Source: Spirochaetaceae bacterium (lineage in GTDB: Bacteria > Spirochaetota > Spirochaetia > DSM-2461). From it: a DNA stretch of 64,000 nucleotides. Positions 1 to 64,000 of this stretch are shown here, piece by piece; the first letter of the stretch is position 1, and every line of letters starts with the position of its first letter. A program made the position numbers and the translations under genes. The notes under the pieces are model-generated. The model saw nothing but the letters and a program-made list of their open reading frames with translations. It had not been told where the DNA came from and ran no database searches. Location: assembly GCA_051531975.1 (NCBI GenBank), contig JAOPTT010000002.1, forward strand, positions 409,968 through 473,967, written 5' to 3'.

Positions 1-2
1 TG

Positions 3-527
3 TGTAATGCAAAGGCATTTAAACATTACCAATATAACAATGGAATAAGACACCAGTTATCCTGGATTTTAAGGGATGAATCTAAAGATGTTTTCCCACT
101 AAAACATCTACAATACGATACTAAAATTGATGATGATAACGGTGGAATATCTGTAGTTGAGATGATCTCATTACTTAAAGAGTGCAGAGTAATTTTGGAT
201 CGGGCACTAATGGGATCTAGAAACTCTATTGTAGTGGAAAGATTATTAGAAGATGATGCAAGATTCACCTATACCGAAGATATAATTCACTTTACCTACT
301 ACTTAATACAGGTGAACCTTCAAAGAAAAGCAAAAAACGAGTCACTAGCTGCGAACTCATTCAAACACGCAAAAAGATATGCAATCCAGTTAGAAAATAA
401 TACTCAAATGGTTAAAAAAACAAGACGCTTTGATCTGTTTGATAACGGTCTATTAGCGAGTTGGTGTGAACCTGTATACCGGAAATATCAATCTATTTAT
501 GACTCAACCAGGGATAGCAGATGTTAA
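3..527 (+). CDS. Hypothetical protein, 5'-truncated by window edge
   Basis: The frame of ORF 162..527 is open back to position 3 (CNAKAFKHYQYNNGIRHQLSW...); its stop overlaps the next ATG. Confidence 0.75.
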   Translation, partial: CNAKAFKHYQYNNGIRHQLSWILRDESKDVFPLKHLQYDTKIDDDNGGISVVEMISLLKECRVILDRALMGSRNSIVVERLLEDDARFTYTEDIIHFTYYLIQVNLQRKAKNESLAANSFKHAKRYAIQLENNTQMVKKTRRFDLFDNGLLASWCEPVYRKYQSIYDSTRDSRC

Positions 528-1471
528 ACGTTGGAATAATTGGAGCTGGTAAAATCAGTTTGCGGCATGTTGAAGCACTTAAGTCTATAGAAGGAGTTAA
601 TCTGATTTCGGTTGCGGATATAATATCCAAGCGGTCTGAATCTCTCTCTAAACTTTTTGGTGGTACATCCTATAAAGATTACAAAGTGATGATTACTAAA
701 GAGTCTATAGACTGTGTAATTATCAATCTTCCTCATAACCTCCATAAAGATTGTGCCATCTGGTGTGCAGGGCAAGGTATTAATATCTTTTTAGAAAAGC
801 CTATGGCCATAGATAGTAATGAGTGTAAAAAGATCATTCTGGAAACGGAAAAATTTGGAGTAAAGCTAGTTATTGGTCATGTTCAGCGTTATTTCCCAGA
901 GAATATTTTAGCAAAGGAGATTATAGATTCTGGGGAACTTGGAGAAGTAACTACGATTATGGATTGTAGAAATATAAATTACTTCTCTTCTGACAGACCT
1001 GCCTGGTTTTTAGACAAGTCAAGATCAGGTGGTGGAATCTTAATGAATTTTGGAGCTCATTCACTTGATAAACTTAAGTGGTTAACTGGTAGTAAGATAA
1101 AAAACATTTATGGAAAAGTTGGTAACGGAGAGATGGGCCATAACATAGAAGGACACGCCCAAGCCTTAGTTGAGATGGAGTGTGGTGTAACAGCGACTTT
1201 AAACTATTCTGGATATAAAGAAGTTACTAAAAATGAAACCATTATTCATCTGACCAAAGGGACACTAAAACTAGTTACAGGAAAAGGTCTTTGGAAAAGT
1301 ATCAACGGCGAGTATATCTCATTACCTGTTAAAAAGGTATTTGATCCATTTAAAAAACAGTTAGAAGAGTTTGTGGATCAAATAACTGGTTCAAAAACCA
1401 TTGTTACAGATGGTCTATATGGAAAAGAGATTATCTCTGCAATTGAGTCCATATATAACAACAATAAGTAA
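521..1471 (+). CDS. Gfo/Idh/MocA family NAD(P)-dependent oxidoreductase
   Basis: VGIIGAGKIS Rossmann motif, LEKPMA, GGGILMNFGAHSLD. Confidence 0.92.
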   Translation: MLNVGIIGAGKISLRHVEALKSIEGVNLISVADIISKRSESLSKLFGGTSYKDYKVMITKESIDCVIINLPHNLHKDCAIWCAGQGINIFLEKPMAIDSNECKKIILETEKFGVKLVIGHVQRYFPENILAKEIIDSGELGEVTTIMDCRNINYFSSDRPAWFLDKSRSGGGILMNFGAHSLDKLKWLTGSKIKNIYGKVGNGEMGHNIEGHAQALVEMECGVTATLNYSGYKEVTKNETIIHLTKGTLKLVTGKGLWKSINGEYISLPVKKVFDPFKKQLEEFVDQITGSKTIVTDGLYGKEIISAIESIYNNNK

Positions 1472-1482
1472 GGAGGTCCTAA

Positions 1483-2433
1483 ATGGCCGATTATGCAGTA
1501 CAACCGACAACACTAATGACAACAAAAAAGAGTGTGTTACTAAAAAGAATATATAAAGATCGATTTCTTCTAATACTATTTTTACCAACCTTTTTATATT
1601 TTTTTATATTTAAATATTTACCTATGTGGGGAATAATTATTTCGTTAAAAGACTTCAAACCTTTTTTAGGATTTAAAGCAAGTGAATTTGTGGGTCTTAA
1701 ACACTATATAGCTTTTTTCTCCTCTCCCGACTCATTTAAAATTATAAAAAATACCATGTTATTAGGTCTATTCTCTCTAGTTTGGGGTTTTCCACTTCCG
1801 ATAATATTTGCCCTGGTTTTAAATGAAGTAAAAACTTTAAAGTTTAAAAAGTTTGTTCAAACTGTAACATATATGCCCCACTTCCTATCCCATGTGGTTA
1901 TTGTAGGTATGATGATGTCATTCTTATCTCCAATTAGAGGACCAATTAATATTTTAATAGAGAGCTTAGGTGGCCCTAAAATGGACTTCTTTACCCAGCC
2001 ACAACTATTTAGAACACTCTATATTGCATCAGATATTTGGCAACAATTAGGTTGGGGTGCCATAATCTATCTTGCGGCACTAGCTGGGATTGATCCACAG
2101 CTCTACGAAGCAGCAAGAATGGATGGTGCGGGTAAGTTAAGACAAATCTGGAGTATTACCCTTCCTTGTATCGCTCCAACTATAATAACTATGCTCTTAC
2201 TAAGAAGTGGTGCCATATTTAGTGTTGGATTTGAGAAAGTAATATTAATGTATAATCCTGCTATCTACGATACAGCGGATGTAATTAGTACCTATGCATA
2301 TAGGCAAGGATTAGTTTCAGGAAATATAAGTTACGCAACAGCCATCGGCCTGTTTAACTCACTACTGAATCTTACACTTTTAACTATCACAAATAAATTG
2401 GCTAAAAAAACAACAGGTACGAGTCTGTGGTAA
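1483..2433 (+). CDS. Carbohydrate ABC transporter permease (LplB-like)
   Basis: TM helices, EAA loop (LYEAARMDGAG), AGGAGG RBS. Confidence 0.92.
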   Translation: MADYAVQPTTLMTTKKSVLLKRIYKDRFLLILFLPTFLYFFIFKYLPMWGIIISLKDFKPFLGFKASEFVGLKHYIAFFSSPDSFKIIKNTMLLGLFSLVWGFPLPIIFALVLNEVKTLKFKKFVQTVTYMPHFLSHVVIVGMMMSFLSPIRGPINILIESLGGPKMDFFTQPQLFRTLYIASDIWQQLGWGAIIYLAALAGIDPQLYEAARMDGAGKLRQIWSITLPCIAPTIITMLLLRSGAIFSVGFEKVILMYNPAIYDTADVISTYAYRQGLVSGNISYATAIGLFNSLLNLTLLTITNKLAKKTTGTSLW

Positions 2434-2447
2434 AAAGGGGAACTATT

Positions 2448-3314
2448 ATGAATAAAAAACAACCAATAACAATTTCTAGGATTATCAAAGTAGTCTTTCT
2501 ACTATTAATTCTATCTGCTTGTATCTATCCGTTTATCTATATGGTAGCAGTATCATTCTCGGATGATATCTATGTATTAAAGAGTCAGATTAGTTTCTAT
2601 CCTAAAGGATTTACACTGAAAGTTTACGACATTGTATTTAGTGATAAAAGAATATTTCAAGCTTATGGAAATACGATTATATACACTGTAGTTGGAACTA
2701 CTATCGCTATGGCTATTACATCTGCTGGCGGGTATGCAATGTGTAAAAAGAGAATTGTGTTCCACAGATTCTTCAATATAATGATTATAGTTACGATGTT
2801 TTTCAGCGGAGGCCTAATTCCAACATTCCTAACAGTTCGTTATCTAGGTCTATTAGATTCCATCTGGGCAATTGTATTACCAACCTGTGTAAGTGCATGG
2901 AACTTTATATTAATGAGAAGCTTTTTTGATAACTTTCCTACGGACATAGAGGAATCAGGACGAATTGAAGGATTAAATGATATTCAGATATTTATACATC
3001 TGGTTCTCCCTGTATCCAAGGCTGTAACTATGACTATTGGTCTATTCTACGCAGTAGCTATTTGGAACGCATACTTCTACCCGTTCATCTACCTATCTTC
3101 CCCTGAGAAGTTACCACTACAGGTTATATTAAGAGAGATATTAATGGCAGGTTCCAATAGTAACGAAGCTACTGGTGTAGGGGACTCCACTGTAGTAGAA
3201 GAGTCTTTAAAATATGCGACAGTATTAGTCTCAGTTGTACCGGTAATTGCCATATATCCATTTATACAAAAGTATTTTGTAAAAGGTGTAATGATTGGAT
3301 CGGTTAAGGGATAG
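2448..3314 (+). CDS. Carbohydrate ABC transporter permease (LplC-like)
   Basis: FSGGLIPT, EESGRIEG EAA-like loop, C-terminal YPFIQKYFVKGVMIGSVKG; ATG at 2448 follows AAGGGG. Confidence 0.92.
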   Translation: MNKKQPITISRIIKVVFLLLILSACIYPFIYMVAVSFSDDIYVLKSQISFYPKGFTLKVYDIVFSDKRIFQAYGNTIIYTVVGTTIAMAITSAGGYAMCKKRIVFHRFFNIMIIVTMFFSGGLIPTFLTVRYLGLLDSIWAIVLPTCVSAWNFILMRSFFDNFPTDIEESGRIEGLNDIQIFIHLVLPVSKAVTMTIGLFYAVAIWNAYFYPFIYLSSPEKLPLQVILREILMAGSNSNEATGVGDSTVVEESLKYATVLVSVVPVIAIYPFIQKYFVKGVMIGSVKG

Positions 3315-3318
3315 TTGT

Positions 3319-4092
3319 ATGAAAATATCAATCTGCAGTAGCTGGTTCAAAAATAGACCAGTTGAAGAAGTAATATCAATTGCAAACATATATGGATTAA
3401 GTGGAATAGAGCTCTGGTCTGGACATATTGATGACTACATTAAGAGATGTGGTCATCTTGATGGGTTAAAAAAGCTACTTAAAGAGTCTAAGTTGGCAGT
3501 AGTTGCGATCTCTCCCTATCTAAATTTTACTCAGAGCAAAGAGAGAACCGATGAGTCAGTTGCAGAAGCTAATAGATGTGCAAAATATGCAAGGTTACTT
3601 GATGCCTCTATTATCAGAATCTTTGTAGGGAATATCCCCTCTGCTAAAATGGTCAAGCAACAGTGGGAGATGAGTTATAGTGCTTTAGAGCAGATATGTC
3701 AAAGTAATAGTGATTTAACTTTTGCTCTAGAGACCCACTATAACCAACCTACAGATAGAGTTGAAGTGATTAAAAATCTACAGCAGAGAGTAGGATGCGA
3801 TAACTTAAAAGTTTTATTCGATGGTTTTAATTTCAGTATAGAGGATATAGATCAAGTTGAAGCGTTAGAGGCACTATATAATGATGTGGTTCATGTGCAT
3901 ATGAAAAACTACCTCTGGAAAGATAGAATCCCAACAACTCTGTTCTCAGGTGATGCAAACAATAAAGATATTGTATTAGAACTAATTAAACGGGGATACA
4001 AAGGATTTATCTCCCTTGAGTATTTTATAGAAGATTACCATGAAGTGCTTAATGGATCTGTTAGAGAGATAAAGGACCTTTGTAATGAGTAA
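3319..4092 (+). CDS. Sugar-phosphate isomerase/epimerase-like TIM barrel (AP_endonuc_2 family)
   Basis: GIELW, ALETH, LFD, HVHMKN, SLEY metal-ligand pattern. Confidence 0.85.
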   Translation: MKISICSSWFKNRPVEEVISIANIYGLSGIELWSGHIDDYIKRCGHLDGLKKLLKESKLAVVAISPYLNFTQSKERTDESVAEANRCAKYARLLDASIIRIFVGNIPSAKMVKQQWEMSYSALEQICQSNSDLTFALETHYNQPTDRVEVIKNLQQRVGCDNLKVLFDGFNFSIEDIDQVEALEALYNDVVHVHMKNYLWKDRIPTTLFSGDANNKDIVLELIKRGYKGFISLEYFIEDYHEVLNGSVREIKDLCNE

Positions 4093-5239
4093 GATATTGG
4101 TATGTGGAAAATCGATCTTTTCAGGTAGATCCATAGAGGTCTCTATAGTAGATGGAATAGTCGCATCTGTTTCGGAGTGTGAGGAGATGGGAAACTATCT
4201 ATCTCCAGGTTTTTTTGACCTGCAACTAAATGGTTATATTAGTTTAGATTACTCAACAAACTTAGCTGTGGAGCAAGTAGAAAAACTAATTCGTAAGATA
4301 GCTTCTAGTGGTACGACAAAACATCTTCCTACAATTATAACCAACACTGAGGAACAGATTATTAGTAGTATTAAACACATTATGAAAGCTAAAAATAGTT
4401 CATCTATTGTTAATAATGCAATTCCTGGATTTCATATAGAGGGTCCATTTATATCTTCTAAAGATGGAGCAAGAGGTGTACATAATCCTAAACATATTAG
4501 GAGAGCTGATTTAGATGAGTTTTTACGGTGGCAAGATGCTGCAGAGGGTTTAATAAAAATTGTAACACTATCACCAGAGGATGATGGTGCTATAGAGTTT
4601 ATTCATGAGATAAATAAAAGAGGAGTTATTCCAGCTATTGGGCATACTGCAGTTTCTGGAGAGTTTATAGATAGAGCAATAGATGCGGGAGCAAAATTAT
4701 CTACCCATATTGGAAATGGTTGTCCCGCTTTTATACCTAGGCTAGATAATTTTGTATGGAAACAGATATCAGATGATAGACTATCGGCCTCACTAATTTC
4801 AGATGGGTTTCATCTCCCATCTGAAGTACTTAAAAGTTTTTCACGAATAAAACAGCTTGGTAACACTATTTTAGTAAGTGATGCTGCAGCCCTTGCAGGA
4901 AATCCTCCAGGACTCTATAAGTGGGGAGATATGGATATCAGAATATTTAACGATGGGCATATGGGTCTTAATAACACAACAAATTTAGCTGGAGCTTCAC
5001 TTCTACTAGATCGGTGTATTAGTAATATGACAGACAAAACAGATTTTTCTCTAGAAGAGAGTGTTATGTGTGCCACAACTAATCCTAGTAGATTGTGTGA
5101 TTTTCCTATTTGGAATAATGAACCGATTGTAGGTGAGACTGCAAACTTAACTTCATTTAATATGATTAATAATAAATTAAATATTGGTAAAACAATCTAC
5201 CAAAATGATATTTTATTTAACAACGGGGGAAAAAATTGA
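4085..5239 (+). CDS. nagA: N-acetylglucosamine-6-phosphate deacetylase-like amidohydrolase
   Basis: PGFFDLQLNG, HIEGPFIS, GHT, THIGNG, DGFH, LVSDA, LAGA. Confidence 0.8.
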   Translation: MSKILVCGKSIFSGRSIEVSIVDGIVASVSECEEMGNYLSPGFFDLQLNGYISLDYSTNLAVEQVEKLIRKIASSGTTKHLPTIITNTEEQIISSIKHIMKAKNSSSIVNNAIPGFHIEGPFISSKDGARGVHNPKHIRRADLDEFLRWQDAAEGLIKIVTLSPEDDGAIEFIHEINKRGVIPAIGHTAVSGEFIDRAIDAGAKLSTHIGNGCPAFIPRLDNFVWKQISDDRLSASLISDGFHLPSEVLKSFSRIKQLGNTILVSDAAALAGNPPGLYKWGDMDIRIFNDGHMGLNNTTNLAGASLLLDRCISNMTDKTDFSLEESVMCATTNPSRLCDFPIWNNEPIVGETANLTSFNMINNKLNIGKTIYQNDILFNNGGKN

Positions 5240-5973
5240 ATATTTTTATAGATAAGAACAAAAAAGAGAGTGGAAAGGCAGCGGCAACTAAAGGTGCCTC
5301 TTTAATAAAAAATATTATGAGCAAAAAGCAGCATATAAATATTATATTAGCAACAGGAGCAAGCCAATTTGATATGCTTGAGAACTTAATAGATAAAGAT
5401 CTTGATTGGTCAAGAATTGATATATTTCATTTAGATGAATATATTGGAATTTCTGATAAGCATCCTGCAAGTTTTAGAAAGTATCTAAAAGAGAGAGTAG
5501 CAAATAAACTCCCTAATTTAAATAATTTTCATTATGTTAATGGGGATGTTGATGATCTGGATATAGAGTTAAAACGGTTAAACAAACTTATATCAGAAAT
5601 AGATATTGATGTTGCATTTATAGGAATTGGAGAGAATGGTCATTTAGCATTTAATGATCCTCCCGCTGATTTTGAAACTACTATTCCATATATAATTGTA
5701 ACGCTGGATAAAAAATGTAGAGAACAGCAATTTAATGAAGGTTGGTTCCCCACTCTAGACGACGTTCCCAAAAGTGCGATTTCAATGAGTATTAAACAGA
5801 TAATTAAATCTAAAAATATTATCTGTACTGTACCAGATCTAAGAAAGGCTGAGGCTGTTGCTGGAAGTGTAAATGGAGAAGTATCTAATTTATGTCCTGG
5901 ATCAATCCTCCAAACTCATGGTAGTACTTACTGTTTTTTCGATAATAAGTCCGCTTCACTAATAAAAAAGTAG
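5236..5973 (+). CDS. nagB: Glucosamine-6-phosphate deaminase family protein
   Basis: LATGASQ, FHLDEY, GIGENGHLAFNDP; TTG start after GGGGGA. Confidence 0.85.
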   Translation: MNIFIDKNKKESGKAAATKGASLIKNIMSKKQHINIILATGASQFDMLENLIDKDLDWSRIDIFHLDEYIGISDKHPASFRKYLKERVANKLPNLNNFHYVNGDVDDLDIELKRLNKLISEIDIDVAFIGIGENGHLAFNDPPADFETTIPYIIVTLDKKCREQQFNEGWFPTLDDVPKSAISMSIKQIIKSKNIICTVPDLRKAEAVAGSVNGEVSNLCPGSILQTHGSTYCFFDNKSASLIKK

Positions 5974-5980
5974 TTGTTTT

Positions 5981-6006
5981 GGACCCGGTACAATCCTATC
6001 GGGTCT
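5981..6006. terminator. Stem-loop immediately after the nagB stop
   Basis: GGACCCGGTA-caatcc-TATCGGGTCT inverted repeat; no clear U tract on + strand. Confidence 0.55.
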
Positions 6007-6326
6007 AACTCTATATATGCCCTAAATTTCTTTACTGCTGCTGAAAGGATTCTATATTTTGACAAGTAAAAAATCAAAAGAAAAGCAATGACATTTGATG
6101 CAATAGAATTTGTTCCTTCTTTCTCTAAGACTTTGTTTATAGTAACAATCATAAATATGATAAGTGTAATGAGCTGGCCGTCAGTCATTACTACTTCCAG
6201 AAGATGTCGAAATATAGCTGGATAATCCCGATTATCAAACTGTTTAATGTGCACAGCGTTTACAATACAACCTTCATCGAATAAGGTTCACGTTATTATA
6301 CCTGAACCGGCTTATTACTTAATTTT

Positions 6327-7544
6327 TTAATCGCAAGAGTAGTTGATATTTGGATATTTACATATGGCAGCTAAACCACCTTCAGCCGTCTCACGATACA
6401 AGGAAGGAAGATCATGACCTGTTTGCTTCATTACATGTACCACAGTATCAAAACTGACTCTATGAATACCATCGGAAAGTAGTGCGTGATCAGCACATGA
6501 GAGAGCTCTTTTAGCTGCAAAACTGTTTCTTTCAATACATGGAATCTGAACTAGACCACCAACCGGATCACATGTCAAACCCAGATGATGTTCAAGACCC
6601 ATTTCTGCAGCATATTCTATCTGTCTTATAGAACCACCTAACAATTGAGTAGCTGCAGCTGCAGCCATTGCACATGCGGAACCGATTTCACCCTGACACC
6701 CTACCTCAGCACCTGAAATTGACCCGTTAAACTTAATCAAGTTACCTATAATCCCGGCTGTAGCCAGAGCTTTTATAATAGCTTTATCTTTAATACCTTC
6801 CACTTTTTTTAGATACATTAAAACAGCAGGTAAAACGCCACATGCACCGCAAGTTGGGGCAGTAACAACTACTCCTCCACTGGCGTTTTCCTCAGATACA
6901 GCCAATGCAAATGAAGTTAACATTCCGGAACGTTTAAAATGAGTTCCGGCATTTTTACTACGGATTTTATATGTTGAAGCTTTTCTTGCCAGGCCTAACC
7001 CACCTGAAAGAACACCTTCCTCTTCCAACCCATTTTTTATGGATTTCTGCATTTTACCCCATATAGTTTCAAGAAATGAGAAAAAGGATTCATCTTCATT
7101 TTCAAAGACAAATTCCCAGAAACTTTTACCACTTTGTTCACAGTAATTCAGTATTTTATCCATTGATCTTAACTTGTATATATACTTTAAATCCACTTTT
7201 CCACCTGAAGAAAGCGCCCCACCACCTACGGAATAGACAGTCTGTTCGTTTATATAATCTTCATATACAGCACTAAATAACATACCATTGGGATGAAAAG
7301 GTAGATTTATTTCCGGTTTCCAAATTATCTGGGCTATTTTATCTTTTTGTAAATATATCTCTTTTATGGCAACATCGGTCATATGCCCTTTACCGGTAGC
7401 TGCAAGACTTCCGTAAAGAGTAACACTATAACTAAGTGCCCGAAGGTTATTATCAAGAAAAAGCATTGCAGCTTTTGCAGGCCCCATAGTATGACTACTT
7501 GAAGGTCCTTTACCAACCTTATATATATCTTTTATAGATTCCAT
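6327..7544 (-). CDS. sdaA: L-serine ammonia-lyase, Fe-S dependent, single chain
   Basis: GPSSSHT, LYGSLAATGKGH, SGAEVGCQGE, HHLGLTCDPV, QIPCIERN, YRET. Confidence 0.95.
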   Translation of the reverse strand: MESIKDIYKVGKGPSSSHTMGPAKAAMLFLDNNLRALSYSVTLYGSLAATGKGHMTDVAIKEIYLQKDKIAQIIWKPEINLPFHPNGMLFSAVYEDYINEQTVYSVGGGALSSGGKVDLKYIYKLRSMDKILNYCEQSGKSFWEFVFENEDESFFSFLETIWGKMQKSIKNGLEEEGVLSGGLGLARKASTYKIRSKNAGTHFKRSGMLTSFALAVSEENASGGVVVTAPTCGACGVLPAVLMYLKKVEGIKDKAIIKALATAGIIGNLIKFNGSISGAEVGCQGEIGSACAMAAAAATQLLGGSIRQIEYAAEMGLEHHLGLTCDPVGGLVQIPCIERNSFAAKRALSCADHALLSDGIHRVSFDTVVHVMKQTGHDLPSLYRETAEGGLAAICKYPNINYSCD

Positions 7545-7741
7545 TATTGGTCCATTCCTCTTCTTATAAATCCGTATTTAATTAATAGGATTAACTCATC
7601 ATCTAATACAACATAAAACTCGACATTGAAAGTTAGTATAACTTCGACACATTATTTAAGGTATCTTCTAGAACTTGCAGGGTGGGTATCAACAATACCC
7701 ATTCTGCTTTAAGAGAAAGTTATGTTTTATAACCTATGGCT

Positions 7742-8797
7742 TCAATCATCTACCTCAAACCAGACTTTAATATTTTCTCTAACAAACTGATCATCATTTA
7801 ATTCCGGATAGGTATTATATACTCTATCAATCTCTTCCATCTGGCCGCCGGAAAGTTCTCCATTTGGATTGAAACAATTAATTTCATCAAATATACCCTG
7901 CCTTCTTAGAACTTCATGAAGACCGGCAATACAGCCTTTAAATCCGTTTGCTGCATCAAAAAATGCGGCATTTGTATCTGTAATCTGTTGGGCCTTAATT
8001 AACAGATCCCTTGGGATAAAACGGGACTCTTTAGCTTTTTTTATCTCATCTAGCAGTTCTACTGCTTTTTTTGTCCAGACACACCAGTGTCCAAGAAGCC
8101 CGCCAGAAAAATTGAGTTCAACATCTCCAGATTCTGTTGTAAGAACATAAGGGGTTATTAAATCTATAACAATTGAATCATCATTACCGGTATAAAGTAT
8201 CAAATCTTGAGAACGTCCACTATCATTAACTGCCCTTAAAACATCAATTGTTTTATACCGGTTAAAAGGGGCAACCTTAATAGCTATAAGGTTTTTATCG
8301 ACCAGAACATCCATCCAGAAATTGTAAGATAACTCCGGCCCCCCTATAGCCGGTTGAAGGTAAAAACCTATTATCGGAATAATTTCCCCTATTTCGTAGT
8401 AGTGTTCAGCAAGCTCATTTGCACTTGTGAAAGAGGTAGGGGAGACCAGACCAAGATCGTAACCTAAGCTCTTAATCAGTTGTGCCTCTTTTTTTGCCTG
8501 TTCTGTTTTTCCGCAAAGACCTGCAACTTTAACTATCTCTACTCCATGCCTATACTCAAACTTTTGTATCTCATTCATAACAACTTCTAAAAATAAGTTA
8601 AATATTTCCGGATAGTCGCGAATTTCGAATTGTGTAGTATGAACGGCCGCAGCAATTCCCCCGGCTCCCGCATCAAGATAATACCGGACTAAGACACGTT
8701 GTCTTTTTTCATCAAATTGTAAATCTTTAGTTAATGCCAATGGCATTGCAGGAATAACTATTCCTTTTTTTAGAATCTTCTGTATATTTGTTATCAT
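7742..8797 (-). CDS. DHDPS/NAL-superfamily class I aldolase/dehydratase (uncharacterised subfamily)
   Basis: VIPAMPLAL, VHTTQF, FYLQPA, AIKVAPF (Schiff-base Lys), YTGNDD. Confidence 0.82.
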   Translation of the reverse strand: MITNIQKILKKGIVIPAMPLALTKDLQFDEKRQRVLVRYYLDAGAGGIAAAVHTTQFEIRDYPEIFNLFLEVVMNEIQKFEYRHGVEIVKVAGLCGKTEQAKKEAQLIKSLGYDLGLVSPTSFTSANELAEHYYEIGEIIPIIGFYLQPAIGGPELSYNFWMDVLVDKNLIAIKVAPFNRYKTIDVLRAVNDSGRSQDLILYTGNDDSIVIDLITPYVLTTESGDVELNFSGGLLGHWCVWTKKAVELLDEIKKAKESRFIPRDLLIKAQQITDTNAAFFDAANGFKGCIAGLHEVLRRQGIFDEINCFNPNGELSGGQMEEIDRVYNTYPELNDDQFVRENIKVWFEVDD

Positions 8798-8806
8798 ACT
8801 GTCCCC

Positions 8807-9862
8807 CTAGTATTTTCCATCCCGTGTTTCAAAATGTGTCGCTTTATTAAGTGTAGCCCCATTGTTCTGAATCCATAGCGCACTCCAGCGTATCATTGTA
8901 AGCAAAGGTATCCGTGGATACCCAAATACAGATGCAGCTTTGCTTGCGTTGTTTAGGAGAGCTGTATCTGATTCATTTCCAGTAAATATTGGTGTGATAT
9001 TAAACTCTTTACCAAACTGATTAGCTATATATTTTATAGATATTGTCTCAGGTCCTGTTATGTTTAATATATTAGCTGGATAAGTACTCTGTTGTAATGA
9101 AAGTAGTGCCATTCTTGCAACATCTCCCTGCCATATTACGTTTACATGCCCCATTGATAAATCTATAGATTCCTCATTTAGCACTTTTAACGCAATTTCG
9201 TGTAAAACCCCATAACGCATATCAATTGCATAGTTAAGGCGGAACATACATAATTCAGTCTGTTTTTTGTGACTATAATATTCAAAAATTCTCTCTCTAC
9301 CAACTGCGGAATTAGCATATTCCCCCATTGGGTTTATAGGATCTTCCTCTACTGCCCCACCTGAATTAATACTGCATAAATCGTAGACGCAACCTGTAGA
9401 GAAGACTACTATCCGGCTCTCTTTGAAGTGGGAAGCCACATTAGCAGGAACTACAGTATTCATGGCCCATGTTAATCCCTGGCCTGATTCTGTGCCAAAC
9501 TTTTTACCTGCCATAAATATAACATTTTTAACCTTTGGCAACCGGGAAACACCTTCCTGATCAAGAAGATCACATTTTATTGTTTCTATCCCATAGGATT
9601 CCAGTTCCAACTGAATCCCTTTATCTGAAAATCTTGAGACACCATAAACTTTTTTGTGGTTTTCACCTTGAATAATGGCATTACGTGCAAGAAAACCTAC
9701 ATGGCTACCAACCTTCCCACCTATACCAAGTATCATTATATCCCCATCTAAATTATCTATAAAAGATATCAACTCGTTATCAGGTGTTGAAATGAAATCA
9801 TCCAGTTCTTTAATATTATTGAATGATTGTGGGATATATATCCTTTTAAACTCTTTTTCCAT
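8807..9862 (-). CDS. NAD-dependent epimerase/dehydratase family protein
   Basis: ILGIGGKVG, FSTGCVY, EYANSAVGRE (YxxxK Lys absent); ATG at 9862 follows GGAAGGA RBS. Confidence 0.82.
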   Translation of the reverse strand: MEKEFKRIYIPQSFNNIKELDDFISTPDNELISFIDNLDGDIMILGIGGKVGSHVGFLARNAIIQGENHKKVYGVSRFSDKGIQLELESYGIETIKCDLLDQEGVSRLPKVKNVIFMAGKKFGTESGQGLTWAMNTVVPANVASHFKESRIVVFSTGCVYDLCSINSGGAVEEDPINPMGEYANSAVGRERIFEYYSHKKQTELCMFRLNYAIDMRYGVLHEIALKVLNEESIDLSMGHVNVIWQGDVARMALLSLQQSTYPANILNITGPETISIKYIANQFGKEFNITPIFTGNESDTALLNNASKAASVFGYPRIPLLTMIRWSALWIQNNGATLNKATHFETRDGKY

Positions 9863-9877
9863 ATTTCTATCCTTCCC

Positions 9878-9930
9878 AATTAAAACCAACTGGTTGGTTT
9901 TAATTTATCCCTAACGCCATTATAAGTCAA
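9878..9930 (-). promoter_or_regulatory. Sigma70 promoter with overlapping 28-bp palindromic operator
   Basis: TTGACT-N17-TAAATT; AATTAAAACCAAC-tg-GTTGGTTTTAATT at 9878-9905. Confidence 0.75.
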
Positions 9931-10202
9931 GGATAATAATAACTTAGTCTATGCAAAGACGATTGATAAAGAGTCTTTTATTTGTGATAGGAGGATATTA
10001 AACTTGAAATAAGTTAAGCTATTTTGAGCTTCGGATATATCTACAATAGACTCCAAGGTATTTTTTTACAAATAAGAATATATTATTGATCTCAATTTCT
10101 GTTAAGTCAATTACATCAATATCTTCATCCATATTAATATAACCGGGAGTAATATCTCCCAGTTTACTGATAATAGATGTAATAAAAATATGAGTATATA
10201 TT

Positions 10203-11939
10203 CTAAAGTTCTTCGATATATGTGTTTATATCCCTAACCTCTTTATTTTGTAGTAAGTCGTAAACTTCAGCTGCACTTTTTGCGGTCAAAAGACGCTTCT
10301 GGTATAGTGGGTCCTCTGTAAATATTTTTGCAACTGCTCCTAAAAGCTGAACGTGGAGATTATTCATTCCTTCGGGTGTTGCTATTAAGATTACAATTTC
10401 AACAGGTTCACCATCTAAAGATTCCCAATCGACAGGTTTGTTACACAGACCTATGACACCCATAAGCTTCTCTCTTTTGTGAATTCTTGCATGAGGGATA
10501 GCCATCTTTCTACCTAATCCCGTGCTAAAATCCTTTTCTCTGTCCATTATACCTTTTAATAGTTCTTCTTTAGTAATTGAGTGTAGATGGTTTGTTTTTA
10601 CTAAAAAGTCGGTCATCTGCTCTATAGCATGCCATTTATCTTTTGCCTCTAAATTTAATAGTATGTATTCCTCTTGTAAGAAATCTATTAATCTTGGAGT
10701 TGCTTGCCCTGTCTCTTTAGATAGATCAAAACTTTTAGATGTAGTAAAAGGTCCAATAATCTCATTAACTGCTACAGCTGCTAATACAATAGTTGAAACA
10801 GTTGCTGTAATATCTCCTAATATTGGATATTTTGAAAGATTAATTACAAGACCAATTGCTAACCCAGCTTGGGGTACTAAACCAATTCCCAAATATCGCC
10901 CAATACTCTGGGGATAGTTAAATATTTTACTAGCAGTAAACGCACCTAATGTCTTTGCTATAATTCTCATTATAATAAAAGCCGCACCTGCAATTCCTGC
11001 AATTTTAAGCTTATTCAAGTCTAAATGTGCTCCAGCAAGAGTAAAAAAAACTGAAAATATTAGACCATTAACATTAGAAAATACATTGGTAACTTTTTTT
11101 GCGTGGTAGCTTAAGTTACAAAATGTTACACCCATTGTAAGGTTAACTAGAAGTGGAGATATTTTAAAATATCTACAAGATATTATATTAAAAAATATTG
11201 CTAAAAATACAGTTGTAAACATCTCAGCTTTATTGTGCTGGTGTTTAGTTATAAATGTAATTATTCCACCAATTGCGATACCAAATAAAATTGTTCCTAA
11301 TACAACTAATAAAGGTTTACCTATACCAATTAGTAAATTTTGCTCTACGTCACTACTTTTTAAAATTGAGATTGCCTTTACAATTTCAAAAACTAAAATA
11401 GTCGCAAAGTTATTTAAAGCCACAACTCCAACAAGAGTTTTTGTAAATACACCTCTGGCGAACTTTTTTTGTATTAAACTTACAACCGTTCCAGGGGCTG
11501 TAGCTATTGCGATTGAAGATAACAGAAGACATATTCTAAAATCTATCTTTAATACAAAGTATAGAACTACAAATACAAGTCCATATGTAAAAGTTGTATC
11601 AAAGAGAGCTAAGTTAACTATTCTCTTACCTGAATTATGCAAAAGTTTATAACTTAAATGAGTTCCAATACTAAATGTCATAATTCCAAGAGCAATATCG
11701 CTAATAAACTTAAGGGATTCTAAATCATGTTCAGAGAATATAGTTAAATCGCCAGTTCCAAAAATAGGTCCTAAAATAAGATAACCTGATGGCCCTATAA
11801 TTAATCCCAATAGTACCTGTCCGGTTATATCTGGAAGCTTTATTTTATGAAAAAAGTTCCCTACAATTAGTCCTACAAAAGCTACAATTAAAAATGTAAC
11901 CTCCGGGCTTAGATGATCTGGTAATAAAGTATGTTCCAT
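10203..11939 (-). CDS. Cation:proton antiporter (CPA2-like) fused to a C-terminal PTS EIIA (Ntr/Fru-type) domain
   Basis: Many TM helices, ATAPG, GLVPQAGLAIG; C-terminal REKDFSTGLG..AIPHAR. Confidence 0.88.
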   Translation of the reverse strand: MEHTLLPDHLSPEVTFLIVAFVGLIVGNFFHKIKLPDITGQVLLGLIIGPSGYLILGPIFGTGDLTIFSEHDLESLKFISDIALGIMTFSIGTHLSYKLLHNSGKRIVNLALFDTTFTYGLVFVVLYFVLKIDFRICLLLSSIAIATAPGTVVSLIQKKFARGVFTKTLVGVVALNNFATILVFEIVKAISILKSSDVEQNLLIGIGKPLLVVLGTILFGIAIGGIITFITKHQHNKAEMFTTVFLAIFFNIISCRYFKISPLLVNLTMGVTFCNLSYHAKKVTNVFSNVNGLIFSVFFTLAGAHLDLNKLKIAGIAGAAFIIMRIIAKTLGAFTASKIFNYPQSIGRYLGIGLVPQAGLAIGLVINLSKYPILGDITATVSTIVLAAVAVNEIIGPFTTSKSFDLSKETGQATPRLIDFLQEEYILLNLEAKDKWHAIEQMTDFLVKTNHLHSITKEELLKGIMDREKDFSTGLGRKMAIPHARIHKREKLMGVIGLCNKPVDWESLDGEPVEIVILIATPEGMNNLHVQLLGAVAKIFTEDPLYQKRLLTAKSAAEVYDLLQNKEVRDINTYIEEL

Positions 11940-12002
11940 AGTTTAAACAATAATGCAGTATCTCTATATAGACAAGTAGAAAGTATAAATTACAAGTATT
12001 GA

Positions 12003-12788
12003 TTATGGTTTATTATTAAATTCTAAAGATTTGTCAATTACATTGTTAATAATGTCGGGGAACTGTTTTTGTATAATATTTACACCAACTTCTGTTAAAC
12101 CGCCCTTTGTTGCAACTGTGTTTATTAATTCTTTATAGGTTATAGTTTCAAAGCTTAATTGCTGAACTGTAGATAATAATGTTTTATTTAAAACATCTGA
12201 AATGGTCTCTTTAGGTAAATCTGTGTTTTCTGAAAAACTAGTTGATATAACGTCCAAAAGTGCAGAATATAATCCAGGACCGCAACTTGTTAAGAGTGTT
12301 AATATTCCAAAATCACTTTCTTTTACAAACATAGGTTCAGATATAAATGAAAATAGTTTGTGTAAAGCTAATCTTTCAGATGTTGATACCTTTGAATTTG
12401 GACATAGAAGAGTATACCCTCCTAAAGCAACTGTAGGCATGATTCTAGTAATTTTACCAGAATACCAACTCTCCATAGTTTCTATACTTAATTTATTAGA
12501 AGCAGATATAAAATGGATCTCTGTACCATATAACAGTTCTAAAATATCTTTTTGATTCTGAGCGTGAACGCAGGATATTATAGTATCTACCTGAGAGAGC
12601 ATATCTTTAAATTCTAACACTACTGATATATCAGGATACTTCTCTTTAAAAAAATCTGCTTTGGCAGTAGTTCTGTTATATATAACAACATCTTTTGAAT
12701 TAATACCTTTTTGATTTAAAAGGTGTTTTAGTAGAACTCCACCCATATGCCCAAGACCTATAAAGCCAATTTTATTCATAATGTTCAC
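12003..12788 (-). CDS. proC: Pyrroline-5-carboxylate reductase family protein (ProC/ComER-like)
   Basis: IGFIGLGHMG, RIMP, LTSCGPG, VATKGGLTEVG. Confidence 0.75.
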   Translation of the reverse strand: MNIMNKIGFIGLGHMGGVLLKHLLNQKGINSKDVVIYNRTTAKADFFKEKYPDISVVLEFKDMLSQVDTIISCVHAQNQKDILELLYGTEIHFISASNKLSIETMESWYSGKITRIMPTVALGGYTLLCPNSKVSTSERLALHKLFSFISEPMFVKESDFGILTLLTSCGPGLYSALLDVISTSFSENTDLPKETISDVLNKTLLSTVQQLSFETITYKELINTVATKGGLTEVGVNIIQKQFPDIINNVIDKSLEFNNKP

Positions 12789-12817
12789 CTATATTAAGAT
12801 AATCAAACTTATTTAAC

Positions 12818-12846
12818 AAAAAAAAACTACCAGCTAAAACTGGTAG
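12818..12846 (-). terminator. Rho-independent terminator of the partner-switch operon
   Basis: CTACCAG-6nt-CTGGTAG hairpin followed by 9 T on the - strand. Confidence 0.75.
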
Positions 12847-12866
12847 CTATTTAAAAATTAAATAAG

Positions 12867-14942
12867 TTAATTCTTTTTAATTATTACCATTGAGATATCA
12901 TCTGATAGATTACCACCATTTTGTTTAATATCACCTTTCTTTGCATAACTCATGACCTCACCTTTTATAAGGTCTAATATAACTCCAGGTTCAGAATCAC
13001 AATTTTCGAACAATAAGGCTTCTACATTTTCGACACCATACTGTACAGCGTTTTCATCCTTTGCCTCTATCACACCATCTGTATAAAGAACTAAGATATC
13101 ACCACTTTCAAGAGTAAGACTTCCTTTAGATGTCTCTGATTTTATATATTCAGATAAACCTAAGAAAGCTGTTTTTTCTGTAAATCCCCTGTGCAGTATA
13201 ACTTCATTATTCTTTTTACAATACTGAATGGCAACTTCATGGGCTCCAGCATAGTGAAGAACTCCATCTTCTTCTCTTAGAATATTTCCAGTCATGAATT
13301 TATCACTACCAATTCTATCTCTGTTAATTTTACATAAAACTCTATTAACAATATCGTATACTTTATCAGGATCTAACTGTTTATCTAAAACTTCAGATGC
13401 GTCTAGAGCTGCATGTATAGATGCTAAGAAAATTAGTGCCGTAATTCCTGAAGGTAAACCATGTCCACTTACATCTCCAATACTAAAATAATTACCAAAT
13501 TTATTGGTTACAAAATCGTATGCATCACCACCAACTTCTGTAGCAGTAACCATATCACATGCAACACTATAACCATCTAGTTCTATTGATTTAGGAACAA
13601 TTGAAGTCTGGATATCTTTAGCAATGTTCATCTCTCCAATTAATCTATTTCTATCTTCTTGTATTTGTTTACCATTAATTATTGAGAAAACTGTATTTAA
13701 AGTATAACCCTGATTTTTTAACATCTTCTTCTCAAAATAATAAAGTTGACTATATTTATCCTTAAAAACTACCTGAAAGCCTGCAATTCTATCCTCATTA
13801 AATATAGGAACAAAGGAAATACATTTTTGTAACCCATTAAAACAGGTCGGGATATCATCCATTTCAATAATTTCTTTCTTTTCGATTATTAACTTAAGAT
13901 ACTTCTCACCAAAGTTTTTCATTTCACTTATTGGAGTTTCTAAAATATAGTCTAGATTAAATTTTGTCTCAGAAAGTTTTTTATGAATATTATCATGAGA
14001 TATCTTTTTAATGGATATAACAGGCTCTAAAGGGGTGCAATACCCCATGATCATATCATCATGGTCTATCTTAAATACACCATTATACAGACGAAAGGTT
14101 ACAATACCAGTTATCCCATAACTTTCCATAACTAAGTCACGTTTCATATTGGCGAGCATACCCTTGGTTAAATTAACAATAATTTCTGAATCCTCTTCAG
14201 CAGAACTTAAAATAACTTTGTTAATTAATTTACCATTCTCTTTCCTAATTTTATTCTGATTATTAAGCATAAATTGCATATGTTTTGTTCTAAAATATAC
14301 ATACTCTTCGTAACTTCGTATTATAAATATTAGATTCAAAATTATCAGTGTAGAAAACTGAATAGGTTTATCTCCCGTATAACTTATTACTACAAGAAAT
14401 AGTCCATAAGTCATAAATATTAATAGTACTACAAAAGGATAATTTTTTTTCCGTAAAACACCTTTTCTAAAATTAAATACACTAGCTAGAATTTGAAAGT
14501 TTGCTACCGCTAAAGAAGAAATAGAAACAATCAATAATGTAAGCATATTAATCTTAGTATTTAAAATAACGCCTACAAAAAAGATTAAAACTGAAATAGC
14601 TGAAATTATAATAAATAGTTTATACTTCTTGAGTGAATTATTTACATCGTCGGTTAAAAAGCTTAGTTTTATCCTTTGAGCATGAACAGAAACTTCAAGA
14701 AACAGAAGTGCCAATGAATACAATAATGCAACCACGATAAATATTGGTGCATATAATTTTACATTTGTTAGAGGTCTTATTGTAATAAACGTTGTTATCC
14801 CACCAATTAAAACAAATAAAATTGATGATATTAACAGATATTTCCAACGATCTCCATACTCTCTTTTATTCTTAATGTCTAAAGTCATATTAAAACCTAA
14901 AACAATAACAACTATGAATGTGAAAAGATAAAAATTATTCAT
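12867..14942 (-). CDS. Membrane-anchored SpoIIE/RsbU-type PP2C phosphatase
   Basis: About 6-7 N-terminal TM helices; AKDIQ, VGGDAYD, GDVSGHG, LYTDGVIEA, DDIS. Confidence 0.9.
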   Translation of the reverse strand: MNNFYLFTFIVVIVLGFNMTLDIKNKREYGDRWKYLLISSILFVLIGGITTFITIRPLTNVKLYAPIFIVVALLYSLALLFLEVSVHAQRIKLSFLTDDVNNSLKKYKLFIIISAISVLIFFVGVILNTKINMLTLLIVSISSLAVANFQILASVFNFRKGVLRKKNYPFVVLLIFMTYGLFLVVISYTGDKPIQFSTLIILNLIFIIRSYEEYVYFRTKHMQFMLNNQNKIRKENGKLINKVILSSAEEDSEIIVNLTKGMLANMKRDLVMESYGITGIVTFRLYNGVFKIDHDDMIMGYCTPLEPVISIKKISHDNIHKKLSETKFNLDYILETPISEMKNFGEKYLKLIIEKKEIIEMDDIPTCFNGLQKCISFVPIFNEDRIAGFQVVFKDKYSQLYYFEKKMLKNQGYTLNTVFSIINGKQIQEDRNRLIGEMNIAKDIQTSIVPKSIELDGYSVACDMVTATEVGGDAYDFVTNKFGNYFSIGDVSGHGLPSGITALIFLASIHAALDASEVLDKQLDPDKVYDIVNRVLCKINRDRIGSDKFMTGNILREEDGVLHYAGAHEVAIQYCKKNNEVILHRGFTEKTAFLGLSEYIKSETSKGSLTLESGDILVLYTDGVIEAKDENAVQYGVENVEALLFENCDSEPGVILDLIKGEVMSYAKKGDIKQNGGNLSDDISMVIIKKN

Positions 14943-16039
14943 TATTCCCCCTTAAAACTATCATTAAATAGTGTATTCATATCAGTAGAAATTTTTAGCA
15001 TATTATTTCGGCATAAACTTAATTGGCCTTGTTCATTGTTTACTTTTACATTTAAATATTCTAATAAATCGTCTACAGATTCTCTAAGTGTTACAAAGCT
15101 TTTAGATTGTTCATCAGTAGTATCTTTTGCAGAGTCACTTACTGTATTTATAATTTCTACAGATAATAGTACTCCCTGTAGGGCTCCTGCCACATCTCTA
15201 AGCTCTGACTCTTCTGCTTCGATGGCCCTTCCAGCCTCTTTAATCTCTACAGCAACTTTTTTTACTGAATCTTGAACTTCACTTACATGTACATCAATGT
15301 CACTTAGTGATTTATCTGTATTAACTGCAAGATTTCTAATTTCTTTAGCTACTACTTTAAATCCTTTTCCATGTATACCTGCTCTAGCTGAAACAATGGA
15401 TGCATTAATAGAAAGGATGTGAACCATAGAAGATATATTAGACATAATGTCTAGGATCTTAGTAATCTCTTTTGATTTTGTATCTAATTCTTCTGTAACT
15501 AAAATAGCTTTTTCTAATGTTTTTGCTACATAAGCTACAGATTGTTTAACACTATTTGCTAAATCAAATGCAGTTTTTGCTGTTTTAGCAACATTATCAG
15601 AAATTGTAAAAATTTGTGTAACTCCTCCCTTAATTATAGAGGAGTTACCAGATGCTTCTGAAATATGAGGTATAAGTTTATTGGTAAGTTCATCCAATTT
15701 ATTATCGTTTTTATCTAAATCCACCGAGTCTATTAAAGAATAGATCTGTTGAAAGCATTCATCAAATTTACCTGTATCAACATTTTCTCTCTTTTGTGAA
15801 GTTTCAATTTCTTCTGCTAAACTATTGTCATTGTCAATTAATGTATCTATCTGCATTTCAGTTTTTATCGAAGTATCTGCGTCTTTCTTTATATCTTTTA
15901 TATATTTTCTTTTGATAAATATAAAATCTAACAAATATAAAACAATAAATAATGAAGCTTTTACAACACCACTAAAGGGAAGAAAAATAATCAAAAGAGT
16001 AAGTGGTAATAATATAAAGAATAAACTAACCTTTCTCAT
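14942..16039 (-). CDS. Methyl-accepting chemotaxis-like protein without a periplasmic sensor
   Basis: TM hairpin, then ILSINASIVSARAGIHGKGFKVVAKEIRNLA signalling tip. Confidence 0.8.
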   Translation of the reverse strand: MRKVSLFFILLPLTLLIIFLPFSGVVKASLFIVLYLLDFIFIKRKYIKDIKKDADTSIKTEMQIDTLIDNDNSLAEEIETSQKRENVDTGKFDECFQQIYSLIDSVDLDKNDNKLDELTNKLIPHISEASGNSSIIKGGVTQIFTISDNVAKTAKTAFDLANSVKQSVAYVAKTLEKAILVTEELDTKSKEITKILDIMSNISSMVHILSINASIVSARAGIHGKGFKVVAKEIRNLAVNTDKSLSDIDVHVSEVQDSVKKVAVEIKEAGRAIEAEESELRDVAGALQGVLLSVEIINTVSDSAKDTTDEQSKSFVTLRESVDDLLEYLNVKVNNEQGQLSLCRNNMLKISTDMNTLFNDSFKGE

Positions 16040-16053
16040 AAATTCTCCTATAA

Positions 16054-16431
16054 CTATACAATGACTACATCAGGAACTAAGAATTTCAATGTAGGTAGAC
16101 TAGTTGCCTGCCACGCAACGGATTTATCATATTCAATTTTTATCTTATATTGCTGATCTGCAGGTACTGCAGCTAAAAGCATAATCCATTTAGCAATTGC
16201 TTTAATTCCACTTGAATTTAAGAATGCTAACTTTGTGAAATCACCAACAACTGTATTAAATTTACCTGCAACAGCACCATCATGAATACCTTTAAAAAAA
16301 GGATTTAAAATTACACTAGGATCTGCAAGATCTATATCACCATTAAAAACAACAGAGACACCATCACTTGTATCATTTACTACTACTGAAAACTTTGCTT
16401 CTTTTATATTATCTATACTTATTTTTCCCAT
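16054..16431 (-). CDS. STAS-like anti-anti-sigma protein (slr1659-like)
   Basis: DFTKLAFLNSSGI phospho-Ser motif, WQATSLPTL. Confidence 0.75.
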   Translation of the reverse strand: MGKISIDNIKEAKFSVVVNDTSDGVSVVFNGDIDLADPSVILNPFFKGIHDGAVAGKFNTVVGDFTKLAFLNSSGIKAIAKWIMLLAAVPADQQYKIKIEYDKSVAWQATSLPTLKFLVPDVVIV

Positions 16432-16441
16432 ATTATCTCCT

Positions 16442-16924
16442 TTACATTACAATTCTAAGACTTATTTTATTATCTTCTGAAATTTTCATGTCTAGCTGTG
16501 CTCCAGCTTCAAACCTTATTCTAGCAAGTCCAAGTTGACTTTTACCATCATCCCTTGTTGCTGCTAATTTCATCTGTTCTACATATGCTTCCATAGGTGT
16601 CCCTATCATAACTTTATCATATAACACTTGTAAGCCACTAATAGCCTCATCAGATGCAAAATTTTCGACTATCCCTGTCAATGTACCATTTACTTTATCA
16701 ACATGAACAAACAAATATGGTTTATTATTAGTGGAGTATTTAATTGCATTTTCTAAAAGTTCACTAATAGATGTTGAGAAATGATCTGACCGAGCTTGAT
16801 CCCCAGAGCTTATTAAAACAAAGTTTTGTATAAATTGTCTAGTAATGGAAATATAATTCCAATTTGCACCAAATGTCATCTCGATGCATTCGCCATCTTT
16901 TTCAAGTATTTCTTTATCGAACAT
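16442..16924 (-). CDS. Anti-sigma/Ser-kinase GHKL-like protein (slr1658-like)
   Basis: SELLENAIKYS N-box, PMEAYVEQM, SQLGLARI. Confidence 0.72.
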   Translation of the reverse strand: MFDKEILEKDGECIEMTFGANWNYISITRQFIQNFVLISSGDQARSDHFSTSISELLENAIKYSTNNKPYLFVHVDKVNGTLTGIVENFASDEAISGLQVLYDKVMIGTPMEAYVEQMKLAATRDDGKSQLGLARIRFEAGAQLDMKISEDNKISLRIVM

Positions 16925-16943
16925 GAGTGTCCTCCTTTTATTT

Positions 16944-16971
16944 ATTATACGGGGTATTTCATATAACGCAA
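16944..16971 (-). promoter_or_regulatory. Sigma70-type promoter of the partner-switch operon
   Basis: TTGCGT-N16-TATAAT upstream of AAGGAGG RBS. Confidence 0.6.
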
Positions 16972-17005
16972 ATTAAAAAAGATTTTACAAAAGTAATTAC
17001 AGTCA

Positions 17006-17638
17006 TTATTTAATGAGATAAAATTCTATTTTTCTTCTGTTAAAACCTTTTCGGTACAATGATCCTAATATGAAGTCTTGAGTTTTGTTTTTTCTTTTAA
17101 GTTTATTTATACTATTAATAATTATTTTTTCTTCTATTTCGTCTGTATACAGATCGGACAGGATATCTTTAGCAATAACAGATGAGATACCTTTTTTCAT
17201 AAGTGCTGATAAAAGACCTGTATAACTATCTAGTTTTCCTGATAATCGACTTAAAACCCAGTTTGTAGCGTATTTATGATCATTTAAATAACCTTGATCC
17301 TCTAAATAATCTATAGCCTTTCTAATCCCTTCTGGATCTAGTTCTTTACTATGAAGTTTCCGTTTAAGATTGAATGTACTATATAGTTGTCTGGTTAATA
17401 GAGATAAACCTTTAATGTATGCCTCAACAAATAGAGACTCGGATTTCATTAAACTTAATAGATGAGAATCGACTTCTAAACCTTTAGCTAATTTGTTTGC
17501 TATAAAAAAGTCTACAGAAATAAAAAAAGAGGAACCATCCTCTAATAGGATTCGATATGAACCCTGGGATGTTCCTCTTTGACAAGACGTAATAGTAATG
17601 GTATTAACGTTTTGAGAATTGGAATTTTCTACGTGCAC
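17006..17638 (-). CDS. recX: Regulatory protein RecX (start uncertain)
   Basis: [32 protein letters not shown] three-helix repeats; nearest canonical start is GTG 17638 inside rpsI. Confidence 0.78.
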
Positions 17639-17996
17639 CTTTCTGCCCGAATTTCTTTCTCTCAACCATTCTAGAGTCTCTTGTTAAGAAGCCATTAGCT
17701 TTTAACTTAGCTCTATTATTTTCGTCTAATTGAAGTAAAGCTCTAGATATACCATGTCTTATTGCACCTGCTTGACCGGAGATTCCTCCACCCTTAACAT
17801 TAATAAGAATATTGTATTTACCTAATGTTTCCGTTACGTTCAATGGTAGTTCAACTTGGATAACATGCTCTTCAACTGGAAAAAACTCTTTTACGTCTTT
17901 TCCATTAACTATAATAGTACCGTTGCCTTCTCTTAAATATACTCTGGCAACAGACGTTTTTCTTCTTCCTGTTCCGTGTGCTAAATTCTTAATCAC
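17604..17996 (-). CDS. rpsI: 30S ribosomal protein S9
   Basis: [34 protein letters not shown]. Confidence 0.98.
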
Positions 17997-18009
17997 AATA
18001 TACTCCCAA

Positions 18010-18438
18010 TTACACTTCTACAGCTATTGGCTGTTGTGCTACATGTGGGTGAGTCTCACCTGCATATACTTTTAAATTTCTAAAAAGCTGATTTGCTAGT
18101 GCACCACTAGATAACATACCTTTAACTGCTTTTTCCATAGGAGCTGTTGGTCTTTTAGCCATTAGCGTCTCATAGCTATAAGCTTTTAAACCACCCATAA
18201 ATCTTGAGTGCTCATAGTACATCTTATCTTTTTTCTTGTTCGCAGAAAGAGTCGCTTTATCAGCATTGATAATAATAACATAATCTCCAACAACTTGGTG
18301 TGGAGTATAACAAGCTTTATGCTTTCCTCTTAATAACGTAGCTGCTTTAACGGCAACTTTACCTAATGTAACGTCCTTGGCATCAATAATATACCAGCTT
18401 CTGTCCACTTCAGCAGGTTTTACGAATATAGTTTTCAT
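18010..18438 (-). CDS. rplM: 50S ribosomal protein L13
   Basis: [33 protein letters not shown]. Confidence 0.98.
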
Positions 18439-18523
18439 TTTCTCTACCTTAATCTCAATCTTAATATAATTATAACTTGTAACGGGTGGTGAATAATCCC
18501 ATGAATGTAAATTAATGTCAACA

Positions 18524-18823
18524 TTAAAACTTTCTGATCCTTAATAAAAATAACAACATTCCAGTACCAAAAAATATAAATGGTAAAGTACCAAATACAA
18601 ATGGTAAAATTTCTATATCTCCGTACTGTAAAGACTTATATAATACGAGACCAAAAGATTCTAAAATTTCTAAAAGAGTCTCTAGATATAAAAAGATAAC
18701 ACCTAGAACCATTGTTAACCACGCAACGTCTCTGGTTTTAGACCACAATAAAAGTGATATAATTGTTGCTAAAAAACCAATAACTAATTTTATAGCTATT
18801 ATGACTACTACCTGGTTGGACAT
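18524..18823 (-). CDS. Small 3-TM membrane protein
   Basis: Hydrophobic ORF with GGAG RBS, same operon direction. Confidence 0.7.
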   Translation of the reverse strand: MSNQVVVIIAIKLVIGFLATIISLLLWSKTRDVAWLTMVLGVIFLYLETLLEILESFGLVLYKSLQYGDIEILPFVFGTLPFIFFGTGMLLFLLRIRKF

Positions 18824-18834
18824 AAGGTCTCCTT

Positions 18835-19560
18835 CTATTTTAAAAAATCTAATATTTTATTCTGTTCGCCTCTAGAAAAGTCAGGGGCTAATATAGCAAC
18901 CTGAGAACTGCTATTTAACATTATACCCTCTTTATTACCTTTAGCACACAACTCAAAATACTCTTTAGGATCTCTTTTTAATATAAGATATGGGGGTAAA
19001 AGTTCTGTATTTTGTATACTTTTAAAACTATTATAATTAGACCTATCAAACTTCTTATACTCTAAATCGTAGTCATATAAAGACCTTAATATACCGGATA
19101 ACAGTACTGGTGATATACTATCTGATTCTAGAGTGTGTTGTTTCTTACTAACCAAAACCGATGCTGTATTCAGACCTGGTAGAGGATATAAAACTACAAT
19201 ATTCTCTGAATTTGGTATATTTAGAAATGGTCTCCAAAATGCAAGTTTAACATCAAAACAATTTGAGTATAATGGGTCTAAAATTTCAGAATCAAAATAA
19301 GTACTTATTTTATCTTGGTAATTTACAATTGTAACATGTGGATGATCTGGAAATCTAATACTTAAATCTTTAATAAGTCTTTTAAGATAGATATTATCGT
19401 AGGGAGCATATAGTCCACGCTCTATTACATTTTTAATAGCTAAAGAAAGACCATTAGGTCTATGCCCTAAAACAGCTCGACCTTGGTCCATTGATAGATC
19501 TAAAATCTTATCTCCATCAGTTGTATATAATCTATGCCCACGGGCTCTTTTAATTATCAT
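18835..19560 (-). CDS. Degenerate class-III aminotransferase-like protein
   Basis: N-terminal RARGHRLYTTDGDKILDL...LGH typical of AT-III; only 241 aa. Confidence 0.6.
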   Translation of the reverse strand: MIIKRARGHRLYTTDGDKILDLSMDQGRAVLGHRPNGLSLAIKNVIERGLYAPYDNIYLKRLIKDLSIRFPDHPHVTIVNYQDKISTYFDSEILDPLYSNCFDVKLAFWRPFLNIPNSENIVVLYPLPGLNTASVLVSKKQHTLESDSISPVLLSGILRSLYDYDLEYKKFDRSNYNSFKSIQNTELLPPYLILKRDPKEYFELCAKGNKEGIMLNSSSQVAILAPDFSRGEQNKILDFLK

Positions 19561-19572
19561 GCGAATAAATCC

Positions 19573-21639
19573 TTAATATCTTGCCATTTTTTCTAAGGCA
19601 GAAAATTCTGGAATAAATTGTTTAACTTGACCAGTTTCAAACTTTACAAGTACAAGATTATGTTTACCGTTATCTGTTACCTTAATAATGTATCCAGAAC
19701 CATAATCATCGTGGTATACGTTATCTCCCCGGTTAAAACCAGATTCAACAACAGCTTTAGGAGCTTCTTCTCCAACCACGAACTCATTTGGGATCTCTTT
19801 TAAAAATATAGAAGGAGTACTACTCATCATCTTACCGTGAATAACTCGGCGGCTGCAGCTAGTAAAACAAAGATGTTTTCTGGCTCGAGTTATACTAACA
19901 TAAAACAGCCTTCTTTCTTCTTCTAGTTCATCTAGATCCTCTAACTTTTCATTTCTAGGGAATAGACCATTTTCCATTCCTGTAATAAAAACTCTGTCGA
20001 ATTCAAGACCTTTTGTATTATGCATAGTAATTAATGTTACTTTAGGTCTATTGTCATCTTCTTCTGTATCCAATGATGATTGGTCAAGTTCTATAGATTC
20101 TAAAAAGTCTACTAAAGCAGTGTCTCCTGAATATTTACTAGCGGAATTTATTAGTTCCTCTAAGTTGTCAACTTTACCTGATCCAATATTTGCATCTTGA
20201 GTTCTGTGATACTCTAAAAGACCACTATCTTCCACTACTTTCCTAACAAAGTGACCTAGATCCACAGTATAATCTAAGGCTTCTAATTCCTGTATAAAAG
20301 TATAAAAAGAGTCAGCACCTTTTTTGGCTTTTCCTTTTAATATTGCACTATTTGCAAGTGTAATCATGTAGTCGTTATCGTAATTACTAGCAATTCCTAT
20401 TATCTTTTCAACTGAAGCTTTTCCAATACCTCTAGCAGGTTTATTAATTATTCTTCTAAATGCAATCTCATCTCGGTAGTTTAATATAAAAGAGAGAATT
20501 GCTAATGTATCTTTAATTTCTTCACGTTCATAGAATCTTAAAGTACCAACAATTTTATATGCAATATTACTTCTAATAAGTGTAGATTCTAATTGTCTAG
20601 ATTGAGCATTGGTTCTATATAAAATAGCACACTCATCTAAATCCTCTACATCTTGTAAAAGACCAGCAATATAAAGAGCTTCGGCTTCACCGTTTTCTAA
20701 ATATTTTATTGTAGGTTTCTCTCCTGCACCTTTACTAGTCCATAAAGTTTTACCTAATCTATTTATATTATTTTCAACAACAGCAGAGGCTATAGCTAAA
20801 ATATTACCTGTACTTCTATAATTCTCTTCTAGTTTTATTACTTCTGTACCTTTAAATATCTTGTCAAATTCTAATATATTTTTAACTTCGGCACCACGGA
20901 ATTTGTAGATTGATTGGTCGTCATCCCCAACTACACATACCCATGTATCTGGACCAGCTAGATTTTTTAATAGTTGAAACTGAGCACCATTTGAATCCTG
21001 ATACTCGTCAACTAATATAACTTTAAACCTTTTTTGGAATCTATCTCTAACTTCTTGGTTATTTTGTAAAAGCTGATTTGGAAGAGATATTAAATCACCA
21101 AAATCTACATTTCCTATCTCTTTAATTCTTTCCTGATATTTAAAATATATTTCAGAAAACTCTGGATGGCTATTTATATGTACAAGGTTATCATCTGAGG
21201 TCAAATTATCATCTTTACATCTAGAAATATCTCTAGCAAATTGTTTTAATTCACTACGAGTTGCACCGGGAATAAGACTTTTTAACAGAGCATTTACATC
21301 GTCGTCATCGTAAATAGTGAAAGATGACCTTAGGCCTAAAGATTCACCATTTCGACGTAACATCCAAGCACCAAAAGAGTGAAAGGTTTTAATCATGACA
21401 TTTTCGCCACCACCAACCATTGAGAGAACTCGATCCCTCATCTCTCCAGCTGCTTTATTGGTAAATGTTACAGCTAATATTGAATATGGGCTAAAACCCA
21501 ATTTATCTATTAAATAAGCAATTCTAGTAGTAATTACCCTAGTTTTTCCTGAACCAGCTCCAGCTAAAAGCAGTAGTGGTCCACCATTATATGTAACAGC
21601 TTTTAATTGCTGATCGTTTAATCCGTCTAAATAGTCCAT
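19573..21639 (-). CDS. pcrA: ATP-dependent DNA helicase UvrD/PcrA
   Basis: AGAGSGKT, VDEYQD, VGDDDQSIY, TMHNTKGLEF, EEERRLFYV. Confidence 0.95.
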   Translation of the reverse strand: MDYLDGLNDQQLKAVTYNGGPLLLLAGAGSGKTRVITTRIAYLIDKLGFSPYSILAVTFTNKAAGEMRDRVLSMVGGGENVMIKTFHSFGAWMLRRNGESLGLRSSFTIYDDDDVNALLKSLIPGATRSELKQFARDISRCKDDNLTSDDNLVHINSHPEFSEIYFKYQERIKEIGNVDFGDLISLPNQLLQNNQEVRDRFQKRFKVILVDEYQDSNGAQFQLLKNLAGPDTWVCVVGDDDQSIYKFRGAEVKNILEFDKIFKGTEVIKLEENYRSTGNILAIASAVVENNINRLGKTLWTSKGAGEKPTIKYLENGEAEALYIAGLLQDVEDLDECAILYRTNAQSRQLESTLIRSNIAYKIVGTLRFYEREEIKDTLAILSFILNYRDEIAFRRIINKPARGIGKASVEKIIGIASNYDNDYMITLANSAILKGKAKKGADSFYTFIQELEALDYTVDLGHFVRKVVEDSGLLEYHRTQDANIGSGKVDNLEELINSASKYSGDTALVDFLESIELDQSSLDTEEDDNRPKVTLITMHNTKGLEFDRVFITGMENGLFPRNEKLEDLDELEEERRLFYVSITRARKHLCFTSCSRRVIHGKMMSSTPSIFLKEIPNEFVVGEEAPKAVVESGFNRGDNVYHDDYGSGYIIKVTDNGKHNLVLVKFETGQVKQFIPEFSALEKMARY

Positions 21640-22985
21640 TAGTCTACTACTTGAGCTATAAGATCCACTGATGCAACACTTAAAACTTTAACTTTAACTA
21701 CATCACCCTCTTTTAGATCTTCCCCTTTAACAACAACTAATCCATCAACTTCAGGAGCATCGATATAACCACGACCTATAAAAAGGTTCTCCTCTTTAAC
21801 ATCTTCTTCTATTAAGACATCGATCTCTTGACCAACCCAATCTTGAAGTCTTTTAGGTGTGATTTCTGATTGTATATCTTCTAATAATTCTTTACGTTTA
21901 TTTGCAACTTTTTTACTAACTGCATCCATAAAAGAACCACGCATGTCATAACTTTTAGTATCCTCTTCTCTGGAATATATAAAAAAACCAACCCAGTCAA
22001 GTTTTGCTTCAATTAAGAACTCTTTAACTTCTTGGAATTCTTTTTTCCCTTCACCTGGATGTCCAAGCATTATGGTTGATCTAATAATAGATGTAGGAAG
22101 CTCGTGTCTAATACGATTTACAATATCTAGATGTTTCTGATATGAACCGTTTCTTCCCATTAGTTTAAGAACTTTTTCACTAGCGTGCTGAAAAGGTATA
22201 TCAAAATAAGGAAGTATTCTTGGATCTCTTTTACATATTTCCAATAGCTGTACAGGGAATTTATCTGGGTGAATATATAACAGACGTATCCAAAATTTTC
22301 CTTCTAATAGACTTAACTTTTTTAGAAGATCTAGAAGAATTTTATCTCCTAAATCTTCTCCCCATGCTGCAAGGTCTTGAGCAATTAGATTAATTTCAAA
22401 AAAACCATTATCTAATAAACCCACAATTTCAGAATATACATCGTCTAAAGTTCTACTTTTTATAGGACCACGAATAATTGGAATAGCACAGTAGTTACAG
22501 TTGTTATTACAACCTTCTGCAACTTTAACAAACACAGATCCTTTAAAGTTAAAAACTGTATCTCTTTTTAATTGGGTAAAGTCATCATCTCTTTTAAGAG
22601 CAGGAACATCTCCCTTCATAACCGAATCAACTATTTCACCAATTTGTGAAGGAGATTGACTTCCGTAAAACCCATCTGCATCAGGGAATAATTCTTTAAT
22701 CGTTTCAAAATATCTCTGGGCGAAACATCCTGCAATTATTATTTTTTTATTAGGATAAGTTTCTCTAAAATCTAAAAAAGTTTTTATTGATTGCTCTTTT
22801 GCAGACTTTATAAACCCACAGGTATTAACAATAATAAAATCAGCCTCAGTCGCATCTTTTGTAAAACTATGGTCGTATGACTCTACAGAAGCCAACATAG
22901 ATTCTGAATCAACCTGATTTTTTGAACACCCTAAGGTCTCTATGTAAAATTTAATATGCTGTTGCGTACTCAAGTCTGTATTCAT
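21639..22985 (-). CDS. rimO: Ribosomal protein S12 methylthiotransferase
   Basis: LGCSKNQVDSE, NTCGFI, CNNNCNYC radical SAM motif, DAPEVDG, TRAM domain. Confidence 0.93.
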   Translation of the reverse strand: MNTDLSTQQHIKFYIETLGCSKNQVDSESMLASVESYDHSFTKDATEADFIIVNTCGFIKSAKEQSIKTFLDFRETYPNKKIIIAGCFAQRYFETIKELFPDADGFYGSQSPSQIGEIVDSVMKGDVPALKRDDDFTQLKRDTVFNFKGSVFVKVAEGCNNNCNYCAIPIIRGPIKSRTLDDVYSEIVGLLDNGFFEINLIAQDLAAWGEDLGDKILLDLLKKLSLLEGKFWIRLLYIHPDKFPVQLLEICKRDPRILPYFDIPFQHASEKVLKLMGRNGSYQKHLDIVNRIRHELPTSIIRSTIMLGHPGEGKKEFQEVKEFLIEAKLDWVGFFIYSREEDTKSYDMRGSFMDAVSKKVANKRKELLEDIQSEITPKRLQDWVGQEIDVLIEEDVKEENLFIGRGYIDAPEVDGLVVVKGEDLKEGDVVKVKVLSVASVDLIAQVVD

Positions 22986-24045
22986 CCTTATCTGAATTAT
23001 ATAACCATCTTAAAGTAAAAACATGAACTTCTCCAGTTCTACCTAAAACCAAACCTTCACCGTTCCATTTAAACTTAGTTAAACCAGCATTACTAGTCCA
23101 GATCTTAACACTTCTAGTAACATCTAAATTTAATGAACTATTCTTCTGATAAAAGTTCTCTATTAATTCTTGGCCTTTCATTTGATATTTAAATAGTATA
23201 TCACCTTCAAACTTTATTGAAATGGTATAAGGGTCTGTTGATCTCTTTTTTACCATTAATATTTTGCTATCTTTAGTTACAGATTGATCTGTATATGTAG
23301 GTGTATCACCTTCTGTAAAAATAACATCATCTTTTATATCACTTTTAATTTTGATAATTGCTGAATTATCAGAAAAGCCACCAATATCTTTTAAAAAGAG
23401 CGTAATATCATATTTTTTACTGTTTTGTGAAAACTGTGTTATAACCTCGTTTCCTAACTTAAGAGTTATATCATTCTGGTTTCCTTTAAAGTTTTCAGTC
23501 ACAATCATATCTGAAGATATTTCTCTAATGAGATAGGTAAGCTTGTCTTCACCAATAAGCATAGTAAAAGAGTCTCCTTCTTTTACTTTCTTACCAATAT
23601 ATTCCTGATCTATTGTAAATATTTTAGTTTTATCTTCACCGGCTATTCTAAGTGCTTCTTTACGTTTTTCAATTTGATTTCCAACAGTTTTTACTAGAGG
23701 AGGAATACCAAATCCTAAAACAAGTAGAAGGATAGGAACTATAATCATCCACGCTCTTAGTTCAAAAGTCTTTTGCACACCCATTAATTCAGATAATGGG
23801 GTTGGTTCTTCTCTTAGTAGACAGTTCTGATATTCCCCATAGACAACATCGTACTCTAATCCCAGAAATTCAGAATAATTTCTTAAAAAACCTAAAAGAT
23901 AGGCCTGAGCAGGAAATACATCAAATTCTTCTTCTTCTAAAGCTTCAATATACTTTCTCGAGATATTAGTTTCATAAGCTACCTGGCTTATTGTAAAACC
24001 TTTCTCTTCTCTCTGCTTTATTAAGACATCGCTTAACGAACGCAT
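22951..24045 (-). CDS. rodZ: RodZ-like HTH_25 membrane protein
   Basis: N-terminal HTH (YIEALE..F..FP..YLLGFLRNY), single TM, C-terminal SNAG beta domain. Confidence 0.75.
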   Translation of the reverse strand: MRSLSDVLIKQREEKGFTISQVAYETNISRKYIEALEEEEFDVFPAQAYLLGFLRNYSEFLGLEYDVVYGEYQNCLLREEPTPLSELMGVQKTFELRAWMIIVPILLLVLGFGIPPLVKTVGNQIEKRKEALRIAGEDKTKIFTIDQEYIGKKVKEGDSFTMLIGEDKLTYLIREISSDMIVTENFKGNQNDITLKLGNEVITQFSQNSKKYDITLFLKDIGGFSDNSAIIKIKSDIKDDVIFTEGDTPTYTDQSVTKDSKILMVKKRSTDPYTISIKFEGDILFKYQMKGQELIENFYQKNSSLNLDVTRSVKIWTSNAGLTKFKWNGEGLVLGRTGEVHVFTLRWLYNSDKDEYRLEYATAY

Positions 24046-24047
24046 AA

Positions 24048-24734
24048 TTATTCCTCTTCCTTTGTAAATAAGAAATCTGGTAAAGTTGTTGCTGTTGGAG
24101 GTGCTTCATAATCAAAATGAGTAGGACTAATATTTGCATCTACATCAATATCTACAATATCAAAAATAATTATCTCTTCTGTTTGCGTAGTAGATTCTAA
24201 TCGTCTAATATAACCTTCGGTTGTTATAGACATAATTATATTTGAAAAAGGTTCTGAATATTTACGGGGAATTAATCTTAATTTATATACATCCTCTGGA
24301 TTCTCTTCGTCTAAGACTTCTAAATCTGGAGAGTTTACATAACTAATACTGTAGTTTGTATTAAATAGAGCTAGACCCTGAGCAGTTAACCCGGTAGTTT
24401 CTAATGCTAAAGCTTCTTCCTCAGAGTTTATAGTTTGCTCAAATAGTGTGGCATGACGTGGAATATAAATTGATAACTTACGAGAGTTCACGTTAATGAC
24501 TTGTTTTTCTGGTTTTGTATAATCAAGTCTAAGTAAGTTTGGACTCATGTATGACATAACACCTTCTTCTATTATATTCCCACGAACTCCACTAGTTATT
24601 TTAAAATTAGCAGTATAGGATTCTATCTCTGCATAAGTATTAGAAATGCTCTTAAAATAATCACTAGCGGTCTGCTGACTAAATATAAATATTGGTGTTA
24701 ATAGTAGTAATAATAGTAAAGATTTTTTCTTCAA
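24048..24734 (-). CDS. lolA: Outer-membrane lipoprotein carrier LolA family
   Basis: Signal peptide; SPNLLRLDYTKPEKQ; F.YEAPP C-terminus. Confidence 0.78.
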   Translation of the reverse strand: MKKKSLLLLLLLTPIFIFSQQTASDYFKSISNTYAEIESYTANFKITSGVRGNIIEEGVMSYMSPNLLRLDYTKPEKQVINVNSRKLSIYIPRHATLFEQTINSEEEALALETTGLTAQGLALFNTNYSISYVNSPDLEVLDEENPEDVYKLRLIPRKYSEPFSNIIMSITTEGYIRRLESTTQTEEIIIFDIVDIDVDANISPTHFDYEAPPTATTLPDFLFTKEEE

Positions 24735-24828
24735 TGTTATGTTGCTCCATTATGTATTTATAACTGTAATATTAAACTTTATATACTACCCGATGTCAAG
24801 CAAACTAGCTCTGCTACCCCCTATTGCT

Positions 24829-24857
24829 TTGACTTACTGGGGGAAATAACATAAAAT
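24829..24857 (+). promoter_or_regulatory. Sigma70 promoter of pyrH
   Basis: TTGACT-N17-TAAAAT. Confidence 0.7.
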
Positions 24858-24887
24858 ACATAAGTTTATTTTTTTTAGGGAGTAAAA

Positions 24888-25577
24888 ATGGATAATATTC
24901 AAATTTTAGACCTTGGTGGCTCAATAGTAGCTCCAGACCACATTGATACAAATTTCATTAAAGAGTTTAAAGACTTTTTAGTAAATTGGTTAGAAGCTGA
25001 TCAGTCAAGAAAAGCTATACTTATTATTGGTGGTGGAGGCGCTGCAAGAAAATACCAAAGTGCCTACAGAGAGATAGATAAAAGTCCAATACATGAAGAA
25101 GAAGATTGGATTGGAATCGCTGCAACTAGACTTAATGGTCAGTTATTAAAAGGTGTATTTAGAGATTATTGTAAAGATGAATTAATAATAGACCCAGAGA
25201 ACCAAGGAGAATTTAAAGGCAGAGTTATGGTAGCTGCTGGATGGAAGCCTGGTTTTTCTACAGACTATGACTCAGTTATACTGGCAAAAAGATTTGGTGC
25301 AAAAACAGTATTAAGTCTGTCTAATATTGCAAAAATATATACTGATGATCCTAAAACTAACCCAGATGCAGAACCTGTAGATAGTATGTCTTGGGATGAA
25401 TATAAAAAACTATGTGGGGATGAATGGACTCCAGGTAAAAATATCCCTTTTGATCCTGTTGCAACAAAACTTGCTGCAGAATTAGGATTAACAGTAAAAG
25501 CTGCTGCTGGGAAAGACCTATTAAACTTGCAAAAGATATTTAATGGTGAAGACTTTTTTGGTACAACTATCTCTTAA
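24888..25577 (+). CDS. pyrH: UMP kinase, archaeal-type
   Basis: LGGS, GGGGAARKYQ, DWIGIAATRLN, PGFSTD, PFDPVA. Confidence 0.9.
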   Translation: MDNIQILDLGGSIVAPDHIDTNFIKEFKDFLVNWLEADQSRKAILIIGGGGAARKYQSAYREIDKSPIHEEEDWIGIAATRLNGQLLKGVFRDYCKDELIIDPENQGEFKGRVMVAAGWKPGFSTDYDSVILAKRFGAKTVLSLSNIAKIYTDDPKTNPDAEPVDSMSWDEYKKLCGDEWTPGKNIPFDPVATKLAAELGLTVKAAAGKDLLNLQKIFNGEDFFGTTIS

Positions 25578-25579
25578 TT

Positions 25580-26497
25580 CTATAAACTATTAAAAAAGTT
25601 ATCTATACCACTCCATATTGGACCTACTGTAGTTTTGTAGATAAACATGGAGTGGTTACTATGTTTCCACTTATTAAGATTAAATACTCTTGTCTGAATG
25701 TTGTTACTTGATATTCTTCTACTTATATACTCCATATTTTTAAATGGAACAGTTTTATCCTCTTTTGCATGGGAGAGATAACAAGGGACTGTTATTTTCT
25801 TCAGATCCCTCTTTACACCCTTAAAACCAACTATTAAACTAAAAATCTGTTTTGGGAAATGTCCATAATAACCGACCCATTCTGTTTCTCCATCCTCATC
25901 TAAAGACTTGTCTTTTATCGGTTTTTTTGGTGGAATATAATCTTTAAAGAATTTAATAGTTCTAATAAAAAATAATTTTGGATTTCTAATATATACAGGA
26001 GCAGCAACTGTAGCAATTGCTGTAGGTTTTAATACTTCGTCTGCTGAGAAGAGTTCTGCCAATTTTAATGTCATAGCACCACCCATTGAGTTGCCTATTA
26101 TATAAAACTGATCATAACTCTTTCGTTTATCTATATAGTAGTTTTTTAGATAATTAAACCACATAGAAAAATTAGTTAAAATAAAATCATCATGGCAGGA
26201 ACAAAATCCAGGGATTTTAGGACAAAAGACATCGTAACCAGCTTCTAGTGCTAATTCTCGAACCATATAGAACATTTTAGGAGAACCAGGGAAACCATGT
26301 ATAAAAAGAATTGCTCTGTTATTACCATCAGATCGTTCAAATGGTTCCCCACCTTTTAGTGGTTTTGAAAAATTAATATGGCTATAATTTGAATCTTCTT
26401 TGAAAAATAGAGAACTGTTATTATATATAATAAATGCCAATATAAGTAAAATCAATATATACATACAAGCTCTATACTCCATCATTTTAACCAGCAT
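25580..26497 (-). CDS. Alpha/beta hydrolase (carboxylesterase/monoacylglycerol lipase-like); start uncertain
   Basis: HGFPG, GNSMGG nucleophile elbow, EDKTV, SNH. Confidence 0.85.
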   Translation of the reverse strand: MLVKMMEYRACMYILILLILAFIIYNNSSLFFKEDSNYSHINFSKPLKGGEPFERSDGNNRAILFIHGFPGSPKMFYMVRELALEAGYDVFCPKIPGFCSCHDDFILTNFSMWFNYLKNYYIDKRKSYDQFYIIGNSMGGAMTLKLAELFSADEVLKPTAIATVAAPVYIRNPKLFFIRTIKFFKDYIPPKKPIKDKSLDEDGETEWVGYYGHFPKQIFSLIVGFKGVKRDLKKITVPCYLSHAKEDKTVPFKNMEYISRRISSNNIQTRVFNLNKWKHSNHSMFIYKTTVGPIWSGIDNFFNSL

Positions 26498-26540
26498 TGA
26501 TTGACAAAACAGTCCCTAAAGGATAATCTTTATCTCACTT

Positions 26541-26622
26541 GCCAGTGTGGTGAAATTGGTAGACACAGTAGATTCAAAATCTACCGCCCTCGGGTGTACC
26601 GGTTCAAGTCCGGTCACTGGTA
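26541..26622 (+). tRNA. tRNA-Leu(CAA), CCA not encoded
   Basis: GCCAGTG/CACTGGT acceptor stem, GTAGA-TTCAAAA-TCTAC anticodon arm, long variable arm, GGTTCAAGTCC T-loop; upstream TTGACA-N17-TAATCT. Confidence 0.95.
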
Positions 26623-26638
26623 TTTTTTTTCTTTAATT

Positions 26639-27451
26639 TTAATCGTATGTTATTACAAAACAGCAAAATGGTGCGTTATATATCTCACCTTTCTTAAAAA
26701 CTACTTGGTTTTCAAAGTAAAAATCATTAATTACTCTAACTCCAACAAAGGCAGATCCTGGGATCTCTGGATCTGAAACATCTGAATATTCAGCAATTAT
26801 CTGATCTCCATGATACAGGCTTTTACCTCTGAATTTTAGATTTTGATCATAGTAGTAATTTTCTATAACAGACTCTATTCTTGTGCTACAGCAGATCTCC
26901 TCAACTTTAGTAGAAACAGATCTTTTTAAGGAGATATAACCATCTATTACACCTCGAACAAAGTGACACTCATGACCCATAGCAAATGCTTTAAAAAATG
27001 GATATGGTCGCATTAGTACCTTTAGTGATGTATTTTTAGATCCATGCACCTCATTAGTATATTCGTGATGATATTTAGCAGACTCTTTTGCTATATTATT
27101 ACAAACATATCTTACTGATAAAGATCTAATAAACATTGATTCAACAATACTACTTCTAGCTGGAAGTTTTGCTCCATCAATATATTGTCCAAAATGTGGT
27201 TCTCTTTTTGGTAGGTATTTTAAGAAGTTTTTGTCAAATAGTTGAACTTGATATGGGTTTAGCCAACTCTCCTTAGCTTCAAATTCAGCTAAAGTATATG
27301 GTAAGCCTTCTAATATTTTTTCTGGGTCTAACCCTAGTTCTCTGTATCTATCTATTTTTGAGAGCTGAGCAATGCTACATCTAGCTGGAATTAGCTCGAT
27401 CTCATCTCGCTCAAGATCTTCGTAGAATACACTTTCAGTCCAATGTCTCAT
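26639..27451 (-). CDS. Hypothetical protein with a V4R-like Cys/Glu motif
   Basis: CHFVRG ... VEEICC ... APFCCFVI. Confidence 0.6.
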   Translation of the reverse strand: MRHWTESVFYEDLERDEIELIPARCSIAQLSKIDRYRELGLDPEKILEGLPYTLAEFEAKESWLNPYQVQLFDKNFLKYLPKREPHFGQYIDGAKLPARSSIVESMFIRSLSVRYVCNNIAKESAKYHHEYTNEVHGSKNTSLKVLMRPYPFFKAFAMGHECHFVRGVIDGYISLKRSVSTKVEEICCSTRIESVIENYYYDQNLKFRGKSLYHGDQIIAEYSDVSDPEIPGSAFVGVRVINDFYFENQVVFKKGEIYNAPFCCFVITYD

Positions 27452-27506
27452 ACCTTTATAATATATCTATTTGACTTACTAAATAAACCCTCTTATGCTT
27501 TTATTT

Positions 27507-28589
27507 ATGCTAAAACATATAATATTAACAATTAACCCTGGTTCAACCTCAACAAAAATTGCACTTTTTAATAATGATGAACCTATATTTACTGAAACTA
27601 TTAGACATTCTGTAACAGATATATCTAAGTTCGAAAAAGTGACTGACCAGTATGATTTTAGAAAATCTATAATACTGAAAAGATTACAAGAGAATGGAAT
27701 TGAATTAAAATCAATTGATTGCATAGTTGGTCGTGGTGGTTTAGTTAAACCTATAGCTTCTGGTGTGTATAGAATTAGTGATCAGATGCGGTACGATTTA
27801 AAAGCTAACTTATTAGGAGAACATGCTAGTAATCTAGGTGGTCTTTTAGCCCATGATATTGCTGTGGAACTTCCAAATACCCAGGCATTTATAGCTGATC
27901 CAGTAGTTGTAGATGAACTTGAGGATATTGCAAGATATTCAGGACACCCCTTAATTAAAAGGCGGTCAATTTTCCATGCCCTTAACCAAAAAGCAATTGC
28001 CCGTTCATATGCATCGGATATAAATAAAAAATATGAAGAGTTAAACTTAATAGTTGTTCATTTAGGTGGTGGTATTAGTGTTGGGGCTCATAAAAAAGGT
28101 AGAGTAATTGATGTAAACGATGCTCTTAATGGCGAGGGTCCTTTTTCACCTGAAAGAAGTGGAGGTTTAAATGCATTAAGCCTTGCTGAACTATGTTTTA
28201 GTGGAGAACATAGTTTTAAAGATATCAAAAAAATGATTATTGGTGGTGGTGGTTTAGTTGCATATCTAAAATGTAATGATGTGAAAGAGATTGAAGATAA
28301 AATTAGTGGTGGAGATGATAAAGCTCTTGAAGTATTAAATGCTATGACATATCAGGTCTCAAAATATATAGGATCTATGGCCGTAGTTTTAAAAGGCGAT
28401 ATAGATGCCATAATTTTAACTGGAGGAATAGCCCACTCAAAAAGTGTTACAGATCATATTTGTGAATCAGTAGATTTTTTAGCACCAGTAAAAATATATC
28501 CTGGGGAAGATGAGATGAAGTCCTTGGCACAAAATGGTCTAAGGGTTTTAACTGGGGAGATAATCGCTTCGGAATATGAAGGATTATAG
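27507..28589 (+). CDS. buk: Butyrate kinase
   Basis: INPGSTSTKIA, VGRGG, HASNLG, FHALNQKA, HLGGGIS, PGEDEM; ATG 27507 lies 7 nt after TTGACT-N17-TATGCT. Confidence 0.95.
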   Translation: MLKHIILTINPGSTSTKIALFNNDEPIFTETIRHSVTDISKFEKVTDQYDFRKSIILKRLQENGIELKSIDCIVGRGGLVKPIASGVYRISDQMRYDLKANLLGEHASNLGGLLAHDIAVELPNTQAFIADPVVVDELEDIARYSGHPLIKRRSIFHALNQKAIARSYASDINKKYEELNLIVVHLGGGISVGAHKKGRVIDVNDALNGEGPFSPERSGGLNALSLAELCFSGEHSFKDIKKMIIGGGGLVAYLKCNDVKEIEDKISGGDDKALEVLNAMTYQVSKYIGSMAVVLKGDIDAIILTGGIAHSKSVTDHICESVDFLAPVKIYPGEDEMKSLAQNGLRVLTGEIIASEYEGL

Positions 28590-29639
28590 GTGTTTTACAA
28601 GTAAGGTATAAAACTCTTTTAATTCCTTTATTACGATTCTCTCTTCTGGTTTATGTGCAACTTTTATAGAACCTGCACCAAAGTTTACTGCAGGTACTCC
28701 ACCAACGTTAAGCTGGGCAATATCTGTCCAAGCTTGCATTATCTCCCTTTCGACACCGTCTAATAGAAATAGGTCTCCAGAGGAACCGATAAAACATGAG
28801 TCAGCTTGGTCAACAACTGTTATATTATCTTGCCCTAGATGCTCAAGAAGGTATGCTAAAGCGACTCTGGAACTTTTATCTGGGCTAAACCTATAGTTAA
28901 CTAACATCTCAACCTTTGCCGGTATTACATTAAATGTTTTAGTATCTGTATGAAGGGCTGTAACATTTACAGTCTCGTAATATTCGTAGCCATCGATGTC
29001 AGTAATCCCATCAATTTCATTATTCATTTCGTCAATTTGACTATATATTTCCATTGACTCTAGTAGTGCATTTTTCCCTCTTTTAGAGTTTGCACTGTGA
29101 GCAGATATTCCATAAACTTCTTTTTTTACAGCCAATGAACCTAAACAACCTACGGAATATTTACCCTCTGTAGGTTCTAATACATAGGCAAAATCTAAAT
29201 TATCTAGGTGTTTTGCATCTAATAAATAGTTAATTCCATTTGGGCATGGACCTTCCTCTTTTTCGTAAAAAACTAAAGTTAGGTTATGATTTGGTTCGAT
29301 TAGACCTAGATCTATATCGTTTAGAACTTTTAACATACAAGCTATACCACTTTTCATGTCACAAGCACCTCTACCCCATAGAGCCCCGTCTTTAATAGTA
29401 GGAATTGTAGAACTTTTAGCTACTGGAACAGTATCGATATGCCCCACTAACCCAATTCGTTTCTGCTTACCAAAATCCATATGCAGAACCAAGGAGTTAC
29501 TTACTCTAATAAGTTCTCCATTATAATTTGATAATACAGAATATATCATATCGCATAACAGCTTTTCGTTATTTGTTTCACTTTCAACACTAATTAAACT
29601 TGAAAGAACTTCTACAATATCTAGTTTTATATCTATCAT
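28584..29639 (-). CDS. dapE: Succinyl-diaminopimelate desuccinylase (M20, actinobacterial-like)
   Basis: GHIDTVP, GRGACDMKSG, YEKEEG, SAHSA, WTDIA, AHKPEE; dap operon context. Confidence 0.82.
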   Translation of the reverse strand: MIDIKLDIVEVLSSLISVESETNNEKLLCDMIYSVLSNYNGELIRVSNSLVLHMDFGKQKRIGLVGHIDTVPVAKSSTIPTIKDGALWGRGACDMKSGIACMLKVLNDIDLGLIEPNHNLTLVFYEKEEGPCPNGINYLLDAKHLDNLDFAYVLEPTEGKYSVGCLGSLAVKKEVYGISAHSANSKRGKNALLESMEIYSQIDEMNNEIDGITDIDGYEYYETVNVTALHTDTKTFNVIPAKVEMLVNYRFSPDKSSRVALAYLLEHLGQDNITVVDQADSCFIGSSGDLFLLDGVEREIMQAWTDIAQLNVGGVPAVNFGAGSIKVAHKPEERIVIKELKEFYTLLVKHL

Positions 29640-30931
29640 ACTAAGTCCTCTGGAATCGATTGGGCATCAACTAGATCTTTCATAAATATTCGAGGTCTAA
29701 TAATATGATATTTACCACTGTATATTAATACTTCAGGTGCTATATCATGGCTTAGAAAAAATGGCATACTTTCCGCATATCCATATGCTCCAGCACAAAA
29801 AACACCTATATAATCACCAATTTGACTATTAACTGGAAGTTCAATATCTTTCCCTAAAAAGTCTATGGATGTACAAAGACTACCACCTACATCATACTTT
29901 TTAAAATCATCCTCAGTTCTAGAGATATTAAAAGTTGGTTGAGAGACCTCAATTAATGCAGGTCGCAGAAGATGCTGGGCTCCACCATCAACTAAAAGAT
30001 AGTCTCTGCCTCTAGAGTGTTTTTTATCGATTACTTCTGTAATATATACCCCACACTGTCCGGCTAAATACCTACCTGGTTCAGTTATAATTCTTGTATT
30101 ATTATCTTTAATAAATGGGTATTGGTTTATTAATTTGGTTACTTCAAAACTTAAACCTTCAATATTAAATTCTGGATCATCATCTGAATAAGGGATACTT
30201 AAACCACCACCAACATCTATAGACTCTACTTTAAAGTGCTTATCATCTAGCTCTTTAGCAAGCTTGAAGCAGTTCTCCATATTACTTAAGAAACTTTTAC
30301 ATTCCCTAATACCTGTGCCAGCATAAATATGGATTCCCTGTAGTCTAATATTTTTTAGTTTTTGTGCTTCTATAATTACATCAGATATTGTCTCTGAGTC
30401 TATTCCAAATTTTTTAGAACCGCCACCTAAACTAACAACAACACCTTCAATCTCAAACTCGGGGTTAATTCTTAATTCAACATCCATAATTGTATTTTTA
30501 GATGATGCAACCCGGTCTATACGTCTAATTTCATTAATACTTTCTGCGTTAACTGCATATATGCCCATATCTATTGCTATTTCAATATCTTCATCTGTTT
30601 TAGATGGACCACCAAAAACAATGTCTTTAGGGTTCATTCCGAGTTTTTTACAAACGTATAACTCACCTGCCGATGCTACTTCTACACCGGCACCCATTGA
30701 TACAAACTGCTTCACAATTGAAATATTTGCATTGGCCTTCATTGCATAAAAAATATCAACCTCTTTAGGTAGATTATCTCTTAAATAGTTATATCTATTT
30801 TTTATTGTCTGGGCATCGTATATAAAAAGTGGTGTTCCAACCTCTTTAACAATTCTATTTATATCTACTCCAGAAATTTGAAGTCTACTATTTTCTAAAT
30901 TAAAACTACTACTTATATCAGTTACGTTCAT
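29636..30931 (-). CDS. lysA: Diaminopimelate decarboxylase
   Basis: YAMKAN, HIYAGT, DVGGG, EPGRY, LCTSID, GAYG. Confidence 0.85.
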   Translation of the reverse strand: MNVTDISSSFNLENSRLQISGVDINRIVKEVGTPLFIYDAQTIKNRYNYLRDNLPKEVDIFYAMKANANISIVKQFVSMGAGVEVASAGELYVCKKLGMNPKDIVFGGPSKTDEDIEIAIDMGIYAVNAESINEIRRIDRVASSKNTIMDVELRINPEFEIEGVVVSLGGGSKKFGIDSETISDVIIEAQKLKNIRLQGIHIYAGTGIRECKSFLSNMENCFKLAKELDDKHFKVESIDVGGGLSIPYSDDDPEFNIEGLSFEVTKLINQYPFIKDNNTRIITEPGRYLAGQCGVYITEVIDKKHSRGRDYLLVDGGAQHLLRPALIEVSQPTFNISRTEDDFKKYDVGGSLCTSIDFLGKDIELPVNSQIGDYIGVFCAGAYGYAESMPFFLSHDIAPEVLIYSGKYHIIRPRIFMKDLVDAQSIPEDLV

Positions 30932-30932
30932 A

Positions 30933-32075
30933 TTAACTCCAACTATTAAACAAATCTGTAATGCGGTTTAATGCTTCTTTTAGGTCATTAAATTCCACGG
31001 CAAACGATAGCCTTATATGATTATCTCCCCGATCTCCAAATGCAACTCCTGGAATAGTTAAAACATTAACTTCTTCCAGTATTTTATGGGCAACTTCCTT
31101 TGATTTCCCAAACTTTGATATATCTGGGAAAATGTAGAAAGCACCCTCGGGTTTGACTACTTTGATGTTTTTTATTCCTGATAAAACTTTATAGACATAA
31201 TCCCTTTTTAATTTTAAGTCTGATCTTACATCTTCTACAAACTGATCGGAACTACCATCTAAGGATTTTATCGCAGTATATTGTGATACTGAGGAAGCAC
31301 AGGTAGAAATATATTGATTTGCAACTACCATTGGTTTTGCTATTTCTATTGGACTAACTGTCCAACCGATTCTTAAACCTGTTGCAGCTCCACGTTTAGA
31401 TATTCCATCTACAATTATTACTCTATCTGAAAATGTATATGGGCTTACTGGTTTTGCCCCGTCTATATATAGTTCACTATAAATTTCATCTGAAATAATG
31501 TAAAAGTCTCTTTTTTTTGCTAATTCTGCTAATTTTTTTACATCTTCCAAGGGTAGTATTGATCCCGTTGGATTATTTGGACTGTTTATAACAACAAATT
31601 TTGTTCTGTTTGTAATTAAATCTTCTAGACTGTTAATATCTAGGGAGAAGTCCTCATTCATTTTAAATGTTTTGACTTTTGAACCCTGAAGGCATGCGAT
31701 TGTATCATACACAGAAAATGCTACTTCTGGGATTAAAATCTCATCCGTGGGTTCTAAAAAAGTATATAGGATATTCCACAAAGCACCTTCTGCACCATTA
31801 GTTACCACAACCTGTTCTGGTAGTATATGCTTTTTTGTTTTTATAGAGTGATAATTTGCTATTAACTCCCTAAGTTCTAGCATACCTTGGTTAGAAGTAT
31901 ACCTAGTAATACCCAAAGAGAATGCTTTTTGACCTTGTTCCAGCATTGAAGAGGGTATATCGTTTGGAAGCTGTCCAATACCTAAGTTAATTGTATTTTC
32001 CCTAGCCAGTGCGTTCATCTTCCTAATTTCCGATATACCTATACCGTGAAAACTACTCTTTGGGTTTAAACTCAT
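30933..32075 (-). CDS. dapC: Class I/II PLP aminotransferase, probable N-succinyl-DAP aminotransferase
   Basis: NSPNNPTG, SDEIY, SKRGAATGLRIG; lies between dapD and lysA. Confidence 0.7.
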   Translation of the reverse strand: MSLNPKSSFHGIGISEIRKMNALARENTINLGIGQLPNDIPSSMLEQGQKAFSLGITRYTSNQGMLELRELIANYHSIKTKKHILPEQVVVTNGAEGALWNILYTFLEPTDEILIPEVAFSVYDTIACLQGSKVKTFKMNEDFSLDINSLEDLITNRTKFVVINSPNNPTGSILPLEDVKKLAELAKKRDFYIISDEIYSELYIDGAKPVSPYTFSDRVIIVDGISKRGAATGLRIGWTVSPIEIAKPMVVANQYISTCASSVSQYTAIKSLDGSSDQFVEDVRSDLKLKRDYVYKVLSGIKNIKVVKPEGAFYIFPDISKFGKSKEVAHKILEEVNVLTIPGVAFGDRGDNHIRLSFAVEFNDLKEALNRITDLFNSWS

Positions 32076-32076
32076 T

Positions 32077-33294
32077 TTATCCTCTTAGTGCTTCTTCTAA
32101 TGCGTAAGCTCTATCAGCGGTAGAATTTATATATTTTGCAATAAGTGGTGTTAACTTTAAAGTTCCTAAACTTGAAACAGACATTGATGGTATAACCAAT
32201 GCTCCTACAGGAATTTCTGGACCATAACTTGGATCTTTTTCTGTAATAACTTTACCAACACTATAGGTTTTAATCTCACCACCCATTTCGTGGGTAATTA
32301 ACTCGCATACACCCTTTGATGTATAAGCTACATTATTGATTGGATCTAAAACAGGTGTTGCTTTTGAGATATGAACACCAGGTGCTAATGTAACTAAGTC
32401 ACCTAATCTGGCACCTTGTGTTACCCCAGTACCTTCTCCAAGTAGAACGTGGTCTCCAATAATTACTGGTGTTGCTTCAACTGGATCTAATACACCACCA
32501 ATAATTGCTCCAGCACTAATATGACAATCTCTACCAATTTGTGCACAACTTCCCGCTAAGTTTTCAACCATAGTACCAGCACCTACATGGGCACCTACAT
32601 TAGCATAAGCTGGAGGCATAAAAACACAACCTTCCCCTGCATAGGCTCCACGTCTTAAACCTGCAGCTGGAGGAACAACTCTAAAGCCCTCTTTACCAGT
32701 TAACTTTCGTACAGGAAATGTATCTTTATCGGTAAAACCGATATCGGAACTACCATTATAGACAGTAATATTACCCAGGGGGAAACCTAACATTATACCA
32801 TTTTTTACCCACTGATTAGCCTGCCACTTACCATCAATAATCTGGGAAGTTCTTAGATAACCCGCTTCCAATAAGTCCATAACCTTATTAAAAGTTTCTA
32901 ATGCACCATCTCTGTCACTATTTAATTCACCAGCTTTTTTAAGAACTGTGTACTTTTCAACTTTTGCTTCTAAATAAGCAGGTACTTTATAATGAACTAC
33001 TGCTTTTACCCAGCTACCTTCTTTTATATTAAGTAGAAGATCTATATTGGGATGGGCGCCTGGGTTTGTTTTAGCATCTGCAGTATGTTCTGCAAACATC
33101 TCTAAACCTTTATCTGCTAATTTTTTATCAATATTTCCATTATCAAAACCAACTAAATTTGCATACACCTGTAAAGAACCTTTTTTACCATCAACATTTA
33201 GTATTGTTGTAAGAACTTTATCACCTGATACAATATCTATCTTTTCTAAACTATCCACTGGTTTCAGTGTTTCTAATATTTCCTTGAATTTCAT
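32077..33294 (-). CDS. dapD: Tetrahydrodipicolinate N-succinyltransferase with an N-terminal DUF2322-like domain
   Basis: NQWVKNGI, RVVPP, GSCAQIG, GGVLDP hexapeptide repeats; N-terminal GKKGSLQVY...FAEHTADA..NPGAHPNIDLL. Confidence 0.85.
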   Translation of the reverse strand: MKFKEILETLKPVDSLEKIDIVSGDKVLTTILNVDGKKGSLQVYANLVGFDNGNIDKKLADKGLEMFAEHTADAKTNPGAHPNIDLLLNIKEGSWVKAVVHYKVPAYLEAKVEKYTVLKKAGELNSDRDGALETFNKVMDLLEAGYLRTSQIIDGKWQANQWVKNGIMLGFPLGNITVYNGSSDIGFTDKDTFPVRKLTGKEGFRVVPPAAGLRRGAYAGEGCVFMPPAYANVGAHVGAGTMVENLAGSCAQIGRDCHISAGAIIGGVLDPVEATPVIIGDHVLLGEGTGVTQGARLGDLVTLAPGVHISKATPVLDPINNVAYTSKGVCELITHEMGGEIKTYSVGKVITEKDPSYGPEIPVGALVIPSMSVSSLGTLKLTPLIAKYINSTADRAYALEEALRG

Positions 33295-33377
33295 ATTTTA
33301 CCCTTTAAACTAATATAATAAAGTAATACTACATAAAAATGAGATTTAAATAAATATAATACAGGTTAATAGAATGT

Positions 33378-36300
33378 TTAATTATTAAAATAACCTTCCA
33401 ATAACTCTACAGCATCCTTCATTTTATATCGCCCAACAAGTTTCTGGGCATCTTTAATCAGAGAAATTTGGGATTCATTAATCTCTGAACCTAAGAGATC
33501 TACCATAAGATCCTTGGCTGGCTTTGGCTTTCGTGAATTTAGATGACCAATAATACTCCTAATTTTACCATTTATCTGGTCTTCACTTATTTTATTAAGT
33601 GGTACATTTGGTTTTTCTTCTTGGACTAATACGCCAGATTTATTAATATCATCGATTAACTCTAAAAGAATACCATCAACTGTTTTTAGATCCGATTCTA
33701 TTTCTAAATCATCCTTTAATAGCTGTTCTACATCTTTAAATTTCTCCTGTAGAATTGCCGACCCTATGTTTCCCGATATCCCTTTTACAGTGTGGGCAAG
33801 CCGGATAGCTTCCTCTTTTTTATCGTCTAGAAGTAGTTTTTTAAGATCTGCCGAGACACTACTATAGTTTTCTATAAATTGTTGTAAAATAGATTTATAG
33901 AGTTTTATATTACCAGCTACTCTAGTTACACCACCTTCGACATTTAGTCCGTCAATATTTGGTAGAATACCAACCTGGTGATTAACATCCATATTTGTAT
34001 ATTTAGTGGGTAACTCTCTATCTTCTTTTTTAATCCATCTGGCTAACGAGTGCCAGAGTTTATCTGTTTCTATAGGTTTTGTAATATAGTCGTTCATTCC
34101 TGTATCCATAACCTTGTGTCTAACCCCAGTCATAGCATCCGCAGTCATGGCAACAATAGGTAACTCTTTTGAGTCAAAAGTTTCACGAATCTTTAAGGTA
34201 GCGTCATAACCATCTAATACTGGCATCTGTAGATCCATTAAAATAATGTCATATTTCTTCTTTTCGCACATGTCTACAGATTCTTGGCCATTATTAGCAA
34301 TATCTACATAAAAACCTTCACCTTCTAGGAGCTCAATCGCTACTTGTTGGTTAATTTCGTTATCTTCAGTTAGAAGTATTAAAGCACCTCTAACCTGTTC
34401 AAAGCCCTCAGGATACTGGCTTTTATGCCGTCTTGCCCTTGTTACACCTTTAAAACCATAACAATCTAGAATAGAGTTTAGTAGCAGGGACTGATTAATA
34501 GGTTTTACAATTGAACCATCAAAGTTATTCTTTTTTATCTCTTTATCAATCTCTTCGCTATTAAAACCAGAAACTAATATAAATTTAGGATATTTTTTGA
34601 TTCCTAACACTTCTTTGATCTTTTTTGCAGTTTCAAATCCATTCATTCCAGGCATTTTATAGTCTATTAAAACGATATCAAATGTTTTACCACTCTTAAA
34701 TAGTTCTAGTGCTTCATAACCATCTTTAGCTGAGTCAATAATCATAGAAAAATCTGTTATATATTCCACTAATACGTCCCGGCTATTTTCATTATCGTCT
34801 ATAACCAAAATTTTAAGTTCTGTGATTTCAGGAGGTACAATCTCTTTTCTCTGATTTTTTGCAATATCTAATTCTGAAGTGAAGTAAAAATTTGATCCCT
34901 CACCTTCTATGCTTTCAACTCCAATTTGTCCATGCATTAATTCAACTAATCTTTTACTAATAGAGAGTCCTAAACCTGTTCCCCCATATTTTCTTGTTGT
35001 GGAGGTATCAGCCTGAGAAAATGCTTGAAACAGTTTGTTTTGCTGCTTATTACTTAGACCAATTCCAGTATCTTTTACATTATATTTAATAATTACAGTT
35101 TTATCATTTATTGATTCTAATACTGCCTGAACCATAATTTCACCACTTTCTGTGAATTTAATAGCATTATTAGTTAAGTTAAGAAGTATCTGACCAAGTC
35201 GTAATGGATCCCCAATTAAATTAATCGGTAGTTTTGTATCAACGTGGAATATAAGTTCTAGGCCCTTATCTTTAGCTTTTTCGCTAACTATACTTCCTAG
35301 GTCTTCAAAAACATTGTGTAGGTTTAGAGGAATTGATTCTATATTAAGTTTCCCAGCTTCAATTTTAGAGAAGTCTAAGATATCATTTATTATACCTAAT
35401 AAATTATTGGAAGAGTTATTAATTTTCCCAATATAGTCACTCTGCTTTTCTGTTAAATCTGTTTTAAGTATCAGATGAGACAGGCCAATTATTGCGTTCA
35501 TAGGTGTTCTGATTTCGTGGCTCATATTTGCAAGAAAATCACTTTTAGCTTTTGCAGCTTCAATTGCGTTCTCCTTAGCATCTATAAGTTCTGTCATATC
35601 TGTTGCAATACCAGCTATGGCAGTAAGTTCTCCAGAAACATTGTAAATAGGGAACTTTATAGATAAAAATGCTAACTCTTTTCCATTTTTTATATTTTTC
35701 TCTTCAGTTCGTACAGTATGCCTACCCTCTATTATCTCTAAATCAACTTTTCTATATCTTTTTCCAGCTTCTCCATATAACTCTTCATCTGTTTTTCCAA
35801 TAGTAGAACCAGGTTCAAAATCGTTTAACAGTTCCCAGTTTTTATTAGCTAACATATATTTACCATCTAAATCTTTAGCATAGATTAGGTTTCCACTGTT
35901 GTTAATTATAGATTCTAAGAATTTCTTATTCTCTTCTAAAGCTATATCAGCTCGTCTTTGCTCATCTATATCCCAAAAGTTCCCAGCGATTCTAACAATT
36001 TTACCATTTTCATATATAGGGTCCCCAGTAGTTCTTGCCCAAAATTCTCGGCCACTCCAGGATTTAAAAGATACAGTAAGGTCATATGGTATTCCCTCAG
36101 ATATGGCCAAATTAAATGCATCGGATACTTTCTGCTTATATTCACCTACGTAACAATCGATACTCTCTCCAACCCAATCTCGATCTGGCTCAGCAATCAT
36201 CATACTTTTTTCTATATCATGTAAACTATACAACTCGTCGGTCCAGAAAATTTTTGAAGATACTATATCAAACTCCCAACCACCCATTTTAGCAAGACGT

Positions 36301-39300
36301 AGAGATCGATTTAAGAAATCCTCACTCTTTCGTAGCTCACTGTCTTTTTTCTTCTGATCTGTAATATTCTGGTGTATTCCTACACAGTTACTGGCCGTTC
36401 CATTAGTACCGATATTAACAAGATATCGAACAAAAACATTATCTATTTCACCCTCTCCGTTCTTGACTCTATACTCAAATTCATCAAAATAACTTTCTGA
36501 ACTCTCCATCGCCTTAGTTATTCTAGAATTAAGAATGTGAACATCATCTTCCAATACAAATGTATTTAAAAAAGTTTCTGATGATAATATGTACCCATCA
36601 AAGTCCTCTTTATCTACTTTTAATATACGGTAAAACATATCGTTTAATGTAAACTGGAGAGTAGTTAAGTCTAAGGTCCAATGGGCAAGTTTTGCAGTCT
36701 CTGATGCAAAAACCATCTGCTGATTATAACCCAACAACTCTTTAGTTCTTTTATCTACACTCTCTTCTAGCTCTTCGTTCGATCTTTTAAGATATCTTGT
36801 TGCTTTTTCCCCAATAAAAATACCAAAAAGAGTTGTTGCAATACTTAATAACAGTACAATAGTAAGAATTAGAATCAGTATGTTCCGAAGATTATAATAC
36901 GTAGACATAGCTTCTTTTAAATCTATTTTTGTTGTTATTCCAAACTCATAGATTTCCGACCAATACCAGGTACCATAAACTTCACTGTTTCTATAATCAG
37001 GATACTCTGTAAGTTTAGAATCTAGAGCTGTAGTGAAACTCTTCTTAAGTGAATATTCATCTATATATTCATTGTTTTCGAATCTTGTAGGCGTAATTAT
37101 TTCCCCTACATCATTAAATGCATAGGTTTCTCCAGTAGAGCCAAAATGACCAAGAGAGAATAACCTAGAGAAATTAATATCACTTCTCTCTTCGAAAACT
37201 AATAGGCCAATAATTTTATTACCATCTTTTATTGGTGAGACATAATGAATATCTGAATCGTTTTCAATTGTCCTAGGTGGTATAAATGTTGTATCAAGAT
37301 ATTTATTTGGATTTAGTGTATATCTTTTTCCAACAATAGAACTATCTGATGAGTAGATAGTAGTAGCTCTGGAGTTAATTATATGAAAGTTCTCCCACTT
37401 GGATCTATTTATCTGCATTTTTAGGAAGCTATCAAGGTCACTATATTCACTACTGCTTAACCTATGGTTTAATGAAACTTTTTGTAGATCTTTAACCAGT
37501 TTAATAAGCCTAGAGTTCTCACTATTAATCTCTACTTCAGATAAATTATTGCTAATTATTATATCTAAGGTTTCATATATCGTTTTTAGTTGTAGCTCTA
37601 TTTTTTCTTTTGTTTCTGATAGTGATTTAAAATATATAGAGTTTAATGATGTATAAGTTAATAAAACAACAATTGTAATACTAACCCCTAGAGATATAGC
37701 ACTAAAAACTTTCATTCTGGTAACATTTAGCTTTTCATTATTGAAGTTTTTCTTTTTTACAAAAATTAAGATATTTAATAAAAAGACAATAAATATAATT
37801 ATAGATATTACTAATAGGATTGATCCTAAAGAGTTTTGTCTTGTTACCTCTAATTTGTCTTTTAAAGTTTTATCTTCTAACCATTTTTTATTTAATTTTG
37901 ATAATTCTAAATCTGTAACAACACTCATACTCTTATTTAATAGTGATAAAAGTTCTGGCCAATCCTTTCTAAGACCTAAACTTAAACTAAGTTCGCTATT
38001 ATCAAGTTCAGGCAGAGTCCCACCTTTTTTAAGATTAGATATAGAGTGTTTATTAATATAATAATTAACTACTGGCGAGAGTTCTTGGAGAATATCGGCA
38101 TCACCTTTAGATACGGCTAATATTAATTCTTCGGTATTGGTTATTCCAAGAGATTTTACCCCAGGTAGGTTTTTAATTATCTCTTCACTATATGTCCCTT
38201 TTTGATAAACAAATGTTTTACCTTTAATATCTTCTAAACTTCCAACTATTTGTTCTGTATTCCTTATATATAGAGTGGGATAAAACCCCATATATGGATT
38301 TGTAAAGTTCAAATGTTCTTTTCTAACTTCAGTTTCTAATATATTAAGTATTAAATCGACTTTGTTTTCTAAAATAGCACCTTTAGTTTCATTCCATCGG
38401 TGTTCAGTAGAAAACTGAACCTTAATACCAATAATATTAGCAAGCAGTTTAATATAATCTACAGAGTACCCTTGAGGTCTTCCACTTTTATTAAAATCAA
38501 ACGGGACCCATGTTTTATCATTATGGACAGTTATTACAGGGTTGTTTTCTATCCACCTTTTTTCATCCTGGGATATTTGAATTCTGCTTTCTTCAATTTC
38601 GTTATCAACAAATCCCCATTTTTCACCAATGGAGTTAACTTCATCTTTTGTTAAGCTGTTAATAGCCTTATTTAAAATATCTTCAAATCCTACCCAATCG
38701 GATCTTACACCAACATGGAGTTTTCCAGCATCTAAAGTATCATCCCCTGTTAGGCTCGCAAATTCTATATCACTTATATTATTCTCTTTTAGTAGATAAT
38801 TAATCACAGGTAATCTATCAAGAAAAACATCGGCTTTATCATATAAAACAAAAGTTAAAGCCTCTAGTGCCCCTTGGGCTATTACTAATTCTATTTCAGG
38901 ATAATTCTCCATTAGATAAGTATGTATAGTATATCCCTCTATAACTGCAATAGAACGGCCATTCATATCGGAAAGATCTTTTATTGGTGGTGTTCCCTTT
39001 TTTTTAAAAAGTGCTCTAGGAGTCTTTAAGATGTTATCTGAAAAGTTTAAATAGACTTTTCTATCTTCTGTAATAGCTACACTATGGACAAGGTCTATCT
39101 CTCTATTTTTTACCATTTGTAAAAGTTCAGCCCATGTATAACCATTTACCCACTCTACAGTGATCCCAAGTTTTTTTGCTAAAAGTTCAACATATTCTAT
39201 TGAGTAACCTGTAGGAACTCCATCTCTTACAAAATCAAAAGGAGGCCAATCCATTTCGTTAGAAACTTTAACTACATTGTGATCTTTAAGGAATTGTCTT

Positions 39301-39383
39301 TCCTGAGGAGTTAGCTGTATATCTGAGGCATAAATATTAAAATAGGATAATAAGAAAATTAAACAAAGTAGAACTTTTTTCAC
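33378..39383 (-). CDS. Hybrid sensor histidine kinase (2x SBP_bac_3, Cache-like, 3x PAS, HisKA/HATPase, 2x REC, Hpt)
   Basis: WPPFDF/WVPFDF flytraps, FLANMSHEIRTPMN, GGTGLGL, IDYKMP and MDLQMP, AHTVKG. Confidence 0.93.
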   Translation of the reverse strand: MKKVLLCLIFLLSYFNIYASDIQLTPQERQFLKDHNVVKVSNEMDWPPFDFVRDGVPTGYSIEYVELLAKKLGITVEWVNGYTWAELLQMVKNREIDLVHSVAITEDRKVYLNFSDNILKTPRALFKKKGTPPIKDLSDMNGRSIAVIEGYTIHTYLMENYPEIELVIAQGALEALTFVLYDKADVFLDRLPVINYLLKENNISDIEFASLTGDDTLDAGKLHVGVRSDWVGFEDILNKAINSLTKDEVNSIGEKWGFVDNEIEESRIQISQDEKRWIENNPVITVHNDKTWVPFDFNKSGRPQGYSVDYIKLLANIIGIKVQFSTEHRWNETKGAILENKVDLILNILETEVRKEHLNFTNPYMGFYPTLYIRNTEQIVGSLEDIKGKTFVYQKGTYSEEIIKNLPGVKSLGITNTEELILAVSKGDADILQELSPVVNYYINKHSISNLKKGGTLPELDNSELSLSLGLRKDWPELLSLLNKSMSVVTDLELSKLNKKWLEDKTLKDKLEVTRQNSLGSILLVISIIIFIVFLLNILIFVKKKNFNNEKLNVTRMKVFSAISLGVSITIVVLLTYTSLNSIYFKSLSETKEKIELQLKTIYETLDIIISNNLSEVEINSENSRLIKLVKDLQKVSLNHRLSSSEYSDLDSFLKMQINRSKWENFHIINSRATTIYSSDSSIVGKRYTLNPNKYLDTTFIPPRTIENDSDIHYVSPIKDGNKIIGLLVFEERSDINFSRLFSLGHFGSTGETYAFNDVGEIITPTRFENNEYIDEYSLKKSFTTALDSKLTEYPDYRNSEVYGTWYWSEIYEFGITTKIDLKEAMSTYYNLRNILILILTIVLLLSIATTLFGIFIGEKATRYLKRSNEELEESVDKRTKELLGYNQQMVFASETAKLAHWTLDLTTLQFTLNDMFYRILKVDKEDFDGYILSSETFLNTFVLEDDVHILNSRITKAMESSESYFDEFEYRVKNGEGEIDNVFVRYLVNIGTNGTASNCVGIHQNITDQKKKDSELRKSEDFLNRSLRLAKMGGWEFDIVSSKIFWTDELYSLHDIEKSMMIAEPDRDWVGESIDCYVGEYKQKVSDAFNLAISEGIPYDLTVSFKSWSGREFWARTTGDPIYENGKIVRIAGNFWDIDEQRRADIALEENKKFLESIINNSGNLIYAKDLDGKYMLANKNWELLNDFEPGSTIGKTDEELYGEAGKRYRKVDLEIIEGRHTVRTEEKNIKNGKELAFLSIKFPIYNVSGELTAIAGIATDMTELIDAKENAIEAAKAKSDFLANMSHEIRTPMNAIIGLSHLILKTDLTEKQSDYIGKINNSSNNLLGIINDILDFSKIEAGKLNIESIPLNLHNVFEDLGSIVSEKAKDKGLELIFHVDTKLPINLIGDPLRLGQILLNLTNNAIKFTESGEIMVQAVLESINDKTVIIKYNVKDTGIGLSNKQQNKLFQAFSQADTSTTRKYGGTGLGLSISKRLVELMHGQIGVESIEGEGSNFYFTSELDIAKNQRKEIVPPEITELKILVIDDNENSRDVLVEYITDFSMIIDSAKDGYEALELFKSGKTFDIVLIDYKMPGMNGFETAKKIKEVLGIKKYPKFILVSGFNSEEIDKEIKKNNFDGSIVKPINQSLLLNSILDCYGFKGVTRARRHKSQYPEGFEQVRGALILLTEDNEINQQVAIELLEGEGFYVDIANNGQESVDMCEKKKYDIILMDLQMPVLDGYDATLKIRETFDSKELPIVAMTADAMTGVRHKVMDTGMNDYITKPIETDKLWHSLARWIKKEDRELPTKYTNMDVNHQVGILPNIDGLNVEGGVTRVAGNIKLYKSILQQFIENYSSVSADLKKLLLDDKKEEAIRLAHTVKGISGNIGSAILQEKFKDVEQLLKDDLEIESDLKTVDGILLELIDDINKSGVLVQEEKPNVPLNKISEDQINGKIRSIIGHLNSRKPKPAKDLMVDLLGSEINESQISLIKDAQKLVGRYKMKDAVELLEGYFNN

Positions 39384-39455
39384 AGGGAGATCTCCTGTTT
39401 AAAATTATATGATATATAAACAACAATGAACAACATTTTTACTTTTTTTATTAAA

Positions 39456-39481
39456 GATGCCACCGCTTATGCAGTGACACC
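39456..39481 (-). terminator. Terminator after the GH3 gene
   Basis: GGTGTCACTGC-ataa-GCGGTGGCATC-TTT on the - strand. Confidence 0.65.
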
Positions 39482-39494
39482 AAAATAGGATATT

Positions 39495-41093
39495 TTATAT
39501 TTTTTTTGCAGGATTAGAATCAAATTCACCATGACAAAAAATAGAATCAACTAAGGCATCTAAACTCACCTGAGAAAGACCACCTGTAACAATAACTGCA
39601 TCACAATATGGAGCTAATAGTTCAGCATCTTTAGGTCCTCTAGTAGCAACACCAATAATAATTTTATCTGGGCAAATTTTCCTTGTGTATTTTAACGTCT
39701 CAATTTGAGCTTCGTTACAATAGGCATTAACAGTTGTAAAAATACATATATCAGTAATAAATGCTATATCACCAACTGAAACCTGCTCCATATGAGTTGG
39801 TCTCCATGGCATAAATGCCTCTTTTACTATTTTATGACCTAACCTCTTAGTAATTGTCTCTCTAATTGATAGAGGGTCGTATAAATTTATAGCGTCACTC
39901 ATTACAAGCCTTGCAGGGTTTGCAAAAATTACACCAACCTGAGTATCATCTTTTAGCTTAATAGGGAACAGAGAATCATCCCCTTTATATTTGATTAGGG
40001 ACTTTTTAGCTATATCATAAGCTAGTTCATCACCCTCTTTTTTATTAAATTCTTTAGTCTCTGGGGAAGCTGTACAAAACTTAGCCTTATACTCTAAAAC
40101 CCTAGTTGCAGCTTCTGTTACTCTTTCCACAGTAACTCTACCATCGGCAACAGCTTTTTCAATTACATCAACATAAGTTGCACTAAGTGCTGTATGCATT
40201 AAAAGATCCGCACCAGCTGCTAACGCTATAATAACTGCTTCTTCGTCTCCATATAGTTCTCTAACTGCACCCATAATAAGGTCGTCTGTAACTGTTAAAC
40301 CTTTAAAGTTCATGTCGTTTCGTAGGTAGTCATACCATTTTTTAGACATTGAAGCTGGATATTCTGTGTCTAGAGCTGAAAATATACCGTGATGAGTCAT
40401 TACAACCTCTAAACCCTCATCTATTGCTTTATTATATGGAGCTAGTTCAACATCTAGTAGTCTCTGCATATCTCCAGGGTGAGTATCACATTTAAAGTGG
40501 GTATCTTCTTGTGTTAGTCTCATACCAGGAAAGTGTTTACCACATGCGGCGACACCTTCAGCCTGAAGACCTTTTATATAAGCAGTACCCATATCTGCAA
40601 CAACCCTTGGATTACTTGAGTACATTCTATTATCTATTATTGGTGTCTCTTTACTGTCGTAACTTACATCTAGTACAGGAGCATAACAGATATTTATTCC
40701 AGCATATTTTAACTCTTTCCCACAGTGATGCCCCTGTTTAGAAGTTAGTTCCTGATCGTTTGCAAAACCTAATGCCATATTACCAGGAAACATTGTTGTT
40801 CCTCGATGTATTGCCGTTAGCTGTCCACCCTCTTGGTCTATTGTTAATAAAAAAGGGATATTATATTTGTTTTCACTTGCATGGGATTGAATATTTTTAC
40901 TCATTGTATGTAGTTGGTCTAAATTTCTAACATTTGCACCAGAGAAAAACAGGATATTACCTAATTCGTTTTTTTTATTAAGTTCTAATAAATTTTCTGG
41001 TAAGTCTTCATACCCCTGGTAATATTGTAAAAATGTCTGAGCAATCTTCTCCCTTAAAGTCATTTGGGAAATAATTTTTTTTGGATCTATCAT
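39495..41093 (-). CDS. Glycoside hydrolase family 3, NagZ-like, cytoplasmic
   Basis: DQEGG, APVLD, KHFPG...DTH, TDDLIMGA; no signal peptide. Confidence 0.88.
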   Translation of the reverse strand: MIDPKKIISQMTLREKIAQTFLQYYQGYEDLPENLLELNKKNELGNILFFSGANVRNLDQLHTMSKNIQSHASENKYNIPFLLTIDQEGGQLTAIHRGTTMFPGNMALGFANDQELTSKQGHHCGKELKYAGINICYAPVLDVSYDSKETPIIDNRMYSSNPRVVADMGTAYIKGLQAEGVAACGKHFPGMRLTQEDTHFKCDTHPGDMQRLLDVELAPYNKAIDEGLEVVMTHHGIFSALDTEYPASMSKKWYDYLRNDMNFKGLTVTDDLIMGAVRELYGDEEAVIIALAAGADLLMHTALSATYVDVIEKAVADGRVTVERVTEAATRVLEYKAKFCTASPETKEFNKKEGDELAYDIAKKSLIKYKGDDSLFPIKLKDDTQVGVIFANPARLVMSDAINLYDPLSIRETITKRLGHKIVKEAFMPWRPTHMEQVSVGDIAFITDICIFTTVNAYCNEAQIETLKYTRKICPDKIIIGVATRGPKDAELLAPYCDAVIVTGGLSQVSLDALVDSIFCHGEFDSNPAKKI

Positions 41094-41201
41094 TATAGCT
41101 CTCCTAATAGGTATAAACCTTTATTTTATGTTAGTATGGTAAACCAAACAAAGCCTATTGTAAAGATTTAATTACTATTTTAGCTAAACTTTATAACAAT
41201 A

Positions 41202-42227
41202 TCATTCAATTAACAAATTTTCAGTAAACGATCTAAGCCCTTTAATAGCCAAACTGTAGGGCTTACTACTTACCCTAAAAAACGAATGTATAAATTCACG
41301 GTTATCTGGAAAGTAGTCCCATAATCTGAAATAGACTATATCGTTTAAATATATATATGTTTCCTTCTGGGAAGCTTGTAATAGATAGGCCATAAATTCG
41401 TTTTGAACTAATTTTTCATCAGTGGAGTCATAATCTAGAACTTCCATATACATTGTCCAGATCTCTTTAGATTGATCATCTAGAGCGTCCCATATTTTGG
41501 ATATATGATTCCTAAAACCTAGGGATGTAAAATATAGACCATGAAGTGATTCGTGTCTTAGAATAGTGTATCTGTGATTATAATAACTACTTCTAGAACA
41601 GGATATAATTGCTCCACCAAGTCCAATATAACCTCGGGAAGTTTTTCCAATTATACTATTTTTTAATATAACATCTAAAAGAACTTCTTCCCCAGCTGTT
41701 AAAGGGTACCCTTCTAATTTTGCTTTGCTAAAAAAAGATGCAAGATCTTTAGCACTATAATCATGACCATTCCATCCACGTTCATCAGATAACTCTTCTA
41801 GTGTATATATCTCTCCAATATAGTCCTTCTTTTCTAAAAAGAATGCTAACCGTTTAAACATTAAGGCTTGAAATGAATAATTTATAGTATCAAAAATTAG
41901 TACGTCTGGTTTTTTATCCCATTTATATAGTTCTAATGTAGGATTTCTCCAATTAGAGATCCTTTTATTAAGAATCCCAACAAGGTTACTAGTAATAGGT
42001 TCAAAATATGAATATGAGACAGGAATCTCTAGCTCTTGACCGATCAATAGAAATGTTGATGTATCTAAATCATTTGTTGTTATTATAATGTCTTCTTCAA
42101 CTTTAAATTTATTTGAGAGACTTTTAATTGTGTCGTATCGTTTTACTTCATATTTAAATGCAGTTCCCCCAAAAAGAACTACTGTTAATTGAATAAAGAA
42201 TAGAAATGTAAATATTTTTAACTTCAT
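41202..42227 (-). CDS. Exported LysM-domain protein with an HExxH motif
   Basis: Signal peptide, YEVKRYDT..SLSNKF...LLIGQELEIP, RHESLHG, NEFMAY. Confidence 0.7.
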   Translation of the reverse strand: MKLKIFTFLFFIQLTVVLFGGTAFKYEVKRYDTIKSLSNKFKVEEDIIITTNDLDTSTFLLIGQELEIPVSYSYFEPITSNLVGILNKRISNWRNPTLELYKWDKKPDVLIFDTINYSFQALMFKRLAFFLEKKDYIGEIYTLEELSDERGWNGHDYSAKDLASFFSKAKLEGYPLTAGEEVLLDVILKNSIIGKTSRGYIGLGGAIISCSRSSYYNHRYTILRHESLHGLYFTSLGFRNHISKIWDALDDQSKEIWTMYMEVLDYDSTDEKLVQNEFMAYLLQASQKETYIYLNDIVYFRLWDYFPDNREFIHSFFRVSSKPYSLAIKGLRSFTENLLIE

Positions 42228-42230
42228 ATA

Positions 42231-42662
42231 TTAAATATAAAACATATTAGTTTTATTTTCATGTTCATGTACTATATATTCTAAAGTTTTATCTGCAAAG
42301 TAGTCTCGGATAACTTCAGATAGTCCACACCAAATACTAGAGGTTGAACATAGCTCAATTCTTTCACAATCTCCACTATCTACACAGTCTATAACACTGT
42401 AGCCACCTTCTAATGTCTGATATATATCTAATAAAGAGATTTTTCTACTCTCCCTAGATAATCTATATCCACCTTTAGGTCCACGTTTAACACTAACTAA
42501 TCCATCTTTTTTTAATAGTTGTACTATTTTCTCAAGATATTTTAATGATATATCCTCTTTTTTTGCAATTTCACCTAACTGAATTGAGCTTTCACTTGAT
42601 TCATTTAAGCCTAGATATATCATCAATCTAAAACCATATCGAGTTTTTGTAGATATTGTCAT
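42231..42662 (-). CDS. Rrf2 family transcriptional regulator
   Basis: ISTKTRYG, YLEKI, RGPKGGYRL, three Cys. Confidence 0.92.
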   Translation of the reverse strand: MTISTKTRYGFRLMIYLGLNESSESSIQLGEIAKKEDISLKYLEKIVQLLKKDGLVSVKRGPKGGYRLSRESRKISLLDIYQTLEGGYSVIDCVDSGDCERIELCSTSSIWCGLSEVIRDYFADKTLEYIVHEHENKTNMFYI

Positions 42663-42713
42663 AAATATAACCTCTTTAATTTAATATAACAAAATTGAAC
42701 TCGATATCGCAAG

Positions 42714-43850
42714 TTATTGTGCGAAAATAATTTCCTTTAAAACTTCTTTTGCTGGGGAATATTGTAAATTCAAGTCATTTGCCACAGGTTTACATGTTAC
42801 TTTACCTTTAAAAACATTTAATCCTTTTAATAAAGCTTCATTTTCAAGTAGTGCTTTTTGATATCCTTTATTTGCAATTTCAAGAGCATATCTAAGAGTC
42901 ACATTTGTTAATGCAAATGTAGATGTTCTTGATACTGCACCAGGCATATTTGCAACAGCATAATGTAGTACTCCGTGGGTTACATATACTGGAGCATCAT
43001 GTGTTGTAATTCTGTCGATAGTCTCTATTGATCCACCTTGATCAATTGCTACATCTACAATAACAGAACCTTTTGTCATTGTTTTAATCATATCTTCTGA
43101 AACTAACTGAGGAGCTTTAGCACCTGCTACTAAAACAGCACCGATAACAAGGTCAGCTTTTTTAACAGCCTTAGCTATATTAAACTCATTGGACATTAAA
43201 GTATTAATTCTTCCACCGTATATATCATCTAGATAAGCTAGTCGTCTTGGATTATTATCTAATATTGTAACCTGAGCACCTAATCCCATTGCCATTTTTG
43301 CAGCATTAGTTCCAACAACTCCACCACCAATAATTACAACTTCTCCAGCTTCAACTCCCGGAACTCCACCTAAAAGTATACCTTTTCCACCTTCGTGTCT
43401 TTCAAGGAATTGTGCTCCAATCTGTGTAGCCATTCTTCCTGCTACTTCACTCATTGGAACTAGTAGAGGTAATGAACCATCGGCTAATGCTATTGTTTCG
43501 TATGCAATACCAATAACTTTTTTATCTAGAAGGGCTTTAGTTAGTTCTGGTGCTGGTGCTAAATGCAGATAAGTAAAAAGAATCTGACCTTCTTTAAAAA
43601 GATCGTATTCTGCTGGTAGAGGCTCTTTAACTTTCATGATCATATCAGAGATGTCAAATACTTCTTTTGCAGTTTCTTTTATTGAAGCTCCGGCTTTTAT
43701 ATACTCTAAATCCAAAAAACCACTTCCGATTCCAGCATCTTTTTCAATGTAAACCTGATGATTTGATTTAACTAATCCAGAAACACCTGCTGGTGTTATA
43801 GCCACTCTATTTTCGTTGTTTTTGATCTCTTTTGGTACACCAATAATCAT
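42714..43850 (-). CDS. ald: Alanine dehydrogenase
   Basis: [41 protein letters not shown]. Confidence 0.96.
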
Positions 43851-43875
43851 TGTAATTCTCCTTAGGTTCTTCTCT

Positions 43876-44319
43876 TTATATTAAATATGTTTGATTGTCT
43901 TTTTCCGAGTTAAGTATCACCATGGTATTTGTTTTATCTACACCATCAACACTCTTAATTCTATTTAATACTTTTGTTAGGGTATCTGTGTTTTTTGTAA
44001 TTATTTTAATCATGTAATCAAATTCACCAGAGATATAAGAACATGATAAAACATCATCTTCATCATCGATGAAATCTAGAAATGTATGACTTGTCTGAGG
44101 ATTTTTTAAACTTATTAACATAAATGCTGATAACTCTTTTTCTAATTTTACAGGGTCTAATATAGCAGTATATTTTTGTATTACTTTAGAGGTTTCTAAT
44201 TTACGTAACCTTTCTGATACTGCCGAAACCGATAGGTTAACCTCTTTTGCAATATCAGAAGCGGAGATCCTAGCATTAGATTGTAGTAGTCTTAATATGT
44301 TTTTATCAACTTTATCCAT
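43876..44319 (-). CDS. Lrp/AsnC family regulator (AldR-like)
   Basis: [29 protein letters not shown] domain; directly upstream of ald. Confidence 0.9.
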
Positions 44320-44531
44320 AACTAAATTATGCAGCATAAAGCGTGAAGTACGCAACTAATTTAGGCCAAAATAGAGTATTATCCTGTTTATTAAGGCATG
44401 ATAGTAATTTGACAAGAAAAATTACTGTTCAGAACTAAAAAGTATGATGAAACAGAAATTATTAGCTTTTATTTAGCTTAATTCCACTTAAAAGTTAGAC
44501 ATTTTCCCATACTTTTTAGTGGTTATTTCAA

Positions 44532-45002
44532 TTAGTGCTTACCACCAGCAATCATAGAGACAGCATGGGGAAGAATATCTAATAATATATTAGTGCATAA
44601 TGTTACAGCTTTAACTGAGCCGGGGAAATTAATAACCAAAGTACTACCTTTTATTCCTGCATAACCCCGGGATAAAATAGCATTCTTAGTCTCTTTTATA
44701 GATTCTGTTCTAATATACTCAGAGATTCCTGGAGCCTCTTTATCCGCCCAACTTTGACAAACATCCGGGGTAAAATCCCTAGGTCCTAATCCTGTTCCAC
44801 CGGTGGTTAATATTATATCGTAACCGTTGCCATGGTTTAAACTATCCATTAACAAAATTTTACTATCCGGTATTAGTTTTCTAGTAATTTTAACATCTTC
44901 TTTATAGTGTTTTTGTAGTATATTTTCAATTTTTGGCCCTGAAAGGTCTTCATATTCACCTTTAGAGGCCCTATCCGATAGTGTTATTATCAATATATTC
45001 AT
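44532..45002 (-). CDS. mogA: Molybdopterin adenylyltransferase MogA/MoaB family
   Basis: SDRASKGEYEDLSG, TTGGTGLGPRDFTP, SRG, NFPGS. Confidence 0.9.
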   Translation of the reverse strand: MNILIITLSDRASKGEYEDLSGPKIENILQKHYKEDVKITRKLIPDSKILLMDSLNHGNGYDIILTTGGTGLGPRDFTPDVCQSWADKEAPGISEYIRTESIKETKNAILSRGYAGIKGSTLVINFPGSVKAVTLCTNILLDILPHAVSMIAGGKH

Positions 45003-45043
45003 TATAAATCCTTTCTAAATTAAAAATGTACTAATAGTGTGAT

Positions 45044-45697
45044 TTATACAGTTAGTGCATTTTGTATAAATTTCATAATCTCTTTTATCTGATCATGATA
45101 GTCTTCTGCGAATGTGGAACCTAGGAAGATTTGCATTCTGCCCTTATAATATTCTGATGTAAATGAGAATTGATAGACAACAATTAAGTTATCTAGTAAA
45201 AAACTTAATATTCTGTCATCAATATCTAGATTTATTTGTCCACTATCTCGAGCATTTTTAATAACTTCAAGATACAAATCTCTAGTGACTGTTTCTAAAG
45301 TTCCTGATATTTTTTTAGATATATTTGTTAAACTCTGAGTAGACATATCTAGATATATTTGGTTCAACAGTGGGTATTTTGTAGCATAGTCATGGGCACT
45401 ATAAAACATCTGCTCTACTATACTAAAAAAATCTTTAGAAGTATCTATAGTATCTAAAATAGAGCTTAAAGCGTTAAACATTTTTTCTACTATAGTTAAA
45501 AACAGGTCATCTTTTGAGTCGAAATAACTATATAGAGCACCTATACTTATATTTGCATGTTTTGCAACTTTATTAATACTTGTACCATTAAATCCATTTT
45601 TAGCAAATTCTTCTACTGCGGCAGTTAAAATACCCTCCTGCTTTTCAAGAGGAATATTCTTAAATCTATCTTTATAAAACTTCTGTTCTGTGTCCAT
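45044..45697 (-). CDS. TetR/AcrR family regulator
   Basis: ILTAAVEEFAKNGF.GTSIN.VAK.A.ISIGALYSYF.SK. Confidence 0.93.
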   Translation of the reverse strand: MDTEQKFYKDRFKNIPLEKQEGILTAAVEEFAKNGFNGTSINKVAKHANISIGALYSYFDSKDDLFLTIVEKMFNALSSILDTIDTSKDFFSIVEQMFYSAHDYATKYPLLNQIYLDMSTQSLTNISKKISGTLETVTRDLYLEVIKNARDSGQINLDIDDRILSFLLDNLIVVYQFSFTSEYYKGRMQIFLGSTFAEDYHDQIKEIMKFIQNALTV

Positions 45698-45706
45698 ACG
45701 TCCTAC

Positions 45707-47959
45707 TTAAATTGTATTTCCAAGAGCATAACCAGCTTTAACAGCCTCTAAAACTCTACCTGGTGTAAATGAATCACCAATGTTAAAAATTTCTTTAGAT
45801 ATTCTCTCTTTTGTTAGCTTATAATATAGATCATCATTAGGTTTTGCTCCAGTAGCTAATATAATTAGATCAGATTTTAATTCTTGGTCGGAATAGTTCT
45901 GTTTTACCTTTTTTGCAAATGGATTTATAATATTTTCAGGAATTAAAGGAGTCCAAGTATTAATAGGACTTGGTACTGTTTTAGACATATTACGACTAAC
46001 AATAATAGACCCATCTTTTACCTCTTTTAAAGTTGTACAATTAAAGAGATTTACACCTTTTTTATTAAGGTAATATATTAAACTATGCCTATTAGAAGTA
46101 CAGGTTTTTGGCATTAAATGATCACCCATTTCTACAATAGTTACTTTTTTACCATACTCATAACTTAACATATGGGCAACTTCACATCCTACATCTGCTC
46201 CACCAATAACTGTGTAATTATTAAACTTTGAATATTTATCTGGGTTATTAAGATATTCCATTGCTGGAATAACATTTTTATTATTAATTCCTTTAACAGG
46301 AGGAACTAGCGCTGTGGTCCCGGAACATGTAACAAGAACATCAGGTTTTAGTTCTTTTAACATATTTGAATCTGCAATGGTATTAAACATAGTTTTAATA
46401 TTATTTACCTTTATCTCGTTATTTAAGTAGGTTACATAGTTTTTTATCTCGTATTTTATTTTAGGTACACTACCACCTAGGAGGCTTCCACCGGCGATAT
46501 CATTTGAGTCTATAATTGTAACATCATGTCCCCGTTTATCCAGTGTTAGGGCTAAAATAACTCCAGCAGGACCAGCTCCAACTACTACTATTTTCTTTCT
46601 GTTTTCTGTTAGTTTTAAGTCGTTTTGATATACATCTTCAAAGGCAGTTCGTGGGTTTACTGCACAATGTGGGTGCCCACCTGAATCTAACTGGCCTAAA
46701 CAACCCTCGTGGTCTCCAATACATGGAATAATTCTATCAACTTCACCTTTATAAACTTTATTTGGCCAAAATGGGTCTGCTAATAGAGGTCTAGCTAACA
46801 TTACTAAATCGCATTTATTTTTCCGTAGTGCATCTTCTGCAACATCTGGAAATCCTAGTTTCCCCACACCAACTATTGGTACATTTTGTCCTTTATTTGT
46901 TGTAATACCTTCATCTGCAAAATGTTTTTTTACTAAATTTGCAACTTCTAGATAGAGACCTGGAGGCATTGTATTTGGTGGATGTGGGAACCACCAGTTA
47001 TCGTATCCACCTAAGTCTACATCAAACATATCAACACCAGCTTTTACTAGGTTTTTCATGTAGTCTAGGGTCATTTCAACAGTTCTCTCTTTTGCAAACT
47101 TTTTAAGAACTGGCTCTGTTTTCATTAATTCGCCATAGGTCGCTTGTAGAATTAAAGAGAGGTCGATTCTATAATAGATAGGAAAGTGAACTCCTACTCT
47201 TTTTCTGATCTCTTTTATCATATCAATACCGAAGTTCTGATAATAACTGTAACGGCCTAATTTACGTCTATTGTAAGCAGGGTCTGTCATCTGTTCAATT
47301 AGATATCCAGAGTGACCATGAAGATAGACTCCATCAATTTGTAACTCTTTAGCATCTATAGCAGCCTGCCCTGTTTTTTTAATAATTTTTTTGCACTCAA
47401 AGTCTGTTATTGGTCTACAAGGAATTTGAGGTATGTAAAAGTTAGGATTCCAGGATGATGATATAGGCATCTTAAATTTCTTAGTTAGACACTCTGGGTT
47501 TCCAACTCTCCCCATTCCTGGGGCTAACTGGATGAAAAACTTAGCTCCATGGGCATGACAGCCCTCTGCTATAGTTCTCCAACCAGAATATGTTGATCTA
47601 TGGGTATCAATTCTAGGAAAGATTCCTGTGGCATCAACATCCCCGTAGGATGGGTCGTCGTTTACACTAACAGGGATCATACCTGTAGTAATTAGACCTG
47701 CACCACCCTTTGCCCGTTCAACAAAATAAGAGATAAGTTTATTACCTGGTTTACCCATTTCGTCAGCCATATTAACATTACCCATAGGCCCCATAACTAT
47801 TCTATTTTTTAACTTAACACTATTTATTGTGATAGGTTCAAACATAGAGGTATATGGTTTAAGGTTATCTGACATTAATCCCTGTTTCATTTTAGAATCG
47901 TCATCAAACCATGTGTTATAACTATCTACTAACGTGCTTATCTCTTTTGCAAAACTCAT
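45707..47959 (-). CDS. FMN/FAD/Fe-S ene-reductase (enoate reductase/BaiH/DCR family)
   Basis: LKNRIVMGPM, HGHSGYL, ARPLLADP, CIGDHEGC..C.VNP, VVGAGPAG. Confidence 0.88.
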   Translation of the reverse strand: MSFAKEISTLVDSYNTWFDDDSKMKQGLMSDNLKPYTSMFEPITINSVKLKNRIVMGPMGNVNMADEMGKPGNKLISYFVERAKGGAGLITTGMIPVSVNDDPSYGDVDATGIFPRIDTHRSTYSGWRTIAEGCHAHGAKFFIQLAPGMGRVGNPECLTKKFKMPISSSWNPNFYIPQIPCRPITDFECKKIIKKTGQAAIDAKELQIDGVYLHGHSGYLIEQMTDPAYNRRKLGRYSYYQNFGIDMIKEIRKRVGVHFPIYYRIDLSLILQATYGELMKTEPVLKKFAKERTVEMTLDYMKNLVKAGVDMFDVDLGGYDNWWFPHPPNTMPPGLYLEVANLVKKHFADEGITTNKGQNVPIVGVGKLGFPDVAEDALRKNKCDLVMLARPLLADPFWPNKVYKGEVDRIIPCIGDHEGCLGQLDSGGHPHCAVNPRTAFEDVYQNDLKLTENRKKIVVVGAGPAGVILALTLDKRGHDVTIIDSNDIAGGSLLGGSVPKIKYEIKNYVTYLNNEIKVNNIKTMFNTIADSNMLKELKPDVLVTCSGTTALVPPVKGINNKNVIPAMEYLNNPDKYSKFNNYTVIGGADVGCEVAHMLSYEYGKKVTIVEMGDHLMPKTCTSNRHSLIYYLNKKGVNLFNCTTLKEVKDGSIIVSRNMSKTVPSPINTWTPLIPENIINPFAKKVKQNYSDQELKSDLIILATGAKPNDDLYYKLTKERISKEIFNIGDSFTPGRVLEAVKAGYALGNTI

Positions 47960-47960
47960 T

Positions 47961-48479
47961 CTATTTAATATCCTTGTAATATTCTTTAAACTTTGTGGCT
48001 TTCATAACTTTACCAGCTATTCCACCTAACCACATAATTATAAAGTAGTTTAATTTTAGATCCATTAATTCAACAAGATTACCATCAGGGTCTTTTAGAA
48101 AGATCCATTGGCTACCGGCAGTCTCCTGGGGTTCTATTAAGAAGTTTAACTCATCTTTATAAGTATTAAACCATTTTGGTACATTTCTAACATCTAATGT
48201 AAAATGGGTAGGTCCTGGTTTGTGCCAAAGTGGATGACTAGATTCTAATTGATTTTTAAACTCAAAGATCTCAATTACTTGACCTTTTGGAGCTCGCAAA
48301 AAACCTAATCTTACACTGTTATCTTCTAACTCATAGAGAGGAAACAGACTTTTTACAGTTTCTGAATCTAAAGTTTGCTCATCTATTAATAAAAAACCAA
48401 AATATTTATGATACCAGCTTACAGATTTTTCGAAATTTGAAACTGTTAAACCTATATGACTAACTGAACGTATTTTCAT
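47961..48479 (-). CDS. VOC/glyoxalase family protein
   Basis: SHIGLTV, EIFEF, THF, LKDPDGNLVEL. Confidence 0.88.
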   Translation of the reverse strand: MKIRSVSHIGLTVSNFEKSVSWYHKYFGFLLIDEQTLDSETVKSLFPLYELEDNSVRLGFLRAPKGQVIEIFEFKNQLESSHPLWHKPGPTHFTLDVRNVPKWFNTYKDELNFLIEPQETAGSQWIFLKDPDGNLVELMDLKLNYFIIMWLGGIAGKVMKATKFKEYYKDIK

Positions 48480-48487
48480 GTTTCCTC

Positions 48488-49270
48488 CTATTTTGCTAAA
48501 CTTCCAACTAGAACCATATACTCACCTAGTTGTGCCCCGTATTCTGGAGCTCCTTCCATAACTAACTTCTGCTTAATTGTAGCTTCTATCATGTCATCGA
48601 TTTCCATTAAAATCCCTAAAGCACTATCTGTAGAGTCAAATCTCATAGTAAAAAATGGCTTAGATCGTTTGTATATTCCTCTAGAAGCTTTAGATTTTCC
48701 AGCTTTTAATCTAATAAATGCTGATAGATCTTCATCCCCTTCAACTCTCCAGGAATAAACTCTATCTGGACTCTTTTTTATCCAGTTAGAAATAGCAGGG
48801 TGTCCAGCTTTGTTAAGTGAACTAATACCAGAAGATAGAAGGTAGAACATTAACTTAACTAAAAGACGTTTTGTCTCTTCATCTTCTGGTGGTTTCTCCA
48901 TACCTAATAGCTTCGCCATCTTCATTAACGCGCCTAAAGATGATATTAATAACCCTACATTTTTAAGCCCTATAATCTTAGGTAGTTTACTACTAGTTCC
49001 TTTAAAAAAGCCGTTAAAAAGAGCAATTGTTTTAAACTCTAACTCTAATGTTGGCTCATCTATAACACCTTTTACAACAGTCCATTCCCCCTCTTCTATT
49101 ACAAAGTGGGTTCCATGTTTAATACCTTCATCTAGGGCACTAATCTGCACTGTAGCAGTAGTTTTTGCAAACTTTTTAGTTAGTTTTTCATCGTTATTTA
49201 CAACTACTTTAACTAAGGGAAGTACTGCATTTAAAAATATAGTATTGGCATATTTTTCCTGTTCAGTCAT
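48488..49270 (-). CDS. Tandem SCP2-like putative lipid-binding protein
   Basis: Two repeats of the SCP2 pattern (FVIEEG...G...PTLELEF; IRLKAG...PFFTMRF...KLVMEG). Confidence 0.6.
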   Translation of the reverse strand: MTEQEKYANTIFLNAVLPLVKVVVNNDEKLTKKFAKTTATVQISALDEGIKHGTHFVIEEGEWTVVKGVIDEPTLELEFKTIALFNGFFKGTSSKLPKIIGLKNVGLLISSLGALMKMAKLLGMEKPPEDEETKRLLVKLMFYLLSSGISSLNKAGHPAISNWIKKSPDRVYSWRVEGDEDLSAFIRLKAGKSKASRGIYKRSKPFFTMRFDSTDSALGILMEIDDMIEATIKQKLVMEGAPEYGAQLGEYMVLVGSLAK

Positions 49271-49272
49271 TT

Positions 49273-50280
49273 TTATACCTCATCTTCCCAGTCGTCGTCC
49301 TCTTCAAAATCTTTACCCATTATCTCTCTAACAGAGTCAACAATTCCATTAGTATCATAACCGTAATGATTCATCAGATCCTCGTGTAGTCCAATAATTG
49401 AGAATGTATCTGGAACACCTAACCTCTTAAATCCACAAGCTTTACCACTCTCAGCTAGTACTTCTGCGACAGCACTACCTAAACCACCAATAACATTGTG
49501 GTCTTCTACTGTAATTATTCGTCTAGTCTCCTGAACTGCTTTTAAAATTGCATCTTTATCTATTGGTTTAATAGTATGCATATTAATTACTCTGATTTTA
49601 AGTCCATCTACACTGTCTAATATTTTAGCTGCTTCTGCTGCCTGATATACTCCAGAACCACAAGCTATTATAGTTAGATCGGTACCATCGTTAATTTCAA
49701 TTGCTTTACCAATTTCAAATTCGTAGTCACCATTGTCGTATAGCCTATTATCAAAACCTCTGTTAATTCTTAAATACATAGGGCCTTTTGTATGGTAAGC
49801 AGCATGTACAGCTTTAGCAGTTTCTGTTCCGTCTGCAGGAACTATAACAGTTAAGTTTGCCATAGTTCTCATAATACCAATATCCTCGGTACAGTGGTGG
49901 GTTGAACCAGCCTGGCCAAAAGAGAGACCAGCGTGGGTTGCGATCATTTTAACATTTAAATTTTGGTAACATATATCTGTATGAACCTGATCCAATGCTC
50001 TCATAGAGGTAAATACTGCAAAAGTAGATACAAATGGAACTAGACCTGCGCTGGCCATACCAGCTGCTACACCAAACATATTCTGTTCAGCTATTCCGAG
50101 ATTAAAAAATCGATCTGGGAATTTTTCACCTAAAACACCTATCTTAGTAGATTTACCTAAGTCAGCTGTTAAACCAACTAAATCGTCGTGGTCAGTTGCT
50201 AAGTCTACTAATGTTTTTCCATAAACTTCTGCTGTTGATAAGTCTTTTGTATCAAAGACTGTATAAGTTAATCCTGCCAT
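49273..50280 (-). CDS. Split transketolase, C-terminal (Pyr + C) subunit
   Basis: ADLGKST, GIAEQN, STFAVF, TIKPID, VEDH..GGLG. Confidence 0.92.
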   Translation of the reverse strand: MAGLTYTVFDTKDLSTAEVYGKTLVDLATDHDDLVGLTADLGKSTKIGVLGEKFPDRFFNLGIAEQNMFGVAAGMASAGLVPFVSTFAVFTSMRALDQVHTDICYQNLNVKMIATHAGLSFGQAGSTHHCTEDIGIMRTMANLTVIVPADGTETAKAVHAAYHTKGPMYLRINRGFDNRLYDNGDYEFEIGKAIEINDGTDLTIIACGSGVYQAAEAAKILDSVDGLKIRVINMHTIKPIDKDAILKAVQETRRIITVEDHNVIGGLGSAVAEVLAESGKACGFKRLGVPDTFSIIGLHEDLMNHYGYDTNGIVDSVREIMGKDFEEDDDWEDEV

Positions 50281-51167
50281 TATTTTACACCCTCCATTCT
50301 TTTAGCGTGGAAAGTATCTAAACTGTCCTGAGCTTCTTTTAATTTATCTGAATCAAGGCCACCATAATGCCATAAATAACTATCTTCCATAAAATTAACA
50401 CCACAACCTTTAATAGTATGTGCAATAATTACAACAGGTTTTTCAGTTGCAACTTTTGCATACTCTATCGCTTCGTTAATCTCTTCTATATTGTTTCCAT
50501 TTATCTCTTTAACATCGAATCCAAAGGCTGCCCATTTATCTGCAAACGGTTCAAGTTTCATAATATCCTCTGTTTTACCGTCCATCATGCATTTGTTTCT
50601 ATCAACAATAGTAATAACATTGGTGGTATTAAAGTTAGAAATTGCCATTGCAGCTTCCCAAATAACACCTTCGTCACACTCTCCGTCCCCTACTAAACAG
50701 TATGTTTTATAATCTTTTTTTAAGTTTCTAGCTGCTAAACCAAGGCCTAAGGATATTGGAAGCCCATGACCTAAAGACCCAGTTGATGCGTCTACTCCAG
50801 GTACTTTCGTAGAGTCTAAATGCATACCTAATTTTGAACCTGTGTGGTTATACTCTTTTAATAGTTCTTTATCAAAATATCCTTTATCTGCTAAAACTGG
50901 TGCATAACCTACACCACAATGTCCTTTACTTAATATAAACCGATCCCGGTCTTCCCATTTAGGATTATTAGGATCAATATTCATATGTTTATGATAAAGT
51001 ACTGTCATAATATCCATTGCACTTAATGAACCACCTACATGACCACTTCCGGCCCATACAATTGTTTTTAAACAGAGGTGTCGTAGTTCGTGTGCTTTCT
51101 CATTAAGTCGTATTAATTCCTGCGCTTTTTCTGTAATTTTAATTTCTTCCTGTTTTTCTAATACCAT
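50280..51167 (-). CDS. Split transketolase, N-terminal (PP) subunit
   Basis: GHVGGSLS, RDRFILSKGH, STGSLGHG, GDGECDEG...N ThDP motif. Confidence 0.93.
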   Translation of the reverse strand: MVLEKQEEIKITEKAQELIRLNEKAHELRHLCLKTIVWAGSGHVGGSLSAMDIMTVLYHKHMNIDPNNPKWEDRDRFILSKGHCGVGYAPVLADKGYFDKELLKEYNHTGSKLGMHLDSTKVPGVDASTGSLGHGLPISLGLGLAARNLKKDYKTYCLVGDGECDEGVIWEAAMAISNFNTTNVITIVDRNKCMMDGKTEDIMKLEPFADKWAAFGFDVKEINGNNIEEINEAIEYAKVATEKPVVIIAHTIKGCGVNFMEDSYLWHYGGLDSDKLKEAQDSLDTFHAKRMEGVK

Positions 51168-51182
51168 TATTTCCTCCTAAAA

Positions 51183-52430
51183 CTATGAATGTCTGGCTTT
51201 TACTACTTTAAATGCCTCGTCGGCTACTTCTATAGTGAATTTAACATCTTCATCTGAAATTGCAGTGTTCATAAATTGGTTATGGTGATTTGTAAAATAA
51301 ACCCCACGTTTAACACACTCTGCTACCCACTCCTGGTGTAACATCAGAGAGTCGTCGTTTGTAATTCTCATGAACCACATTGATGGATGTCCAGATATTT
51401 TTAAGTCGAAGCCGTACTTTTTACCAGCTGCAACCAATCCATCAGTAATTTTTGTACCTGTTTTATACATTAAAGCTGGTGCATCTAGATCCTTTAGTTT
51501 TTTCATAGTTGCAAGACCAGCAGCAAAAGGTACAGCTGACATCCAGTAACTACCTGTGTACATAATTCCAGCAGCAGTATCTTTTAACTCGTCTGTTCCA
51601 CAAAGGGCACTAAAGTTCCACCCGTTACCAAGTGCTTTACAAAAACACATTAAGTCCGCTTTAAAACCAAAGTAGTGGTCAGAACCTTTAAGATCCAGTC
51701 TAAATCCACACCGTACATCATCAATTGCTAATACTATTCCATTATCTGTGCAAAGTTTTCTTACCTGATTCCAGAAGTCCTCTGCTGGCATTTGGTTATC
51801 GTCAAATATTGGGTGGTAATAGGGAGTAGACATTAAACAAGCAATTTCACCTTTGTTATCTTTTATTACTTGTTTTAATTGTTCGATATTATTCCACTCA
51901 ACCATTATATTATTAGTAATATCCTCTTCTATAATCCCTGGGTGTCCTAGTTTTTGTGTCCAAGGTGCAACTCCGTGGTATCCACCTTTAAATAAAATTG
52001 TTTTTTTCCGACCTGTATGAGCCTTAGCTATCATTACTGCAAAACTTGTTACGTCTCCACCGTTTTTAGCAAAAAATGCCCAGTCCGCCATAGCAACTGT
52101 ATCTACTAAAGTTTCAGCCATTTCAACTAATTTAAAAGATGGGGAAGTTGTACAGTTACCTATATCCATCTGAACCTTTACAGCATTGTCTACATCTGGG
52201 TCGTTATACCCTAGAACGTTTGGCCCATAGGCACACATGTAGTCTAAAAATTTATTTCCATCAACATCCCAAAAGTATGCACCCTCTGCACGGCTTGAGA
52301 AAAATGGAAATGCATCTACTGGGATAAAACAACTCTCAGCAGGTCCTAAGTGACCATAAACCCCTGTAGGGATTACCTTTAAAGCTCTATTAAATAGCTC
52401 GCTACTTTTATTATATTTATATGTCTGCAT
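51183..52430 (-). CDS. Class-III aminotransferase, FumI (aminopentol aminotransferase)-like
   Basis: VIPTGVYGH, DYMCAYGPN, ADWAFFAKNG, YHGVAPW, DDVRCGFR, CKALGNG, TGSYWMSAVP, HHNQF. Confidence 0.82.
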   Translation of the reverse strand: MQTYKYNKSSELFNRALKVIPTGVYGHLGPAESCFIPVDAFPFFSSRAEGAYFWDVDGNKFLDYMCAYGPNVLGYNDPDVDNAVKVQMDIGNCTTSPSFKLVEMAETLVDTVAMADWAFFAKNGGDVTSFAVMIAKAHTGRKKTILFKGGYHGVAPWTQKLGHPGIIEEDITNNIMVEWNNIEQLKQVIKDNKGEIACLMSTPYYHPIFDDNQMPAEDFWNQVRKLCTDNGIVLAIDDVRCGFRLDLKGSDHYFGFKADLMCFCKALGNGWNFSALCGTDELKDTAAGIMYTGSYWMSAVPFAAGLATMKKLKDLDAPALMYKTGTKITDGLVAAGKKYGFDLKISGHPSMWFMRITNDDSLMLHQEWVAECVKRGVYFTNHHNQFMNTAISDEDVKFTIEVADEAFKVVKARHS

Positions 52431-52439
52431 TAGTTCCTC

Positions 52440-53192
52440 CTATAGGTATGCTGGCACTTGGCCCAGTATTTTATTCATATTGTCTAACATTGGGAGAAAC
52501 CCCTTAAGTTTTAATGTTTTAGTAGCTACACAGGTATAAGAATCAATATTCCCATTTAACAGGTCACCTGCTGTTTTCATGTCTTCGAAAGTCATAGCTG
52601 CTCTTACATTCTGTGGAATACCTTTTGTTGCTGTTAAAAAACCAGCTTTGGCATTTAGACAGACTGCAGGCCCCTCTTTTATAGTTACCGATATGTTTCC
52701 ATCAGGTATTCGACCACCATTTAATTTACCCATAGGATCAGTATTACCAATTTCAGCTAAAGCAAAAAATGCTGTATAAGCTGTTAGTGTTGTATTTATT
52801 TTTGCATAGTGTTTGTCTTTTAAAAGTTCTGGAGTTGGTTTTAAATAATAACTAAGTTTATCAGTTAAAACTGTGAAGTCTTTTAACAAGAAGTTAAGTT
52901 TTGTAAAACCTTTAACTGGGATTGGATTTGCTTCCCCGTCTACCATCTTATTAAAGTGTTCAGGGGAAGTTAGAATTAACTTAACATTATTAGGATGTTT
53001 ACCTTTCTCAAATGTACATTTCCCATCTTTGAACCTTAAAATACCTTTTGGCCCATTTTTAACAGATATCTGCATTCTAATATTTTTATCTTTTATTAGA
53101 TCCTTCATCTCCAAATCCATTTCACACAAATCTTCAAGATTTCTAAGAACTGCATATAAATTAATATTAGCTAATGTTAATTTATCCTTCAC
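52440..53192 (-). CDS. Tandem SCP2-like putative lipid-binding protein
   Basis: Two SCP2-like halves; GTG start with GGAGG RBS; resembles 48488..49270. Confidence 0.6.
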   Translation of the reverse strand: MKDKLTLANINLYAVLRNLEDLCEMDLEMKDLIKDKNIRMQISVKNGPKGILRFKDGKCTFEKGKHPNNVKLILTSPEHFNKMVDGEANPIPVKGFTKLNFLLKDFTVLTDKLSYYLKPTPELLKDKHYAKINTTLTAYTAFFALAEIGNTDPMGKLNGGRIPDGNISVTIKEGPAVCLNAKAGFLTATKGIPQNVRAAMTFEDMKTAGDLLNGNIDSYTCVATKTLKLKGFLPMLDNMNKILGQVPAYL

Positions 53193-53226
53193 CTTTTTCC
53201 TCCATAATTTACTTTATACATGTAGC

Positions 53227-53280
53227 GAGCATTTGCTCACCTTCAGGAAATAGTTTAACACCTGTTTGCTTATTTGGCAA
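53227..53280 (-). promoter_or_regulatory. Sigma70 promoter and candidate TetR operator of the 45-53 kb operon
   Basis: TTGCCA-N17-TAAACT with extended TG; GAGCA-N2-TGCTC palindrome at 53227-53238. Confidence 0.65.
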
Positions 53281-53368
53281 TTTTTATTTAATACGTGGTA
53301 CGTTAATTAGTAAAGAAATCATTTGTATTGAATAAAGTCATATATTAAACTGTTAAATAGAGGGCTAA

Positions 53369-54121
53369 ATGGAATGGGATGATAAATACTCTATTGGTAT
53401 AAAAGAGATTGACGATCAACACAAACAACTATTCAAGTTTATTAAGAAATATAAAGAGAGAGAGAAATTACTAAAACTGCTACTAAACTATGCCAGATAT
53501 CATTTTCATTCTGAAGAACTATTTATGGAAAAAATTAAATATCCTGAATTGCAGTCTCATAAAGAAAAACATAGTGTTTTAATACATGAACTAGAAAGTA
53601 TCTTATTAAATCCGGAAGATACTATTATATACAACCCAAAGGACTTTCATCCCTTTTTAATTTCATGGATTATAGACCATATAATAGAAGATGATGTTCT
53701 AATTGGAAAATTCTACGATCCTAAAAGTCAAAAACATCAGACCACTCAAGATATCTTAGAATACAACATTAAAAAATTAAAACTACTAAATAAATATGAA
53801 GTATTGCCATTAAATGAAATAGAGATTAAAAGGGATAATTTTATACAAAAGGTATTTGCAAGCAAAAAGATAGATGACTTAAAATCCCTTCTGGAGAACT
53901 TAGAAGTTATTGATAAGATAGCTAACAAAGGTAAACTTTACCCTCATGAAATATTAAGAACAAAAATGCAGATAATAAAAATAATAGACCTTGAAAATAT
54001 AATAGAGACAGAACCAGATATGGAGAAAAAACTAGAAGCTCTTAATATGTTTGAAGATCAGGGTTTAATTACTAAAGAGTATTTTGATAATGTTAAAACT
54101 AGTTTACTAAACTTCATGTAA
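53369..54121 (+). CDS. Bacteriohemerythrin with a C-terminal extension
   Basis: W...YSIG...IDDQH, HFHSEE, HKEKH, WIIDHIIEDD. Confidence 0.88.
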   Translation: MEWDDKYSIGIKEIDDQHKQLFKFIKKYKEREKLLKLLLNYARYHFHSEELFMEKIKYPELQSHKEKHSVLIHELESILLNPEDTIIYNPKDFHPFLISWIIDHIIEDDVLIGKFYDPKSQKHQTTQDILEYNIKKLKLLNKYEVLPLNEIEIKRDNFIQKVFASKKIDDLKSLLENLEVIDKIANKGKLYPHEILRTKMQIIKIIDLENIIETEPDMEKKLEALNMFEDQGLITKEYFDNVKTSLLNFM

Positions 54122-54179
54122 TATCTGTTGTTCTATAATGTGCAATAGTCTAAAATTAGGTTAAATACAGGAGAGACTA

Positions 54180-54506
54180 ATGGATAATGTAACAGATAAA
54201 ACAGGTTTTGATAATAAATTAAAACAGGATAAAATAGTAATAGCAACTTTTATAGTAGATTGGTGCCCGGATTGCCACTTTATAGACCCATTTATAGATA
54301 ATATAATAAAAAAGTTTGAGTCAGACATTTATGCTTTTAGTGTAAATGTTGACCAAGTTCCAGAAGTAAAACAGGAACATAATGTTTCTGGTATTCCTAG
54401 CTTTATTGCATTTAAAGATGGAAAAGAGATCCATAGATTTGTAAGTAGACAGAGGAAAACTGAGCAGGAGATAACTACATTTTTTAGTGAATCTTTAAAT
54501 AAATAA
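54180..54506 (+). CDS. Thioredoxin family protein
   Basis: WCPDC active site, GIPSF cis-Pro loop. Confidence 0.9.
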   Translation: MDNVTDKTGFDNKLKQDKIVIATFIVDWCPDCHFIDPFIDNIIKKFESDIYAFSVNVDQVPEVKQEHNVSGIPSFIAFKDGKEIHRFVSRQRKTEQEITTFFSESLNK

Positions 54507-54547
54507 TAACAATATCCTTTGATAATTAATCTGATGTTAAGTACCGA

Positions 54548-56581
54548 TTAATTATCTAGGATTTTACTTTCTAGGTTTTTAAATTCTGTGATATCTTGCC
54601 CTGCACCATAAACATATAAAGCTATACCTTTTTTATCTCTTAAGATCTCTATTTTAGATGTAATGCATATAATTTTTTTATCAAGCTCTCTAAGATATAA
54701 CCAGGTTGAATTATAGGAAAGATCAGTACTGTTTATAGCTTCATCAAATAATTTAACTAATTTTTTCCCTAACTCTTTATTTGTAGAAATTATATTATCC
54801 TTCCACCTACCAACCTCTATGTAGGTAACATTATTTGCTAGGGATATTCCTAAAAGATCAAACCACTGCTTACTTCCATAAATTCTATCTGGGTATTTAT
54901 CATAATCAATATACCAGGTACCTGATTTAGATAACCTATGTGCCAAATCAGAACTTATTTTCTCTCTTCTTAATAGTTCCTTTCTTTTATATACATCTGA
55001 AACATCTCTAAAATTAAGAATTGCTCCCTGGATATTACCGTTATCATCTAATATAGGTGCTGCGGAATCAGCTATATGATATCGATCTGCATTTTTGCTA
55101 ATTAGTACTGTATGATTCTCCAGAGTCTGTATTTCCCCTGTTTTAAATACAAGAGTAAGAGGATTAGGTTGTTTCTTTCCGGTATTACAATCAATTATGT
55201 TAAATATGTCTTGTATACTTTTCCCATTTGCTTTTTCAATGGTCCAACCGGTTAATTTCTGGGCTACTGGATTCATCCTGGCTACATAACCAAATTTATC
55301 AACTACTATTATACCATCACCAATGGAGTTTAATGTAACTTCTAATTTTTTTTCATTATCTAAAACTCTTTGAAGAAGTAACCCTCTTTCAGCTTCCATA
55401 GATTCTTTTTTTTGTAGAGATTGAACCAAAGAATTAAAATTTTCACTTAATATACCGATCTCATCATTTCTTTTAACATCCAAAAGTTTAATTTTAGATA
55501 CTCCAGAAACCGCTAACATATCAAGGTTCCTACTTATATTAGATATTGGATTAATTGATTGAAATATAATTACGTAAAAAAGAGTTAATAAAACTATTAT
55601 TATTATGATTAAAAAACCTAACAACCGGCTAAGGTACTCTTTAATATGTTCGTCTATAATTTGTATAGGTATAGTAACCCTAAGATACCAAATATTATCA
55701 ATAGATTTAGGTTTCACTGGAATAAAAAAGTCAAAAACATCGCTGTTTAAGTATTCAGAATAATGCTCAATTTCTATTCTTTTACCTTTTTTAAAATCAT
55801 CAAATACCCATGGTTCATAATCTTTAAATGATAACTTTTGACCTTCGTATGCCCCGTCTGGATGGTATACAAATAACTGATTTGAAGCGATAAAACTTAT
55901 AGAGCTACCATCGAATATAGAGATTCTTGACATTGAATCACTTAGAAATTTCCAATTAATCTCAGTCCCTGTATACCCAATAGTTTTATTTTGGATAGTT
56001 ATAGGCACCGAAAAACTAGATAAAAAGATATCTTCTCCATCGTTCATTGTATAAGTATATGGATCTAATAAAATAGGTCCATCATGACTATCAACATCAA
56101 TATACCACTGCTCTTCCAAAAAATTCCCTAAGGATTCCCTAACAAGTCCTTTACCAGTCATATCATGCCACCATGTACTAAAGTTTCCTGTTTTACCGTG
56201 CCATTTTTGTCCTATATACTCTTGGTTTTTATTATCAAAACTATCATCTTTAAAAACTGCCCAAACGCTGTATCTCATAGGGTCTTTTAAAGCAATATTT
56301 TTAATAATTAAATTAACCTGTTCCCGAGTTGGAGTTCCTTCAGAAATAATATAATTAAGTAATAATGCCTGGGAATTTACCTTTTCAAGATATATATCTA
56401 ACATGTGAGCTAATTGTACCGATTCAACTTTTGCTAATAGTTCAATCTCATTTCGGATCTGTTTTAAATATATGTCTGATTCGTTTTTTACGATTATTGG
56501 AATGGAAATAGATAAAATGATTATTATGACAACTGTAAATAACAGTACTAATTTATTTGAGAAAGTTAATATACTTTTCAC
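54548..56581 (-). CDS. TM-dCache-TM-HAMP-PAS-PAS sensor with no output domain
   Basis: EQWY..DPY Cache motif, NDEIGILSENFN HAMP, TLNSIGDGIIVVD PAS; ends at QDITE. Confidence 0.78.
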   Translation of the reverse strand: MKSILTFSNKLVLLFTVVIIIILSISIPIIVKNESDIYLKQIRNEIELLAKVESVQLAHMLDIYLEKVNSQALLLNYIISEGTPTREQVNLIIKNIALKDPMRYSVWAVFKDDSFDNKNQEYIGQKWHGKTGNFSTWWHDMTGKGLVRESLGNFLEEQWYIDVDSHDGPILLDPYTYTMNDGEDIFLSSFSVPITIQNKTIGYTGTEINWKFLSDSMSRISIFDGSSISFIASNQLFVYHPDGAYEGQKLSFKDYEPWVFDDFKKGKRIEIEHYSEYLNSDVFDFFIPVKPKSIDNIWYLRVTIPIQIIDEHIKEYLSRLLGFLIIIIIVLLTLFYVIIFQSINPISNISRNLDMLAVSGVSKIKLLDVKRNDEIGILSENFNSLVQSLQKKESMEAERGLLLQRVLDNEKKLEVTLNSIGDGIIVVDKFGYVARMNPVAQKLTGWTIEKANGKSIQDIFNIIDCNTGKKQPNPLTLVFKTGEIQTLENHTVLISKNADRYHIADSAAPILDDNGNIQGAILNFRDVSDVYKRKELLRREKISSDLAHRLSKSGTWYIDYDKYPDRIYGSKQWFDLLGISLANNVTYIEVGRWKDNIISTNKELGKKLVKLFDEAINSTDLSYNSTWLYLRELDKKIICITSKIEILRDKKGIALYVYGAGQDITEFKNLESKILDN

Positions 56582-56608
56582 ATTATGTTCCTTTTATCCA
56601 TTACTTAA

Positions 56609-56637
56609 ATGATAGGAACTGAGTTGACCTAGGTCAA
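56609..56637 (-). promoter_or_regulatory. Promoter whose -35 lies inside a 14-bp palindrome (FNR/Crp-like)
   Basis: TTGACCTAGGTCAA at 56624-56637; TTGACC-N17-TATCAT. Confidence 0.55.
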
Positions 56638-56679
56638 GGAATTTTAAATATAATTCCCGCCTAGGTATATAGAAAAAAG

Positions 56680-56919
56680 TTAATAGTTTTTACCAGCTGG
56701 TTTAACGTTTGCAGCATTAGATGCTGAACATGGAGTTACTCCATAAACTGCACCACATTCACATTTACCTTCAAATGTTTTCATGATAAAAGATTCACCA
56801 CACTCTGTACACTCTATGATTAGTGGTGCAGGCATATTCTCTCCTGCAAACCCCATCATTCTAATTTTATCAACTACTTGTTGTCCACTACCAAATGAAC
56901 CTGAACATCCGTCATGCAT
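56680..56919 (-). CDS. Small Cys-rich putative metal-binding protein
   Basis: MHDGCSG, CTECG, CECG, TPC; AGGAG RBS. Confidence 0.8.
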   Translation of the reverse strand: MHDGCSGSFGSGQQVVDKIRMMGFAGENMPAPLIIECTECGESFIMKTFEGKCECGAVYGVTPCSASNAANVKPAGKNY

Positions 56920-56939
56920 ATCTTATTACTCCTATAAGT

Positions 56940-57932
56940 TTAGTTTAATTTTTCACCATGCCGTAGGGCATTTCGTAATACTGCTTGTCTATTATCTAAA
57001 ACTTCTAGTTCTGCTAAGATCTCTCTCTCTTTCTCAGAAGTCTCGATTATTTTATCAATTCCACCATTTTTAATAACTATTCTTCTGTTACCTAATAGTG
57101 CTAATGTAGGATCGTGGGTAGCCAGTAGAACAATTTTATCCTCTGATAATAGTAGGTCTAAAGCTCTTTTTCTATCGATACCTGCATTCTCAATTTCATC
57201 AATTAAAATAACAGGAGATTTACTAAGTGTTGCAGTATCAGCGATCATTAAAGCTCTAGATTGCCCACCACTTAAACTAGTAATTGGAGTATTTGGTGCA
57301 AATCTCTCTCCTGCTAAATCGTTGGCATTATGAATAATAGTTTTAACAACATTCTCAACATCTTCTATCATTCGACTCTCTGCATGCATTGTTACAAACT
57401 CTTCTACACTTAAGTCCATAACAAAGTTCATGTTTTGAGATAACTGAGCAACTAACTTATCCGAGATTGAAAATCTCCATTTAGAATCTGGCTGCTCGTT
57501 ATTAACTAAAACTCTTCGATTTGTTGGTGTATCGCACTGGGCAACCCACTCAATATCACCTAATAGTCTACTTTTCCCGGAACCTGTAGGCCCAACTATA
57601 CAAACTATTTCACCTTGTTTTAATTCAAGTTTCTCATACTTCTCTGGTGCTCCAGATTTATCTGTTCCTGGGAATATTGTAATAGATGTAACTTCATCTG
57701 ACCCATCTGATAAAAATTCTGCCATCTGCTCAATAAAAGATTCAAGGTTCTCTTCTAACTGATTTATGTTAATAGCTAGTTCTTCCTGTTCGTCTTTATC
57801 TAAAAGATTAATAATCTCTCTTAATGTTTTATCTTCATTACCTTTAAACTGGATATCGTTATCATCTAAAAATGATGATAAAAAAGGGTAAGCCGTTAAT
57901 AACTGGCTTATAGTTTTTTTATTTGGGCTCAC
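56940..57932 (-). CDS. ABC-type ATPase with an N-terminal DUF1858/ScdA_N-like extension
   Basis: GPTGSGKS, LSGGQ, ILIDEIEN, ATHD. Confidence 0.85.
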   Translation of the reverse strand: MSPNKKTISQLLTAYPFLSSFLDDNDIQFKGNEDKTLREIINLLDKDEQEELAININQLEENLESFIEQMAEFLSDGSDEVTSITIFPGTDKSGAPEKYEKLELKQGEIVCIVGPTGSGKSRLLGDIEWVAQCDTPTNRRVLVNNEQPDSKWRFSISDKLVAQLSQNMNFVMDLSVEEFVTMHAESRMIEDVENVVKTIIHNANDLAGERFAPNTPITSLSGGQSRALMIADTATLSKSPVILIDEIENAGIDRKRALDLLLSEDKIVLLATHDPTLALLGNRRIVIKNGGIDKIIETSEKEREILAELEVLDNRQAVLRNALRHGEKLN

Positions 57933-58635
57933 TGTTTTCCCCTTTCTCTAAATCTATTTTTCTAACGTTACCCATCTGATAACTTTCACCTATTCTAGTT
58001 TCACCTAAACAGTATGAACATAGAGCAGAAGGCATACTAAATCGTAGTTTTTTACCTTTAAGGCTTACAACTTCTTCCATATCATCTGCTGTTAACAGAG
58101 TACTTAACTCAAAACATCCCTGTCCTGTTAATCCGTTAACATTTAATATAATAGCTTTAGGGTTTACAGCCTGAACACGAGACGCAAATACTTCTCTCTC
58201 AGCCTGGGATACAATGTCCCCTTTAGTAATTACAATAATATCCGCAGTTTTTAACATTGGACCAATTTTTTTAGGTGTATTAATTCCACTTAAATTATCA
58301 ATGACACAGATAGCTTTAATGTCCTTAATATATGGTGAACATCTGTTACAAAGTCCAGCTGACTCACTTATTAGTAGGTCAAAATTGTTTTCTATACCCC
58401 AATCGGCAACTGCTTCAATGTTTGAAACAAAGTAGTGGTCTGGACAGAGACTACCTGATAATCCTTTCTTAACTGGAACTCCAGCTTTTCTATAAAGTAC
58501 ATCGTCGTCTGTATATAGACAGTCAAACTTTACAACTGCTGGGGTAATATCTCTTTTTCTAACAGCATCAATAGTTTTTAATATTACCGATGTTTTACCT
58601 GATGATGGTGGTCCTGAAAATGTAACTAGATTCAT
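57919..58635 (-). CDS. G3E-family GTPase (HypB/UreG/CobW-like)
   Basis: GPPSSGKT, LCPDH, ESAGLCNRC, TKGD, CSYC. Confidence 0.85.
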   Translation of the reverse strand: MNLVTFSGPPSSGKTSVILKTIDAVRKRDITPAVVKFDCLYTDDDVLYRKAGVPVKKGLSGSLCPDHYFVSNIEAVADWGIENNFDLLISESAGLCNRCSPYIKDIKAICVIDNLSGINTPKKIGPMLKTADIIVITKGDIVSQAEREVFASRVQAVNPKAIILNVNGLTGQGCFELSTLLTADDMEEVVSLKGKKLRFSMPSALCSYCLGETRIGESYQMGNVRKIDLEKGENSEPK

Positions 58636-58640
58636 ATCTA

Positions 58641-59867
58641 CTACTCCTCAACTGCACTATTAAATAGGTCCATGCAGATGTTTATAATTTCAGTTATATC
58701 ATTATTGTATATAAAATCCCAACCTAAAAATCTAAATGTATTCTCTTCCGGTATTTTATTATCAATATTTGGGTTAACAGATGGAAAATATCCTTTATCT
58801 CTTAATAACTCCCCTACACCATCTGATTCAAAGTACTCAACAATATCTTTTAAGTCAGCTACCTTCTCTTTTTTAGAAGCTATAAATACTGGGCTTAAAA
58901 TTGCACCATCTTTTGGCCATACTACTTCTAATGGAGTTCCTGGGAATACCATTTTAGTAAAAAACCAAGGTAGTACTGTAACTGCTGGTTTATCTTCTCC
59001 GGCTGTTGTTTTATTTTTAACCATTTGTGCTGGGTGCATTGAACTTAATAGGTTTCGACCCAGGGCTTTAATTGACTCTGGTCCCTTCTCTTTATACAGA
59101 GTTAAAATAACTGCATTAAAAAGGTCTAAGTCTTCTACTGGTAAGGATAACGAGTTTTCAAACTCAGGTGATAATAACTCATCCCATGTTTCTGGTTTTT
59201 TACGTCCATTTAACTCGTCGTTATTAACTAAAAATATTGCAGGTACACCGGCTAATATTGAGTAGTTACCTTTAGGGTCTTTAAGATCTAACCCATCGTA
59301 ACACTTATTAAAACTATCTAGTCCTGACATGTCACTAAATACACCGTTATCTCTATATTTACCAATTAGGTCGTTATCGAAGAACAACTCAAAACCAGCT
59401 GATATAAATAGGTCTGGAATGTCGTTAACATCTGCAGCTTCACGAACTTCGTCTTCTAACCAACCAATTCCACCTGATGCTGACTTTAACCTGTAATTAA
59501 CTCCAACATCGTGTTTTTTGTAATATCCTTTAGAGAACTCTTTAAATCCGTCTAGTAGTGGTATCTTAACAGGACAAGGTAATACTCCTGCAATATCGAC
59601 AGTGTTATCACTCTCAGATAAACCTTCACCTTCGTCTGTCATTTCTGCTTTTTGTCTAATAACTTCACTGAGCATTTCTAAAAATATCTTTGCATTCTTT
59701 TTCTTTGATTTCATTGCCATATCGAAGGTAATAGCACTACCCATGACTTTTCTTTTTGATGGTATCTGTAATTGTGGAAAACCATTTGCAACAAAAACGT
59801 CTACCGTTTCAGGGTATCGCTCTGTTATATCAAAAAGTGTATCTGTAATCTTTATTTCTTCTTTCAT
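58641..59867 (-). CDS. DUF1858-fused ABC solute-binding-fold protein, no signal peptide
   Basis: N-terminal ITERYPETVDVFVANGF, LPCPVK, PETWDELL, WPKDGA. Confidence 0.75.
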   Translation of the reverse strand: MKEEIKITDTLFDITERYPETVDVFVANGFPQLQIPSKRKVMGSAITFDMAMKSKKKNAKIFLEMLSEVIRQKAEMTDEGEGLSESDNTVDIAGVLPCPVKIPLLDGFKEFSKGYYKKHDVGVNYRLKSASGGIGWLEDEVREAADVNDIPDLFISAGFELFFDNDLIGKYRDNGVFSDMSGLDSFNKCYDGLDLKDPKGNYSILAGVPAIFLVNNDELNGRKKPETWDELLSPEFENSLSLPVEDLDLFNAVILTLYKEKGPESIKALGRNLLSSMHPAQMVKNKTTAGEDKPAVTVLPWFFTKMVFPGTPLEVVWPKDGAILSPVFIASKKEKVADLKDIVEYFESDGVGELLRDKGYFPSVNPNIDNKIPEENTFRFLGWDFIYNNDITEIINICMDLFNSAVEE

Positions 59868-59900
59868 GCTTTTACTATAATACCTAATAGGAAATGATAT

Positions 59901-59918
59901 CAGTAACAAATGATACAG
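59901..59918 (-). promoter_or_regulatory. HcpR-type (Crp/Fnr family) binding site
   Basis: CTGTATC-attt-GTTACTG versus consensus CTGTAAC-N4-GTTACAG; centred 42.5 nt upstream of ATG 59867. Confidence 0.6.
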
Positions 59919-59964
59919 GTTATGTAGATTTATAATATTTATTTGAAATGGTTTGATAATGAAG

Positions 59965-60005
59965 TTGGGTGTTACCCTGTAAACAGGGTCGGGCTATCTG
60001 TTTTT
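59965..60005 (+). ncRNA. Candidate Flavo-1-like structured RNA
   Basis: TTGGGTGTT-ACCCTGT-aa-ACAGGGT-CGGGCTATC: GC-rich hairpin in an AT-rich spacer; family call from memory. Confidence 0.4.
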
Positions 60006-60024
60006 GGTAATATTTATATAAGCC

Positions 60025-60059
60025 AATACTCCGTCCTATAAAAAATAGGAAGGAGTATT
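60025..60059. terminator. Stem-loop after the MCP stop
   Basis: AATACTCCgTCCTAT-aaaaa-ATAGGAaGGAGTATT. Confidence 0.65.
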
Positions 60060-60069
60060 AAAAGTGTTC

Positions 60070-62178
60070 TTACTCAGTTTTAAAAGCATCAAACTTATTT
60101 TGTAATTCATCGACTATAACTTCTAAATTTTTAGCATAGTTAATCATTAACTGCATTGAAGTTACAATCTCCTTTGCCCCAGTTTGACTTTCTGCCATAC
60201 CTTGAGTTACCTGCTCAGACACTTCTTGTATTTTACTTGAAGTAACCATCATGGATTTAGTTCCATCTTTAATCTCATTACTACCAGATTTAATACTAAT
60301 GGTGACGTCATTTATATGACTTGAAGCTTCTAATACTTGCTGTCCTCCAATATTTAACTCTTCAACCGATGATTCAATTTCTATAAAAGCATCTATGGTA
60401 TCAGATATTTCATGTAATATTGAATCAAAAGCTAATGAGGTAGTATCAACATTTTTATCAGCTACACTAACAGAGGTTGTTATGTTTTTTATCATATTTG
60501 TTATATTTTCAGATGATCCAGCACTTGTTTCAGCAAGCTTTCTAATCTCATCGGCAACTACGGCAAAACCTTTTCCTGCATCCCCTGCATGGGCAGCTTC
60601 TATAGCGGCATTCATGGATAACAGATTAGTCTGAGATGCAATATCATTTATAGTAGTAGCCATCTCCTGGATAGACTGAATTTGGTCAACAACTTGTTTA
60701 AACGCAGAAGAAGTCTCATCTATTTTATTTTTTCCCTCATTAGCCATTTTAGAAAGAGATTTTGTTGTCTCTTTTTTACTAAGGGTTATTTGAGCAACAT
60801 TTTTTAAGGATGCAATCATCTCTGTAATAGAAGCTGTAGACTCTTCTACCATTGCAGCTTGGTCATTTATCTGATTATCAATTGAGTTTACATTAGATAA
60901 TATTTGTTCAATTGCAGTAGCATTCTCATTAATATTTTCATCTAGAGTGTTAATCTGCCCACCTATGCTATTAAGATTTGAACTAATTTCTTCAACTGCG
61001 GTTGTGGATTCGACTGTAGATCCAACAATACTCTCTTTAACAGCATTGGAATCAACTACTGCGCTTTTAACATCAATAATAAGATATTTAAGTTTACTTA
61101 CAAACTTATTAACACTAATAGCTAATTCTCCAACTTCATCGTTACTTTGAACTATGATTTCATTGGTAAGATCCCCTTCTCCCTCTGCTAGTATCATCAT
61201 CTTTTTATTTAATTCATTTAGAGGATTACCAACTAATACTCTTAATAATAGAATAATTACTATTGCCAATAAAACACCTACAATTAAAGAAGCCATTGTT
61301 AATATTTTATCCAATTGTTTTACTGGTTCTATATAGGGGGCTACAAATACAGATGCACAAAAAATACTATCACCAACTTTTTTATATGACATAAACTTTT
61401 TAGTATCTTCTAATGTATAATAAAAAGAACCAAATTCTTTACCTATTAAATACTTACCCCAATCATAATTATCTACTACATTGTCGCCAATTAATTTTCG
61501 ATTTTTATGTTTTTCTACTATACCTTTAGAATCAATTACAAATACAGAACCACCAAAGTCATCTACTTTAAAAGAGTCCACTATATTTTGAAGATCAACT
61601 CTTTTTGTAACTTCCTGTAAAACACTTGCGTTCATACCTATCTGAACAATACCAGGTTTATCTAATCTAGAAACACTAATATATTGAAAGAGAACATTAT
61701 CGACTGCTCTTAATTGTGGTTCTTGAGCCAATGAATAACTAGAATCATCTAATATCTTTAAAAAGGGTTTAGTTTGCTCAGAGGTATTAAAATCAAAACC
61801 AAAAAAGCCTTCTACAGATCCCCACCTAAGTACACCTTTATCATCTGTTACATGGATTTCATCTACACCAATGTTTTTAGCTAATTCGATATAATCATTG
61901 CTAGATAAATCTTCAGAACGGTCTCCTAAATATATTGATAAGATTTTAGCAACCTGAGTAAAATTATGTGACATTATTTTAGTAATTGTGCCAACCTGGC
62001 CACGACTCTCTATAGCTCGATCTACCATAATATCTAATGAGAATTCTGTACTGTTAATCAAATTATCATTTAGTAACGATTTTGTTGTATTATGGGCTAT
62101 ATATGAAACAGATATCAAACCGATAAACAAAACTAAAAGAGATGGTAATAAGACCTTAATTGATATTTTTAATTTCAT
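60070..62178 (-). CDS. Methyl-accepting chemotaxis protein (Cache-HAMP-MA)
   Basis: Two TMs, [42 protein letters not shown]. Confidence 0.95.
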
Positions 62179-62481
62179 TTTATTCTCCTATAAAAAGTAT
62201 AGTATAATAAACATTAAATACAACTTTTTGTATATGTTTATATATTTATTTACAGTTAAAGATATAAAAATAGTTAAACATTAACATTTAAAGGAAAACT
62301 AGTTACCTCTTCTGGTCTAAAATCAACGTTACACTCAAACTTGTCAAAGTGTAAAAATGCAGTATTAATCTTAACATGCACATAACACATTTAGGATCTG
62401 ATTCATCATTATGTAAAAAACATTAAAATTTAGAGTGGAAATTAAAACGTTTGTTCATTATCATTAAACAGAGGTACTATC

Positions 62482-64000
62482 TTGAAATTATCATTAAAAA
62501 TCATCCTGCTTTCTTTCATAATATCTATATTTGTTTCAAGTATTTCAATCAATCAGATCAGAAAATCACTATATGAAGTCAGGCTTAATACAAAAATAGA
62601 AAAACTTGAAAAAGAGTTATTTCATATGAATTATTTTATGGAAAATTTAACTAACCAGATAACCCAGGATCTCAATCTAGTATTAGCAAATCCAGTTTTT
62701 TCAAGAAAACATGCAATACCTTTTACATCATATATAAATGCAACTACAGATAAGTTTGTCTACTCACCAGGTGGGGTTGAAAAAAATATTGTAAATACCT
62801 TTTCACGGTTTAAGAAGAATAAAAAAGAGATAGAGTTTATCTATATGGGACTTGAAGACAGCTCTTATATCATGAATACGGTTATTATGAATATTGATGG
62901 ACCTCCAGAGAGTCGATTTGATTTTGACCCAAGGACGAGGCCATGGTATATAAAGGCCAAAGAGAAACCTGGAAAGCTGATTATGACAGAACCATACGTG
63001 GCTCCATCTGGGGATATATTCTTTCTATCAGCCGCTTTAGCAATAATTAAAAATAACCAATTTGTAGGGGTTTTAGGAATTGATATAAATATTGAAGGTC
63101 TAGCCAATTATCTTAAAGGAATTGGAACTGATCAAAATGGAACCTTTGGTATATTACAAGAGAATACCGGAATTATTGTAAATACTGAAAATGAGATAGT
63201 TATACAGGAGTCAGGAACTAATAATACAGTATGGCTGAAAGATATTTCATATGAGGGGAACCACGGTTTTGGTAATGTTGAAATTGATAATACTCCTTAC
63301 TATGCAGCAACATTGAAGTCAGAGAGTCTGCCATGGTTATTTTTCTTCTTAGTGCCTAAAATTGAGATTAATAATAGTATAAATGCGATTATCAATACAT
63401 TTCTAATTTCGATTATTTTAACAATTATAATAATAAGCATTTTATATATAGTCTCAGTCAATATTATGGTTACAAAACCTATTTTGTCCCTGACACGTGA
63501 AACTAGAAATTTTACCAGTAAAGGAAATATAGATGTCGATAAACTTTCAAAATCAAAAGACGAGATAGGTGTGCTTTCAAGGGACTTCTGTAATATGTTT
63601 AATGAGATCGCTAAATATAGAGATAGCATGGAAAAACTTGTACTTGAAAGGACTGCAGATCTGGAGAAACTTAATCAGGCCGTTGAGCAGAGTCCATCAT
63701 CTATCATAATAACAGATACTAATGGTGTTATTGAGTATGTAAATCCTAGCTTTACAGAACTTACTGGTTATAGTTTTGATGAGTCTATAGGTCAAAAACC
63801 TAATATTTTAAACTCTGGAACACACGATAATAAACTTTTTACAGAGCTATGGGATACTATATTATCTGGAAAGATCTGGAAGGGTGAATTATTAAATAAC
63901 AAGAAAGATGGACAGCAATATTGGGAGCAGGTTTCTATCGCTCCTGTAAAGGATGAAAATGGACTAATACTTCATTTCGTCGCTGTTAAAAATGATATAT
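62482..64000 (+). CDS. dCache-HAMP-PAS sensor protein, 3'-truncated by window edge (absent from the ORF track)
   Basis: TTG start after GAGG; reads as open to the end; FDPRTRPWY...EPY...GIDI dCache_1, DEIGVLSRDF HAMP, AVEQSPSSIIITD PAS. Confidence 0.88.
   Translation, partial: MKLSLKIILLSFIISIFVSSISINQIRKSLYEVRLNTKIEKLEKELFHMNYFMENLTNQITQDLNLVLANPVFSRKHAIPFTSYINATTDKFVYSPGGVEKNIVNTFSRFKKNKKEIEFIYMGLEDSSYIMNTVIMNIDGPPESRFDFDPRTRPWYIKAKEKPGKLIMTEPYVAPSGDIFFLSAALAIIKNNQFVGVLGIDINIEGLANYLKGIGTDQNGTFGILQENTGIIVNTENEIVIQESGTNNTVWLKDISYEGNHGFGNVEIDNTPYYAATLKSESLPWLFFFLVPKIEINNSINAIINTFLISIILTIIIISILYIVSVNIMVTKPILSLTRETRNFTSKGNIDVDKLSKSKDEIGVLSRDFCNMFNEIAKYRDSMEKLVLERTADLEKLNQAVEQSPSSIIITDTNGVIEYVNPSFTELTGYSFDESIGQKPNILNSGTHDNKLFTELWDTILSGKIWKGELLNNKKDGQQYWEQVSIAPVKDENGLILHFVAVKNDI

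Follow-up and report, generated by a model that had tools for sequence, protein, structure and literature searches.

The conserved system described here is a two-gene unit, encoding an SCP2-fold protein (SCP2a) and a FumI-like class-III aminotransferase (AT), that is usually joined to a three-gene unit encoding the two subunits of a split transketolase (TKN and TKC) and a second SCP2-fold protein (SCP2b). The best explanation we can offer, and one for which we hold about even confidence, is that in the cytoplasm it breaks down or detoxifies long-chain 2-amino-1,3-diols, probably sphingoid long-chain bases or close analogues, by pyruvate-dependent deamination and ThDP-dependent cleavage to a fatty aldehyde and a C2 unit. 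No publication on such a gene set or route was found in the literature.

Gene organization

The window, i.e. the whole stretch of 64,000 nucleotides that was analysed, carries the system on the minus strand in a run of eight co-oriented genes from position 53192 to 45044, in the order SCP2a, class-III aminotransferase, TKN, TKC, SCP2b, VOC, Fe-S flavin ene-reductase and TetR (Table 1). An earlier note on this DNA had described them as tightly packed, and the ORF listing confirms coordinates, strand and small gaps, with no intergenic gap longer than 15 nt (9, 15, -1 (an overlap), 2, 8, 1 and 9 nt, successively). Because the gaps are so small, the eight genes can be read as a single operon. The SCP2a gene has a GTG start with GGAGG 8 nt ahead and a promoter-like site upstream, though promoter-like matches in the region are not enriched (49 versus 45.4 ± 7.3 in shuffles).

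Table 1. Features of the eight-gene run and its neighbours in the window
Feature	Position	Strand	Basis
Alanine dehydrogenase	42714-43850	-	PF01262, PF05222; outside operon
Lrp/AsnC regulator	43876-44355	-	AsnC domains; beside alanine dehydrogenase, outside operon
TetR-family regulator (accessory)	45044..45697	-	PF00440, E 1.8e-16
FadH/BaiCD-type OYE + FAD/NAD(P) ene-reductase (accessory)	45707..47959	-	PF00724, E 7e-38; PF07992, E 3.4e-28
VOC/glyoxalase-fold protein (accessory)	47961..48479	-	PF00903, E 2.9e-13
SCP2b, 260-aa tandem SCP2-fold protein	48488..49270	-	hhalign to SCP2a, structure model
TKC, split transketolase C-terminal subunit (Pyr + C domain)	49273..50280	-	PF02779, E 7.5e-41; PF02780, E 1.2e-29
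TKN, split transketolase N-terminal (PP-domain) subunit	50280..51167	-	PF00456 (Transketolase_N), E 3e-48
FumI-like class-III (GSAM-like) PLP aminotransferase	51183..52430	-	PF00202 (Aminotran_3), E 2e-36
SCP2a, 250-aa tandem SCP2-fold protein	52440..53192	-	PF02036, residues 20-91
Promoter-like site TTGCCA-17-TAAACT, TG before -10	53252..53280	-	Consensus match; upstream of SCP2a gene

Conserved core and occasional accessories

In 72/73 genome loci and 62/63 metagenome loci, the gene immediately upstream of the aminotransferase is SCP2a. TKN-TKC-SCP2b follows directly downstream of the aminotransferase in 51/67 genome loci and 16/40 metagenome loci, and 4 and 6 further loci, respectively, carry it at another place. 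The aminotransferase is the most constant partner, SCP2b is always coupled to the transketolase, and SCP2a-AT often occurs without any transketolase in both genome and metagenome loci. The core gene set recurs across Bacillota, Spirochaetota and Actinomycetota, Clostridia and Lutispora saccharofermentans m25 being among the carriers, and hence the arrangement is far beyond chance. Loss of co-conservation had been set beforehand as a refutation test; in the neighbourhood counts the genes are co-conserved across phyla. The genes flanking the module are unrelated housekeeping genes, and the set is present in many gut and sediment anaerobes. When the five core proteins were compared with the curated NCBIfam models, none of the models reached its cut-off, and this includes those for the aminotransferase.

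The earlier note had taken all eight genes as the unit, and this stands for SCP2a-AT and TKN-TKC-SCP2b but not for the remaining three, which accompany the module in a minority of loci and are occasional accessories. The VOC protein, with only weak NCBIfam matches that are all under their cut-offs, lies beside the module in 8/80 genome loci and 2/80 metagenome loci, and the TetR regulator, with Bacillus-type FadR as its top NCBIfam match (55.6 bits, under the cut-off of 200), in 16/80 and 9/80. Orthologues of the ene-reductase, which carries the Fe-S motif C-x2-D-x3-C-x11-C and matches 2,4-dienoyl-CoA reductase (PDB 1ps9, E 4e-46), are found in 4/80 and 3/80. Its best NCBIfam match is the BaiCD model (279 bits versus a cut-off of 825), and this, together with the sterol-carrier fold of the SCP2 proteins, raises the question of whether the system cleaves the side chain of steroids or other ketols in the style of the steroid-17,20-desmolase DesAB, which is likewise a split transketolase, with the reductase and the 'sterol carrier' proteins acting on steroids and the aminotransferase incidental. 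We consider this highly improbable. The aminotransferase is the most constant partner, the reductase is rare and its BaiCD score falls far under the cut-off, and no hydroxysteroid dehydrogenase is conserved near the module; the pattern of gene conservation thus already disfavours steroids.

Outside the operon, the alanine dehydrogenase encoded beside the Lrp/AsnC regulator is probably a partner in pyruvate/alanine recycling. Its gene adjoins the module in 8-9/80 genome loci, in at least three different arrangements, a recurrence that fits a pyruvate/alanine couple.

The aminotransferase and the SCP2-fold proteins

By far the closest solved relative of the aminotransferase is FumI, the 'aminopentol aminotransferase' of PDB 6hbs (E 6.2e-93, 315 bits, residues 9-410), the next being GSA aminomutases at no more than 155 bits, and the earlier description of the enzyme as FumI-like is borne out. 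In 39 sequences D237 and D238 are invariant and K265 is nearly so. FumI removes the C2 amino group of HFB1, a C20 lipid and sphinganine analogue, with pyruvate as the preferred acceptor, and its known substrates are 1-deoxy 2-amino-3-ols, not 1,3-diols (PMC3136697). This last point counts against the 1,3-diol substrate proposed here.

Both SCP2 proteins, called SCP2-like in the earlier note, have tandem SCP2 folds. SCP2a matches PF02036 in its N-terminal half only (23.5 bits versus a cut-off of 21.3); its model has a pLDDT of 95.6, and in Foldseek ranks 1-46 among the matches listed are all SCP2 domains. SCP2b has no match in Pfam or NCBIfam and is a distant paralogue of SCP2a (hhalign probability 98.7%, E 1.6e-16). 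Its model (pLDDT 92.6) and Foldseek give two SCP2 folds in tandem, and VIA scores the halves at Z 11.1 (residues 135-258) and Z 9.9 (residues 10-122). Three proteins (P0137, P0151 and P0152) are natural TKC-SCP2b fusions. The models support lipid-carrier folds for both, and we propose that SCP2a is the lipid-presenting partner of the aminotransferase.

An altered split transketolase

The top PDB matches of TKN and TKC are the split transketolase entries 6yak (E 2.5e-75) and 6yaj (E 2e-79), respectively. TKN carries a GDG-x28-N motif, and its catalytic His residues H43, H83, H116 and H267 are invariant in 63/63 module copies. Relative to human transketolase, Arg318 is replaced in TKC by Ala17 and Glu423-Asp424 by Gln123-Ala124, while Ser44, His116 and Arg174 are kept; 3/4 phosphate-site residues remain. 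In 61/61 module copies an Ala stands where the E. coli enzyme has Asp469 and the human one Asp424, and the phosphate-binding Arg (E. coli Arg358/human Arg318; TKC position 17) is missing in 57/61; canonical paralogues in the genome holding the window keep both. The lost Asp is the residue that reads the 2-hydroxyl of the acceptor. Residues specific to the module are W38, G114, V122, H134, M194, F217, Y268 and D272 in TKN, and in TKC largely bulky hydrophobics (F121, I103, I113, I172, F176, F284 and I296). Asp469 recognises sugar hydroxyls and sets which stereoisomer is chosen, and it is the classic target when the enzyme is engineered for new substrates (PMC11387542); a natural split transketolase with D469L takes non-sugar aldehydes (PMC13663882). 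By its sequence, the module transketolase is a specialised paralogue lacking residues that serve hydroxylated and phosphorylated sugars.

Transketolases usually act on polar ketoses, and the retained phosphate-site residues could point to a small hydrophilic amino-polyol or amino-sugar (serinol, aminobutanetriol-like or an aminodeoxy-ketose), the SCP2 proteins being scaffolds or regulators. Across 27 sequences of SCP2b, 43 columns are invariant and many of these polar, not what one usually sees in a passive lipid carrier. Such a substrate is nevertheless improbable, given that the enzymes are conserved together with two SCP2-fold proteins, of which one can be fused to the transketolase, that the Asp binding sugar hydroxyls is gone from every TKC copy and the module-specific TKC residues are mostly hydrophobic, that the nearest characterised aminotransferase works on a C20 lipid, and that neither sugar kinases nor sugar transporters are conserved near the module.

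Related loci and the nature of the lipid

Related loci also carry MFS transporters and TetR/MerR regulators. In a locus from a Mycobacteriaceae MAG (L029) the order is TetR-SCP2a-AT-MFS-neutral ceramidase, the last matching PF04734 (E 1e-140) and the NCBIfam neutral ceramidase model (E 3.9e-178, under the cut-off). This is a single locus among about 175 examined, and ceramidase is common in Mycobacteriaceae (125/201 genomes), so co-occurrence at the genome level is uninformative; the genome holding the window has no ceramidase match. An actinobacterial locus (L168) has the order TetR-SCP2a-AT-MFS-FMN reductase-type B carboxylesterase. Fe-ADH, SDR, AKR and aldehyde:ferredoxin oxidoreductase genes occur near the module at single loci or in small groups, and one related TKC (P0268) carries a fused aldehyde dehydrogenase domain.

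The esterase and aminotransferase of L168 resemble FumD plus FumI, and the chemistry and direction proposed here may apply to a different lipophilic 2-amino-alcohol, with the transketolase cleaving the resulting alpha-hydroxyketone. Candidates are mycotoxin backbones that are sphinganine analogues (hydrolysed fumonisin/AAL type), 1-deoxysphingoid bases, threo bacterial or marine aminodiols and sulfonolipid (capnine-type) bases. The 1-deoxy aminopentol used by FumI is 2S,3S, and its 3S centre would fit the canonical transketolase preference; the SCP2a-AT pair is also frequent on soil-type high-GC metagenome contigs. We regard a different lipid as possible but unlikely. The His residues of the SGH and WH motifs, which hold the donor C1 hydroxyl, are invariant (63/63), which makes a 1-hydroxy ketol likelier than a methyl ketone or sulfonate. 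The module is carried mostly by gut or digester anaerobes, together with a marine spirochaete, for which fumonisin-type compounds are no obvious common substrate, and the ceramidase adjacent in L029 points to sphingoid bases.

Proposed pathway and its direction

In the catabolism of sphingoid-type bases that we favour, SCP2a would pull out the amphiphilic base and hand it to the aminotransferase, which, by homology with FumI, would transfer the C2 amino group to pyruvate to give alanine and a neutral 1,3-dihydroxy-2-ketone. Pyruvate would be regenerated from the alanine by alanine dehydrogenase, with release of NH3 and NADH. On the basis of its active-site signature and the TKC-SCP2b fusions, the split transketolase, served by SCP2b, would then cut the C2-C3 bond and free a long-chain aldehyde, leaving the C2 ketol unit on ThDP for transfer. 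As 3/4 phosphate-site residues are kept, the acceptor of this unit is probably still a sugar phosphate. Where present, the ene-reductase might saturate the 2-enal from 4-unsaturated bases, the VOC protein might epimerise or isomerise the ketodiol, and TetR might give induction. In loci with SCP2a-AT alone, deamination would by itself neutralise the antimicrobial amine. Sphingoid cleavage by transaminase plus transketolase, as put forward in the earlier note, is partly supported, by the FumI-like aminotransferase, the altered transketolase, the carrier folds, the co-conservation, the ceramidase of L029 and the recurrent alanine dehydrogenase, but its enal-reduction step, for which the enzyme family was confirmed, is optional at best given the few loci with a reductase. 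A Pfam domain search of the window found no aldehyde dehydrogenase, as that note had cautioned, and no alcohol dehydrogenase.

The aminotransferase and transketolase reactions are both reversible, and the genes could instead make aminodiol lipids without serine palmitoyltransferase. The transketolase would join a fatty aldehyde to a ketol unit donated by hydroxypyruvate or a ketose phosphate, forming the 1,3-dihydroxy-2-ketone. The aminotransferase would aminate this at the expense of alanine, while shuttling of the lipids would fall to the SCP2 proteins. An engineered transketolase-transaminase cascade produces 2-amino-1,3-diols by just this sequence of reactions (PMC5813273), and anisomycin biosynthesis includes a natural transketolase and aminotransferase pair (PMC11387542). 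Many gut genomes, including those of many gut Clostridia, have the module without a regulator among housekeeping genes, an arrangement that would fit constitutive biosynthesis as well. In 5 loci a D-2-hydroxyacid dehydrogenase, a possible source of hydroxypyruvate, is encoded after or close to the module. We nonetheless find synthesis quite unlikely. Beside the module, no gene is conserved for an N-acyltransferase or ceramide-synthase-like enzyme, a head-group transferase or a fatty-aldehyde-forming reductase; the recurrent accessories (ceramidase, carboxylesterase, MFS, TetR/MerR, AlaDH and ADH) are catabolic in character; the frequent SCP2a-AT pairs without a transketolase make sense for deamination, not synthesis; and P0268 links a related TKC to an aldehyde dehydrogenase.

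Stereochemistry counts against the catabolic reading of natural bases. By CIP reasoning, D-erythro bases give a 3R ketodiol. This is opposite to the 3S configuration that canonical and split transketolases show in their donors and products (PMC13663882). This caveat, raised earlier, stands: the four catalytic His residues of TKN, which set the geometry, are conserved (63/63), and the sequence gives no sign of an inverted 3R preference. A further point against the reading is that the VOC protein, a candidate epimerase, is present in only 8/80 genome loci. If the catabolic reading is nonetheless true, the module would be a previously undescribed route for breaking down host and dietary sphingosine-like lipids.

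Organization of the operon and its surroundings

The ORF listing bore out the claim, made from the sequence alone in the earlier note, of eight co-oriented genes. They lie in the order SCP2a, AT, TKN, TKC, SCP2b, VOC, ene-reductase and TetR, where SCP2a and SCP2b are tandem SCP2-fold proteins, AT is a FumI-like class III aminotransferase, and TKN and TKC are the N- and C-terminal subunits of a split transketolase (TK). The intergenic gaps are 9, 15, -1, 2, 8, 1 and 9 nt from 5' to 3' along the operon. Gene by gene, the Pfam matches were SCP2 (weak, in the N-terminal half), class III aminotransferase, transketolase N, transketolase Pyr plus C, none for the fifth protein, VOC/glyoxalase, OYE plus pyridine-nucleotide-disulphide oxidoreductase, and TetR. 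No kinase or lyase domain was found in the operon using Pfam, and none of the eight proteins reached a curated NCBIfam cut-off.

Promoter and terminator scans gave no matches above chance; the promoter-like TTGCCA-17-TAAACT is one of 49 consensus matches, compared to 45.4 +/- 7.3 in shuffled sequences. A search for inverted repeats upstream of the operon returned only an AT-rich 20-nt palindrome. Upstream of the first gene, after the promoter-like -10 and before the ribosome-binding site, the inverted repeat GAGCA-AA-TGCTC could serve as a TetR operator, although it is short enough to have arisen by chance.

The GC content of the operon (0.35-0.36) is slightly higher than that of its flanks (0.30-0.32). 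The host genome (5.46 Mb in 29 contigs) encodes FlaA (E 2e-69), which we take to be a spirochaete marker, and the only sequencing run holding the window stretch, a DNA run that is probably its source, is labelled marine metagenome; an RNA run shared almost no words with the stretch. An Lrp-AlaDH pair (AlaDH, alanine dehydrogenase) is located 1.2 kb downstream of the operon. Separately, a co-oriented MoaB/Mog-like (MoCF_biosynth) gene lies 41 nt past the TetR gene and was not seen beside the module in related loci with annotated neighbours. The window also includes a 2001-aa hybrid sensor kinase with two periplasmic SBP_bac_3, PAS, HisKA/HATPase and receiver domains and, downstream of it, a run of lysine/diaminopimelate-type genes.

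Positions of the operon and of other features in the window and in related loci (L-numbers)
Feature	Sequence	Coordinates	Strand
Eight-gene operon	window	53192 to 45044	minus
Promoter-like TTGCCA-17-TAAACT	window	53280-53252	
Inverted repeat GAGCA-AA-TGCTC	window	53227-53238	minus
Ene-reductase gene	window	45707-47959	
MoaB/Mog-like gene	window	44532-45002	minus
2001-aa hybrid sensor kinase gene	window	33381-39383	minus
Lysine/diaminopimelate-type gene run	window	28587-33294	
Split TK followed by FumI-like AT	L099	9373-12427	
Split TK followed by FumI-like AT	L100	9341-12392	
~2000-aa protein upstream of SCP2a-AT	L049	3202-9195	
~2000-aa protein upstream of SCP2a-AT	L056	2965-9198	
~2000-aa protein upstream of SCP2a-AT	L078	3145-9021	
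~2000-aa protein upstream of SCP2a-AT	L154	1087-7149	
~2000-aa protein upstream of SCP2a-AT	L171	1099-7035	

Conservation and spread of the module

Related loci were drawn from a genome scan with the window AT using one genome per species (the best 80 of 132 relatives, 57-77 % identity) and from a metagenome scan seeded with the AT of the actinobacterial locus L029 (the best 80 of 586 relatives). Adjacency was determined by tblastn with the window proteins, and loci with short flanks were excluded (at least 900 nt upstream and at least 3.2 kb downstream were needed). Conservation is strong for the core but does not extend to all eight genes. SCP2a is directly upstream of AT in 72/73 genome loci and 62/63 metagenome loci, and TKN-TKC-SCP2b directly follows AT in 51/67 and 16/40, with four more genome loci (divergent) and six more metagenome loci having it elsewhere in the locus. 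The VOC, reductase orthologue and TetR genes are present in few loci, namely 8, 4 and 16 of the 80 genome loci and 2, 3 and 9 of the 80 metagenome loci, respectively, and all eight genes in the window order were found in L003, L005, L013 and L159.

The genome-scan carriers are Clostridia (Christensenellaceae, Oscillospiraceae, 'Eubacterium', Lutispora), spirochaetes, Mobilicoccus and a Mycobacteriaceae MAG, and many of the record titles describe human, rabbit, chicken, deer or rumen gut MAGs. Two carriers are in culture, Mobilicoccus caccae NBRC 113072 (L020) and Lutispora saccharofermentans m25, whose locus L005 has all eight genes. The flanking genes are mostly housekeeping genes (TrpRS, pyruvate kinase, IF3, L20, topoisomerase, DprA) and, because they differ between lineages, the module behaves as a self-contained, transferable unit. 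Among the best 80 of 132 relatives, the best match to the window module is in a clostridial MAG (L003, 59-84 % identity per protein). The module is also found in another genus of the window's family at ~60 % identity (L187), but a search of three congeneric genomes did not detect it.

Distant ATs (37-40 % identity) in spirochaete relatives have an ORF of ~250 aa immediately upstream, which was SCP2a-like in three of the five regions examined (22-33 % identity, two over part of the query only). Divergent pairs of SCP2a-like and AT genes are in L182-L185 (from spirochaete relatives G025, G022, G011 and G006); a DUF819 membrane protein lies beside AT in both of the regions scanned for neighbours (L182 and L183), with an SDR and a Ca-dependent PI-PLC-like protein nearby in L182 and a TetR in L183. 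In five TK-less loci of Christensenellaceae type, the gene immediately upstream of SCP2a-AT encodes a protein of ~1960-2080 aa that matched nothing in Pfam or the PDB, and in three of these loci genes for a small zinc-ribbon protein and for one of ~350-475 aa come before it.

The aminotransferase

When AT was compared to all PDB chains, the best match was 6hbs, the 'aminopentol aminotransferase' FumI of Sphingopyxis sp. MTA144 (E 6.2e-93, 315 bits), over residues 9-410 of 415, a stretch that includes the PLP Lys. The next matches, to glutamate-1-semialdehyde aminomutases, reached at most 155 bits. AT has the class III fold (PF00202, E 2e-36) and, in 39 sequences, the pyridine-N aspartate (D237/D238) is invariant and the PLP lysine (K265) nearly invariant. 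In the excerpts available of the FumI study (PMC3136697), FumI moves the amino group at C2 of hydrolysed fumonisin B1 (HFB1) to pyruvate, yielding 2-keto-HFB1 and alanine, and pyruvate is the preferred acceptor with 2-oxoglutarate unused. Because 6hbs tops the PDB matches and FumI deaminates HFB1 at C2, the initial assignment of AT as FumI-like was right. A carboxylesterase, which as FumD would mark a fum-type cluster, was found alongside AT only in L168.

AlaDH adjoins the module in 8-9 of the 80 genome loci, either directly after AT, directly before SCP2a, or in the arrangement Lrp-AlaDH-MerR-module, which lends indirect support to a putative pyruvate-dependent deamination by AT.

The transketolase

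The closest PDB entries to both TK subunits are those of the Carboxydothermus split TK, 6yak (E 2.5e-75) and 6yaj (E 2e-79). Against the NCBIfam transketolase equivalog the subunits scored 260 and 263 bits (cut-off 488), a miss that is expected as each spans half the model. The ThDP/metal motif GDG-x28-N and the His of SGH, KGH, MH and WH are present in the TKN alignments, H43, H83, H116 and H267 are invariant in 63/63 module copies, and the catalytic Glu65 of TKC is kept.

The substrate pocket differs. In HMMER alignments, Ala17 of TKC lines up with Arg318 of human TK and with an Arg in the split TK, and Gln123-Ala124 with the Glu-Asp of human (Asp424) and split TK; Ser44, His116 and Arg174, the equivalents of human Ser345, His416 and Arg474, are retained. 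We take these sites to be Arg358, Asp469, Ser385, His461 and Arg520 in E. coli numbering, with Asp469 presumably reading the 2-hydroxyl of the acceptor and the other four forming the phosphate site. With Ala17 and Ala124, the window TKC thus does not have the full sugar-phosphate site. The Asp469 site is Ala in 61/61 module TKCs, and the Arg358 site is Ala, Thr, Met or Ser in 57/61. The four TKCs that keep Arg share a distinct pattern, RTEHHA…, and most likely belong to the four divergently arranged loci of Christensenellaceae type. At least five other TK loci are present in the window genome, and the three paralogues that could be compared with confidence all retain Arg, with the Asp kept in a split TK (C14) and a full-length TK (C2) and replaced by Asn in another split TK (C9). 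Residues found only in the module include H134 (GxLGQG motif) and Y268 (beside the catalytic His) in TKN, and F121, H129 and several bulky hydrophobics in TKC.

According to the available parts of recent studies, Asp469 hydrogen bonds to sugar hydroxyls, selects the stereoisomer and is a key engineering site for new substrates (PMC11387542), and its substitution opens TK to non-hydroxylated aldehydes (PMC13663882, PMC11387542). One of them also describes a wild-type split TK with native equivalents of D469L/L382A that takes aromatic and aliphatic aldehydes, S-selectivity being retained in split TKs (PMC13663882). As Asp and Arg are lost from the module TK and the catalytic residues are intact, this literature leads us to predict a catalytically competent enzyme with an acceptor/leaving-group pocket that no longer expects a 2-hydroxy, phosphorylated chain. 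Judged by its signature columns, it appears to be a dedicated subfamily that probably acts as a TK but is better not classed with the TKs of the pentose phosphate pathway.

In two large, high-GC Mycobacteriaceae-family genomes (L099 and L100), a FumI-like AT (38-43 % identity) directly follows a split TK with no SCP2 gene, and an AsnC regulator and an enoyl-CoA hydratase are nearby. In their TKCs, the Arg358 site is occupied by Ala and the Asp469 site by Tyr.

Tandem-SCP2 proteins and fusions

SCP2a scored 23.5 bits with PF02036 (cut-off 21.3); SCP2b had no Pfam match but is a distant paralogue of SCP2a (hhalign 98.7 %, E 1.6e-16, 17 % identity over 248 columns). AlphaFold models, built on alignments of 39 (SCP2a) and 27 (SCP2b) related-locus sequences, had pLDDT values of 95.6 and 92.6, and both comprise two SCP2 folds in tandem. 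Among the Foldseek matches listed, SCP2 domains take every one of ranks 1-46 (C-terminal domains of alkylsulfatases, sterol carrier proteins and UbiJ), and VIA-align of the two halves of SCP2b with the SCP2 fold gave Z 9.9 (residues 10-122) and Z 11.1 (residues 135-258). The mean column identity is 63 % for SCP2b versus 48 % for SCP2a; SCP2b has 43 invariant columns, many of them polar, and in the loci examined it never accompanies AT alone. The tandem-SCP2 family is small, with 255 matches at E <=0.001, 161 at 1e-10 and 50 at 1e-30 among 1.84 billion cluster representatives, and many of the 255 are fragments. Its neighbours in the ESM Atlas are clusters of 'hypothetical protein', mostly from Bacillota.

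Three fusion proteins tie SCP2b to the transketolase. In P0137 (601 aa), found in a profile search, residues 9-317 are TKC-like (43 % identity to the window TKC, E 4e-86) and share the signature of no Arg and no Asp and, after a Ser/Thr/Pro linker, residues 355-581 are SCP2b-like (25 % identity, E 2e-19). P0151 and P0152 are further TKC-SCP2b fusions, 79 % identical to P0137 over 99 % of its length. By Rosetta-stone reasoning, these fusions suggest that SCP2b works on TK. No SCP2a-AT fusion was found, and word-index searches for longer forms of SCP2a or SCP2b, a weak test, were empty. In a metagenome protein, P0268 (784 aa), a TKC of the 'THH, no Asp469' type that is 44 % identical to P0137 is fused to an aldehyde dehydrogenase domain (PF00171), which hints that the aldehyde is a product in this TK group.

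Accessory genes

The order in L029, from a Mycobacteriaceae MAG, is TetR, SCP2a, AT, MFS and a neutral/alkaline ceramidase (PF04734, E 1.1e-140; NCBIfam neutral ceramidase E 3.9e-178, under the cut-off). Using tblastn, no further ceramidase adjacency was found in the 80 genome loci, 80 metagenome loci and eight actinobacterial regions, and the L029 query found no match in the window genome. Ceramidase is present in 125/201 genomes of the family of L029 and in four of the five other SCP2a-AT carriers, and co-occurrence at the genome level is uninformative. With a single adjacency and ceramidase common in the family, the ceramidase link is suggestive only. TetR-SCP2a-AT-MFS recurs in the high-GC metagenome loci L138, L164 and L168, continuing in L168 with an FMN reductase, a type B carboxylesterase and an NmrA-like protein. 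Other neighbours are confined to single loci or small groups: an SDR in L094 and L107, an AKR in L008, an Fe-ADH in three loci, a D-2-hydroxyacid dehydrogenase nearby in five and an aldehyde:ferredoxin oxidoreductase in L154.

The ene-reductase includes the OYE TIM barrel and FAD/NAD(P) domains (PDB 1ps9, E 4e-46) and scored 279 bits with the BaiCD model (cut-off 825); its family fits reduction of a 2-enal. In the window reductase (residues 413-432) and six orthologues, from L003, L005, L013, L067, L159 and L160, the motif C-x2-D-x3-C-x11-C replaces the usual four-Cys cluster motif, while the less similar reductase of L154 keeps the usual Cys residues.

A proposed pathway for long-chain 2-amino-1,3-diols

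The most economical reading is a deaminate-then-cleave scheme, which retains the chemistry proposed in the earlier note with a revised anatomy. SCP2a would present a lipophilic 2-amino-1,3-diol to the FumI-like AT, which would pass the amine to pyruvate, with AlaDH recycling the pyruvate. The TK, fed by SCP2b, would then cleave the 1,3-dihydroxy-2-ketone to a long-chain aldehyde and ThDP-bound glycolaldehyde, and the latter would be handed to an acceptor. The three phosphate-site residues that are kept suit a sugar-phosphate acceptor in this second half-reaction, and the conserved His residues that bind the C1 hydroxyl make a ketol with a 1-hydroxy group more likely than a 1-deoxy methyl ketone. 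The ene-reductase, as an optional extra, would reduce the 2-enal arising from sphingosine. That VOC is a C3 epimerase is only an idea. Stand-alone SCP2a-AT pairs, present in small (1.6-2.1 Mb) Mycobacteriaceae-family genomes, would fit detoxification by deamination, as with FumI.

Catabolism or detoxification of long-chain 2-amino-1,3-diols has, in our estimate, about an even chance of being the function. The specific proposal is more tentative and falls somewhat short of that: breakdown of sphingoid bases free of ATP, kinase and S1P lyase in many gut, digester, skin-type and marine bacteria, from SCP2a to AT to an Asp469-to-Ala, Arg358-less TK with SCP2b (sometimes fused), yielding a fatty aldehyde together with a C2 ketol unit, the latter entering the pentose-phosphate pool. 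By CIP reasoning, natural D-erythro bases would give a 3R ketodiol, versus the 3S donors and products of TKs in the excerpted account (PMC13663882), and no sequence sign of inverted TK stereoselectivity was found. SCP2b may be more than a carrier, for example setting the C3 configuration so that TK accepts D-erythro-derived ketodiols.

Because of this 3R/3S mismatch, because FumI substrates are 1-deoxy and because the direction of the pathway is deduced from the accessories, the rival explanations keep real weight. Another lipophilic amino-alcohol as the substrate, to which both the mismatch and the 1-deoxy substrates of FumI are relevant, is unlikely but deserves consideration. The biosynthetic direction is somewhat less likely again; the hint from P0268, of aldehyde as a product, speaks against it. 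A polar substrate is improbable given the loss of the Asp that binds sugar hydroxyls from all 61 module TKCs, even with three phosphate-site residues kept.

Comparison with known systems

In eukaryotes, sphingosine kinase phosphorylates the base at the expense of ATP and S1P lyase, a PLP enzyme, then performs a retro-aldol cleavage in which the amine stays on the C2 fragment. The formal C2-C3 cleavage to a C2 fragment and hexadecanal or 2-hexadecenal is the same, but in the module the amine would leave first and ThDP would cleave. Tpa-Ald-Xsc uses pyruvate-dependent deamination of taurine, recycling by AlaDH, and a ThDP enzyme acting on the carbonyl product. Its logic is that of the module, but taurine is a small sulfonated compound, the ThDP enzyme Xsc does not belong to the transketolases and lipid carriers are absent. 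A split TK also forms the steroid-17,20-desmolase DesAB, which is encoded in the des operon with a 20-alpha-HSDH and acts on cortisol. A steroid (DesAB-like) substrate was set aside on the gene-conservation pattern, no HSDH being conserved near the module, and we consider it very improbable.

Among solved structures, the module AT is closest to FumI, and L168 adds a type B carboxylesterase to the likeness; FumI, in the excerpted account (PMC3136697), removes the C2 amine from a long-chain sphinganine analogue with pyruvate. However, the available description of the fum cluster (FumD/E/F/G) mentions no SCP2 partner and no transketolase, and the module has both. In addition to the 1-deoxy substrates of FumI, the carriers of the module are mostly anaerobes, and no carboxylesterase was found within the window. 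Engineered TK-transaminase cascades, in the part of PMC5813273 available, use the same two enzyme classes to interconvert 1,3-dihydroxy-2-ketones and 2-amino-1,3-diols, but are synthetic, run in the synthesis direction and act on short polar substrates with no lipid carriers, whereas the module is a natural pairing with Asp-to-Ala fixed (61/61). A natural conserved pair of TK and aminotransferase acting on non-phosphorylated substrates is seen in anisomycin synthesis (AniP and AniQ, with the SDR AniN), as excerpted from PMC11387542. However, AniP is described there as biosynthetic, a single chain of ~600 aa without the His-rich motif that is intact in the module, and acting on aromatic keto acids with no SCP2. 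The SphR regulon of Pseudomonas aeruginosa (sphBCD, ceramidase) removes antimicrobial sphingoid bases, with the product still unidentified according to the portion of PMC11398299 available. As described there, it includes a periplasmic FMN oxidoreductase, a cytochrome c and the PLP aldolase-like SphD. The module has no protein families in common with it.

None of the systems compared has a transaminase of lipid type together with tandem-SCP2 partners and a split TK that lacks Asp469. The full-text literature searched, which most subscription journals lie outside, held no description of the module and nothing relevant on AT plus TK plus SCP2 or on sphingoid catabolism, and this is not proof of absence. 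The kinds of enzymes and the logic are known, and together they possibly amount to a new pathway.

Implications

Sphingoid bases, which dietary and host sphingolipids release in large amounts, are barrier lipids with antimicrobial action as well as precursors in signalling, and we know of no account of how anaerobic commensals dispose of them. If the proposal is correct, the module would include the first lipid-cleaving transketolase, extending transketolases to lipid substrates, and SCP2a and SCP2b would represent a new class of lipid chaperones that work coupled to enzymes. For the biocatalysis of amino-alcohols and the detoxification of mycotoxins, the module would then be a source of natural split TKs that lack Asp469 and of transaminases that accept lipids. 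The hypothesis is directly testable in the two cultured carriers, L. saccharofermentans m25 and M. caccae NBRC 113072, and the module is widespread in gut anaerobes. It would be the first defined bacterial fate of host and dietary long-chain bases in strict anaerobes and, with many of the carriers being animal or human gut MAGs by their record titles, could affect luminal sphingolipid pools.
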